From: Microcystis aeruginosa NIES-2549
Lineage (GTDB): Bacteria > Cyanobacteriota > Cyanobacteriia > Cyanobacteriales > Microcystaceae
Direction of reading: 5' to 3'
Assembly: GCF_000981785.2 (NCBI RefSeq)
Contig: NZ_CP011304.1
Location: 2,550,001 to 2,582,000 of the forward strand
DNA length: 32,000 nucleotides
How positions within the stretch are numbered: the first letter of the stretch is position 1; the number at the start of each line of letters is the position of its first letter. The notes beneath the pieces are model-generated. The model was not told the origin of the DNA and did no database searches. It was given only the letters and a program-made list of their open reading frames with translations. Positions 1 to 32,000 of this stretch are shown piece by piece. A program made the translations under genes and the position numbers.

Positions 1-226
1 TCATGGCGATTCTGGTACTATTTGCTGTTGTCCACTGTCGCCAAGAAACGGGCAAAGAACGACCATTAAGAATAATTTTTTTTCCCTGTTGCTGGTTTGA
101 TAAATCCCTAGCAGCTAAAGTTATTGGTGATCTATGATCGGCTAAAGATATAGCTGGACTGCCGATAATTATCAAGGAAGTTACCGTTAAACAGATAGAT
201 GATAAAGTCAGGTAATTTAACTGCAT
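1..226 (-). CDS. 5' part of a secreted protein of unassigned function; the gene continues past the window start
   Basis: ATG at 224-226 on the minus strand, open to position 1. Translation MQLNYLTLSSICLTVTSLIIIGSPAISLADHRSP... looks like a signal peptide. The start lies 2 nt after the panC/cmk stop, which suggests co-transcription. Confidence 0.5.
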   Translation of the reverse strand, partial: MQLNYLTLSSICLTVTSLIIIGSPAISLADHRSPITLAARDLSNQQQGKKIILNGRSLPVSWRQWTTANSTRIAM

Positions 227-228
227 AA

Positions 229-1779
229 TTATCCCCCTAAATCACCTGAGTTAAGATGATAAAGAGCAATGATTTTTTCCGTGACTTCTGTAATAGTGAG
301 ATGATCGGTATTAACTTCGATCGCATCTGTGGCTTTTCGCAGGGGTGCTAGGGAGCGATTACTATCCAAATAATCCCTTTTTTCAATCTCTTGGGTTAAT
401 TCTGCGAGACTAATACCTCCATTTCCCTGCGCTTCTAAGTCTTTTAATCTCCTTCTGGCTCTTTCTTCGGGTGTCGCTGTCAAGAAAATCTTTAATTCCG
501 CTTCTGGGAAAACATTAGTACCAATATCTCGACCTTCCACAACTATTCCCCCCGACATTCCCATCTGTCTTTGCAGGGTGACTAACTGCTGTCGCACCGC
601 TTTTTGAGCGGCAATTCTGGACACTTGCGAGGTAATTGCGGGAGAGCGAATCTCTAAAGTCACATCCTGCCCGTTAATCTTCACTATAGTCACATTTTCG
701 GGACTATCGGCCGGAATTATTTCTATCTTCGCTAAAGATAATAACTCGGCGATGGCCGCTTCTGCGGACAAATCCAGACCGGAATTCACCACCAACCATG
801 TCACCGCACGATACATCGCACCGGTATCGAGATAGGTTAACCCCAATTTTTCCGCTACTAAGCGCGTTACCGTCGATTTTCCCGCTCCAGCAGGTCCATC
901 AATAGCGATAACTGCCCGACGTTGACGCAAGATAATATTATCAATTAAACGGGTTTGACCGATCGATCCAGCGATCGCTAACAAGCCACCTGTCTCGATC
1001 TGCTCGATCGGTTGTAAACTCTGGGGATGGACTAAATCCAGATACTGAGGGCGAAATTCTGGCACTCTGTCGAGATTTTTTTGCACAATAGCCAGTAGTT
1101 TTTCCCTTTGTCTTTCCCCTAAACGAAAACTTTCGAGAGCTAATTGCAAACTTTGGGCGATAATTGTCGCTTTTTCCCTTTCTGTGGCCGATAGATACTG
1201 ATTGCGAGAACTAACTGCTAATCCCGATGTTTCTCGCACTGTAGCACAAGCGCGAATCTCGATCGCTAAATTTAAATCCCTGACTAATTGCCGGATAATC
1301 GCTAACTGTTGGGCATCCTTTTCGCCAAAATAGGCGATCGTCGGTGCAATTATATTAAACAACCGCGTGACAATTGTGGCTACTCCCTGAAAATGCCCCG
1401 GACGAAAAGCACTACATAACCCGCTAGTCAGAGAAATCGGGGGAACAACTGCGGTTATCTCCTCAGAATTACCAATTCCTAAAGTTTCCGCACTGGGAGC
1501 AAAAATAGCAGCAACTCCCAAAGATTCACACAATTGGCGATCGCTGTCAAGGCTGCGGGGATAGCGAGAAAAATCCTCTGTGGGGCCAAATTGTAGAGGA
1601 TTAACAAAAATACTGACCACCGTTACCTCCGCTTCCGTCACTGCGCGTCGAATTAGACTAGCATGACCTTTATGGAGAGCGCCCATGGTTGGCACGAGGG
1701 CAATACTATGATCATGGCGATAATCAGCCAAAAAAGTGCGTAAACCGGGGATTGTTGTGAATATTTGCACAGGGTTCAC
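229..1779 (-). CDS. panC: bifunctional pantoate--beta-alanine ligase / cytidylate kinase (PanC-Cmk fusion typical of cyanobacteria)
   Basis: 516-aa ORF. The N-terminal half has PanC motifs (PTMGALHKGHASL, FGEKDAQQ). The C-terminal half has the Cmk P-loop IAIDGPAGAGKST and RDIGT. Confidence 0.95.
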   Translation of the reverse strand: MNPVQIFTTIPGLRTFLADYRHDHSIALVPTMGALHKGHASLIRRAVTEAEVTVVSIFVNPLQFGPTEDFSRYPRSLDSDRQLCESLGVAAIFAPSAETLGIGNSEEITAVVPPISLTSGLCSAFRPGHFQGVATIVTRLFNIIAPTIAYFGEKDAQQLAIIRQLVRDLNLAIEIRACATVRETSGLAVSSRNQYLSATEREKATIIAQSLQLALESFRLGERQREKLLAIVQKNLDRVPEFRPQYLDLVHPQSLQPIEQIETGGLLAIAGSIGQTRLIDNIILRQRRAVIAIDGPAGAGKSTVTRLVAEKLGLTYLDTGAMYRAVTWLVVNSGLDLSAEAAIAELLSLAKIEIIPADSPENVTIVKINGQDVTLEIRSPAITSQVSRIAAQKAVRQQLVTLQRQMGMSGGIVVEGRDIGTNVFPEAELKIFLTATPEERARRRLKDLEAQGNGGISLAELTQEIEKRDYLDSNRSLAPLRKATDAIEVNTDHLTITEVTEKIIALYHLNSGDLGG

Positions 1780-2277
1780 TCCTTTAATAGCCTATTCCAC
1801 TACTATTCGCCAGGGGATGCTGCCCGATGATCAATTCGGCTGCTTCCGGGGAATCGGCTTTAAATAATAACATCCCATCGCCTCTTTCTGTCCAATAACT
1901 CGTTTTTTGCCTCCTGTCGGCTCTCTTGGGTTTGGTGGGTAAAATGTATTTTATAAGATATATTCCCGCCAGCGAGCGACTGGAACGAACCACAAAGACA
2001 CAAAGGACACAAAGATTGATCGGTTCTATATAAGTTAAACTGATCACACAAAGAATAAGAGAGGCTCCTGTGCTGTCTCGGTTGACCGCTGCATATATGC
2101 TTGTTTAACAAACCGGGGCATAATTTTTTTCAGGACAATGACGGGTGAGCAGCCCGACAATTCTATAGATTAATGGCAAAAAAGACTTGACAAAATCCCT
2201 CGATTTGACCTATACTTTTTATTATAATGGGAATCCGTGCCGAAATATATATATAAGCCTTTTTAGTTCTGCTCATA

Positions 2278-2305
2278 GTAGGGTTGATTCATGAATCAAC
2301 CCTAC
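2278..2305. repeat. 28-bp perfect palindrome GTAGGGTTGATTCATGAATCAACCCTAC in the divergent panC/HAD intergenic region
   Basis: Read directly; the two 14-nt arms are exact reverse complements. Confidence 0.9.
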
Positions 2306-2421
2306 CCCACTTCGGGGGGGTGGGGGAAAATGGTTATTAGCTTCCCCACACCTGGCCCCGACGAAAAACTTTAGTATAATCAAGAACAGTGAGTATTTAT
2401 TAGCTTTTCTGTCTAAGATTG

Positions 2422-3159
2422 ATGTTAAAGGCTGTTCTGTTCGATTTTAATGGGGTGATCATCAATGATGAACCAATCCATCAAGAGTTAATCAATGAAA
2501 TCTTGCTCGGGGAAAATTTGCTGCCCCTAGGGTCGGAATTTGCGGAGTTATGTCTGGGAAGAAGCGATCGCGTCTGTTTGCGTAATGTTCTCACCCGTCG
2601 CGGTCGTCAAGTGACCGAGGAGTATCTGACCAAGTTAATTAACAAAAAAGCGAGTTTATACCGAGAAAGATTAGGAAAATTAGAGAAACTTCCTATTTAT
2701 GAAGAGATATACTCTTTTTTAAAACGGGTTAAGGCCAGGGATTTACAAATCGGTTTGGTGACGGGAGCAATACGATCGGAAGTGGAATCAATCTTGCAAC
2801 AGACGGGCCTTGGGGATTACTTTAGTGTCATTGTCACCGGTGATGAGATCAGCACCAGTAAACCTCAACCGGATGGTTATTTACTGGCCGTAGAAAGATT
2901 CAATCGTTGGAATTTTAATCTACAGTTGCAACCCTGGGAATGTCTGGTGATTGAAGATACTTTTGCCGGTTGCGAAGCGGCAAAAAGAGCCGGAATGCAG
3001 GTGGTGGGAATCGCTCATACCTATCCCTTCCATTTTATGCAGAGAGTGTCCAACTGGGCGATCGATAATTTCTCCCAACTAGACCTCGATCGCGTGGAAG
3101 CAACTTTTAGCCAAATCGGGGATACAAGGGAGCGATCGGGATTTTTAGGCAATTTATAA
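2422..3159 (+). CDS. HAD-superfamily hydrolase (beta-phosphoglucomutase/phosphatase-like, subfamily IA)
   Basis: N-terminal DxD-type motif region AVLFDFNGVIINDE, then VTGA..., SKPQPDGY and IEDTFAGCEAAKRAGM. The ORF track starts at TTG 2419; the ATG at 2422 is preferred. Confidence 0.85.
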   Translation: MLKAVLFDFNGVIINDEPIHQELINEILLGENLLPLGSEFAELCLGRSDRVCLRNVLTRRGRQVTEEYLTKLINKKASLYRERLGKLEKLPIYEEIYSFLKRVKARDLQIGLVTGAIRSEVESILQQTGLGDYFSVIVTGDEISTSKPQPDGYLLAVERFNRWNFNLQLQPWECLVIEDTFAGCEAAKRAGMQVVGIAHTYPFHFMQRVSNWAIDNFSQLDLDRVEATFSQIGDTRERSGFLGNL

Positions 3160-3244
3160 CCATCTAGGGGCGATTCACAAGCTGAAAATACCTACTTGTA
3201 AAAATTGGCAATTCGTGTTATGCTAACGAAACTGCTAAGAAAAT

Positions 3245-3315
3245 GCGGGTGTAGTTTAGTGGTAAAACCCTAGCCTTCCAAGCTAATGATAGGGGTTCGA
3301 TTCCCCTCACCCGCT
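3245..3315 (+). tRNA. tRNA-Gly (anticodon UCC), no encoded CCA
   Basis: Manual cloverleaf: acceptor GCGGGTG/CACCCGC, D stem GTTT/AAAC, anticodon loop CTTCCAA, T arm AGGGG-TTCGATT-CCCCT, discriminator T followed by AGG. Confidence 0.9.
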
Positions 3316-3374
3316 TAGGCTGTTGTGCAGTAAACGTCTAAGGAATTATCGGTAATACTAACGGCGATTCTGAC

Positions 3375-3680
3375 TTAGAGATCGCTATCTTCTAAATATC
3401 TCTGCAAATCTTTGGTACGCTGCTCGGTGACATTTGCCAAACAAAAACCGTAAATCATGGGAGCTAGAGAGCCTCCCTCATAGGCGCTTCTTTCAAATTC
3501 GCAACTGCGAAAATGTCCTAAATTTGGCTTAGTAGCCACATAAAAAATCGTATCAATTTGTGCTAAGGCTTTTTTGGCTTGAGTTAAATCTGGATTTGCG
3601 CCATAAAGATTACCTCCTAAACAGAAAAGGGTGTTGATTTTTCCCCCTTCGGCAGCTTTAATTAATGCCCTGGTATCAAT
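3375..3680 (-). pseudogene. start-less gene fragment, possibly from a molybdopterin-oxidoreductase-type protein
   Basis: A 101-codon open frame is bounded by in-frame stops at 3681-3683 and 3375-3377. It has no plausible start codon and reads IDTRALIKAAEGGKINTLFCLGGNLYGANPDLTQAKKALAQIDTIFYVATKPNLGH.... The LGGN..ANPD pattern resembles molybdopterin oxidoreductases from memory only. Confidence 0.35.
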
Positions 3681-3782
3681 TTAGATCGATTTTATCGATT
3701 ACCCTCGGTTTCGGGATCGGAAATCGTCTGGAGAACTCGATGTATAATGGCAGTAGAGAGGGTCGAAGGGGGAGAAGCGGCC

Positions 3783-4445
3783 ATGAAAGGTTTTCACTAT
3801 TCTTTGGAGTATCCGATCCTTAGAACAGGCTCGGCTGGAAGGGATAGTTGTCCAGCGATTCTACCGACGCAGGGATACGGTTCGGCTATTATCCGAAGGG
3901 CAAGCGAGAACGATATTCGCCCGCTCTACAAACTCTACAAAATCGTCGCTCGCTCGAACCCTGGCAATTTAACCCAGGAAGAAGGCGAAATTACACTCGA
4001 CTATGTGTGCGGGGTGTTAAAGGAAGGATTACAGTGCGGGCTGGTTCTAGTTATCGAAGAGGGGGGGGAAATGGTCGGCTGCTTGAAAGCTTTCACTTCA
4101 CGATTTAAGTGTCTGGCTCACGTCCTCACTAATGCGACGATGATAGTTCATCCCGAATGGCAGGGGAAAGGATACGGCGGTCGATTGATCGATGCTTATC
4201 TGAGAGAAATTGAAGCTAATATGCCTCATATCCTCCGATTTGAACTTTTGCCCCATCGGAGTAATACAAGGGCGATCGAGTTTTACAAAAAGCATGGTTT
4301 CAGATGGGAAAGTATGGCTTTCCAAAAGATTAGAAAACCGCAAGGAAATTTCGACTCCGAAGTTACACTGGTCTGGTTCAACCCGAATTTTTCCGAGGAG
4401 GGGTTGAAAAGATACCATGCTTTTTTAAGTTCTCCTATCCTGTGA
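3783..4445 (+). CDS. GNAT-family N-acetyltransferase
   Basis: Acetyl-CoA binding core IVHPEWQGKGYGGRLIDAYL, then RAIEFYKKHGF. Start ATG 3783 is preferred over 3747 because GGGGGAGAA lies just upstream and a TATAAT at 3742-3747 overlaps the 3747 ATG. Confidence 0.8.
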   Translation: MKGFHYSLEYPILRTGSAGRDSCPAILPTQGYGSAIIRRASENDIRPLYKLYKIVARSNPGNLTQEEGEITLDYVCGVLKEGLQCGLVLVIEEGGEMVGCLKAFTSRFKCLAHVLTNATMIVHPEWQGKGYGGRLIDAYLREIEANMPHILRFELLPHRSNTRAIEFYKKHGFRWESMAFQKIRKPQGNFDSEVTLVWFNPNFSEEGLKRYHAFLSSPIL

Positions 4446-4554
4446 TGTCTAATCCTTTTTTAAAATCGTCGGTAAAGGGATGATCAAATTCAATTAATAG
4501 CCGGAAGATATGTCCCATATAAAAAGGAAAAATAACCGGGCAAGCCGCCGATTA

Positions 4555-4583
4555 TTGACAATATCTCCTGATTGTGATTTTAT
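4555..4583 (+). promoter_or_regulatory. candidate sigma-70 promoter for the 4608 ORF
   Basis: TTGACA at 4555-4560, a 17-nt spacer, then TTTTAT at 4578-4583. GGGAGAG lies before the ATG. Pattern match only. Confidence 0.3.
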
Positions 4584-4607
4584 CAGACTAGGGAGAGATT
4601 TATTAAA

Positions 4608-5093
4608 ATGATAATTCCGATGGATAAAAATGAAGACTTTCAACATTTAGAAGAGATGATCGCCAATCTCCAAGTAAAACAGAAACAGATTCTGAAAGGG
4701 ATGTTAGATTATCCGATTCAAATCGATTCGGCAATGGGGATACTTTCCGATCCATCTCGGCAATTGGCAACAACTCATAATAATATAACCAGAATACATA
4801 AAATACTGAAAGAATTGGAAAAACAAGGATTGGTTAGTTTCCACGATCCTCAATATTCTTTGACCGAGTTGGGAAGGGAAATAGTAGGACACCTTAGCAA
4901 TAAGAGTCCAACCCCAAAATGGGATGCACAGAGAAAGGAAAAACTGCAAAAAACCTACGATTTTTTAGAACTCCATAGACAAGGATTGAGCTATCAGCAA
5001 ATAGGGGATAAATACGGCATAAGTCGGGAGCGCGTCCGTCAAATTCTTGCCAGTAACCCCGAATTTGAAGCTTATCGGCAAAAACAAAAGTAA
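4608..5093 (+). CDS. small DNA-binding protein with a winged-helix-like segment and a C-terminal sigma-70 region-4-like HTH
   Basis: 161 aa. The middle segment ITRIHKILKELEKQGLVSF is MarR/wHTH-like. The C-terminus LSYQQIGDKYGISRERVRQIL matches the sigma-70 region 4.2 HTH pattern. The gene is flanked by AT-rich DNA. Confidence 0.65.
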   Translation: MIIPMDKNEDFQHLEEMIANLQVKQKQILKGMLDYPIQIDSAMGILSDPSRQLATTHNNITRIHKILKELEKQGLVSFHDPQYSLTELGREIVGHLSNKSPTPKWDAQRKEKLQKTYDFLELHRQGLSYQQIGDKYGISRERVRQILASNPEFEAYRQKQK

Positions 5094-5579
5094 AACAATT
5101 ATCGTTGAACGACTGAAAAGAAGAGCAAGAAACGATTATAATTCTATCGGATAACCTGGATAGTTTAGGTTTTTATAGCATCTCGTGAGTTCATAATAGT
5201 GATATTGGGAAGCGGGATAAAAAGATGAAATATTGGCTTTAACTAAATCATCGGTAATTCCATTTTCCCTATTGTTGTATTGAATCTAAACCCTGTCTTG
5301 GATAATCTTAACCTGAATTAAACAACTATGTTGAGTTTGCTGTCACCTTTTGGAGATAATCAGGTATTGGCTTATGTCCATATTCCAAAAGTGTTAAGAA
5401 TTATGTGCGATTGCCCCACCTCTTGACTAAGTTGTTAGAAAAAGTTTTTTTATTGTATGTTAGGATGTGGGCTGTTCATTTTTGGGTCTGATTTGTTCTT
5501 GTATTGATCGGACATTGATTGATGAGCCTTTTTCTGTCAACTCTTGAGGTTGATGCGTTTCATTTTTGAAGGCGAACCG

Positions 5580-6623
5580 ATGAAATATTTCTTAACAAAA
5601 TCACTAATCGCCACGGCGGGAATTACCTTCTTTACTCTCCTTTCTCCTTTCAAGACCCTAGGGGCAACCTTCGATAGTTTTCAGGTATTCGGCGATAGCC
5701 TATCGGATCCAGGAAATTTATATCAACTAACGGGCAATCTTTACCCGACTAGCCCCCCCTACGCAAATGGGCGCTTTTCTAACGGTCCGCTCTGGATCGA
5801 GTATTTACAGGAGGATTTCGGACTGCCGAATAGCGCGGTGCTGAATCTTGCCTACGGCGGGGCCACCAGCGGTCGTCAGAACGTGGCCGAACTCTTGTTC
5901 ACGGGGGATTTTCCCGGATTACTCGACGAGATCGACTCGTTCGCCGCGAACCCGTTCCTATCAACTTTCGACGCTCGCGATCTCTTCGTCGTGTGGGCCG
6001 GGGCTAACGACTATCTTTTCGGCTTCACTACCGACCCCGATGCCGTAGTCGATAACATTATCGCCGCGGTTGAAACCCTGATCTCGCCTGCGGTCGGTGC
6101 GAAAACGGTGATCGTTCCGAATCTACCGGATCTCGGGAAATTACCCAGTCAGGCGGGAATACCGGGGATGACGAATCTAGCCCTAGAGCATAATCAGAAA
6201 TTAGCCGCCGCACTTCAAGCCCTCCAAAACGCTCCCTCGACTGCGGCCACTCTGATCCCGCTTGATATCTACTCTCTCTTCGAGAACACCTACAACGATC
6301 CGTCTCGCTACGGTTTAACCAACGTCACGGACGCTTGTTTGAATATCAATACCGGGCAGAGCTGCTCGAATCCCTCCGAGTATCTTTTCTGGGACGGTTT
6401 CCATCCCACGACCGTAACCCATCGAGCGATCGCCGGTCTCGCCTCGACAACTCTCACCAGCGTTCCCGAACCGGACGCGACAGGTGCGATCATTATCGTC
6501 GCTTTTGTCGGTTTAGGTGTTAAAGTGGCGCAGGTAACGATGAAGAGAAAACCGAACCGGGCCAGCGATCCCGCCTTTCGGGTAAAAGCGGCTGAAGGGA
6601 GGAGTAAATCTTTATTCAGGTAG
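5580..6623 (+). CDS. secreted SGNH/GDSL esterase-lipase with a PEP-CTERM sorting signal
   Basis: Signal peptide MKYFLTKSLIATAGITFFTLLSPFKTLGA. GDSL block FGDSLSDPGN, GANDY, and C-terminal FWDGFHPT (the DxxH catalytic block). The C-terminus VPEP + hydrophobic stretch + KRKPNR is a PEP-CTERM pattern. ATG 5580 is preferred to the upstream TTG/ATG. Confidence 0.85.
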   Translation: MKYFLTKSLIATAGITFFTLLSPFKTLGATFDSFQVFGDSLSDPGNLYQLTGNLYPTSPPYANGRFSNGPLWIEYLQEDFGLPNSAVLNLAYGGATSGRQNVAELLFTGDFPGLLDEIDSFAANPFLSTFDARDLFVVWAGANDYLFGFTTDPDAVVDNIIAAVETLISPAVGAKTVIVPNLPDLGKLPSQAGIPGMTNLALEHNQKLAAALQALQNAPSTAATLIPLDIYSLFENTYNDPSRYGLTNVTDACLNINTGQSCSNPSEYLFWDGFHPTTVTHRAIAGLASTTLTSVPEPDATGAIIIVAFVGLGVKVAQVTMKRKPNRASDPAFRVKAAEGRSKSLFR

Positions 6624-6853
6624 GTAGAAAAATCGTTATAGTGATGTGGAAAGAATCGCCCGTCACAGCATAGCTTGACGGTGGGAGTATGTCAATGTAC
6701 GGCTGTAATGCCTGATTTTGTCCTATAGGTCTAATAAAGTTGTTAAGTATTGCCCTTATCGATCGAGATCGGGTTAGCTTGGAGATAGCAGTGAGCATTC
6801 AGCTTTAAACACTTAAGAACTGCTAACCGAATCACTGATAAGGGGGTTTTTTC

Positions 6854-8356
6854 ATGGCTTTTAGCCGTTCTAGCGGTATTTTGCTTCATCCCACCAGTCA
6901 CCCCGGTCGTTACGGGATTGGAGAACTAGGTAGGGAAGCCTATCAATTTATCGATTTTTTGGCTCAAAGTGGTCAAAAACTCTGGCAAATTCTCCCTTTA
7001 GGCCCCACAGGGTACGGTAACTCTCCCTACATGAGTTTTAGTGCCATTGCCGGCAATCATCTCCTGATTAGTCTCGATCTTCTTCGGGAGAAAAACCTGC
7101 TTAGTGAGGCAGATTTCGAGGATATTCCCGATTTTCCCCTCGATCAAGTGGATTTTGATAAATTGATCGCTTGGAAAATTCCCCTACTTAGAAAGGCGGC
7201 GAGCAATTTTGTCAAGGGTTCTGACACAATTCTTTACAAACAGTTTGCCGGCTTTTGTGCTGGCAATGCCGATTGGTTAGAGGATTACGCCCTATTTATG
7301 GCTTTATCCCACGCTTACCAGGGTAAAGCATGGATGGAATGGCCGACAGAAATTCGCGAACGTCATTGGGGTGCGTTGGAAACACCGAAACAGGAGTTAC
7401 AAGAGGAGATTTTTCTGCACAAATTCCTACAATTTGAGTTTTTTGAGCAGTGGTTAGCCCTAAAACGCTATGCTAACTCCCTCGGTATCGAGATTATCGG
7501 TGATATCCCCATTTATGTCTCCCATAATAGTGCCGATGTTTGGGCAAATCCGCAGGTTTTCCGACTAGATACCCAAACCGGTAATCCCTTAGAAGTGGCA
7601 GGGGTTCCCCCAGATTATTTCTCAGAAACGGGGCAATTATGGGGAAATCCTCTTTATAACTGGGATTATCTCAAAAATACGGGCTTTGACTGGTGGGTAC
7701 GCCGTTTAAAAGCGGTTCTTTCCCTAGTCGATATCATCCGTATCGATCATTTTCGCGGATTAGAGGCCTATTGGGCGGTGGCTTTTGGCCAAGAAAACGC
7801 TATTAATGGTCGTTGGCTCAAGGCCCCGGGTTATGATCTCTTTAATACTATTGGCGCTCGTTTAGGTAAATTGCCGATTATTGCCGAAGATTTGGGCGAT
7901 ATTGACCAAGCAGTCTTAGATTTTCGCGATCACTTTGCCTTCCCCGGGATGAAGATTCTCCACTTTGCTTTTGGGGGTGATGCGGGTAATCCCTATCTTC
8001 CTTTCAACGTCGAACGCAACTGTGTGATTTATACCGGCACTCACGATAATAATACCACTGTGGGCTGGTTTCAAGATAACGCCAATGACTACGAAAAAGC
8101 GCGACTTTATCAATATCTTGGCGCTCCCAGTGGTCAGGGAGTGGCTTGGGATCTGATTCGACTGGCCTATAGTTCCGTGGCTAATCAGGCGATCGTACCG
8201 TTACAGGATGTGTTAAGTTTAGGATCCGATGCGCGTATGAATACCCCTAGTGTCGCAGAAGGGAATTGGTCATGGCGCTATCGTCAGGAAGCTTTAACCG
8301 GAGAATATAGCGAGAGATTGCGAGATTTAGTCAATCTTTTTGGCAGAAATCGTTAA
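6854..8356 (+). CDS. malQ: 4-alpha-glucanotransferase (amylomaltase, GH77)
   Basis: 500 aa. N-terminus SGILLHPTSHPGRYGIGELG...WQILPLGP, then IRIDHFRG, IAEDLG and YTGTHDN, all typical of MalQ. Confidence 0.95.
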   Translation: MAFSRSSGILLHPTSHPGRYGIGELGREAYQFIDFLAQSGQKLWQILPLGPTGYGNSPYMSFSAIAGNHLLISLDLLREKNLLSEADFEDIPDFPLDQVDFDKLIAWKIPLLRKAASNFVKGSDTILYKQFAGFCAGNADWLEDYALFMALSHAYQGKAWMEWPTEIRERHWGALETPKQELQEEIFLHKFLQFEFFEQWLALKRYANSLGIEIIGDIPIYVSHNSADVWANPQVFRLDTQTGNPLEVAGVPPDYFSETGQLWGNPLYNWDYLKNTGFDWWVRRLKAVLSLVDIIRIDHFRGLEAYWAVAFGQENAINGRWLKAPGYDLFNTIGARLGKLPIIAEDLGDIDQAVLDFRDHFAFPGMKILHFAFGGDAGNPYLPFNVERNCVIYTGTHDNNTTVGWFQDNANDYEKARLYQYLGAPSGQGVAWDLIRLAYSSVANQAIVPLQDVLSLGSDARMNTPSVAEGNWSWRYRQEALTGEYSERLRDLVNLFGRNR

Positions 8357-8390
8357 ATAGGGTTTGCGGCAAAAAGCTTTTCCTGGGGGC

Positions 8391-8575
8391 AGGGTGTGGG
8401 GTGTGGGGTGTGGGGTGTGGGGTTTTACCGATTTTGAGGTAGTCAATTACCTAATTTTCAGGGAAAAAGTACCTGAATTTTCCCCCCGATCCCCGCAACG
8501 GCTGGCACTTTTTGAGGAAAAAAAAGTCTAAAAGTCTTATCCAACAAGGTTTTTAGATTTATTCAGCAGACCCTA
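8391..8575 (+). repeat. dispersed intergenic repeat, copy A: (GGGGTGT)n head plus an about 150-bp body
   Basis: Head GGGTGTGGGGTGTGGGGTGTGGGGTGTGGGG at 8391-8423. The body TTTTACCGATTTTGAGGTAGTCAATTACCTAATTTTCAGGGAAAAAGTACCTGAATT...CCAACAAGGTTTTTAGATTTATTC recurs in reverse complement at 21473-21659. Confidence 0.85.
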
Positions 8576-8626
8576 AATCTCAAACCTTTTGTCGAGACGT
8601 TACCCCTAACGTCTCTTTTTGTCCGG

Positions 8627-9097
8627 TTAATGTGAGGGAGAATTTTTTAGCAATCTTTGCCGGATGCGATCGAGATTTTCTCGACTATTGACAGGTAAAT
8701 GGGGTAAGGGTAATTCTAAATTGGGCCAATTACTCAAATCATGGCAGGGACAGGATAAACCCGATTGGCCCAGCACTTCAATTGGTACGGGTATATTACA
8801 ACGAGCGCAGGGGTGAAATTCCCATTGAGGGGAAAGTAAGTCTCGGATAGTTTGTTGAGTACCTTCTAGGTAACAATCGCCACTTTGAGGATCAAGCATT
8901 TTTTGCCAACAATCCTCAAACTCCGACGAATAGCGATCAGCATTGAAAATTGGCAGCGGAAATAGCATAGCTTGGTTTTTGGGACAAATAACTTTTTTTC
9001 CCAATTGAAACCAATGGGCGAGATATTTTTTAACGGCGGGGGTGTCTGACATATAGTTAGGTGTGGAGGCTGCCCTGATTATTGCTCTTACCATCAA
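8627..9097 (-). CDS. conserved-looking Cys-rich hypothetical protein
   Basis: 156-aa ORF with CYLEG...HPCARC...CPCHD cysteine spacing. The start could instead be the internal ATG at 9050-9052 (MSDTPAVKKYLAHWFQLGKK). I recognise no family. Confidence 0.65.
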   Translation of the reverse strand: MMVRAIIRAASTPNYMSDTPAVKKYLAHWFQLGKKVICPKNQAMLFPLPIFNADRYSSEFEDCWQKMLDPQSGDCYLEGTQQTIRDLLSPQWEFHPCARCNIPVPIEVLGQSGLSCPCHDLSNWPNLELPLPHLPVNSRENLDRIRQRLLKNSPSH

Positions 9098-9185
9098 TCC
9101 TAGCGTTAACTTCCGGTGTCGGACAGGTCTTAGGATGATTGATGATCGAGTTTAATAATTATTTTAGGTAACTGAGCATCTACAG

Positions 9186-10112
9186 CTAGATTAATCCCAA
9201 TAAACTCACCATTAAAGCTTTTTGGGCGTGCATCCGATTCTCCGCTTGTTCCCAGACTTTTGATTGTACACCCTCGATCGCCCCGTCGGTAATTTCTTCA
9301 CCCCGGTGAGCAGGTAAACAATGGAGAATAATCGCGTCTTTGTCAGCGTGACTCATTAGCTGTTCATTGACTTGGTAGGGCTGAAAAACGGGAATTCGGG
9401 CATCAGCGAGGCTTTCCTGTCCCATACTCGCCCAGACATCAGTATAGACCACCTGAGAGTCTTTTACTGCCGTAACGGGATCGTCGGTAATTAAGATTTT
9501 ACTACCGGTTTTCTCGCCAATAGCCTGGGCGCTGGCGACAATTTCCCCATCCGGTTGATAGTTTGCGGGGGAGGCAACCCGCACATTTAGCCCCATCAAA
9601 GCACCACCCAAGAGGAGAGAATTAGCGACATTATTACCATCCCCCACATAGGTGAGGTTAATTCCCCGTAAAGTCTGAAAAGTCTCTTGGATAGTCTGTA
9701 AATCGGCTAATATCTGGCAGGGATGTTCTAAATCCGTTAAAGCGTTGATAATCGGGATGCGCGAGTAATTGGCAAAAGCTTCTAAATCCTCTTGTTTAAA
9801 GGTGCGAACTGCGAGAATATCGAGATAGCGATCGAGTACCCGGGCTGTATCGGCTAAGGGTTCCCCCCGTCCCACTTGGGTTACACTGGGATTAAGATCG
9901 ATCACCTGTCCCCCTAACTGGTACATGGCGACGGTAAAGGAAACCCGGGTCCGGGTGGAAGCTTTATAAAATAGCAATCCCAAGACTTTTTTGCAGCTAG
10001 GGTTAAGAGTGCCAGCTTTAAGCTGTGCCGATAGATTGAGTAGGGCGCTGATTTCTTCGCTACTCATGTCGGTTATTCTTAAAACATCTCGTCCTTTTAA
10101 AGTGGCTACCAT
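9186..10112 (-). CDS. argF: ornithine carbamoyltransferase
   Basis: 308 aa with STRTRVSF (carbamoyl-phosphate site), HPCQILAD, DVWASMG and HCLPAHRGEE. Confidence 0.95.
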   Translation of the reverse strand: MVATLKGRDVLRITDMSSEEISALLNLSAQLKAGTLNPSCKKVLGLLFYKASTRTRVSFTVAMYQLGGQVIDLNPSVTQVGRGEPLADTARVLDRYLDILAVRTFKQEDLEAFANYSRIPIINALTDLEHPCQILADLQTIQETFQTLRGINLTYVGDGNNVANSLLLGGALMGLNVRVASPANYQPDGEIVASAQAIGEKTGSKILITDDPVTAVKDSQVVYTDVWASMGQESLADARIPVFQPYQVNEQLMSHADKDAIILHCLPAHRGEEITDGAIEGVQSKVWEQAENRMHAQKALMVSLLGLI

Positions 10113-10318
10113 TGGTTTTTCTCTCGATAAACAGGGGTCTTGATTGGGTTTTATGGCAGTTAGCGATTAGCAAAAATCTTGAGCAAAGACCTTATTATAA
10201 TCCAGTTTTTTCGTTATTAGGCAATTTTTCCCGAAAATTTTCATTGTGGGGGATGTTAGTCTAGCTAACACCCCCAAATTATCTGTTAAATTAGGTAGGT
10301 GTTAAACATTGTCAGATT

Positions 10319-10422
10319 CACCCCTTATCAAGGCGGCTCCCCCCGCCTATCGGCACCCCCCTTATCAAGGCGGCTCCCCCCGCCTATCGGCACCCCCCTT
10401 ATCAAGGGGGGCAGGGGGGATC
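10319..10422. repeat. tandem 35-37-bp repeat (2 full units plus a variant third) with nested hairpins, immediately 3' of the tubulin-like gene
   Basis: CACCCC(CC)TTATCAAGGCGGCTCCCCCCGCCTATCGG occurs twice, followed by CACCCCCCTTATCAAGGGGGGCAGGGGGGATC. Each unit contains GGCGG-N6-CCGCC, and the last contains CCCCTT-N3-AAGGGG. Confidence 0.85.
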
Positions 10423-10440
10423 AAACCCAAAATCTAATTT

Positions 10441-13400
10441 CTACTTAACTAATTTTGCCCCACACTTAGAACAAAAATTAGACGAGGGCGGGTTTTTGTG
10501 TCCACAATTACCGCAGATAATTAAAGCTGGGTTAGCCACTTCCGTCACCGGAGAAAGAGGAATTTCTCCACCGCTATCCAACTTATAGTTATGGATTAAC
10601 TGCAAAATAATTGCATCTTCCCGTTTATATTCTGTATTGTCTTTTCCTCCTGTTAATTCCTCGGAACGTTGTTGTAAATATTCAATGAAAGTCCGATACA
10701 AAGCTTGTTTTTTCTCTGGAGTGGCTGAATCCTGTAACTTAGCTGTCACCTGACTTTGAATTTTTTCCTTATCTTCGCGACAAGCTTTTACTTCTAACAC
10801 CTGTACCGCGTCTTCCCAACTGGTAGCGATATCGACTTTTTTTAATCCCGTTGCGGTTTTAATTTCATAGCGAATTGTTTTCTCATTAGTGACTCGATTG
10901 ACTTCTGGAAAAAGCACTTTTAAAGCCCGGGCTGTCACCACCAATTGATAAATACTCGGATCTTCGGGAAAAACATCCCAGAAAGGAGGTTCCTTTTGGA
11001 TATGCACGGGGATGGGTAAATCGCGATTTTCTCCCATTTGTTGGGCGCGTTTAGCGAGAATAAATTCTCCTTTCCAGTCCTGATAGGATTGCCGCAGTTC
11101 TCGCATTCCCTCGAGACAGCGTAGGGAAAAACCGCCAATTTCCTGCACGAAGACAAGACGATGTTTTTCCACTTCTGCCAAGGGTTTAATATCGTCTTCG
11201 TTGGGGATAAATTCCCGCAGTTTCGGCATAATTTTTTGGGCTGCTGGGTTATTGGTATTTCTTCCCCCAATCAGGGCAACATTTTGATTTAATTGCGGCG
11301 TAAAACCCGCATCTTTTCCTCGCAAAACCGCAGGATTAAGCATAATTAGTGGTCGCGATTTTTGGTAGGCAATGCGAAGATTATTGATAATATCGGCATC
11401 GTTGTTATAAATTTTTAACAAGCGATCGCAGGCGGATAATTCCTGCTGAATGCGACTACTAGCGGGAGCATTTTGTAGTAGTTGATTAGCTTGGTTTAGG
11501 ATAACTTGTTGAAAATCTCTTTGACGAATATCGGCAATCTCGGTGATGTCAAATAAACGCATATTTTCATCAGCGCGGCGCGTTTCTTTCCAGAGGGGGC
11601 TAGATTGCTTTAAAATCTCTTCTGAGAGGGGTAAACAAAGGTTATCCATACCTGTATCGTAGGCATTTTTGTTGCCGGCAATCCCCGATGCAAATTGTTC
11701 GATAAAGTCTTGATAAAGACCATTTAATTCTTGTCTGTCAAATAATTTAATCCCATTAATTAATAAAGCATCGGCACTATCGATCTGTTGATTAGCTTGG
11801 AGATTAAATAGATCGCGACTTTGAATTAATTTCTGACGGAAGCGATTAAACCGGCTTTCTAATTGATTAAGATGTTCCAGTAAACGATTAATAACCTCTA
11901 CTCCTGCACCTCTGGTTTTTCGTTGAATATTGGCCATTAAATAGCCTTCCAATCCCGTTAAAGCTTCTTCACAATATTCTTCCATCTTATCTTTTTTCGA
12001 GATATGAAGTTTATCTTTGAGATCATTAATTTCCGCTAAGGCTGTATCGTATTCTCGTTGACGTTTACTTTCATTTTGACTCCAAACCTGTTCTTGATCG
12101 CGACGGAATTTTTCTGCTATGTCGGTGAAGATTTGTCGTACTAAAATAATAAAACTCTCGGCAAATTTTACCCCACGGTTCCGATCCTCAAGGATATTAT
12201 AAAACTCCATTTCTAGGGACTTTTTACCCCGTTGAATAATTTCATCTCGGTTACTATAAATCTTTTTCAGGTAATCGCCGTGCAGCCGTTCATCGGGACT
12301 CAATTCTAGTAAATGATTGCGTTTAAATTCCTCGACTCTTGGCGTTAAATAATCATTAATAAATTGCAGAATTTTTCCCTGTTCATTGCCTAAAATATTA
12401 ACACCCTGTTTGGTACAAGATAGCCAATTATCTTGATTGATTTCCTGACGAGTTTCGTTAATCCATTGGGAGATTATGGCAATTAAAGAGCGATCCTTGT
12501 CGGCACATAAATCCATAATTAATTCCCCTTCGCTCAAGCGCATTCTTTTGAGGATATCACCTCTGACTAACTCCAACATTTGAGCGGGTAAAATCACGGA
12601 ATCATTCAGCCACCAATTAATTAAATCTTTGGCTAAACGTTCCGATAAAGAGGCACGAATTTGGGCAATAGGAATTTCAATAGTTGATAGCCCAAAACTC
12701 ATAAATTGCTTAGGATAACCGCGACCCCCAGGGTCAGCTTGCGCCCAAGAACCCTTAATATTATCTCTAATGGAACGCTTATGGGGAGCAAAATCAGAGG
12801 TCATATCTAGGAAGATATTTTGGGCGATCATTTCCCGAATTTGACCGAGTTTAAAATCACCTTCTCCGTTTTTTGTCCCCACTAAGTAAGTAAAATCAAA
12901 GGGGGGTAGCTTACTAACAACTTCATCGACTAAACCGCTGCTAAACTGTTGATGATATTCGGTTCTGTAGTCAGAAAAGTAATTTAATTCCATCAGGGCA
13001 GCGTAACCATTAGCCAAAACTCGATCGCCGACACTAATCCCCGCAAATGCTTCAGGAGTGGGAACAATTGCCGTACTCAAAGGACTACTTTCCCCGCGTA
13101 ACCAATTACGAATACAGTAGCCTAGATCGATTAACATTCCGCTACCTGTACCACCGTTTAAAGACCCCGTAGTAAAGACATTAATAGCAGTATTATTAAC
13201 TTTAATTCCATAGCGATCGAGCATAAAGTTTTCTTGTCCTTTTACCCGTCTCACCGCATCCAGAAATTTTCTTTGGATCTCATGATAATTACAAAATAAA
13301 GCAAAACGTCCACAGGCGCGAATTTGTCCCGCTCCCGCTTCCAGGGAAGTAATATTTCTCTCTAATTCCGGGGGAAACCAACTATTAATCCAGGGATATC

Positions 13401-13677
13401 TATCCATGTCAGATACCATCTCCTGTACCTGTTTTCCACTCACCCGGGCCCAGTGTTTTTCGTTATCTTTAAAAGCACTGCCAGCAGCTTCAGGATTACT
13501 GATTTTATAATCCTTATCCGTGTCAACCACCAAAAAACTGACAATCGGAAAATTGCTCAAACTGCCATAACTTTCCTCGATTAGACGACGCAAGCGCGAT
13601 AAAATTTCGTTACCCGTGCCACCTATACCCACTAAAACCGTGGGAACCATGCTTTTTTCTTCTACTGCTGCTGGCAT
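10441..13677 (-). CDS. giant tubulin/FtsZ-superfamily GTPase-like protein with a long helical region and a C-terminal zinc ribbon
   Basis: 1078 aa. G-loop VLVGIGGTGNEIL (aa 14-26) and tubulin-signature-like GSLNGGTGSGMLIDLG (aa 171-186). The following roughly 800 aa are charged and helical. The C-terminus is CGNCGHKNPPSSNFCSKCG (CxxC-x10-CxxC). An alternative start is M10. Confidence 0.85.
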   Translation of the reverse strand: MPAAVEEKSMVPTVLVGIGGTGNEILSRLRRLIEESYGSLSNFPIVSFLVVDTDKDYKISNPEAAGSAFKDNEKHWARVSGKQVQEMVSDMDRYPWINSWFPPELERNITSLEAGAGQIRACGRFALFCNYHEIQRKFLDAVRRVKGQENFMLDRYGIKVNNTAINVFTTGSLNGGTGSGMLIDLGYCIRNWLRGESSPLSTAIVPTPEAFAGISVGDRVLANGYAALMELNYFSDYRTEYHQQFSSGLVDEVVSKLPPFDFTYLVGTKNGEGDFKLGQIREMIAQNIFLDMTSDFAPHKRSIRDNIKGSWAQADPGGRGYPKQFMSFGLSTIEIPIAQIRASLSERLAKDLINWWLNDSVILPAQMLELVRGDILKRMRLSEGELIMDLCADKDRSLIAIISQWINETRQEINQDNWLSCTKQGVNILGNEQGKILQFINDYLTPRVEEFKRNHLLELSPDERLHGDYLKKIYSNRDEIIQRGKKSLEMEFYNILEDRNRGVKFAESFIILVRQIFTDIAEKFRRDQEQVWSQNESKRQREYDTALAEINDLKDKLHISKKDKMEEYCEEALTGLEGYLMANIQRKTRGAGVEVINRLLEHLNQLESRFNRFRQKLIQSRDLFNLQANQQIDSADALLINGIKLFDRQELNGLYQDFIEQFASGIAGNKNAYDTGMDNLCLPLSEEILKQSSPLWKETRRADENMRLFDITEIADIRQRDFQQVILNQANQLLQNAPASSRIQQELSACDRLLKIYNNDADIINNLRIAYQKSRPLIMLNPAVLRGKDAGFTPQLNQNVALIGGRNTNNPAAQKIMPKLREFIPNEDDIKPLAEVEKHRLVFVQEIGGFSLRCLEGMRELRQSYQDWKGEFILAKRAQQMGENRDLPIPVHIQKEPPFWDVFPEDPSIYQLVVTARALKVLFPEVNRVTNEKTIRYEIKTATGLKKVDIATSWEDAVQVLEVKACREDKEKIQSQVTAKLQDSATPEKKQALYRTFIEYLQQRSEELTGGKDNTEYKREDAIILQLIHNYKLDSGGEIPLSPVTEVANPALIICGNCGHKNPPSSNFCSKCGAKLVK

Positions 13678-13679
13678 AA

Positions 13680-14636
13680 TTATTTAACTCCTAAGGCCAT
13701 TTCTTGACGATTGCGAGGGACTTCGTAGGCGAGGAAATCGTAGGCTAATTTAGTGTTAGGAAAAATTGCCCGCGCTTCCTCTAACAGATTGGAAATATCC
13801 AGAGAATTACCCGGTAGATAACGGGGGCTAAAATGGGTCATTAATAACAATTTTACCCTGGCTGCCAAGGCCACCTGGGCTGCCATCGTCGAAGTGGAGT
13901 GAACACTTTCAAAGGCTAACCCGGCATCTTGGTGTGCAAAAGTCGCCTCATGAATTAACACATCTGCATCGCGTGCCAATTCGATCGATCCTTCACAAAA
14001 AATAGTATCGGTACAGTAGGCAATTTTACGGCCGATTTCCGTTTCCCCGCAGAGAGACTGACCGCGAATTTTTCTGCCATCGGGAAGGGTGACAGTTTCC
14101 CCTTTTTTCAGCTTGCCGTAAATCGGTCCGGGGGGAATACCTAAAGCGTTGGCTTTTTCCACATCAAAACGTCCAGGACGGTCTTTTTCCGCGATGCGAT
14201 AACCGTGGGCGGGAATACGATGTTTTAATAGCTGACAGGAGACGGTAAATTCTTCATCTTCGTAGAGTATGCCGGGGGAAATGGCATGGACACGCACCCG
14301 ATTGGCGAAATTAGTATAGGAATACTTAGCACAAGCACGCAGATAGTCCCCTAGTCCGGGGGGTCCGTAGATATCAATATCCTGAGCAGAACCGGCTAAT
14401 CCGATACTGGCTAACAATCCCATTAAACCAAAGATATGATCCCCGTGCATGTGGGTGATAAAAATGCGTCGGATTTGGGAACTTTTTAGGTCGCTACGCA
14501 GTAACTGGTGTTGAGTTCCTTCTCCACAGTCAAACAGCCATATTTCCGCCCGTTGCGGCAACCGAAGGGCGATACTAGAGACATTACGCGAACGAGTCGG
14601 AACCCCGGAACTGGTTCCTAAAAAAGTAATCTCCAC
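13680..14636 (-). CDS. rnz: ribonuclease Z (tRNA 3' endonuclease, metallo-beta-lactamase fold)
   Basis: 318 aa with N-terminus MEITFLGTSSGVPT, histidine motif ITHMHGDHIFGL and C-terminal LLMTHFSPRY. Confidence 0.93.
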   Translation of the reverse strand: MEITFLGTSSGVPTRSRNVSSIALRLPQRAEIWLFDCGEGTQHQLLRSDLKSSQIRRIFITHMHGDHIFGLMGLLASIGLAGSAQDIDIYGPPGLGDYLRACAKYSYTNFANRVRVHAISPGILYEDEEFTVSCQLLKHRIPAHGYRIAEKDRPGRFDVEKANALGIPPGPIYGKLKKGETVTLPDGRKIRGQSLCGETEIGRKIAYCTDTIFCEGSIELARDADVLIHEATFAHQDAGLAFESVHSTSTMAAQVALAARVKLLLMTHFSPRYLPGNSLDISNLLEEARAIFPNTKLAYDFLAYEVPRNRQEMALGVK

Positions 14637-15142
14637 AGGATAGCTGTCAGGATAGAGGATTCTTTTTCTAGTCTAGGCTGTTTTGATCGATTTCTCGATC
14701 AAATTGCTGCTTTTCTGTATTTGATCACTTGGAAACAGGAAATCCCCTGATTTTGACCTAACTCTGCAATAATTACTCGCAGCCAGAAATACGTTGGTTC
14801 ATATATCATACTTTGTGCTTTTTGTCAAAAAAACTTTTTTTTTGCAATAAAACTACACAAAAAAAAGATCATCGTTGTGGGTGAAATTGACTGATTTACT
14901 CGTCTTAATTAGGATCACCTTGTAGGTGTGGCAAGGGTTTCAACCATTGCCGCCCAAAAAAGCACAAAATAACCCATTATGAAATTCAGTAAAATCGCTG
15001 TAACCATTATAACATCGTTGTTAAATAAAAATCTTTCTCAATTAATTCTTAAGAATTTGTAAATATTGCGGAATGTTAATTTAAATATTCTCAAGCTTTT
15101 GGAGTCAATAAATAATTTTTGCTTATCTTTGTCCAACATCAG

Positions 15143-15345
15143 GTTAGAAGTTAGAAGTTAGAAGTCAGGAGTCAGGAGATTATTTTTATTTATTCTTCCC
15201 ACACCCCACACCCCTCTCCCATCACCCCACACCCCACACCCCACACCCCACACCCGTTCGGACCTCGGACGTTCGGCGAGACTTCGGACGTTCGGCGAGA
15301 CTTCGGCGTGAGCTTTTGTCGAACGCTGATCTCACGGCCGAAGCC
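15143..15345. repeat. composite short-tandem-repeat block inside a 1.1-kb AT-rich gene desert
   Basis: (GTTAGAA)x3 and (GTCAGGA)x2 at 15143-15178. (CCCCACA)n at about 15198-15255. A 19-nt unit ACGTTCGGCGAGACTTCGG occurs twice at about 15269-15306, preceded by a degenerate partial copy. A long imperfect hairpin CTTCGGCGTGAG...CTCACGGCCGAAG lies at about 15301-15343. Confidence 0.85.
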
Positions 15346-15727
15346 CACACCCCATCCCTAGAACGATTTTGGATTGAGAATCCTGAAAATCCTCAAATCC
15401 TGATTAGATTTTGGCTTGTTAGAACTTCCTGTAAATATTGACTTTACTCTGTTTCTTGTTACCTTAATCCTAAAAGTTAGAACGAGATTGTAACAAAAAA
15501 CAACAAAAAATAACAAAAAAAATGATGAAAATTTACAAAAAAGAATCCCAAAAGTGTTGAAAAATAAATCAAGTATGCGTACTATTCAACAAAGTAAAGA
15601 AAAAACCGAATCTTAAAACTGCTGCAAGTGGGTTGGGCGCATTGACATCCTCTCGCAGTATAACAGCGAAGATTGCTAAATCTCACGATTTAGGCTTCTG
15701 CTTCCTTCATCCCTACATACTATAGTT

Positions 15728-15829
15728 ATGACCACACTTCTAGTCCCAGTTTACCTTGATGCCCTCTACCTCCCCACCAAGACAAATGTACTGGAGGAAA
15801 TGACTGATTATCAGCAATTCTCATTTTGA
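15728..15829 (+). pseudogene. 33-codon stub, probably the 5' end of a gene destroyed by the adjacent IS
   Basis: ATG at 15728, translation MTTLLVPVYLDALYLPTKTNVLEEMTDYQQFSF, then TGA at 15827-15829. This is 14 nt before the IS inverted repeat, and possibly at the IS terminus itself if the IR extends to GAAAACAAAAG. Confidence 0.3.
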
Positions 15830-15843
15830 AAACAAAAGAAGAT

Positions 15844-17489
15844 AAAGTTCTCTATGTGAACAAGAGAACTTCTGTCTAATTATCATTTTTTTTCAAGATA
15901 ATCATCATAATTAGCTTCAAGAGACAGTTTTAAAATATCTGCCCATAAATAAACTTATCTCAACTCATAAATTTAGCTGAAATTCTGACCTAATTTGTGG
16001 TTTTTTCAATGAATAAAATAATCTTTCCTTCTCTCGAAAAATTGACATTTTTAACTAGAATTTATTTTTTTGAGCGGGACATATTCGGTAAGAATAAACA
16101 AGAAAAACTCTGACCAATTCTTAAACCAAAAATATTTTAATAAAGTACGAATATCATTAAAAAAACTGGTGCGAGTAACTAATAACTCACGAATATTTTG
16201 ATAAGTATGATTAACTAAATCTAAAACGGTATGAAATAAAAAAGCTAGTAAATTTAAAGACAACAAGAACTCGCATAAATGACTTTGACCATGACCAAAA
16301 TTATGTTCTAAATTATAACCGTGATTTTTAAGAACGTTATTTCCTTCATTCTCAACTTTCCATCTGCTGCGTCCAGCTTTGACAATTTTTTCAACATTAT
16401 TTTCAGTAATTTGATGATTGGTAATCCAATTATTTTGATAGATAATTTTCTGTGTTTTTTCATTAATGACCGTGACTTCACACCAATTAACTTCGAGACT
16501 TGACTCGACCTCTCTCAGAGGAACTCTAGAAACATAACGATAACGATAAATGAGATTCTTTCGTCCATCCCATTGTTTCTTTTCTACGGCTTTAACTTCT
16601 CCACTTTTTTCTAAAAATTCTAGCCATTCATATAAGGTTTTATGAGAAGTTTCAAGACAAACAAAAATAAAATTATAACCTTGTTTTAGAGCTAACTCAC
16701 AGATAGGTTGGCGAGAGTATAAGTCATCTCCTAACAGGGTTACAGGATAACCATACTTCTTTTGATGATTCTTATCTAACCATCTTTTAACAGCCGCATT
16801 TTCACAATCTTGTTTTTGCTGCCCATCTTGTTTTTTAATAAATTCTGGTTCTAAATTAATCACTTGTTTTTGCTCAGGAGAAACCACAATTGGCGTGACG
16901 CAACCATGAAAATAAGTTGTCGTTCCATTACGATGATTGCGGCAATTACAATGGGGACAACTAATTTTCTTTGAAGAAAAATATTCCGTACCATCTAAAG
17001 CTATTAAAATTTCCTCATCTAAGTAGAAAAATTTTTTAATAACTCCCTGTTTTTTTAACCATTGATAGACTTGTTGAAAAGAGCCAAATATTGTGGCAGC
17101 TGGGATAGGATCTAACAGGTTTCTGATTTGATTATCACCAGGTATTTTTTTGATACCAAATAAACTTGAAGCATTATCTTTTCCCTTACTACTTTTCATC
17201 AAACGTTGATGCTCTAAAAAAGAAGGTGACTGAGTAAAAAAAACCGAAAAAGCCGCCTTAACTGCATCTTCTACCTGATATTTGGTATTGTTTCCTGGTT
17301 TTCTGTCATCGGGTAAGTCATGTAATTCTTGAACTAAAAATTGTATTAATTCAGGAATTTCTAAAGTCACAGCCTTTTTCGTCATCGCAGAACAGTTTGA
17401 TTAATTAATATTTCCAACTTAATAATTTTACCTCAACAGACAACAATCATCAATTTTTATTTGGTTCTCTTTCTGATGTAGAGAACTTT
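15844..17489 (-). mobile_element. insertion sequence, about 1.65 kb, single DDE transposase, imperfect 26-bp terminal inverted repeats
   Basis: Left end AAAGTTCTCTATGTGAACAAGAGAAC (15844-15869) versus the reverse complement of the right end AAAGTTCTCTACATCAGAAAGAGAAC (17464-17489), 21/26 identical. Each end is itself a hairpin (GTTCTCT-N9-AGAGAAC). The interior is very AT-rich. No flanking direct repeat was found. Confidence 0.75.
16051..17385 (-). CDS. DDE-type IS transposase (IS4/ISNCY-like; family not verified)
   Basis: 444 aa. It has a CPHC...C zinc-finger-like segment, LLGDDLYS, and the C-terminal RSRWKVENEGNNVLKNHGYNLEHNFGHG block characteristic of RW-x-x-E-N-E DDE transposases. It lies between the inverted repeats. 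Confidence 0.85.
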   Translation of the reverse strand: MTKKAVTLEIPELIQFLVQELHDLPDDRKPGNNTKYQVEDAVKAAFSVFFTQSPSFLEHQRLMKSSKGKDNASSLFGIKKIPGDNQIRNLLDPIPAATIFGSFQQVYQWLKKQGVIKKFFYLDEEILIALDGTEYFSSKKISCPHCNCRNHRNGTTTYFHGCVTPIVVSPEQKQVINLEPEFIKKQDGQQKQDCENAAVKRWLDKNHQKKYGYPVTLLGDDLYSRQPICELALKQGYNFIFVCLETSHKTLYEWLEFLEKSGEVKAVEKKQWDGRKNLIYRYRYVSRVPLREVESSLEVNWCEVTVINEKTQKIIYQNNWITNHQITENNVEKIVKAGRSRWKVENEGNNVLKNHGYNLEHNFGHGQSHLCEFLLSLNLLAFLFHTVLDLVNHTYQNIRELLVTRTSFFNDIRTLLKYFWFKNWSEFFLFILTEYVPLKKINSS

Positions 17490-17659
17490 TGTTCTAGATT
17501 TCTCCCATCTTTCAAATATTTTGAGTATAAATACTCTATATACTCACTTCTCTGCGATGCAGTCGCACTCGCGGGAGCGCATTTTGTAGCTTGCTTAAAG
17601 CTTTGTTTCTGTCTGTATCACTTGTTACTTTTTAAAATGAGAATTGCTGGGATAAATAT

Positions 17660-19246
17660 ATGCCCATATCCATCGGCTCCGGCTTTATTGCCATCGGACT
17701 CAAGTTTACCTGCTTCCAGATGTTAGACTGCTTTGCGCTGCTAACCGTCGCCTTTGGGGAAGATTTCGAGATCAACCTGTTGGGAATTGCCAAGATGAAA
17801 ATTCCCACTCCGGCAAAAGACTCGAAAAATACAAGCTGTATTCTCAATATGACGATGCTCCTACGAGCCAGATTTTCTCTGAGTGAAGGAGTAATCTCCA
17901 TAGAAGGTCAATTAGCCTCAGATTGCTACATCCTATCGCCAGATTGCCGCTTAACTGGTGGCTTTGCCGTCTGTCTCTGGGTTTCTGGCCCTCATGCAGG
18001 GGATTTTGTCATTACTTTAGGCGGTTATCACCCCCTATTCAAAAAACCTGCCCACTATCCTACAGTCCCTCGTCTGGGTTTCCACTGGAAAGTAGGAGAT
18101 TGCCTATCCCTCAAGGGAGAAAAATACTTTGCTCTGTGCGCTCATGCCATCATGGCCGGTGGCCGACTAGAAGCCAATTTCAAACTCGGTAAACTGTGGG
18201 CTAACTTTGTCGCTGAGGCTCATTTCCTCATCTCTTGGAAACCCTACTACTACGAAATCCTAGTACAAGTGAGGATTCAAGCTGGCTATGGAATACTCGG
18301 ACCTGTTAGTTTAGGGGTGCAACTCCATATCTGGGGTCCAGAATTTGCCGGTACAGCCACATTCTGGATTATCTTCGTCAAAGTCACTGTGGAATTTGGC
18401 GATCAATCTTCTCGCTTACCAGAGCCTATCGATTGGGAAAGTTTCCAAAGTTCCTTCTTACCCCCTGCGAAATCAACAGCACAAGGTTCATCAACAGCTG
18501 CAGACGTTTGTAGTGTTGTTCTCAATCAAGGAGTCACCAAACAACTCTCACCAGCAACAACCAAAGAAGTCGCCTTTGTCGTCAATCCCAAAGAGTTAGA
18601 GCTAGTAGTTAATTCTGCTATCCCCAGCAAGCAAGCATCTTACAATACCCAATCTCTTGGGGTGAATAACAACACCGATTTTGGCGTTCGTTCCATGGGC
18701 ATTAAAAATGCTCAACTCGAAAGCAAGTACAACATCAAAATTACCCGGAAGACAAAGGGAGGAATCTCACAACCCGTTGACCAGAACCAGTTCCAATTTA
18801 TCCCGATAACTCAAGATGTACCAACCGCACTTTGGGGCGATGCTAAAGTTAAAGTTGTCAAAGTAAAGGGTAAAGACTCAGAACGAATTCTTCTCCCTGA
18901 AGCTAACGATCAGCAATTTGTTAAGAACACCCTCTCCGGTTTCCGGATTGTTCCTCAAATCAAGAAAGATGTCTGTAGCACCAATAGTATTGATGTCAAG
19001 AAATTGCGACACGATACCACCCGCCTAAGTGACGTTTACGCTTGGCAACAAATGACGGCTTTTTCTGGGGTTTCTACCGACAATCAAGCTCGAACTACAG
19101 CCATCAAAAACAACATTGTCAGCACCAATACTCAGAAGACGCGCAACAATCTGCTCCAATCTCTCGGCTTTAATCTAGCCGATGATGTTAAATTAACCGA
19201 TTCGGTGGCTAATTCTTTTGTCACTGCACCCCAGGTTAAAGCGTAA
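17660..19246 (+). CDS. 5'-truncated remnant of a large uncharacterised protein (GGYHP-motif domain; reminiscent of the DUF6603 family from memory, unverified)
   Basis: 528-aa ORF with an in-frame stop 27 nt upstream of its first ATG. The conserved-looking core is GGFAVCLWVSGPHAGDFVITLGGYHPLFKKPAHYPTVPRLGFHW...MAGGRLEANF...FLISWKPYYYEI. It starts about 170 bp after the IS end with no SD or promoter context. Confidence 0.6.
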   Translation: MPISIGSGFIAIGLKFTCFQMLDCFALLTVAFGEDFEINLLGIAKMKIPTPAKDSKNTSCILNMTMLLRARFSLSEGVISIEGQLASDCYILSPDCRLTGGFAVCLWVSGPHAGDFVITLGGYHPLFKKPAHYPTVPRLGFHWKVGDCLSLKGEKYFALCAHAIMAGGRLEANFKLGKLWANFVAEAHFLISWKPYYYEILVQVRIQAGYGILGPVSLGVQLHIWGPEFAGTATFWIIFVKVTVEFGDQSSRLPEPIDWESFQSSFLPPAKSTAQGSSTAADVCSVVLNQGVTKQLSPATTKEVAFVVNPKELELVVNSAIPSKQASYNTQSLGVNNNTDFGVRSMGIKNAQLESKYNIKITRKTKGGISQPVDQNQFQFIPITQDVPTALWGDAKVKVVKVKGKDSERILLPEANDQQFVKNTLSGFRIVPQIKKDVCSTNSIDVKKLRHDTTRLSDVYAWQQMTAFSGVSTDNQARTTAIKNNIVSTNTQKTRNNLLQSLGFNLADDVKLTDSVANSFVTAPQVKA

Positions 19247-19371
19247 TTCAAGTGGGGCAGGTCTGCTGTTGCCCATTTAAACGGGGTATTCTAGGGTTAG
19301 AAAATCCCTAAAACTCCCCCCCTCTCTCTCCTACTCTCTAGCTTCAATCCACAATACAAAATCAATTAATC

Positions 19372-21264
19372 ATGTCCACATCAACAGTTAAAGTTCAATT
19401 CATCCAACATCGCCAACCTCCCCTAGATAGTGGTACTTACACAGTCGAAGTTGAACAAAAAGTTAAAACCAAACAGTCTGACAAAATACCTGAGCAGACA
19501 TTCAGTAAAGAGCTTACCTTTTATGTAGATGGCCACCGGTTTGCTCCCCTAACTCCTGATAGCATTTATGCCGTTTTTCCCCCTGCGGGAAACTTGGGTG
19601 AGTATTCTAATGCCTTGCCCCATATCATCCTCAAACGCGGTACTCTGCCTTGGGAGCGTACTATCAAATCAACAAATTCTGATCTCCCTTGGTTAGCTCT
19701 CCTTTTGTTTCAGGAATCAGAAAAACCTGAACCACAAACGATTAAATTAAAGGAGCTAAAAGCAACTTCTGGTAATACTAAATTCCCCACATTTGCATAC
19801 GAGCCGGGGCAAAATGATGAAGATGTGGTGACGGTAATTGATGTCCCTAAAAACATTTTAGAAAAGATTCTTCCTCCAGAAAAGGATCTGACTCTACTTG
19901 CGTCTGTTAACCAAATAACCAACGAGAAAAATGAATCTCTCAGTGAACCTTTAGCCACTATTTTAGGCAACCGCTTACCCAAGAAAGGGGAAGTGAGTAC
20001 CGTTCATTTAGTCGCCCTTGAAGAACGCTATAATAGTGGAACATTTGACTATCAAGGTGCAGGACCTAACGATTTCATCCGTTTAGTTAGTCTTGCTAGT
20101 TGGAGTTTTACCTGTGTTAATAGTAAGCACAATTTCGATGCCCTGCTTAAAGAAATTGATCGCGAACCCGATACCCTCAGACTTCCCTCCCAAAACAATC
20201 ATCCAGCGAAGCAATACCTAGATTTAGGTTATGTACCTCTCCACCACGCTCTGCGACAAGGAGATAAAACAGTTTCTTGGTATCATAGCCCTTTAAGTAC
20301 AGGCCAAAGCCAAGATAATCTAACCGCTCCTGTTGCTATAGCTGATCAATTGATGCGTTATGATCCTAATACGGGTATGTTTGATGTTTCCTACGCTATG
20401 GCTTGGCAGTTAGGACGAATGCTCACCCTACAAAATCAACCCCTGGCTGTTGAGATTTTTAACTGGAAACGCTCTAAAGCTCAAGATTTACATCAGATAC
20501 AGCAACAAGTGCTGCACCTACCTTTCCAAAGCACAACTGAAACTAACGGGGATCTACCAACAGCGATCGCCAATTGGTTCCAAGATTTAGAATTGCTCAA
20601 AAACGTTCCCTTTAACTATTTAGTTCCCGATACACGGTTACTTCCCCCCGAATCTTTGCGCTTCTTTTGGATAGACTCTTATTGGGTTGACTGCTTACAA
20701 GATGGGGCTTTTAGTGTCGGACGAGTTACGAAAGAAGACTTACGATTAGATGTTCAAACTCGCAGTTTACAGCGAAGAAGCCTCGCCCCGTCTGATAAAA
20801 CTATTACTGGCTTTTTGTTACATTCAGAAGTAGTATCCGGTTGGCCCGGTTTAGAAATAGAAGGTTACGTCAATCGCGTAACTGGAACCGATTTTGTCGG
20901 ACCAGAGAATAAACTAACCATACTCCGAAGAGATCTGCTATCAGATAATATCTTACTCTGTTTTTTTGCCGGGGAAGTCAAAACCCTTGACCTTTCGCTT
21001 CAGGGATCATCCGTTAATTGTGGTGTAGATCCGATTAAAAAAGGAACTAAGATTACTAAAGGACTACGAAACCTCGATGGTGAGCAAAAGACGGGGAACA
21101 TAGAGGTTCCCTTCCGAAATGAAAATCTAGGAGTAATTAATATTGAGGAAATGACCAAGAGGCTCAAACAAGGATTAAATGTACCCTACGATTTCACTTC
21201 TGCTCAATTGGCAGCCACCATGATTGAGGGATCGCCCAAAGTTAGATTTGTCGCACGGGGTTAG
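19372..21264 (+). CDS. 630-aa hypothetical protein, partner of the upstream remnant; no recognisable enzymatic motif
   Basis: Long uninterrupted ORF. Distinctive blocks are LPWERT, DLPWLALLLFQESE, VSWYHSPL, FDVSYAMAWQLGRMLTLQN and FNYLVPDTRLLPPESLRFFWIDSYWVDCLQDGAFSVGR. Confidence 0.85.
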   Translation: MSTSTVKVQFIQHRQPPLDSGTYTVEVEQKVKTKQSDKIPEQTFSKELTFYVDGHRFAPLTPDSIYAVFPPAGNLGEYSNALPHIILKRGTLPWERTIKSTNSDLPWLALLLFQESEKPEPQTIKLKELKATSGNTKFPTFAYEPGQNDEDVVTVIDVPKNILEKILPPEKDLTLLASVNQITNEKNESLSEPLATILGNRLPKKGEVSTVHLVALEERYNSGTFDYQGAGPNDFIRLVSLASWSFTCVNSKHNFDALLKEIDREPDTLRLPSQNNHPAKQYLDLGYVPLHHALRQGDKTVSWYHSPLSTGQSQDNLTAPVAIADQLMRYDPNTGMFDVSYAMAWQLGRMLTLQNQPLAVEIFNWKRSKAQDLHQIQQQVLHLPFQSTTETNGDLPTAIANWFQDLELLKNVPFNYLVPDTRLLPPESLRFFWIDSYWVDCLQDGAFSVGRVTKEDLRLDVQTRSLQRRSLAPSDKTITGFLLHSEVVSGWPGLEIEGYVNRVTGTDFVGPENKLTILRRDLLSDNILLCFFAGEVKTLDLSLQGSSVNCGVDPIKKGTKITKGLRNLDGEQKTGNIEVPFRNENLGVINIEEMTKRLKQGLNVPYDFTSAQLAATMIEGSPKVRFVARG

Positions 21265-21324
21265 AGATGAGCCTTTAGTCAACGAAACTATTCAGTTATT
21301 AGAGGAAATTGATTTTCCTGATAA

Positions 21325-21462
21325 TTAAGAGGTGTTAGCGGCTGATTCATCGCCCTGGAGTAGATAATTTAGCCCCAAATACCAGTAATTCGCCACGTTT
21401 TCAGGATTAGCATCAATTTGTTCCTGATAGTAAGCGATTTGTTCAGAAAGATTATTTTCCAT
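21325..21462 (-). pseudogene. 45-codon ORF resembling the first TPR of a larger TPR protein, likely a truncated fragment
   Basis: Translation MENNLSEQIAYYQEQIDANPENVANYWYLGLNYLLQGDESAANTS*. The A-x-x-Y-Y/NP...YW.LG pattern is TPR-like. It is too short to be a complete TPR protein. Confidence 0.3.
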
Positions 21463-21472
21463 AATAGTCTAG

Positions 21473-21659
21473 GTAGGGTTGGCCGAATAAATCTAAAAAC
21501 CTTGTTGGGTAATGTCTTTGGGCTTTTTGAAAATCAAAAAGTACCGGATATGGGAGTGATCGGGGGGGACAATTCAGGTACTTTTTCCCTGAAAATTAGG
21601 TAATTGACCTCCTCAAAATCGGTAAAACCCTACACCCCACACCCCATACCCTACCCCCA
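21473..21659 (-). repeat. dispersed intergenic repeat, copy B (inverted relative to copy A at 8391-8575)
   Basis: The reverse complement reads GGGTTTTACCGATTTTGAGGAGGTCAATTACCTAATTTTCAGGGAAAAAGTACCTGAATTGTCCCCCCCGATC...CCCAACAAGGTTTTTAGATTTATTC. I count about four differences from copy A over the first ~72 nt, and the distal 24 nt are identical. The degenerate CCCCACA head is at 21628-21659. Confidence 0.85.
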
Positions 21660-21685
21660 CGACAAACTTTTTCCACATACCCTAA

Positions 21686-22930
21686 CTAACTCAACGCTTC
21701 AAAATAATCGCGAATTTGGTTACATCGTTGGGGTTGACGCAGTTTTTGCAACGCTTTCGACTCAATTTGTCGCACCCTTTCCCGGGATAATTCCAAGGTG
21801 CGACCGATATCACCTAAAGAATGGGATTTACCATCGAGAAAACCATAGCGCAATTCAATCACTTCTCGTTCGCGAGTGGTTAAATCTCCCAATAATTCTC
21901 TCATATCTTTTTGCAAAGATTCATAGACAAGACGATTTTCTGAAGACACTTCTTCGGTTTCCAAAATGTCTATTAATTCCGTATCTTTTTCCTTGCCCAC
22001 TTTTATTTCTAAGGAAACCGAACGCGGCACTTTCATCAACAATTCCCGCACAGCTTCAGGAGTCATCGCTAACTCTTGGGCAATTTCCTCTACGGTCGCA
22101 GTGCGACCGCGCATTTGCGAGATTTTCCGTTGTGCCTTCTTAATTTTGTTGAGTTTTTCGGTAATATGAACCGGTAAACGAATAATCCGGCTTTGAGTTG
22201 CGATCGCTCTCGTAATTCCTTGACGGATCCACCAGTAGGCATAGGTACTAAAACGATAGCCTTTGCTGGGATCAAATTTCTCGACGGCGCGTTCTAAACC
22301 CAGGGTTCCCTCTTGAATCAAATCCAATAATTCTAAACCGCGATTCTGATATTTTTTGGCCACCGACACCACTAGACGTAAATTGGCCTTGATCATCTGT
22401 TCTTTGGCACGGGTACCAAGGGCAATAATTTCTTCTAATTCCCCCACTTCTAAGCCCACTAGGTGGGCCCAGTGCTGTTTTCCTGCTTTTAAAGCATTTT
22501 TTAATTCAGAAACGTTTATTTGGGCGGTTTTTGCCCAACGTTCTAGGGAGGGACGATGGGCTAATTGCGCAGTTAGTTGATCGCGAATCTCAATTAACTT
22601 GACAAATTGCTGTACTTGTGCATCACCTTGTTTAACGGCGGTGGCGCGGAATTTCAGTAAAGACAGATGACGCTGCACCTGTTGCGCTTGTTCAACTTCC
22701 TCGTCCCGTTTGAGTAGAGGCACTCTGCCAATGTCTTGCAGGTATAAACGTACTAAATCAGTAGTTGTCCCTTTGTTGTAGCTTTTTTCAGGACTAGATA
22801 CTAGATCATCTTCTAAATCACTGCCGAGAAAATCTTCATCTAGGTTGATCGAGTTTCCCTTCAGTTTTAAGATAGAAAAAGAGGGAGAGATCAATTCAGT
22901 TTCGAGCGTCGAGGGGTTAATTGCAGACAT
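21686..22930 (-). CDS. RpoD-family sigma-70 factor, group-2-like (SigC-like by length and divergent region 1.2)
   Basis: 414 aa. Region 1.2 LVRLYLQDIGRVPLLKRDEEV, region 2 LIQEGTLGLERAVEKFDPSKGYRFSTYAYWWIRQGITRAI, region 3 HITEKLNKI, region 4.2 LGDIGRTLELSRERVRQIESKALQKLR. Confidence 0.92.
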   Translation of the reverse strand: MSAINPSTLETELISPSFSILKLKGNSINLDEDFLGSDLEDDLVSSPEKSYNKGTTTDLVRLYLQDIGRVPLLKRDEEVEQAQQVQRHLSLLKFRATAVKQGDAQVQQFVKLIEIRDQLTAQLAHRPSLERWAKTAQINVSELKNALKAGKQHWAHLVGLEVGELEEIIALGTRAKEQMIKANLRLVVSVAKKYQNRGLELLDLIQEGTLGLERAVEKFDPSKGYRFSTYAYWWIRQGITRAIATQSRIIRLPVHITEKLNKIKKAQRKISQMRGRTATVEEIAQELAMTPEAVRELLMKVPRSVSLEIKVGKEKDTELIDILETEEVSSENRLVYESLQKDMRELLGDLTTREREVIELRYGFLDGKSHSLGDIGRTLELSRERVRQIESKALQKLRQPQRCNQIRDYFEALS

Positions 22931-23162
22931 GATGGCTTCTCTACGGGCGACTGTGATAGGAATTAGAAACTTCTAAATCGTTCACCGTAGTCATAGCTTT
23001 CCCACTTAAGCGAGGAAATGATGCAGTCGGGAAAAATTTTTTTTCAAAAGCATTGATCTTTAAACCTAGAAGTTACACCAATTCTGGGGTTTACCTTCTT
23101 AGCCCAACTTCTAGAATTAATGATTGATTGAGAAGTAATTTCCCCTAAAGCCCTATTCCTAT

Positions 23163-24224
23163 CTATTCCTGACTTTCCAGATAATTACGGATTTGTTCTA
23201 GTTTAGCAAGGGCTTTTCCTGACTGTAAACATTGTTGTGCTTGCTGGAAACCCGCGGGGATATCTGGGACAATTCCACAGCGCCAAAGATAAAAACCACC
23301 GTTAAAAATTGCCGCATCGGTTAATTCATTATTTTCTCCGGCTAATAAACCCTTTAATTTAGCGGTGAGCATTTCTAAAGATTCGAGGGGATAATCCGAG
23401 GGACAAAAACCATAATCGCGAGGATTTAGGAAAAATCGCTGAAAGGAAGGGGGATCGGTGGGATTTCCCAGACCAATAATCGCCGTCCGATTACAGGCTA
23501 AATCACAACTCCCCTCTAATCCTTTCACAGTCGTGAAGTGAGAGATATTTCTCAGGGCAAAAGTTTCGCGAAAACGATCTTCGGTGGGGGGATGAACAAA
23601 ACCCGATATCTGATGAATATTACCGACAAAAGGCGACCAGATTAACTCTACCGTGGCCATGGGCGGACGTTTACCGATTTGCTCCCGATAGGTGACAAAA
23701 TTCTGTACTAGGGGAAAGTGGCGCGGAATATAGAAAAAAGTCAATCCTGTGGTGATTAAACAGTCTTTCACCGCTGCTAAGGATAATTGACTAAAATCTG
23801 CTCCTAATTGCTGCCAGATTTCCCTGAGAGAAATACCGTATTTAGTCGGCATTCGATCGCCCCCGTGCAGGACTACGGGAACCCCCGCCAACCCTAAGAT
23901 TAAAGTAGTGATCGGAGTAACTGGGGCAGTGCGAGAGCGTCCATCGTAGGGATTGCCAAAAATAGTGATCGGATGCTGAAAAGAGGCTGATTCTAGGGTT
24001 ATTTGCGGGCCAAGCTCGGCGTAGGCATCAAGCATTCCCGCTAACTCATCGCTGGTGGGGCGTTTAATGCGATGGGCAATCATGAAAGCACCGATTTGGG
24101 CCGGGGTTGCCTCTTGGGTTAACATCATCTTGGTGGCCATTGCCGCTTCGGGACGGGTTAAATTTTTGCCCGTATGGGTGCCACTACCGATCGCTTTTAA
24201 TAATTCTCGAAAAGTATCGCTCAT
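23163..24224 (-). CDS. anthranilate phosphoribosyltransferase-family (glycosyltransferase family 3) paralog lacking canonical TrpD motifs
   Basis: 353 aa. The N-terminal helical domain (LTRPEAAMATKMML...PAQIGAFMIAHRIKRPT) has TrpD-like architecture. GNPYDGRS replaces GTGGDG, and LHGGDR replaces KHGNR. Confidence 0.8.
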   Translation of the reverse strand: MSDTFRELLKAIGSGTHTGKNLTRPEAAMATKMMLTQEATPAQIGAFMIAHRIKRPTSDELAGMLDAYAELGPQITLESASFQHPITIFGNPYDGRSRTAPVTPITTLILGLAGVPVVLHGGDRMPTKYGISLREIWQQLGADFSQLSLAAVKDCLITTGLTFFYIPRHFPLVQNFVTYREQIGKRPPMATVELIWSPFVGNIHQISGFVHPPTEDRFRETFALRNISHFTTVKGLEGSCDLACNRTAIIGLGNPTDPPSFQRFFLNPRDYGFCPSDYPLESLEMLTAKLKGLLAGENNELTDAAIFNGGFYLWRCGIVPDIPAGFQQAQQCLQSGKALAKLEQIRNYLESQE

Positions 24225-24267
24225 CTCAAGGAAGAAAATAAAGAGTAAATAGGATTGATTGGGATTG

Positions 24268-25239
24268 CTAAGGCTGTAAAGGGTGGTTTTCTAAGCTTTC
24301 TAGCACACTTTGATTCATTTGCCGCACTAATTGACAAAAATGAGCGATCGGTGGTATCTGTAAGCGATCGCTGGTGGTGACAAGGACTACCTGACGGGTG
24401 AGGCGCTGGTGAAATTTACCATGATTAGGGTGGGGATTTTTGTTGTTGGGGCAAGCAAGAGGACGAATGGCGAGGGTAGCATCGCTGCGGGCTTCCATCA
24501 GGGCTGATTGGGGCAGAAGAGCGATAATATTACCCTGACGCACCACACCGCGAAAAGCATCAAGGGTGTTTAATTCCATGACAGTTTTCAGGTGGGCATC
24601 CTGACGGGAAAACCATTCTTGTACTAATCTTTGCATTCCGTAGCCATCTTTGAAAACCACTTGCGGATAGGGGATTAATTCCGACCATGGCACTTCTTTG
24701 TATTGGGCGAGGGGATGATTAGCGGCCATGAGAATTTCGATCGCTTCTTGGTATAATACCTCGACCACCATCTCCGGGCTAGAGGTGAGAAAACGATTAT
24801 TCATTACCAACGCCACATCTACTAAACCATCCCGCAAGACTTTTAAAGCGCGATCGCTGCCTAGGGCTGTAACTCTCAACTGAACTTCTGGGTATTCAGC
24901 ACAAAATTTCGGCAAAATCGGCGGTAAATAGTGGGCGCACACGGAATGAATCGCCGCCACGCACAATTCTGGCTGTTTTCCTGCCTGTAGGTCAGTGATT
25001 TCCCTGTGAACATTCGTCCATTCTTGACAAATTCGTTTCGCCCGGGGCAGTAATTTCTCGCCGGCAATGGTTAACTTCGCTTGGGCGGTACGATGAAAAA
25101 GAGGTAAGCCCAAATCGGTTTCTAGGGATTGAATCTGCCGGCTGATAGTCGATTGGGTGACTCCACACTGGCGGGCGGCTTGACCGAAATTGCCCGTATC
25201 GGCTACGGCTAAAAAGGCTTGCAATTGCTCGATCCGCAT
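24268..25239 (-). CDS. LysR-family transcriptional regulator
   Basis: N-terminal HTH MRIEQLQAFLAVADTGNFGQAARQCGVTQSTISRQIQSLETDLGLPLFHR, followed by a LysR substrate-binding domain of typical length. Confidence 0.93.
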   Translation of the reverse strand: MRIEQLQAFLAVADTGNFGQAARQCGVTQSTISRQIQSLETDLGLPLFHRTAQAKLTIAGEKLLPRAKRICQEWTNVHREITDLQAGKQPELCVAAIHSVCAHYLPPILPKFCAEYPEVQLRVTALGSDRALKVLRDGLVDVALVMNNRFLTSSPEMVVEVLYQEAIEILMAANHPLAQYKEVPWSELIPYPQVVFKDGYGMQRLVQEWFSRQDAHLKTVMELNTLDAFRGVVRQGNIIALLPQSALMEARSDATLAIRPLACPNNKNPHPNHGKFHQRLTRQVVLVTTSDRLQIPPIAHFCQLVRQMNQSVLESLENHPLQP

Positions 25240-25327
25240 TCTTTCTCGTTTTAATTACATTCCTTCATGACTTTATGACAATAACGAATTTTATTGGGAC
25301 TTTTGGTAGAAATTGCTACCGTTTTCT

Positions 25328-25358
25328 CAGTTATCAGTCATCAGTTATCAGTTATCAG
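25328..25358. repeat. heptanucleotide STR (CAGTTAT/CAGTCAT)x4 upstream of the LysR gene
   Basis: Read directly: CAGTTATCAGTCATCAGTTATCAGTTATCAG. It is followed by the inverted repeat ATGTGA-N9-TCACAT and repeats of GTTCACTGTT. Confidence 0.85.
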
Positions 25359-25437
25359 ATGTGAGTTTTCAGTTCACATTTTTGTCAATTATCAGTTCAC
25401 TGTTTGCTGTTCACTGTTGACTGATTACTGAAAAAAA

Positions 25438-26685
25438 CTACCCCTGCACCACCTGTTTAAGGGTGGTAAAGGTTTCTAGGTTGATTAACCCCCGGCGCTG
25501 ACCTTTTTGGTTGGAAATGCCCAAAAATACCGATTCTCCCTGTTTGGGATTGCGATCGAATCGGGGGGAAGAATTGATATAAACTAAAGCACTATCGGAC
25601 TCCATGGCGAATTGACGACTTTCTCGATAGGATTCGGTGACAATACAATCGGCATGACCGCTACTATACTTATTAATCCAAGCGATCGCATCAGTGAGGG
25701 TATCCACTAACCTAAAGGCCACCGTTTTTTCTAAATAGGGTCTTTGCCAATCATTATCGGTGGCAATGGTTAAATGTTCGGGAAAATCCGCCGCTAATCG
25801 GGTATCTCCCCGCAATTTAAAGCCTTTTTCCTGCAAACTTTTAAACAAACGACTTAACGTCGAAGAATTCTGATGGGGACTAATTAAAACTTTTTCGATC
25901 GCGTTAACCGGATCTGGTATGCTGCCATGACTATCGATAATTACCTGACGGGCTAACTCCAAATCGCCACTAGGAGACCAATACAAATAACAGTTTCCCA
26001 TGGCCGCACGCAAAACGGGAACTGTGGCCAATTGACTCACCTGACCGATTAAACTGGGGCGACCGTAGGGAATAATCAAATTAACATAATTTTCCTGGGT
26101 CACCAACTCCTCTAGGGAGGGACTAGAATCACAGGGTAAACCACTAACACAATCCATCGGTAAACCCACATCTTGCAATGCTTCTTGGATAATTTCCGTA
26201 ATCACCTCATCGGAATGACTAGAGGCATTGGAACCACGAATAATCAAACTATTGCCACTTTTTAGGGAAAATCCCGCCGCTACCATCGCTAATTCGGGAA
26301 AACCTTCATAGACTAAGGCAATCACTCCTAAGGGCATCCTTTGGCAATAGGTTTGGGAAGGATTGAGTTGATAGGCGGCGTTAATTACCTGTTGCAGCGG
26401 ATCCGATGCTTCCGCCAGTTGTTGCAATACCTCCACCGTCGTCTCTAAACGTTCGGGAGTTAACCTTAACCAGCGAATCATTTGTTCTGAGACGGCCATC
26501 TCTCGACTGACTTCTAAATCGAGGGTATTGGCTTCTAAAATGCGATCAAAGCCAGTTTTAATGCCCTTAGCGATCGCGATTACTCCGCGATTTCTTTCAT
26601 TGCCATTAAATTGACCTAGAGCCAGAAAAGCATTATATGCTTGCTTAAAGATCGTCAGGGGGTTTTTCGGGGAACTTTCGATCAT
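25438..26685 (-). CDS. glutamate-5-semialdehyde dehydrogenase (ProA)-like paralog lacking the catalytic cysteine
   Basis: 415 aa, colinear with E. coli ProA as I recall it (LRLTPERLE, DPLQQVI, GHADCIVT, VYINSSPRFDR). At the ProA nucleophile position the sequence is PDPVNAIEKVLIS, whereas ProA has PSTCNTVETLLVN. LIIPYGRPSL replaces LIPRGGAGL. Confidence 0.8.
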   Translation of the reverse strand: MIESSPKNPLTIFKQAYNAFLALGQFNGNERNRGVIAIAKGIKTGFDRILEANTLDLEVSREMAVSEQMIRWLRLTPERLETTVEVLQQLAEASDPLQQVINAAYQLNPSQTYCQRMPLGVIALVYEGFPELAMVAAGFSLKSGNSLIIRGSNASSHSDEVITEIIQEALQDVGLPMDCVSGLPCDSSPSLEELVTQENYVNLIIPYGRPSLIGQVSQLATVPVLRAAMGNCYLYWSPSGDLELARQVIIDSHGSIPDPVNAIEKVLISPHQNSSTLSRLFKSLQEKGFKLRGDTRLAADFPEHLTIATDNDWQRPYLEKTVAFRLVDTLTDAIAWINKYSSGHADCIVTESYRESRQFAMESDSALVYINSSPRFDRNPKQGESVFLGISNQKGQRRGLINLETFTTLKQVVQG

Positions 26686-26695
26686 AGATTCTTGT

Positions 26696-27103
26696 CTAGC
26701 GTCGATAGGCTAACCAAAAGATTAACGCGGGCAAAATAACTAATAGCATAACTAGAATTGCCCCAAAAATCACGCTTACCCCCGGCGGTGATTTTAAAAT
26801 TAACGGTAGCCAGACGATCGATAATAACAGAATTATCCCGATCATCAGGGGTAATACCTCTTCCCCAAGTCGCTTATTCGTACTCACCCAACGAAATCCC
26901 GTCCAGCGCCAAGTGCGTTTATAGGGATAGTGGGGGGCTAATTGTTCGATAATTTGACCGTTTTCCTGTACCACAAATATTTGTTGACAGCGATCGCAGC
27001 CAAAGGCATCGGTCAATAAAATTGGGCATAATGTCCCTTTCCGACGACAGGGACACGGGTAGTCTTGGTGTTGGTCGATTTTGGTATATTTATGCGGTCG
27101 CAC
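26696..27103 (-). CDS. small membrane protein with an N-terminal Cys4 zinc-ribbon-like motif
   Basis: 135 aa with a GTG start. It has CPC...C...CDRC in the first 40 aa and two hydrophobic helices at the C-terminus. Its stop lies 10 nt before the ProA-like start. Confidence 0.65.
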   Translation of the reverse strand: MRPHKYTKIDQHQDYPCPCRRKGTLCPILLTDAFGCDRCQQIFVVQENGQIIEQLAPHYPYKRTWRWTGFRWVSTNKRLGEEVLPLMIGIILLLSIVWLPLILKSPPGVSVIFGAILVMLLVILPALIFWLAYRR

Positions 27104-27273
27104 AAGCTAAATTTTGTTTATAAACGGTTGTTTTTAGTCGCTCGTGGTCAATAGCTAAGGGATTCAACGGTTGCCCAAAATCCTGAAACCTGTTTCTCAC
27201 GGGTAATTCCCATCTTAAGGGATATCCCTAAATTATTCCTACCAATCTTAAGGTCTATTTTAAGATTTTTCCA

Positions 27274-27345
27274 AGCGGGCAACGCGATTCGAACGCGCGA
27301 CATTCACCTTGGCAAGGTGACGCTCTACCACTGAGCTATGCCCGC
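27274..27345 (-). tRNA. tRNA-Gly (anticodon GCC), no encoded CCA
   Basis: The reverse complement folds as acceptor GCGGGCA/TGCCCGC, D arm GCTC-AGTGGTA-GAGC, anticodon arm TCACC-TTGCCAA-GGTGA, T arm GCGCG-TTCGAAT-CGCGT. The discriminator T is followed by TGG. Confidence 0.92.
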
Positions 27346-27417
27346 AAGCCGTTTTTTTCACACTTACCTGAGTATGCCAAATCTCAGAGCATTTGTCAAG
27401 TAGTTGGGAGCATTTTT

Positions 27418-27738
27418 TTACAATGATTCATCTTCTGGCAAATCCCCCAAACCCGTAATAGCTTCGAGAACCACTTCTATCTTAGCCTGTAGTCGGTTGA
27501 ACTGATGTTCCAAGCGATCAAAACGCTTGTCAATGGCGGCGAATTTTTCAGCCACTGTGGCGAATTTTTCAGCCACTGCGGCGAATTTTTCATCTATATG
27601 CCGTTCCATAGCGTCAAAAGCTTCCGTAATCCGCCCCTCTGGTTCCAAATCTAATTCCAGAGTCTTGATTCTCTCGACAGCGTTGACTAATTGCCGTCTG
27701 AGTTGGTTAATATATTTGTTCTGTTCGGCTTCGCTCAT
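27418..27738 (-). CDS. small coiled-coil hypothetical protein with an internal heptad duplication
   Basis: 106 aa, heptad-rich. It contains DEKFAAVAEKFATVAEKFAAIDKRF, encoded by a 21-bp tandem repeat. Confidence 0.6.
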   Translation of the reverse strand: MSEAEQNKYINQLRRQLVNAVERIKTLELDLEPEGRITEAFDAMERHIDEKFAAVAEKFATVAEKFAAIDKRFDRLEHQFNRLQAKIEVVLEAITGLGDLPEDESL

Positions 27739-27795
27739 CAGTGGAACTCCGGGGGAGTGGGGACACCTAAAACCCTAAATTCTGGGGGAATTTTG

Positions 27796-28341
27796 TTAGC
27801 CTTCCATCAGTGCCTGTTGGGGATTATTTTGCAATAATTCTAGGGGTTTATCTTCATCCCGGGGGCGCAATTGACGCATGAGACTAGCCATTTCTAGGGC
27901 AGATAGGCCATAATTCCAGCCCAAATTACTTTTAATACCGGCTCGTTCGAGAGCCTGTTGTAGAGTATCAGTGGTGAGAATACCGAAGACAACGGGAACA
28001 CCTGTCTGAAAAGCGGCCGCAGCGATGCCCTTAGCGGCCTCGGCGGCAACGTAATCAAAATGGGGCGTTTGGCCGCGAATAATTGCCCCTAGACAAATAA
28101 CGGCATCGTAACGGTGGGAAAGGGCGACTTGACGGGCTACCATTGGCACTTCAAAGCTACCCGGTACCCAGATATAATCCACTTGAGTGCCATCGGGATT
28201 GACATCAACCCCGTGACGCTTGAGACAGTCTTGACAGCCTGATAACAGTTTATCAGTGACGAGATCGTTAAAACGACCAATCACGATCGCAAACCGCCAA
28301 GAGGATATATCCTCGGTAAAATTTCCCTCAAAAACAGTCAT
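27796..28341 (-). CDS. ribH: 6,7-dimethyl-8-ribityllumazine synthase
   Basis: [45 protein letters not shown]...VPGSFEVP...[14 protein letters not shown] are typical RibH blocks. ATG 28339-28341 was chosen as the start. The 33 upstream codons of the tracked ORF are a translation of the (CCCCACA)n repeat. Confidence 0.92.
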
Positions 28342-28343
28342 AA

Positions 28344-28462
28344 GGTGTGGGGTGTGGGGTGTGGGGTGTGGGGTGTGGGGTGTGGGGAAGTGGGGTGTGG
28401 GGTGTGGGGTGTGGGGAAGTGGGGGAAGCTGTCTCATCACCCTATCACCCTATCACCCTATC
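28344..28462. repeat. (GGGGTGT)n microsatellite plus (ATCACCCT)x3 octamer repeat filling the psbZ-ribH spacer
   Basis: At 28344-28428 there are about eleven GGGGTGT-type units with two GGGGAAG variants. ATCACCCT occurs three times at 28436-28459. Confidence 0.9.
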
Positions 28463-28491
28463 TCCTCCTGTCTCCCGTCTCCTGATCAAGA

Positions 28492-28680
28492 CTAAATCAC
28501 TAAAAAGTTTAAAATAGCGACGGCAACCACTAAAATTGCCCAAATTGCCGAACCCACATAAAGAAGGGGTTTCGATTGATCCCAGTTTTGGGGGGAAGCA
28601 TAGGCAACGGGGACACCAATCACCATCAGCAAGGAAAATAAAACTAGGGCAATGAGAAAAAATTGAAAAACAATAGACAT
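28492..28680 (-). CDS. psbZ: photosystem II reaction centre protein Z (Ycf9)
   Basis: 62 aa with two transmembrane helices. [33 protein letters not shown]...LNFLVI matches PsbZ in length and pattern. An SD-like TAGGAGAA lies upstream. Confidence 0.92.
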
Positions 28681-29050
28681 GATTGGGTTCTCCTAAAGCA
28701 GTTGATCTTTATCTAGACAATTCTCCCAGATTTGATACTTGTATGGAAGAGCCTCGCTTCCACTCAACTTTAACTGGACGATCCTTCCTCTAAGTCCTGC
28801 CTGAATCAGGGTTTACAAGGAGATATGCCCGTCAGACCGAATCCACGAGCATTTTAATTTTACTCCTAGTGACTACCTAGCCGCAGCGGGGCTGAAAACT
28901 TTTTTCCATTGTCTATCCTTGCCAAAAGCAGCAGGGCAAGGGTTAGGTGGGGGAATTGACTCCCTGTAATCCCTTACTCAGATTAGCCTATTTTCGCGTT
29001 TTCGCCAAACCTAGTCTAGAAAGGTCTCCAGACTGCTGAACTGCTAAAAG

Positions 29051-29500
29051 CTAATGGTTGAGGCCCCCCAAACGGATGCCGGCGCCAAAAATGACGAATA
29101 ATACTGCTAGAGTGGTGACGGCGACTATGTGCAGAGCGAGGAAATTTAAGTTTTCCTTGCTCAGTTTAGGGATGAGAAAAAAGCGGGAATGAAGGGCTAA
29201 GATGAGAGTTAAGAGCAGTAAAGCCAACTTAATTCCTATATAAACCGATAAAAAACTATCAAATGACCAAAAATCACGAAAACTGGGCAAATAAATCCAA
29301 GTCAGTCCTAGGCCCGTTATTACCTGCAACAATAGCGCAGATAACCCAAAACCTTCAAAATATTGCTCAAATTGACGAATTCGGTCTGGTTCTCGGTTTT
29401 TGAGGGCCTGGGGTAGAACGGTGACTGCCAACAATAAATGGCCACCGGCCCAGACGGTCGCCCCTAGGGTGTGGAGAATTACTAAAATTTTGAACAACAT
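29051..29500 (-). CDS. integral membrane protein, CopD-domain-like
   Basis: 149 aa with four predicted transmembrane helices. The N-terminus LHTLGATVWAGGHLLLA is typical of CopD-like proteins; this assignment is from memory. Confidence 0.7.
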   Translation of the reverse strand: MLFKILVILHTLGATVWAGGHLLLAVTVLPQALKNREPDRIRQFEQYFEGFGLSALLLQVITGLGLTWIYLPSFRDFWSFDSFLSVYIGIKLALLLLTLILALHSRFFLIPKLSKENLNFLALHIVAVTTLAVLFVIFGAGIRLGGLNH

Positions 29501-29613
29501 CGGTTTCTCTCAGTCAAGATTTGCTAACTTATAGTTCTTGACCCGGTTATTGCCGAGCATTTAGTAACAATAGATACAGAAAAAATCCCGATAACTTCTC
29601 CTTACTAAAAAAT

Positions 29614-32000
29614 ATGGATTTAATTTTATGTCATCAAACGGCGGATTTTGACGCTTTGGGGGCAGCGGTGGGTTTATCGTTGCTGAAAGCGGGTAGTCGC
29701 ATTGTGTTAACGGGGGGAGCGCACCCAACAGTGAGGGAATTTTTAGCCCTGCATCGGGATGAATTCGCTTTAATTGAAATGCGTAGTGTCAATCCGTCCC
29801 AGATTCGCTCTTTAATTATCGTTGATAATCAGTGGCGGGAGCGTCTGGGAAAAGCTTCCCAGTGGCTCGATTTAGGGCATTTACAGGCGATCGAATTGTA
29901 TGATCATCATTTGGATAGTGAAAGCGATATTCATGCCTCTAGCGTCCATTTAGAGGCAGTGGGAGCCACCACGACTTTAATTGTCGAAGCTTTACAAAAA
30001 GCCCAGATTAAACCAAACTCGATGGCAGCGACGGTAATGGCGCTCGGTATTCATGTTGACACGGGTTCCCTGACTTTTGCCGGTAGTACCCCCAGGGATG
30101 CCTATGCTTTGGCTTGGTTAATGACCTGTGCTGCTAACATTAAAACGATCGCCCAATACTGTCAACCGAGTTTTTCCCCGCGCTTACAGGAGTTATTTAG
30201 CCTTGCTTGGGAAAATCTAGAGATTAAAACGATCCATGACCGTAAAATCGCCCACGTTCTCCTCCATACTGCCGATTTTATCCCCGGTTTGTCTAGTGTA
30301 GCCGAGCGCCTAATGGAATTATCCGATAGTGATGCGTTACTTTTCGGCCATAGTTATAGTAAAGACGAGGAAGATAATTCCCGACAGCGTTTAACTGTGA
30401 TCGGTCGCGCTAGGATCGATGGAGTGAATCTATATCGGCTTTTTTCCCCCTATAACGGCGGTGGTCATGCTCAGGCCGCTTCGGTGAGTTTTCGCGATGT
30501 TCAGCCAGTTCAACAGTTAAACCAACTGCTGGGGGACTTAATTGCTCAAATTCCTCCTTCTCCCACCGCTAGGGATTTAATGTCTTCCCCGGTGCGGACA
30601 ATTCGTCCCGATACTTCCATATCTCAAGCCGAGCGCATCCTTTTCCGTTACGGCCATTCGGGGTTATCAGTGGTAGATGAGCAGGATCGCTTAGTTGGGG
30701 TGATTTCTCGTCGTGACCTCGATTTAGCTCTCCATCACGGCTTTTCTCGCTCTCCCGTGAAGGGATACATGACTTGTAATCCGAAAACTATTACCCCGGA
30801 CACTTCCCTTCAGGAAATCGAGTCGCTGATGGTAACCTATGATTTAGGGCGTTTACCTGTACTAGAAAACGGGCAGTTAGTCGGTATCGTCACTCGTACA
30901 GATGTATTAAGACAGATTCATCAAAATGAGCGGGTGCGTTTTGAAGGGGTTGCTTTGGTTTCCTGTCTTTTACCGACGATTAAAGAGCGTTTAGAGCCGG
31001 TTTTATGGTCATTCCTGCAAGCTGCCGCCGCTGCCGCTCAACAACGGGGTTGGCATCTCTATCTGGTTGGGGGTGCGGTGCGCGATTTACTTTTAGCGGC
31101 AGAAAGGGATACTTTATTGTTACAGGATATCGATTTAGTGGTGGATGGCTGCCATCGCGCCGCCGGTGTGGGTGCGGGGGTAGAATTGGCTAATTGTTTA
31201 CGCGAAATTTATCCGGGGGCCCGGTTATCGATTCACGGGGAATTTCAGACGGCGGCTTTGTTATGGCACAAAGATGAGCGTTTTGGCTCGTTATGGGTGG
31301 ATATCGCCACGGCACGCACGGAATTCTATCCCTATCCTGCCAGTAATCCCCAAGTGGAGGCTAGTTCGATTCGACAGGATTTGTATAGAAGGGATTTTAC
31401 AATTAATGCTCTGGCAATTCGCCTAACTTCGCCGAAAGAGGGGGAATTACTCGACTTTTTTGGTGGTATGTTGGATTTACGCGCTCAAGAAATCCGGGTT
31501 CTCCACGCTAATAGTTTTATTGAGGATCCGACGCGCATCTATCGAGCGGTGCGTTTTGCCACTCGGTTAAGATTTGTTATTGAACCCTTGACAGAAAGCT
31601 ATATTAGGTATGCGATCGAAAGTGGGGTTTATGATCGCTCGCGGCAAGAAAATCAGAATGCACCCGCTTTACAGTCCCGTTTAAAAGCGGAGTTGAATTA
31701 TATTTTAGAGGCGGATTACTGGGAAAGTGCCTTAGCAAAGTTGGCTGATTTGGGGGCTTTGCACTGTTTACACGGGGATTTAAGTTTAAATCGGGCTTTA
31801 TGGCGACAATTGCGCTGTCTCAGTCGTTGGTTAGATTGTTTAAGTCTGGAATTGCCGGTGAATGCTTGGTTAATGCGGTTGGAATTATTAATCGCTTCTC
31901 TGGCTGTGGGGGAAAGAATAGCGATCGCTAATAATTTACAATTGCCCAAAGATACAGTGGAGCGTTTACAAAAACTAGAAGTTATGGAAAGGGAGATTAG
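29614..32000 (+). CDS. multidomain DHH/DHHA1 - CBS pair - tRNA nucleotidyltransferase (CCA-adding / poly(A) polymerase family) protein; 3' end lies outside the window
   Basis: The frame from ATG 29614 stays open to the window end, so it is absent from the ORF track (no stop). [20 protein letters not shown] and LYDHH are DHH motifs. [11 protein letters not shown]...[17 protein letters not shown] is a CBS segment. [13 protein letters not shown]...DIDLVVDG...RRDFTINA is the nucleotidyltransferase head. Confidence 0.88.

Follow-up and report, generated by a model that had tools for sequence, protein, structure and literature searches.

An open reading frame of Microcystis aeruginosa NIES-2549 encodes an FtsZl1 ortholog of the MAE_54080 type. 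This family, Tubulin_2 in Pfam, belongs to the tubulin/FtsZ GTPase superfamily, within which it forms a branch that has diverged deeply. The gene was examined within a 32,000-nt stretch of contig NZ_CP011304.1 (hereafter the window), where it directly follows rnz. From the evidence below we infer that the likeliest role of FtsZl1 is GTP-dependent assembly at the cell envelope. The adjacency to rnz is an accident of Microcystis genome rearrangement and not a partnership in tRNA 3' processing.

Identity of the gene product

The open reading frame matched PF13809 (Tubulin_2) at E 4.3e-111 and 372 bits (cut-off 27) over profile positions 1-355 of 356, bearing out the PF13809-like match that the preliminary description had predicted. 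The terminal Zn_Ribbon_1 match also scored above its cut-off (31.6 bits, cut-off 25), and the motifs are far beyond chance. PF13809 corresponds to the FtsZl1 family of Makarova and Koonin (2010, Biol Direct 5:33, PMC2875224), whose list and tree include the exact ortholog MAE_54080 (1078 aa) within a vertically inherited cyanobacterial clade. The protein is thus already catalogued as FtsZl1 and is not new. Its length, described earlier as far greater than that of FtsZ or BtubA/B, and its architecture are the norm in the family: of the 150 best representatives, the majority measure ~1000-1200 aa. The earlier remark that no experimental function is known did hold, as the literature searched gave none, biochemical or genetic, for any FtsZl1 member.

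The N-terminus lines up with those of homologs, and no transmembrane segment was detected in the protein (maximum Kyte-Doolittle score 1.15), so that it is soluble and cytoplasmic. The gene is intact in 11/11 Microcystis loci, and Microcystis proteins 97-98% identical to it bear the name "tubulin-like domain-containing protein". Full-length conservation at 57-72% identity spans cyanobacterial orders, with matches in 314 genome species. From N- to C-terminus, the protein consists of the fold domain, a long helical stalk, a conserved alpha/beta domain, a flexible linker, and a zinc ribbon (Table 1).

Table 1 Features of the FtsZl1 locus, with positions counted in the window
Feature	Position	Strand	Residues	Basis or remark
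FtsZl1 (Tubulin_2 family) gene, complete	10441..13677	minus	1078 aa	ATG start; MAE_54080 ortholog
TAG stop of FtsZl1 gene	10441-10443	minus		
C-terminal zinc ribbon	10450..10515	minus	1055-1076	Zn_Ribbon_1 PF13240, E 1.3e-7
Variable low-confidence linker	10528..10587	minus	1031-1050	pLDDT <50 at aa 1037-1050
Conserved C-terminal alpha/beta domain	10588..11340	minus	~780-1030	AF2 and conservation
Long-helix stalk (helices 468-497, 502-554, 561-637)	11767..12276	minus	468-637	AF2, pLDDT mostly >90
Tubulin/FtsZ-like GTPase domain (predicted)	12619..13638	minus	14-353	Pfam Tubulin_2
KRSIRDNIK, candidate T7/H8 equivalent	12754..12780	minus	300-308	Helix after predicted H7 core helix (model)
T4 tubulin-signature loop GGTGSG	13138..13155	minus	175-180	Aligns with FtsZ GGGTGTG
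T3-like loop GAGQIRACGR, family-signature motif	13306..13335	minus	115-124	Conservation
T1 (G-box) loop GIGGTG	13612..13629	minus	17-22	Translation; aligns with FtsZ GVGGGG
Spacer (tt), 2 nt, rnz TAA stop to FtsZl1 ATG	13678..13679	minus		Sequence
rnz, ribonuclease Z, upstream neighbor of FtsZl1 gene	13680..14636	minus	318 aa	GTG start

N-terminal tubulin/FtsZ-like domain

Both glycine-rich loops that had been named as nucleotide-binding motifs, T1 and T4, were recovered by translation. In the AF2 model, which was built from 72 diverse sequences (pLDDT 90.8, pTM 0.80), the first ~360 aa take up the nucleotide-binding fold typical of tubulin/FtsZ, and the T1, T3-like, and T4 loops are intact. 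Failure of this domain to model as such a fold had been set beforehand as a refuting test, and the model and a Foldseek comparison agree on the fold. Against the PDB there were 64 matches at E<=1e-3, and the best 50 of these 64 were all CetZ or tubulin, with probability 1.00 over 339-370 columns, led by CetZ2 (4b45_A), CetZ (3zid_B), and beta- and gamma-tubulins. A viral library was likewise topped by phage FtsZ/tubulin models. TM-scores against CetZ and tubulin, normalized by target length, were moderate (0.42-0.48).

Conservation of the loops was scored over 100 distant relatives of at most 41% identity, down to 20%. G17, G19, G20, and G22 of T1 are conserved at 95-98%; in the T3-like loop the values are 99% for G115, 100% for R120, and 96% for R124; and in T4 they are 100% for G175-G176-T177-G178 and 98% for G180. 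The expectation that GTP-binding residues are conserved among homologs was therefore borne out, with loop glycines at 95-100%. Alignment to an FtsZ sequence mapped the nucleotide loops to T1, T3, T4, and T5 of FtsZ, the T3-like loop aligning weakly with GAGANPEVGR of T3.

The fold and the T1 (GxGGxG), T3-like (GAGxxR), and T4 (GGTGSG) motifs are thus common to FtsZl1 and the CetZ, tubulin, FtsZ, and phage tubulin proteins of PF00091. Unlike canonical tubulin/FtsZ, FtsZl1 has several inserts between T1 and T4, adds ~700 aa (stalk, C-terminal domain, and zinc ribbon), and has a reduced activation domain: where FtsZ and tubulin have four strands in this domain, the model contains just one strand and one helix past the predicted H7. 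The 2010 analysis could align the family to H5 only, whereas the present model adds an H7-like helix and ~350 tubulin-alignable columns. The KRSIRDNIK segment may be the T7/H8 equivalent, judging from its place in the model. It is invariant across the cyanobacterial clade; family-wide, R304 (78%) and N306 (84%) are better conserved than D305, the candidate T7 acidic residue. Since D305 is conserved at only 35%, the catalytic acid of T7 is not clearly retained, making filament-activated GTP hydrolysis uncertain. GTP binding, hydrolysis, polymerization, and membrane association are putative activities of FtsZl1.

Stalk, C-terminal domain, and exchangeable tail

The remainder of the protein had been described as roughly 800 aa of charged, helix-prone sequence. 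This stands in part: D/E/K/R make up 30%, and aa ~360-780 are helical, but aa ~780-1030 form an alpha/beta domain in the model and not a coiled coil. The C-terminal region was "mostly alpha-helical" in the 2010 description, from which the model also differs. Comparison of the stalk with the PDB returned non-specific helical matches only. The C-terminal domain had no Pfam or NCBIfam match. Its predicted strands are 795-803, 830-833, 840-850, 923-926, 933-941, and 944-951, and E846 (93%), Y865 (100%), and H892 (92%) are conserved family-wide.

The terminal CxxC-x10-CxxC ribbon noticed previously was confirmed by translation as CGNC-x10-CSKC (aa 1055-1072, nt 10462-10515). The linker preceding it differs in length and sequence between orthologs, and behind this linker alternative tails occupy the same position: 80 orthologous loci carry a zinc ribbon (64), a SHOCT-like module (7), a GYF-like module (7), or another tail (2). 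Zinc ribbons can bind nucleic acids, which the preliminary description had proposed here as an alternative to protein binding. This role is not favored, since the exchange in 14/80 orthologs for SHOCT-like or GYF-like modules points to a protein adaptor instead.

Gene neighborhood and the rnz junction

The start codon of FtsZl1 was indeed found 2 nt past the rnz stop, on the minus strand, which had not been given previously. The upstream gene encodes a true RNase Z, matching the NCBIfam equivalogs NF000801 (388 bits, cut-off 252) and TIGR02651 (373 bits) as well as Pfam Lactamase_B_2. The junction reads ...GGAGTTAAATAAttATGCCAGCA, with GGAG 11-14 nt upstream of the FtsZl1 ATG. But for a single synonymous A/G difference, it is the same in 11/11 Microcystis loci, 2-nt spacing included. 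The minus strand showed neither a terminator-like nor a promoter-like site within rnz or just after it. With so small a gap, rnz and FtsZl1 are very probably carried on one transcript in Microcystis.

On this arrangement rests the idea that a GTPase polymer, with its zinc ribbon on RNA or on RNase Z, organizes or regulates tRNA 3' processing. The tight junction fixed across Microcystis and the nucleic-acid affinity possible for zinc ribbons speak for it. The linkage is not strain-specific but is confined to Microcystis: rnz adjoins FtsZl1 in 11/11 Microcystis loci and lies within 8 kb of it in 0/69 loci of other cyanobacteria, the nearest relative (72% identity) included. Because the Microcystis loci are 97-98% identical, they count as one evolutionary observation. 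The linkage is so weakened that it tells nothing. The ancestral B-A-FtsZl1 context described below and the replacement of the zinc ribbon in orthologs also argue against such coupling, as does the absence of a conserved neighbor for MAE_54080 in the list of Makarova and Koonin (PMC2875224). Judged by the criterion set for it, refutation if the rnz adjacency were unique to this strain, the idea is already largely refuted, and we regard it as very improbable.

Among the 69 non-Microcystis cyanobacterial loci, the usual order in most is a membrane-anchored LivJ-type ligand-binding receptor (B), a membrane vWA protein (A), and FtsZl1. In 50/69 loci, A is encoded upstream of FtsZl1 and on its strand, and B is present in 43/69. 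For A there was a match to Pfam VWA; its DxSxS motif is conserved (MIDAS intact), and hydrophobic segments flank it. B gave matches to LivJ/LIVBP structures (E 6.5e-13) and to PF13458. The same trio is recorded for Arthrospira platensis as a COG0683 periplasmic binding protein, a COG2304 vWA protein, and FtsZl1 (Additional file 5, PMC2875224); shared by orthologs in most sampled cyanobacteria, it is dissolved in Microcystis. The nearest relative (locus L010) has the order FTR1-B-A-FtsZl1. In Microcystis an unrelated open reading frame comes after ferritin-FTR1-B, B being kept at a separate locus (L081). An ortholog of A was looked for in Microcystis and not found. The Microcystis lineage therefore broke the B-A-FtsZl1 cluster, and FtsZl1 landed behind rnz, so that in the window rnz stands upstream in place of the usual vWA neighbor.

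Alternative explanations

Besides envelope assembly, FtsZl1 could be a GTP-binding switch or scaffold that forms no cytomotive filaments and signals to cytoplasmic targets which state the periplasmic LivJ-like receptor is in. Its logic would be comparable to that of a helical stalk bearing a GTPase head. The reduced activation domain and poorly conserved T7 acid fit, partner B is of the ligand-binding receptor type, and kinases are often encoded downstream. Makarova and Koonin failed to identify T6-H7 and themselves raised the no-filament option (PMC2875224). However, all characterized members of the superfamily polymerize (PMC2875224), the ~350 tubulin-alignable columns include H7, and the invariance of KRSIRDNIK in cyanobacteria would suit a conserved surface between subunits, leaving this a possible but unlikely reading. 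A second cell-division FtsZ is the least credible alternative. T1 and T4 do look like their FtsZ counterparts, but membership in that family is excluded by a PF00091 score of only 15.2 bits (cut-off 33) and the lack of FtsZ_C; Tubulin_C is missing as well. Sequence and profile searches of the PDB returned no FtsZ, the architecture differs by ~700 aa, and the supplementary lists of Makarova and Koonin (PMC2875224) have the family absent for Synechocystis PCC 6803, PCC 7942, and PCC 7002.

A component of an NTP-dependent conflict system, anti-phage or abortive, in which the tubulin-like protein is a threshold-setting multimer, is rather improbable. It is suggested by the GAP1-N2 GTPase-centric neighborhoods (Kaur, Burroughs, Iyer and Aravind 2020, eLife 9:e52696, PMC7159879), in which a tubulin with a C-terminal coiled coil beside a multi-TM extracellular-vWA protein is read as belonging to conflict systems, and these are enriched in multicellular bacteria. 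The likeness is one of described architecture, a tubulin-like domain with a helical region, and for the vWA pairing it concerns the neighbor of other cyanobacterial orthologs. Downstream of FtsZl1 in Microcoleus, Tychonema, and Spirulina there are also genes for Ser/Thr kinases, COP23 proteins, and a trypsin-TPR-pilin protein. Against this, the systems of PMC7159879 come from firmicutes and actinobacteria, whereas in cyanobacteria the partners are a LivJ-like receptor and a vWA protein. GAP1 GTPase, FNIII, and HSP70 were not seen in the window or in the cyanobacterial loci examined, nor was an effector found in the window, where the neighbors are the housekeeping genes rnz, argF, and malQ. PADLOC gave no meaningful match, and vertical inheritance (PMC2875224) with full-length conservation across orders is unlike rapidly diversifying defense genes.

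Proposed role of FtsZl1

Assembly at the envelope, with the placement behind rnz incidental, is the explanation that we favor with reasonable though limited confidence. GTP binding would drive the N-terminal domains of FtsZl1 to self-associate, the stalk and C-terminal domain would build or regulate the assembly, and the exchangeable tail module would dock it at the cytoplasmic membrane by binding a protein there. The presumed partners, A and B, are encoded directly upstream in most cyanobacteria. Since Microcystis has no detectable vWA ortholog, a partner-dependent mechanism cannot apply unchanged there. In the cyanobacteria that have both, the membrane vWA protein and LivJ-type receptor encoded upstream point to an envelope-associated, possibly ligand-controlled GTPase assembly.

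Family identity and distribution

The protein under study matched the Pfam family PF13809 (Tubulin_2) at aa 14-353, covering profile positions 1-355 of 356 (E 4.3e-111, 372 bits against a cut-off of 27). The match spans essentially the entire profile, and the family assignment made in the preliminary description was correct. According to a 2023 family survey, PF13809 is the Pfam form of FtsZl1, a family defined in 2010 by Makarova and Koonin. A Zn_Ribbon_1 domain was also matched at aa 1055-1076. PF00091 stayed under its threshold (15.2 bits, cut-off 33, aa 14-56 only), neither FtsZ_C nor Tubulin_C was matched in the Pfam search, and NCBIfam returned no family for the protein. A search of PDB sequences yielded an eL40 zinc-ribbon match alone (E 0.31), and a profile built from 72 family members returned only low-complexity helical PDB sequences such as apolipoprotein, with no FtsZ or tubulin among them. 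A canonical cell-division FtsZ was ruled out on the sub-threshold PF00091 score, the missing FtsZ_C and the lack of FtsZ in the PDB sequence and profile searches. The kinship of FtsZl1 to tubulin shows in Pfam and in fold comparison and is hidden from HMM-versus-sequence search.

No branch of the tubulin/FtsZ superfamily is more diverged than FtsZl1, which is also widespread, with 4,238 representative clusters related to the window protein at E≤0.001 in an exhaustive HMMER search. Most of the best 150 of these are about 1000-1200 aa long, and thus the length that had been described as far greater than that of FtsZ is the family norm. Relatives at 30-41% identity align along aa 1-1030. The cyanobacterial members form a vertically inherited clade (Makarova and Koonin, PMC2875224), and the protein is under strong purifying selection across cyanobacteria. 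Its best matches are Microcystis sequences, 97-98% identical. Additional files 1, 4 and 5 of the 2010 study (PMC2875224) include MAE_54080 of M. aeruginosa NIES-843 (1078 aa) among the FtsZl1 proteins, and orthology of the window gene to it rests on equal length and on this identity to 1078-aa Microcystis proteins. The gene is therefore already known at family and ortholog level, by a classification dating from 2010 and now 16 years old. FtsZl1 is not listed for Synechocystis 6803, PCC 7942 or PCC 7002 in the supplement of Makarova and Koonin (PMC2875224), which probably explains why the family is unstudied. Literature searched by family name and locus tag held no experimental data on any member, so the earlier remark that no experimental function was known holds for that literature.

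Predicted fold and conservation of the GTP-binding loops

The features first picked out from the sequence are real. Translation places GIGGTG at aa 17-22, GGTGSG at aa 175-180 and CGNC-x10-CSKC at aa 1055-1072, exactly as proposed. An AlphaFold model built on 72 sequences with 20-72% identity to the protein reached a pLDDT of 90.8 and a pTM of 0.80, with uncertainty confined to residues 1-5 and the linker to the tail. The first run, on 22 close homologs, was discarded (pLDDT 65.7, aa 205-335 below 50); a fold search with that model found nothing at E≤1e-3. With the 72-sequence model, Foldseek returned 64 PDB matches at E≤1e-3. Every one of the best 50 of the 64 was a CetZ or tubulin chain, at probability 1.00 and aligned over 339-370 columns; among them were CetZ 3zid_B (rmsd 5.1 Å, TM 0.46) and beta-tubulin 4i50_D (TM 0.42). 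Among the viral models of BFVD, the top three matches were phage FtsZ/tubulins. Both searches bear out the proposal that the N-terminal domain models as a tubulin/FtsZ fold.

The order of secondary-structure elements in the model (S1-H1, S2, an insert, a T3-like loop, S4-T4-H4, S5, H5, S6 and a core helix at 277-293) agrees with the superfamily and includes an H7-like helix, an element that the 2010 sequence analysis could not find (Makarova and Koonin, PMC2875224). This confident full-length model thus predicts a tubulin-type fold that reaches through H7. Past the core helix it contains one helix (297-312) and a single strand (325-334), which in the model falls short of a full FtsZ-type activation domain. 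Stalk helices (468-497, 502-554, 561-637) and then a C-terminal domain (780-1030) follow. The stretch of about 800 residues previously characterized as charged and helix-prone does contain 30% charged residues and is helical between about aa 360 and 780, but its last 250 residues before the tail make up a conserved alpha/beta domain instead of coiled coil.

Residue conservation was counted over 100 relatives, each at most 41% identical to the protein. The T1 and T4 loops are 95-100% conserved among them, as expected if the GTP-binding residues are retained. An alignment by hhalign mapped the loops to FtsZ T1, T3 (GAGANPEVGR), T4 and T5, at a weak score (E 0.006, probability 6%) and with an approximate query, a single E. 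coli FtsZ sequence that served motif mapping only. KRSIRDNIK (aa 300-308), past H7, is a candidate T7 loop that is invariant in cyanobacteria; family-wide, R304 is conserved in 78%, the candidate catalytic acid D305 in 35% and N306 in 84%. Family-invariant residues suited to mutagenesis are D52, W100, R120, G175-G178, G329 and Y865.

Coordinates of the two adjoining genes (nt of the window) and of the conserved loop residues of FtsZl1
Feature	Position	Strand	Description
FtsZl1 ORF	10441-13677	minus	ATG start, 1078 aa
rnz ORF	13680-14636	minus	318 aa
T1 loop	G17, G19, G20, G22		95-98% conserved among 100 relatives
T3-like loop	G115		99% conserved among 100 relatives
T3-like loop	R120		100% conserved among 100 relatives
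T3-like loop	R124		96% conserved among 100 relatives
T4 loop	G175-G176-T177-G178		100% conserved among 100 relatives
T4 loop	G180		98% conserved among 100 relatives
After T4	D184		96% conserved among 100 relatives

Conservation extends over the whole body of the protein (aa 1-1030); beyond it come a linker that varies and a small module at the C-terminal end. Of the 80 loci compared, 64 had a zinc ribbon as this module, 7 a SHOCT-like one, 7 a GYF-like one and 2 another kind of tail (Pfam labels PF13240, PF09851 and PF14237). Such exchange disfavors the nucleic-acid-binding role that had been considered for the ribbon. Since the small modules are interchangeable and sit on a flexible tether, the tail comparison suggests a docking or oligomerization adaptor and not a dedicated nucleic-acid-binding element.

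Adjacency to rnz is confined to Microcystis

The gene upstream of FtsZl1 encodes a bona fide RNase Z (NF000801, 388 bits against a cut-off of 252; TIGR02651, 373 bits against 293). The junction reads GGAGTTAAATAAttATG, in which the FtsZl1 start codon lies 2 nt past the rnz stop, as the preliminary description had it. The spacing had been taken to imply co-transcription and possibly coupling of the two genes. Neither a terminator-like nor a promoter-like site separates them, and because of this and the 2-nt gap co-transcription in Microcystis is likely on the sequence. Coupling of function fared differently. A scan of one genome per species found a relative encoded in 314 species, and 80 loci were examined together with as much as 8 kb of flanking DNA in either direction: 11 from Microcystis and 69 from other cyanobacteria, the latter including Chroococcales, Oscillatoriales, Nostocales, Spirulinales and Thermosynechococcus. 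Directly upstream, with the same 2-nt spacer, rnz was present in every one of the 11 Microcystis loci, whereas it was within 8 kb in none of the 69 others, including the nearest non-Microcystis relative (72% identity). The Microcystis sequences are 97-98% identical and therefore represent one evolutionary event. The proposed linkage thus lacks comparative support, and a functional coupling of RNase Z and FtsZl1 has almost no support with the adjacency confined to one genus; judged by gene order, the juxtaposition is a genus-specific accident.

Several other features were observed in the window around these genes. Between the FtsZl1 stop and the argF start lies a perfect 37-bp tandem repeat in 2.4 copies (10321-10407; CCCCTTATCAAGGCGGCTCCCCCCGCCTATCGGCACC), and downstream of argF a Cys-rich 156-aa ORF (8627-9097, minus strand) is 91-95% identical among Microcystis loci and has no Pfam match. 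In the stretch 14637-17385, the first 1.4 kb upstream of rnz is non-coding, with no ORF of at least 60 aa, and bears repeats: 8.3 copies of the heptamer CCCACAC (15198-15255) and 2.4 copies of a 19-bp unit (15261-15306). Beyond it is a transposase-like ORF of 444 aa (16051-17385, minus strand) with no Pfam match. This ORF and the repeat stretch may mark the rearrangement that joined rnz and FtsZl1. A 528-aa ORF (17660-19246, plus strand) matches the C-terminal part of DUF6603 alone (profile 185-477 of 502) and may have been truncated beside the transposase-like ORF. The sole Rfam matches in the window are two tRNA genes (3245-3315, plus strand; 27274-27345, minus strand), neither of them near the rnz-FtsZl1 pair.

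Cyanobacterial FtsZl1 is usually encoded with a LivJ-like receptor and a vWA protein

Unbiased clustering of the flanking ORFs yielded two neighbor families, A and B, upstream of FtsZl1 and on the same strand. Family A (about 300 aa), present in 50/69 non-Microcystis loci, is a vWA protein (Pfam VWA over threshold) in which the DxSxS MIDAS motif is conserved and the vWA domain is flanked on either side by hydrophobic segments (TM-vWA-TM). Family B (about 540 aa), found in 43 of these 69, has a Cys cluster at its N-terminus and a single transmembrane segment; after these come a TPR-like stretch and a domain of the LivJ/Leu-Ile-Val-binding-protein type (E 6.5e-13 for the profile against PDB; PF13458). 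In most non-Microcystis cyanobacteria the order on one strand is B, A, FtsZl1 (comparison loci L010-L080, e.g. L031:5347-7905 and L033:159-1064), so that the usual companions of cyanobacterial FtsZl1 are a LivJ-like receptor and a vWA membrane protein. The supplement of Makarova and Koonin lists this trio only for Arthrospira; a reviewer brought it up, and the authors put it aside as lineage-restricted (PMC2875224). Downstream of FtsZl1 in Microcoleus, Tychonema and Spirulina there are often a Ser/Thr kinase, COP23 proteins and a trypsin-TPR-pilin protein. Such arrays occur in Microcoleus and Tychonema (L055:11647-19339; similar in L060, L063-L066, L068, L070-L072, L075 and L077), and in Spirulina (L017) the kinase is directly downstream.

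Microcystis departs from this arrangement. No vWA gene was found in the window or within 8 kb in the 11 Microcystis loci, and tblastn with families A and B gave no match to the window or these loci. Family B is kept in the genus (clusters of 147 and 410 sequences, 55% identity). Its locus there (L081:5417-9128, M. aeruginosa MDZH01000098.1) reads ferritin-FTR1-B, and an unrelated Pro-rich 156-aa ORF occupies the place expected for the vWA gene. The best 120 matches listed for family A from a set of 5.8 billion proteins included no Microcystis-named ortholog, and the gene has apparently been lost from Microcystis. Set against the order FTR1-B-A-FtsZl1 in L010 (the nearest non-Microcystis relative) and in Crocosphaera, the ferritin-FTR1-B order and the lack of A among those matches indicate that the ancestral trio was broken in the Microcystis lineage and that FtsZl1 ended up behind rnz. 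MAE_54080 is shown without conserved neighbors in the supplementary tables of Makarova and Koonin, and a second Microcystis FtsZl1 paralog, MAE_58770 (1049 aa), is placed in a vWA-FtsZl1-B7-B7-OmpA cluster in their Additional file 5 (PMC2875224). The genome therefore carries one lone and one fully partnered FtsZl1.

Proposed function and alternatives

FtsZl1 is cytoplasmic and has no transmembrane segment. Its model predicts a nucleotide-binding fold of tubulin type whose phosphate-binding loops are intact; behind this lie a long helical stalk, then the conserved C-terminal domain and, on a tether, the adaptor. From these features and the neighboring genes we infer an envelope-associated, possibly ligand-responsive assembly: the N-terminal domain would self-associate in a GTP-dependent manner, the stalk and C-terminal domain would organize the assembly, and this would be recruited to the membrane partners A and B, whose main domains would face the periplasm. 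The 2010 proposal of a role in membrane remodeling (PMC2875224) agrees with such an envelope-associated protein. A GTP switch or scaffold that does not polymerize is a less likely alternative, kept in view by the reduced activation domain of the model and the weak conservation of T7. FtsZl1 might instead belong to a conflict system, as proposed for neighborhoods combining tubulin, vWA and GTPase genes in firmicutes and actinobacteria (Kaur et al. 2020, PMC7159879). Its neighbors in the window (rnz, argF, malQ and the transposase-like ORF) included no GAP1 GTPase or effector, and PADLOC gave no meaningful match (best E 0.0023, coiled-coil region only). A conflict role is rated lower, because the clade is vertically conserved, the window neighbors are housekeeping genes and the GTPase and effector components are absent.

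As a finding the window gene is ordinary: its family has had a name since 2010 and is covered by a Pfam model, and the NCBI annotation is already tubulin-like; what interests is the function of the FtsZl1 family, not anything particular to this locus. Building on the envelope-associated assembly, we think it rather unlikely, if worth stating, that the MAE_54080-type clade represents a cytoskeletal GTPase, core to cyanobacteria and inherited vertically, which assembles on the inner side of the cytoplasmic membrane under control from the periplasm by the LivJ-type receptor and the MIDAS vWA protein. If true, this would be a ligand-gated tubulin-like polymer, a kind of system so far undescribed, and Microcystis would be a natural experiment in which the polymer has lost its coupling to the vWA anchor and its gene now shares the housekeeping expression of rnz.

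What the first reader, a model, noticed from the sequence alone, without database searches (positions are those of the whole stretch)
15728..21264. IS-decapitated remnant of an uncharacterised multi-gene module (GGYHP-domain giant protein plus 630-aa PWLALL partner)
Three pieces look like the wreck of one locus.
(a) A 33-codon stub (MTTLLVPVYLDALYLPTKTNVLEEMTDYQQFSF) follows a 1.1-kb AT-rich leader and terminates at the IS boundary.
(b) A 528-aa ORF begins abruptly about 170 bp after the other IS end and has an in-frame stop 27 nt upstream. Its core (GGFAVCLWVSGPHAGDFVITLGGYHPLFKKPAHYPTVPRLGFHW ... MAGGRLEANF ... FLISWKPYYYEI) I recall only from the C-terminal part of very large (>1000 aa) bacterial proteins annotated DUF6603. 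That recollection is unverified.
(c) An intact 630-aa ORF 125 bp downstream carries strongly patterned blocks (DLPWLALLLFQESE, VSWYHSPL, FDVSYAMAWQLGRMLTLQN, FNYLVPDTRLLPPESLRFFWIDSYWVDCLQDGAFSVGR). It has no nucleotide-binding, nuclease, protease or transmembrane signature that I can see.
Neither ORF matches a characterised family known to me. The pairing suggests a conserved system of unknown function whose intact form should exist in related genomes.
Basis: partly seen in the sequence, partly recalled or inferred. Interest (0 to 1): 0.78.

Follow-up and report, generated by a model that had tools for sequence, protein, structure and literature searches.

The report
IS-truncated remnant of unknown five-gene module
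A mobile element has deleted about 8.3 kb from a five-gene cluster in this Microcystis strain, and the intact cluster turns out to be conserved in at least twelve bacterial phyla while matching no characterised protein family, system or solved structure.

Summary
The window matches Microcystis aeruginosa NIES-2549.

- **The deletion.** A 1,838-bp IS (15812-17649, 21-nt terminal inverted repeats) sits where the near-identical strain NIES-3806 (99.5%) has about 8.3 kb.
- **What is left.** The 33-codon stub is the first 28 codons of the module's first gene, a 1,430-aa "giant" protein, plus IS-encoded codons. The 528-aa ORF is residues 468-995 of a 995-aa DUF6603 protein. The 630-aa gene is intact.
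- **The intact module.** It reads giant, 64-aa protein, fibre/lectin protein, DUF6603, then the ~640-aa partner ("p630").
- **Co-occurrence.** In 60 of 68 species-level loci from at least 12 phyla, DUF6603 lies directly upstream of p630.
- **Family size.** The p630 family has 4,479 clusters at 50% identity.
- **No known relatives.** p630 has no Pfam, NCBIfam, PADLOC, PHROG or PDB match. A confident model (pLDDT 89) has no structural relative. No paper mentions DUF6603.
- **Not phage.** The module is absent from phage and viral collections, and its proteins lack signal peptides.

My functional guess (about 0.3) is a cytoplasmically assembled complex that carries an exchangeable binding subunit for targeting other cells.

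The parts
15491..15727 (+). Conserved 5' leader of the module, upstream of the first gene
   Evidence: 92% identical to L001 2465-2702, directly upstream of the intact first gene. Sequence further upstream (14637-15490) is not shared and is full of short tandem repeats. No Rfam element.
15728..15811 (+). First 28 codons of the module's first gene (the 'giant' protein, 1,430-1,493 aa when intact). The annotated 33-codon stub runs on to 15829 through IS-derived codons.
   Evidence: tblastn of the stub against L001 2703-2801, E 1.4e-14. The junction is exact at 15811|15812. The same N-terminal motif (TLLVPxxxDALYLP) is found in Microcoleus.
15812..17649 (.). Insertion sequence, 1,838 bp, with 21-nt terminal inverted repeats (15812-15832 and 17629-17649) and an inner repeat pair (15844-15869 / 17464-17489)
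   Evidence: Inverted repeats. The boundaries coincide with both homology breakpoints. Copies 81-86% identical, starting at query position 1, occur on Anabaena, Nostoc and Calothrix plasmids. The flanks are not a target-site duplication.
16051..17385 (-). Transposase gene of the IS (444 aa, DDE type, IS4-like)
   Evidence: PF01609 DDE_Tnp_1, E 2.3e-4. NF033591 IS4 family, E 3.2e-5. Both are below the curated cutoffs.
17650..19246 (+). 3' remnant of the DUF6603 gene (from the last base of codon 464 to codon 995). The called 528-aa ORF starts at internal Met 468 (17660).
   Evidence: PF20248, profile 185-477 of 502. 99.5% identical to NIES-3806 L088 from 8281 onward, where the gene spans 6890-9877. 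Deposited as 'SRCAP-like transcriptional activator'.
19372..21264 (+). Intact last gene of the module ('p630', 630 aa, MYAER_2575)
   Evidence: 100% identical to the NIES-2549 protein. The family has 4,479 representative clusters. AF2 model pLDDT 89.4. No family or structural match.

Best explanation
Shown: the locus is what is left of a five-gene operon-like module after an IS-associated deletion. The intact module, as in the near-identical strain NIES-3806, runs giant protein (1,430 aa), 64-aa protein, fibre-slot protein (791 aa), DUF6603 protein (995 aa), then p630 (630 aa). In this strain a 1,838-bp IS4-like element replaces about 8.3 kb, from codon 29 of the first gene to codon 464 of the DUF6603 gene. 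The flanks are not a target-site duplication. That fits either recombination between two IS copies or an IS-mediated adjacent deletion. The module is therefore inactivated here. The 528-aa ORF is a decapitated fragment that opens at an internal Met, and p630 is an intact but orphaned gene. The event is recent: 99.5% nucleotide identity to the intact relative, and 11 and 5 differing codons in the two surviving ORFs.

Shown for the module: the core families (giant, fibre-slot protein with a conserved ~190-aa core, DUF6603, p630, often also the 64-aa protein) travel together in the same tight order across at least 12 phyla. They have no signal peptides or clear TM helices, no ATPase or other recognisable enzymatic core domain, and no relatives in phage or viral collections.

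Inferred (about 0.3): the proteins assemble in the cytoplasm into one multi-subunit complex. In it a constant scaffold (giant, DUF6603, p630) carries an exchangeable surface-binding subunit: a Peptidase_S74 fibre in cyanobacteria, Laminin_G_3 or Calx-beta lectins elsewhere. This would be a cell-targeting particle or toxin complex, working like Tc toxins, tailocins or umbrella toxins but unrelated to them.
For: Deletion: homology to L001 stops at window 15811 and resumes at 17650, exactly at the IS inverted repeats. NIES-3806 has the intact module with the same downstream genes, at 99.3-99.5% identity. Full-length DUF6603 proteins are 995-1,004 aa.

Module: the same gene order occurs in NIES-298, Phormidium, Nostoc and Chondromyces. 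In 60 of 68 loci DUF6603 ends within 700 nt of the p630 start, and the median distance from the DUF6603 stop to the first aligned p630 residue is 40 nt. Of 54 loci with more than 9 kb upstream, 40 have a giant gene and 48 a fibre-slot gene.

Binding subunit: Peptidase_S74, Laminin_G_3, Calx-beta and beta-helix domains and tail-fibre PHROGs. A conserved core at profile positions ~200-390 with variable remainder. Within Microcystis the fibre gene is 60-74% identical where the other genes are 92-98%. Two fibre paralogues share one N-terminus.

Localisation and origin: no signal peptides or TM helices. Absent from IMG/VR and from 50,697 phage genomes.
Against: The functional part rests on domain content and analogy only. 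No toxin or effector domain, pore-forming signature, lysis gene or secretion gene was found in or next to the module. Lack of signal peptides was judged by a simple hydropathy scan and by reading N-termini, not by a dedicated predictor. Only p630 was modelled; the giant and DUF6603 proteins were not, so a structural link to a known machine could have been missed. Physical interaction of the proteins is untested. For the deletion, the mechanism (two-copy recombination or adjacent deletion) cannot be decided from one window.
Confidence: 0.85

Rival explanations
1. The 528-aa ORF is a genuine short DUF6603 gene and the stub is a chance ORF, so nothing has been deleted.
For: Both ORFs are open. 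DUF6603 proteins of 480-700 aa are listed in the database. The ORF is annotated as a gene in GenBank.
Against: The Pfam match begins at profile position 185. Intact Microcystis orthologues are 995-1,004 aa. The alignment to NIES-3806 and L001 breaks exactly at the IS ends. The stub matches the first 28 codons of the intact first gene. Many short database entries come from short contigs or are marked partial.
Confidence: 0.02
2. The intact module is an anti-phage defence (abortive-infection type) system. The fibre/lectin protein or the large proteins would sense phage components, and an MBL-fold nuclease would act as effector where present.
For: 16 loci have an MBL-fold gene between the fibre and DUF6603 genes. 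It resembles the ComEC C-terminal, Avs1a and 6A-MBL MBL domains at sub-threshold scores. Distribution is patchy, degraded copies recur and the module is sometimes plasmid-borne. Cytoplasmic proteins would suit a sensor.
Against: No PADLOC model matches any module protein. The core has no ATPase, nuclease, protease, TIR or Sir2 domain. The MBL gene is in a minority of loci. Lectin, Calx-beta and S74 fibre domains are extracellular binding modules. No consistent defence-island neighbours were seen.
Confidence: 0.12
3. The module builds a structure for the cell's own surface, for adhesion, matrix or colony cohesion or cell-cell contact, not for acting on other cells.
For: Lectin, Calx-beta, beta-helix and fibre domains. 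One giant homologue carries a peptidoglycan-binding domain. Host taxa are rich in multicellular, filamentous or surface-associated lifestyles (lifestyle from general knowledge).
Against: No signal peptides, lipoboxes, sortase or S-layer anchors, or TM segments were seen. No export genes are linked. Within-species hypervariability of the fibre gene is more typical of antagonistic or receptor-recognition functions.
Confidence: 0.2
4. The module is a fragment of a prophage or an unrecognised virus-like element, for example a tail-tip or fibre module.
For: Peptidase_S74 and tail-fibre PHROG hits for the fibre-slot protein.
Against: No p630 relative in 2.9 million viral contigs or in 50,697 phage genomes. 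No PHROG hit for the giant, DUF6603 or p630 proteins. No capsid, terminase, portal or integrase is consistently nearby. The five-gene unit is self-contained in different genomic contexts.
Confidence: 0.05

Closest known systems
Pfam PF20248 (DUF6603)
   Same: The 528-aa ORF is a member by sequence (296 bits). Full-length homologues carry the whole 502-position domain.
   Different: The family has no known function and no literature. The window copy lacks the first 184 profile positions and the whole N-terminal region.
Phage tail fibres and tailspikes with a C-terminal Peptidase_S74 intramolecular chaperone
   Same: The fibre-slot protein of the intact cyanobacterial module has this domain and GIGT-type fibre repeats. 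It follows the usual plan of a conserved N-terminal part with variable distal parts.
   Different: It is not in a phage: there are no other phage genes and no viral homologues of the partner genes. The gene is deleted in this window.
Contractile injection systems and tailocins (eCIS, R-type pyocins, T6SS)
   Same: Cytoplasmically made multi-protein modules without signal peptides, carrying exchangeable fibre-type binding proteins. The distribution across complex-lifestyle bacteria is similar (distribution of eCIS from general knowledge).
   Different: No sheath, tube, baseplate, spike or AAA+ ATPase family was detected in any module protein with Pfam, NCBIfam or PHROGs.
Tc (ABC) toxin complexes
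   Same: A few very large, co-encoded, signal-peptide-less proteins that assemble into a receptor-binding delivery complex (analogy from general knowledge).
   Different: No VRP1, TcdA/TcdB pore, RHS/YD-shell or TcB/TcC-type domains in the module. No sequence or structural match.
Streptomyces umbrella toxin particles (UmbA/B/C)
   Same: A particle that uses diversified lectin domains for target recognition (abstract of bioRxiv 10.1101/2025.04.24.650519). In actinomycetes the fibre slot of this module carries a Laminin_G_3 lectin.
   Different: No trypsin-like domain or other named domain was found in the module proteins. The families are different and the module occurs in many phyla.
IS4-family insertion sequences and IS-mediated deletions
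   Same: A DDE transposase flanked by 21-nt terminal inverted repeats, with loss of the sequence between two target points and no target-site duplication.
   Different: The transposase scores are below the curated family cutoffs, so the IS family assignment is tentative.

Membership tests
DUF6603 (PF20248) | Score above the Pfam gathering threshold | tested here: met
   296.1 bits against 27, E 5.6e-88.
DUF6603 (PF20248) | Complete domain (profile positions 1-502) | tested here: not met
   Only positions 185-477 are matched, starting at residue 2 of the ORF. Intact homologues match from position 1.
IS4-family insertion sequence | DDE transposase matching the family model | tested here: inconclusive
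   PF01609, 21.4 bits against a cutoff of 23. NF033591, 23.2 bits against 152.
IS4-family insertion sequence | Terminal inverted repeats | tested here: met
   21-nt repeats, 20 of 21 matching, at 15812-15832 and 17629-17649; 0 expected by chance.
IS4-family insertion sequence | Target-site duplication flanking the element | tested here: not met
   The flanks ...ACTGATTAT and GGATAAATA... differ. This is expected if a deletion followed insertion.
Contractile injection systems / tailocins | Sheath, tube, baseplate (gp25/gp6/gp27-like) and spike proteins | tested here: not met
   No such Pfam, NCBIfam or PHROG hit in any gene of intact modules.
Tc (ABC) toxins | TcA pore/VRP1 domains and TcB/TcC RHS cocoon | tested here: not met
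   No Pfam hits in the giant, DUF6603 or p630 proteins.
Known anti-phage defence systems (PADLOC-DB v2) | Match of any component to a PADLOC model | tested here: not met
   0 families for all seven proteins at E <= 0.1.
Phage structural modules | Presence in phage or viral genomes, or PHROG membership of the core proteins | tested here: not met
   No PHROG for the giant, DUF6603 or p630 proteins. No relatives in IMG/VR or in the INPHARED phage collection.
SRCAP/SNF2-type transcriptional activator (the deposited name of the 528-aa ORF) | SNF2 helicase, HSA or any DNA-binding domain | tested here: not met
   The only Pfam hit is DUF6603. The name is given.
Umbrella toxin particles | UmbC with ALF repeats and a toxin domain, UmbA with a trypsin-like domain plus lectin, and UmbB | tested here: inconclusive
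   A lectin (Laminin_G_3) is present in some fibre-slot proteins and no trypsin-like domain was found. I could not confirm that the libraries contain models for ALF repeats or UmbB.

The most novel reading that the evidence does not exclude
The intact module encodes a previously undescribed class of bacterial multi-protein machine. A scaffold of three large proteins with no recognisable relatives (giant, DUF6603, p630) would display exchangeable fibre or lectin binding subunits to act on other cells. It would be evolutionarily unrelated to phage tails, contractile injection systems, Tc toxins and umbrella toxins, and present in at least 12 phyla.
Probability: 0.3. Interest if true: 0.85.

Novelty: categorically new. 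Interest (0 to 1): 0.68.

Why it matters
The IS-mediated deletion is ordinary for Microcystis. What it points to is not. The module has five genes and is self-contained. It has thousands of members in cyanobacteria, actinomycetes, myxobacteria, Bacteroidota, Chloroflexota, Acidobacteriota, Planctomycetota, Leptospira and others. Its core proteins are named only "hypothetical" or "DUF6603", and no paper in 8 million mentions it. One core protein gives a confident predicted structure with no relative in the PDB or among viral proteins.

If the proteins form a fibre- or lectin-targeted complex, this would be a new kind of bacterial cell-targeting apparatus. That would bear on bloom ecology (strain-level antagonism or colony formation in Microcystis) and could serve as a programmable binding or delivery scaffold.

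The window also supplies an experimental handle. NIES-2549 is a natural knockout, and NIES-3806 is a 99.5%-identical strain with the module intact.

Tried and rejected
- **Family scans.** Pfam, NCBIfam, PADLOC and PHROGs on all module proteins found only DUF6603, fibre/lectin domains and a weak MBL.
- **PDB by sequence.** Single sequences and profiles for p630, DUF6603 and the giant gave nothing below E 0.09.
- **First AF2 run.** A 38-sequence cyanobacterial alignment gave a poor C-terminal half (pLDDT 55). I replaced it with a 73-sequence alignment (pLDDT 89).
- **Foldseek.** Against PDB and BFVD there was only Ig-like noise, TM <= 0.12.
- **Shared repeated domain.** I suspected the giant's N-terminus and p630 might share a domain because the motifs look alike. 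hhalign among the giant, DUF6603, p630 and 64-aa families found no relation, so I dropped the idea.
- **Domain fusions.** Long p630 homologues and 31 DUF6603 proteins had no informative fusions.
- **Leader RNA.** No riboswitch or other known RNA motif.
- **Promoters and terminators.** Scans were at chance level, so nothing can be said about expression of the remnant.
- **Substitution pattern.** Too few differences from NIES-3806 (7 synonymous and 4 non-synonymous; 2 and 3) to show relaxed selection.
- **Literature.** Zero hits for DUF6603, PF20248, IPR046538, MYAER_2574/2575, and SRCAP with Microcystis.
- **TamB/AsmA-like or phage gpJ-like DUF6603.** I considered this and did not pursue it, because the Pfam and PHROG scans already cover those families without a hit.


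Full report
**1. The observation**

- the 33-codon stub, 15728-15829 (+)
- a 444-aa transposase ORF, 16051-17385 (-)
- the 528-aa ORF, 17660-19246 (+), with an in-frame TAA 27 nt upstream
- the 630-aa ORF, 19372-21264 (+), 125 nt further on

PF20248 matches at E 5.6e-88, and residues 2-295 align to profile positions 185-477 of 502, so the domain is cut at its N-terminal side. The 630-aa protein has no Pfam or NCBIfam family.

The transposase is weakly DDE/IS4-like, below the curated cutoffs.

One detail needed correcting. The element's true ends are a 21-nt inverted repeat pair at 15812-15832 and 17629-17649 (20 of 21 nt; none expected by chance). The IS therefore ends 10 nt before the ATG of the 528-aa ORF. 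The last five codons and the stop of the stub are IS sequence.

**2. What happened at this locus**

The 630-aa protein is 100% identical to MYAER_2575 of Microcystis aeruginosa NIES-2549.

A contig of another M. aeruginosa strain (L001) carries a longer cluster. Window 15491-15811 aligns to L001 2465-2786, which is the leader plus the first 28 codons of the cluster's first gene. Window 17650 onward aligns to L001 11398 onward, inside the DUF6603 gene. Both junctions are exact to the base and coincide with the IS termini.

Strain NIES-3806 (L088) is 99.3-99.5% identical to the window from 17650 to 25333 and shares the same downstream genes. It has the intact module:
- giant protein, 1,430 aa
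- 64-aa protein
- 791-aa fibre-slot protein
- DUF6603 protein, 995 aa
- p630, 630 aa

The right junction falls on the last base of codon 464 of the DUF6603 gene. The 528-aa ORF is residues 468-995, opening at an internal Met. About 8.3 kb is missing relative to NIES-3806, and 8,611 nt relative to L001.

The flanks (...ACTGATTAT | IS | GGATAAATA...) are not a target-site duplication. That is expected after recombination between two IS copies or after an IS-mediated adjacent deletion. Which of the two occurred cannot be told from this window.

The event is recent. The remnant differs from NIES-3806 at 11 codons (7 synonymous, 4 non-synonymous) and p630 at 5 codons. That is too few to show decay.

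The same 528-aa protein is deposited under two GenBank accessions as "putative transcriptional activator SRCAP-like protein". Nothing supports that name.

**3. The intact module**

The same order appears in M. aeruginosa NIES-298, Phormidium, Nostoc and Chondromyces crocatus. It reads: giant of roughly 1,360-1,490 aa, 64-aa protein (start overlapping the giant's stop by 4-8 nt in the three cyanobacteria), fibre-slot protein, DUF6603, p630.

I analysed the 80 loci that were kept, using HMMs built from the cyanobacterial proteins:
- In 60 of 68 loci with more than 3 kb upstream, a DUF6603 ORF ends within 700 nt of the p630 start.
- The median distance from the DUF6603 stop to the first aligned p630 residue is 40 nt.
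- Of 54 loci with more than 9 kb upstream, 40 show the giant, 48 a fibre-slot protein and 21 the 64-aa protein. The last is short and hard to detect.
- Six loci have the permuted order DUF6603, p630, giant, fibre. A Streptomyces plasmid shows the same order, annotated only as "DUF6603 domain-containing protein" plus "hypothetical".

By the names in the record titles, the hosts span these phyla:
- Cyanobacteriota, Actinomycetota, Myxococcota, Bacteroidota
- Chloroflexota, Acidobacteriota, Planctomycetota, Verrucomicrobiota
- Gemmatimonadota, Spirochaetota (Leptospira), Pseudomonadota, KSB1
- Bacillota, via Paenibacillus plasmids

The exhaustive search gives 4,479 representative clusters at 50% identity for p630, of which 1,823 are at E <= 1e-30.

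Checking from the other direction with three independently chosen DUF6603 genes:
- one full module (Chondromyces)
- one DUF6603 C-terminal part plus p630 next to integrase and transposase genes, with no giant upstream (L092)
- one fragmented DUF6603 without p630 (L091)

Degraded copies therefore recur. In L001 the giant gene is itself split in two by a short insertion.

**4. What the proteins are**

Nothing names them.
- Pfam, NCBIfam, PADLOC and PHROGs give no hit for the giant, the 64-aa protein or p630, and only DUF6603 for the fourth gene.
- All 120 listed giant homologues are "hypothetical", with one isolated PG_binding_1 fusion.
- Sequence and profile searches of the PDB find nothing.
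- The families are unrelated to one another by hhalign.

A first AF2 model of p630 from 38 cyanobacterial sequences was poor. With 73 diverse sequences it reached pLDDT 89.4 and pTM 0.79, showing N-terminal beta-sandwich, central helical and C-terminal beta regions. Foldseek found no credible relative in the PDB (best E 0.05, TM about 0.1) or in BFVD (best E 1.7e-3, TM 0.08).

The one interpretable component is the fibre-slot protein.
- In cyanobacteria it carries Peptidase_S74 and tail-fibre-type repeats.
- In Streptomyces it carries a Laminin_G_3 lectin.
- Extra neighbours in some loci are Laminin_G_3, Calx-beta or beta-helix proteins.
- Across phyla only a core of about 190 residues is conserved (profile positions ~200-390, covered in 43-53 of 55 proteins), while the rest varies.
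- Within Microcystis this gene is 60-74% identical, and alignable only in part, between strains whose other module genes are 92-98% identical.
- NIES-298 has two paralogues with the same N-terminus.

Sixteen loci add an MBL-fold gene that resembles the ComEC C-terminal, Avs1a and 6A-MBL domains at sub-threshold scores.

None of the proteins has a signal peptide or a clear TM helix. p630 has no relative in 2.9 million viral contigs or 50,697 phage genomes. No conserved flanking genes exist, so the module is self-contained.

**5. How it most likely works**

Shown: the genes form a tight, co-oriented, often overlapping unit that is inherited together across phyla. In this window the unit is broken and cannot work as a module.

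Inferred: the combination points to one multi-subunit complex assembled in the cytoplasm, with a constant scaffold that displays an exchangeable surface-binding subunit. The features behind this inference are:
- several very large proteins without enzymatic signatures or export signals
- a small coupled protein
- a component with a constant docking core and rapidly diversifying fibre or lectin modules

This is the logic of tailocins, eCIS, Tc toxins and umbrella toxins. None of their defining proteins is present, so I claim "works like", not "is a member of". I put this at about 0.3.

Rivals for the function:
- own-surface adhesion or matrix structure, 0.2
- anti-phage defence, 0.12
- phage relic, 0.05
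- the remainder is unknown

That the window holds an IS-generated remnant of this module I put at above 0.95.

**6. Comparison, novelty and verdict**

The 528-aa ORF is a truncated member of PF20248. The IS is IS4-like. The deletion is an ordinary event in an IS-rich genome.

By every test available here, the module itself belongs to no described system. No paper in the searchable library mentions DUF6603, its accessions or the locus tags.

Caveats:
- Absence of matches is not proof of novelty.
- The giant and DUF6603 proteins were not modelled.
- Subscription-only literature was not searched.

NIES-2549 is a natural knockout, and NIES-3806 is a 99.5%-identical strain with the module intact.

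Noticed in passing
window 10441-13677 (-): A 1,078-aa protein with an N-terminal Tubulin_2 domain (PF13809, E 4e-111) and a C-terminal zinc ribbon, about 2 kb upstream of the stub. It is not adjacent to the module in other strains, so it is probably unrelated.
   Followed up: no
window 21689-23157 (sigma-factor gene 21686-22930, -): A 414-aa sigma-70-family gene lies between p630 and the Glycos_trans_3 gene here and in NIES-3806. It is absent from the same site in L001, L002 and NIES-298, so this is a strain-level presence/absence polymorphism of a sigma factor.
   Followed up: partly
window 1918-2050 and 8396-8515; L001 4062-4193: A repeat of about 130 bp (82-86% identity), MITE-like. One copy sits exactly where the giant gene of L001 is split into 492-aa and 1,022-aa ORFs, so the module is independently damaged in that strain.
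   Followed up: partly
window 15143-15306 and 15375-15523: Dense short tandem arrays in the non-conserved part of the leader: GTTAGAA x3.3, CCCACAC x8.3, a 19-mer x2.4, and A-rich 9-13-mers. Homology to other strains starts only at 15491.
   Followed up: no
window 17660-19246: The truncated DUF6603 fragment is deposited as 'putative transcriptional activator SRCAP-like protein' (AKE64916.1, AOC53315.1). An Olavius symbiont homologue carries a similar name. This looks like a propagated mis-annotation.
   Followed up: yes
window 17460-17649 (right ~190 bp of the IS): Plasmid copies of the IS in Anabaena, Nostoc and Calothrix align only to query positions 1 to about 1,650. The right-hand ~190 bp, including the right terminal repeat, is not shared at megablast sensitivity. 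There is also an inner inverted-repeat pair at 15844-15869 / 17464-17489. The element may have a variable or composite right end.
   Followed up: no
L092 10001-13967; L091 8124-12219: Other degraded copies. L092 has a 592-aa DUF6603 C-terminal part plus a p630 homologue next to integrase and rve_3 genes, with no giant upstream. L091 has DUF6603 split into three ORFs and no p630.
   Followed up: partly
L054 4376-5632, L029 3924-5204 and 14 further loci: An accessory MBL-fold gene of about 420 aa between the fibre-slot and DUF6603 genes. It resembles the ComEC C-terminal, Avs1a and 6A-MBL domains, all below cutoffs.
   Followed up: partly
L044 (Hormoscilla MAG), 10 kb either side of the p630 homologue: A p630 homologue with no other module gene within 10 kb on either side, so solo p630 genes may exist.
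   Followed up: no
window 14641-14703 (+): A weak Rfam hit to the L17 downstream element (29.5 bits against a gathering score of 37, E 0.005), next to the RNase Z-like gene. Probably chance.
   Followed up: no
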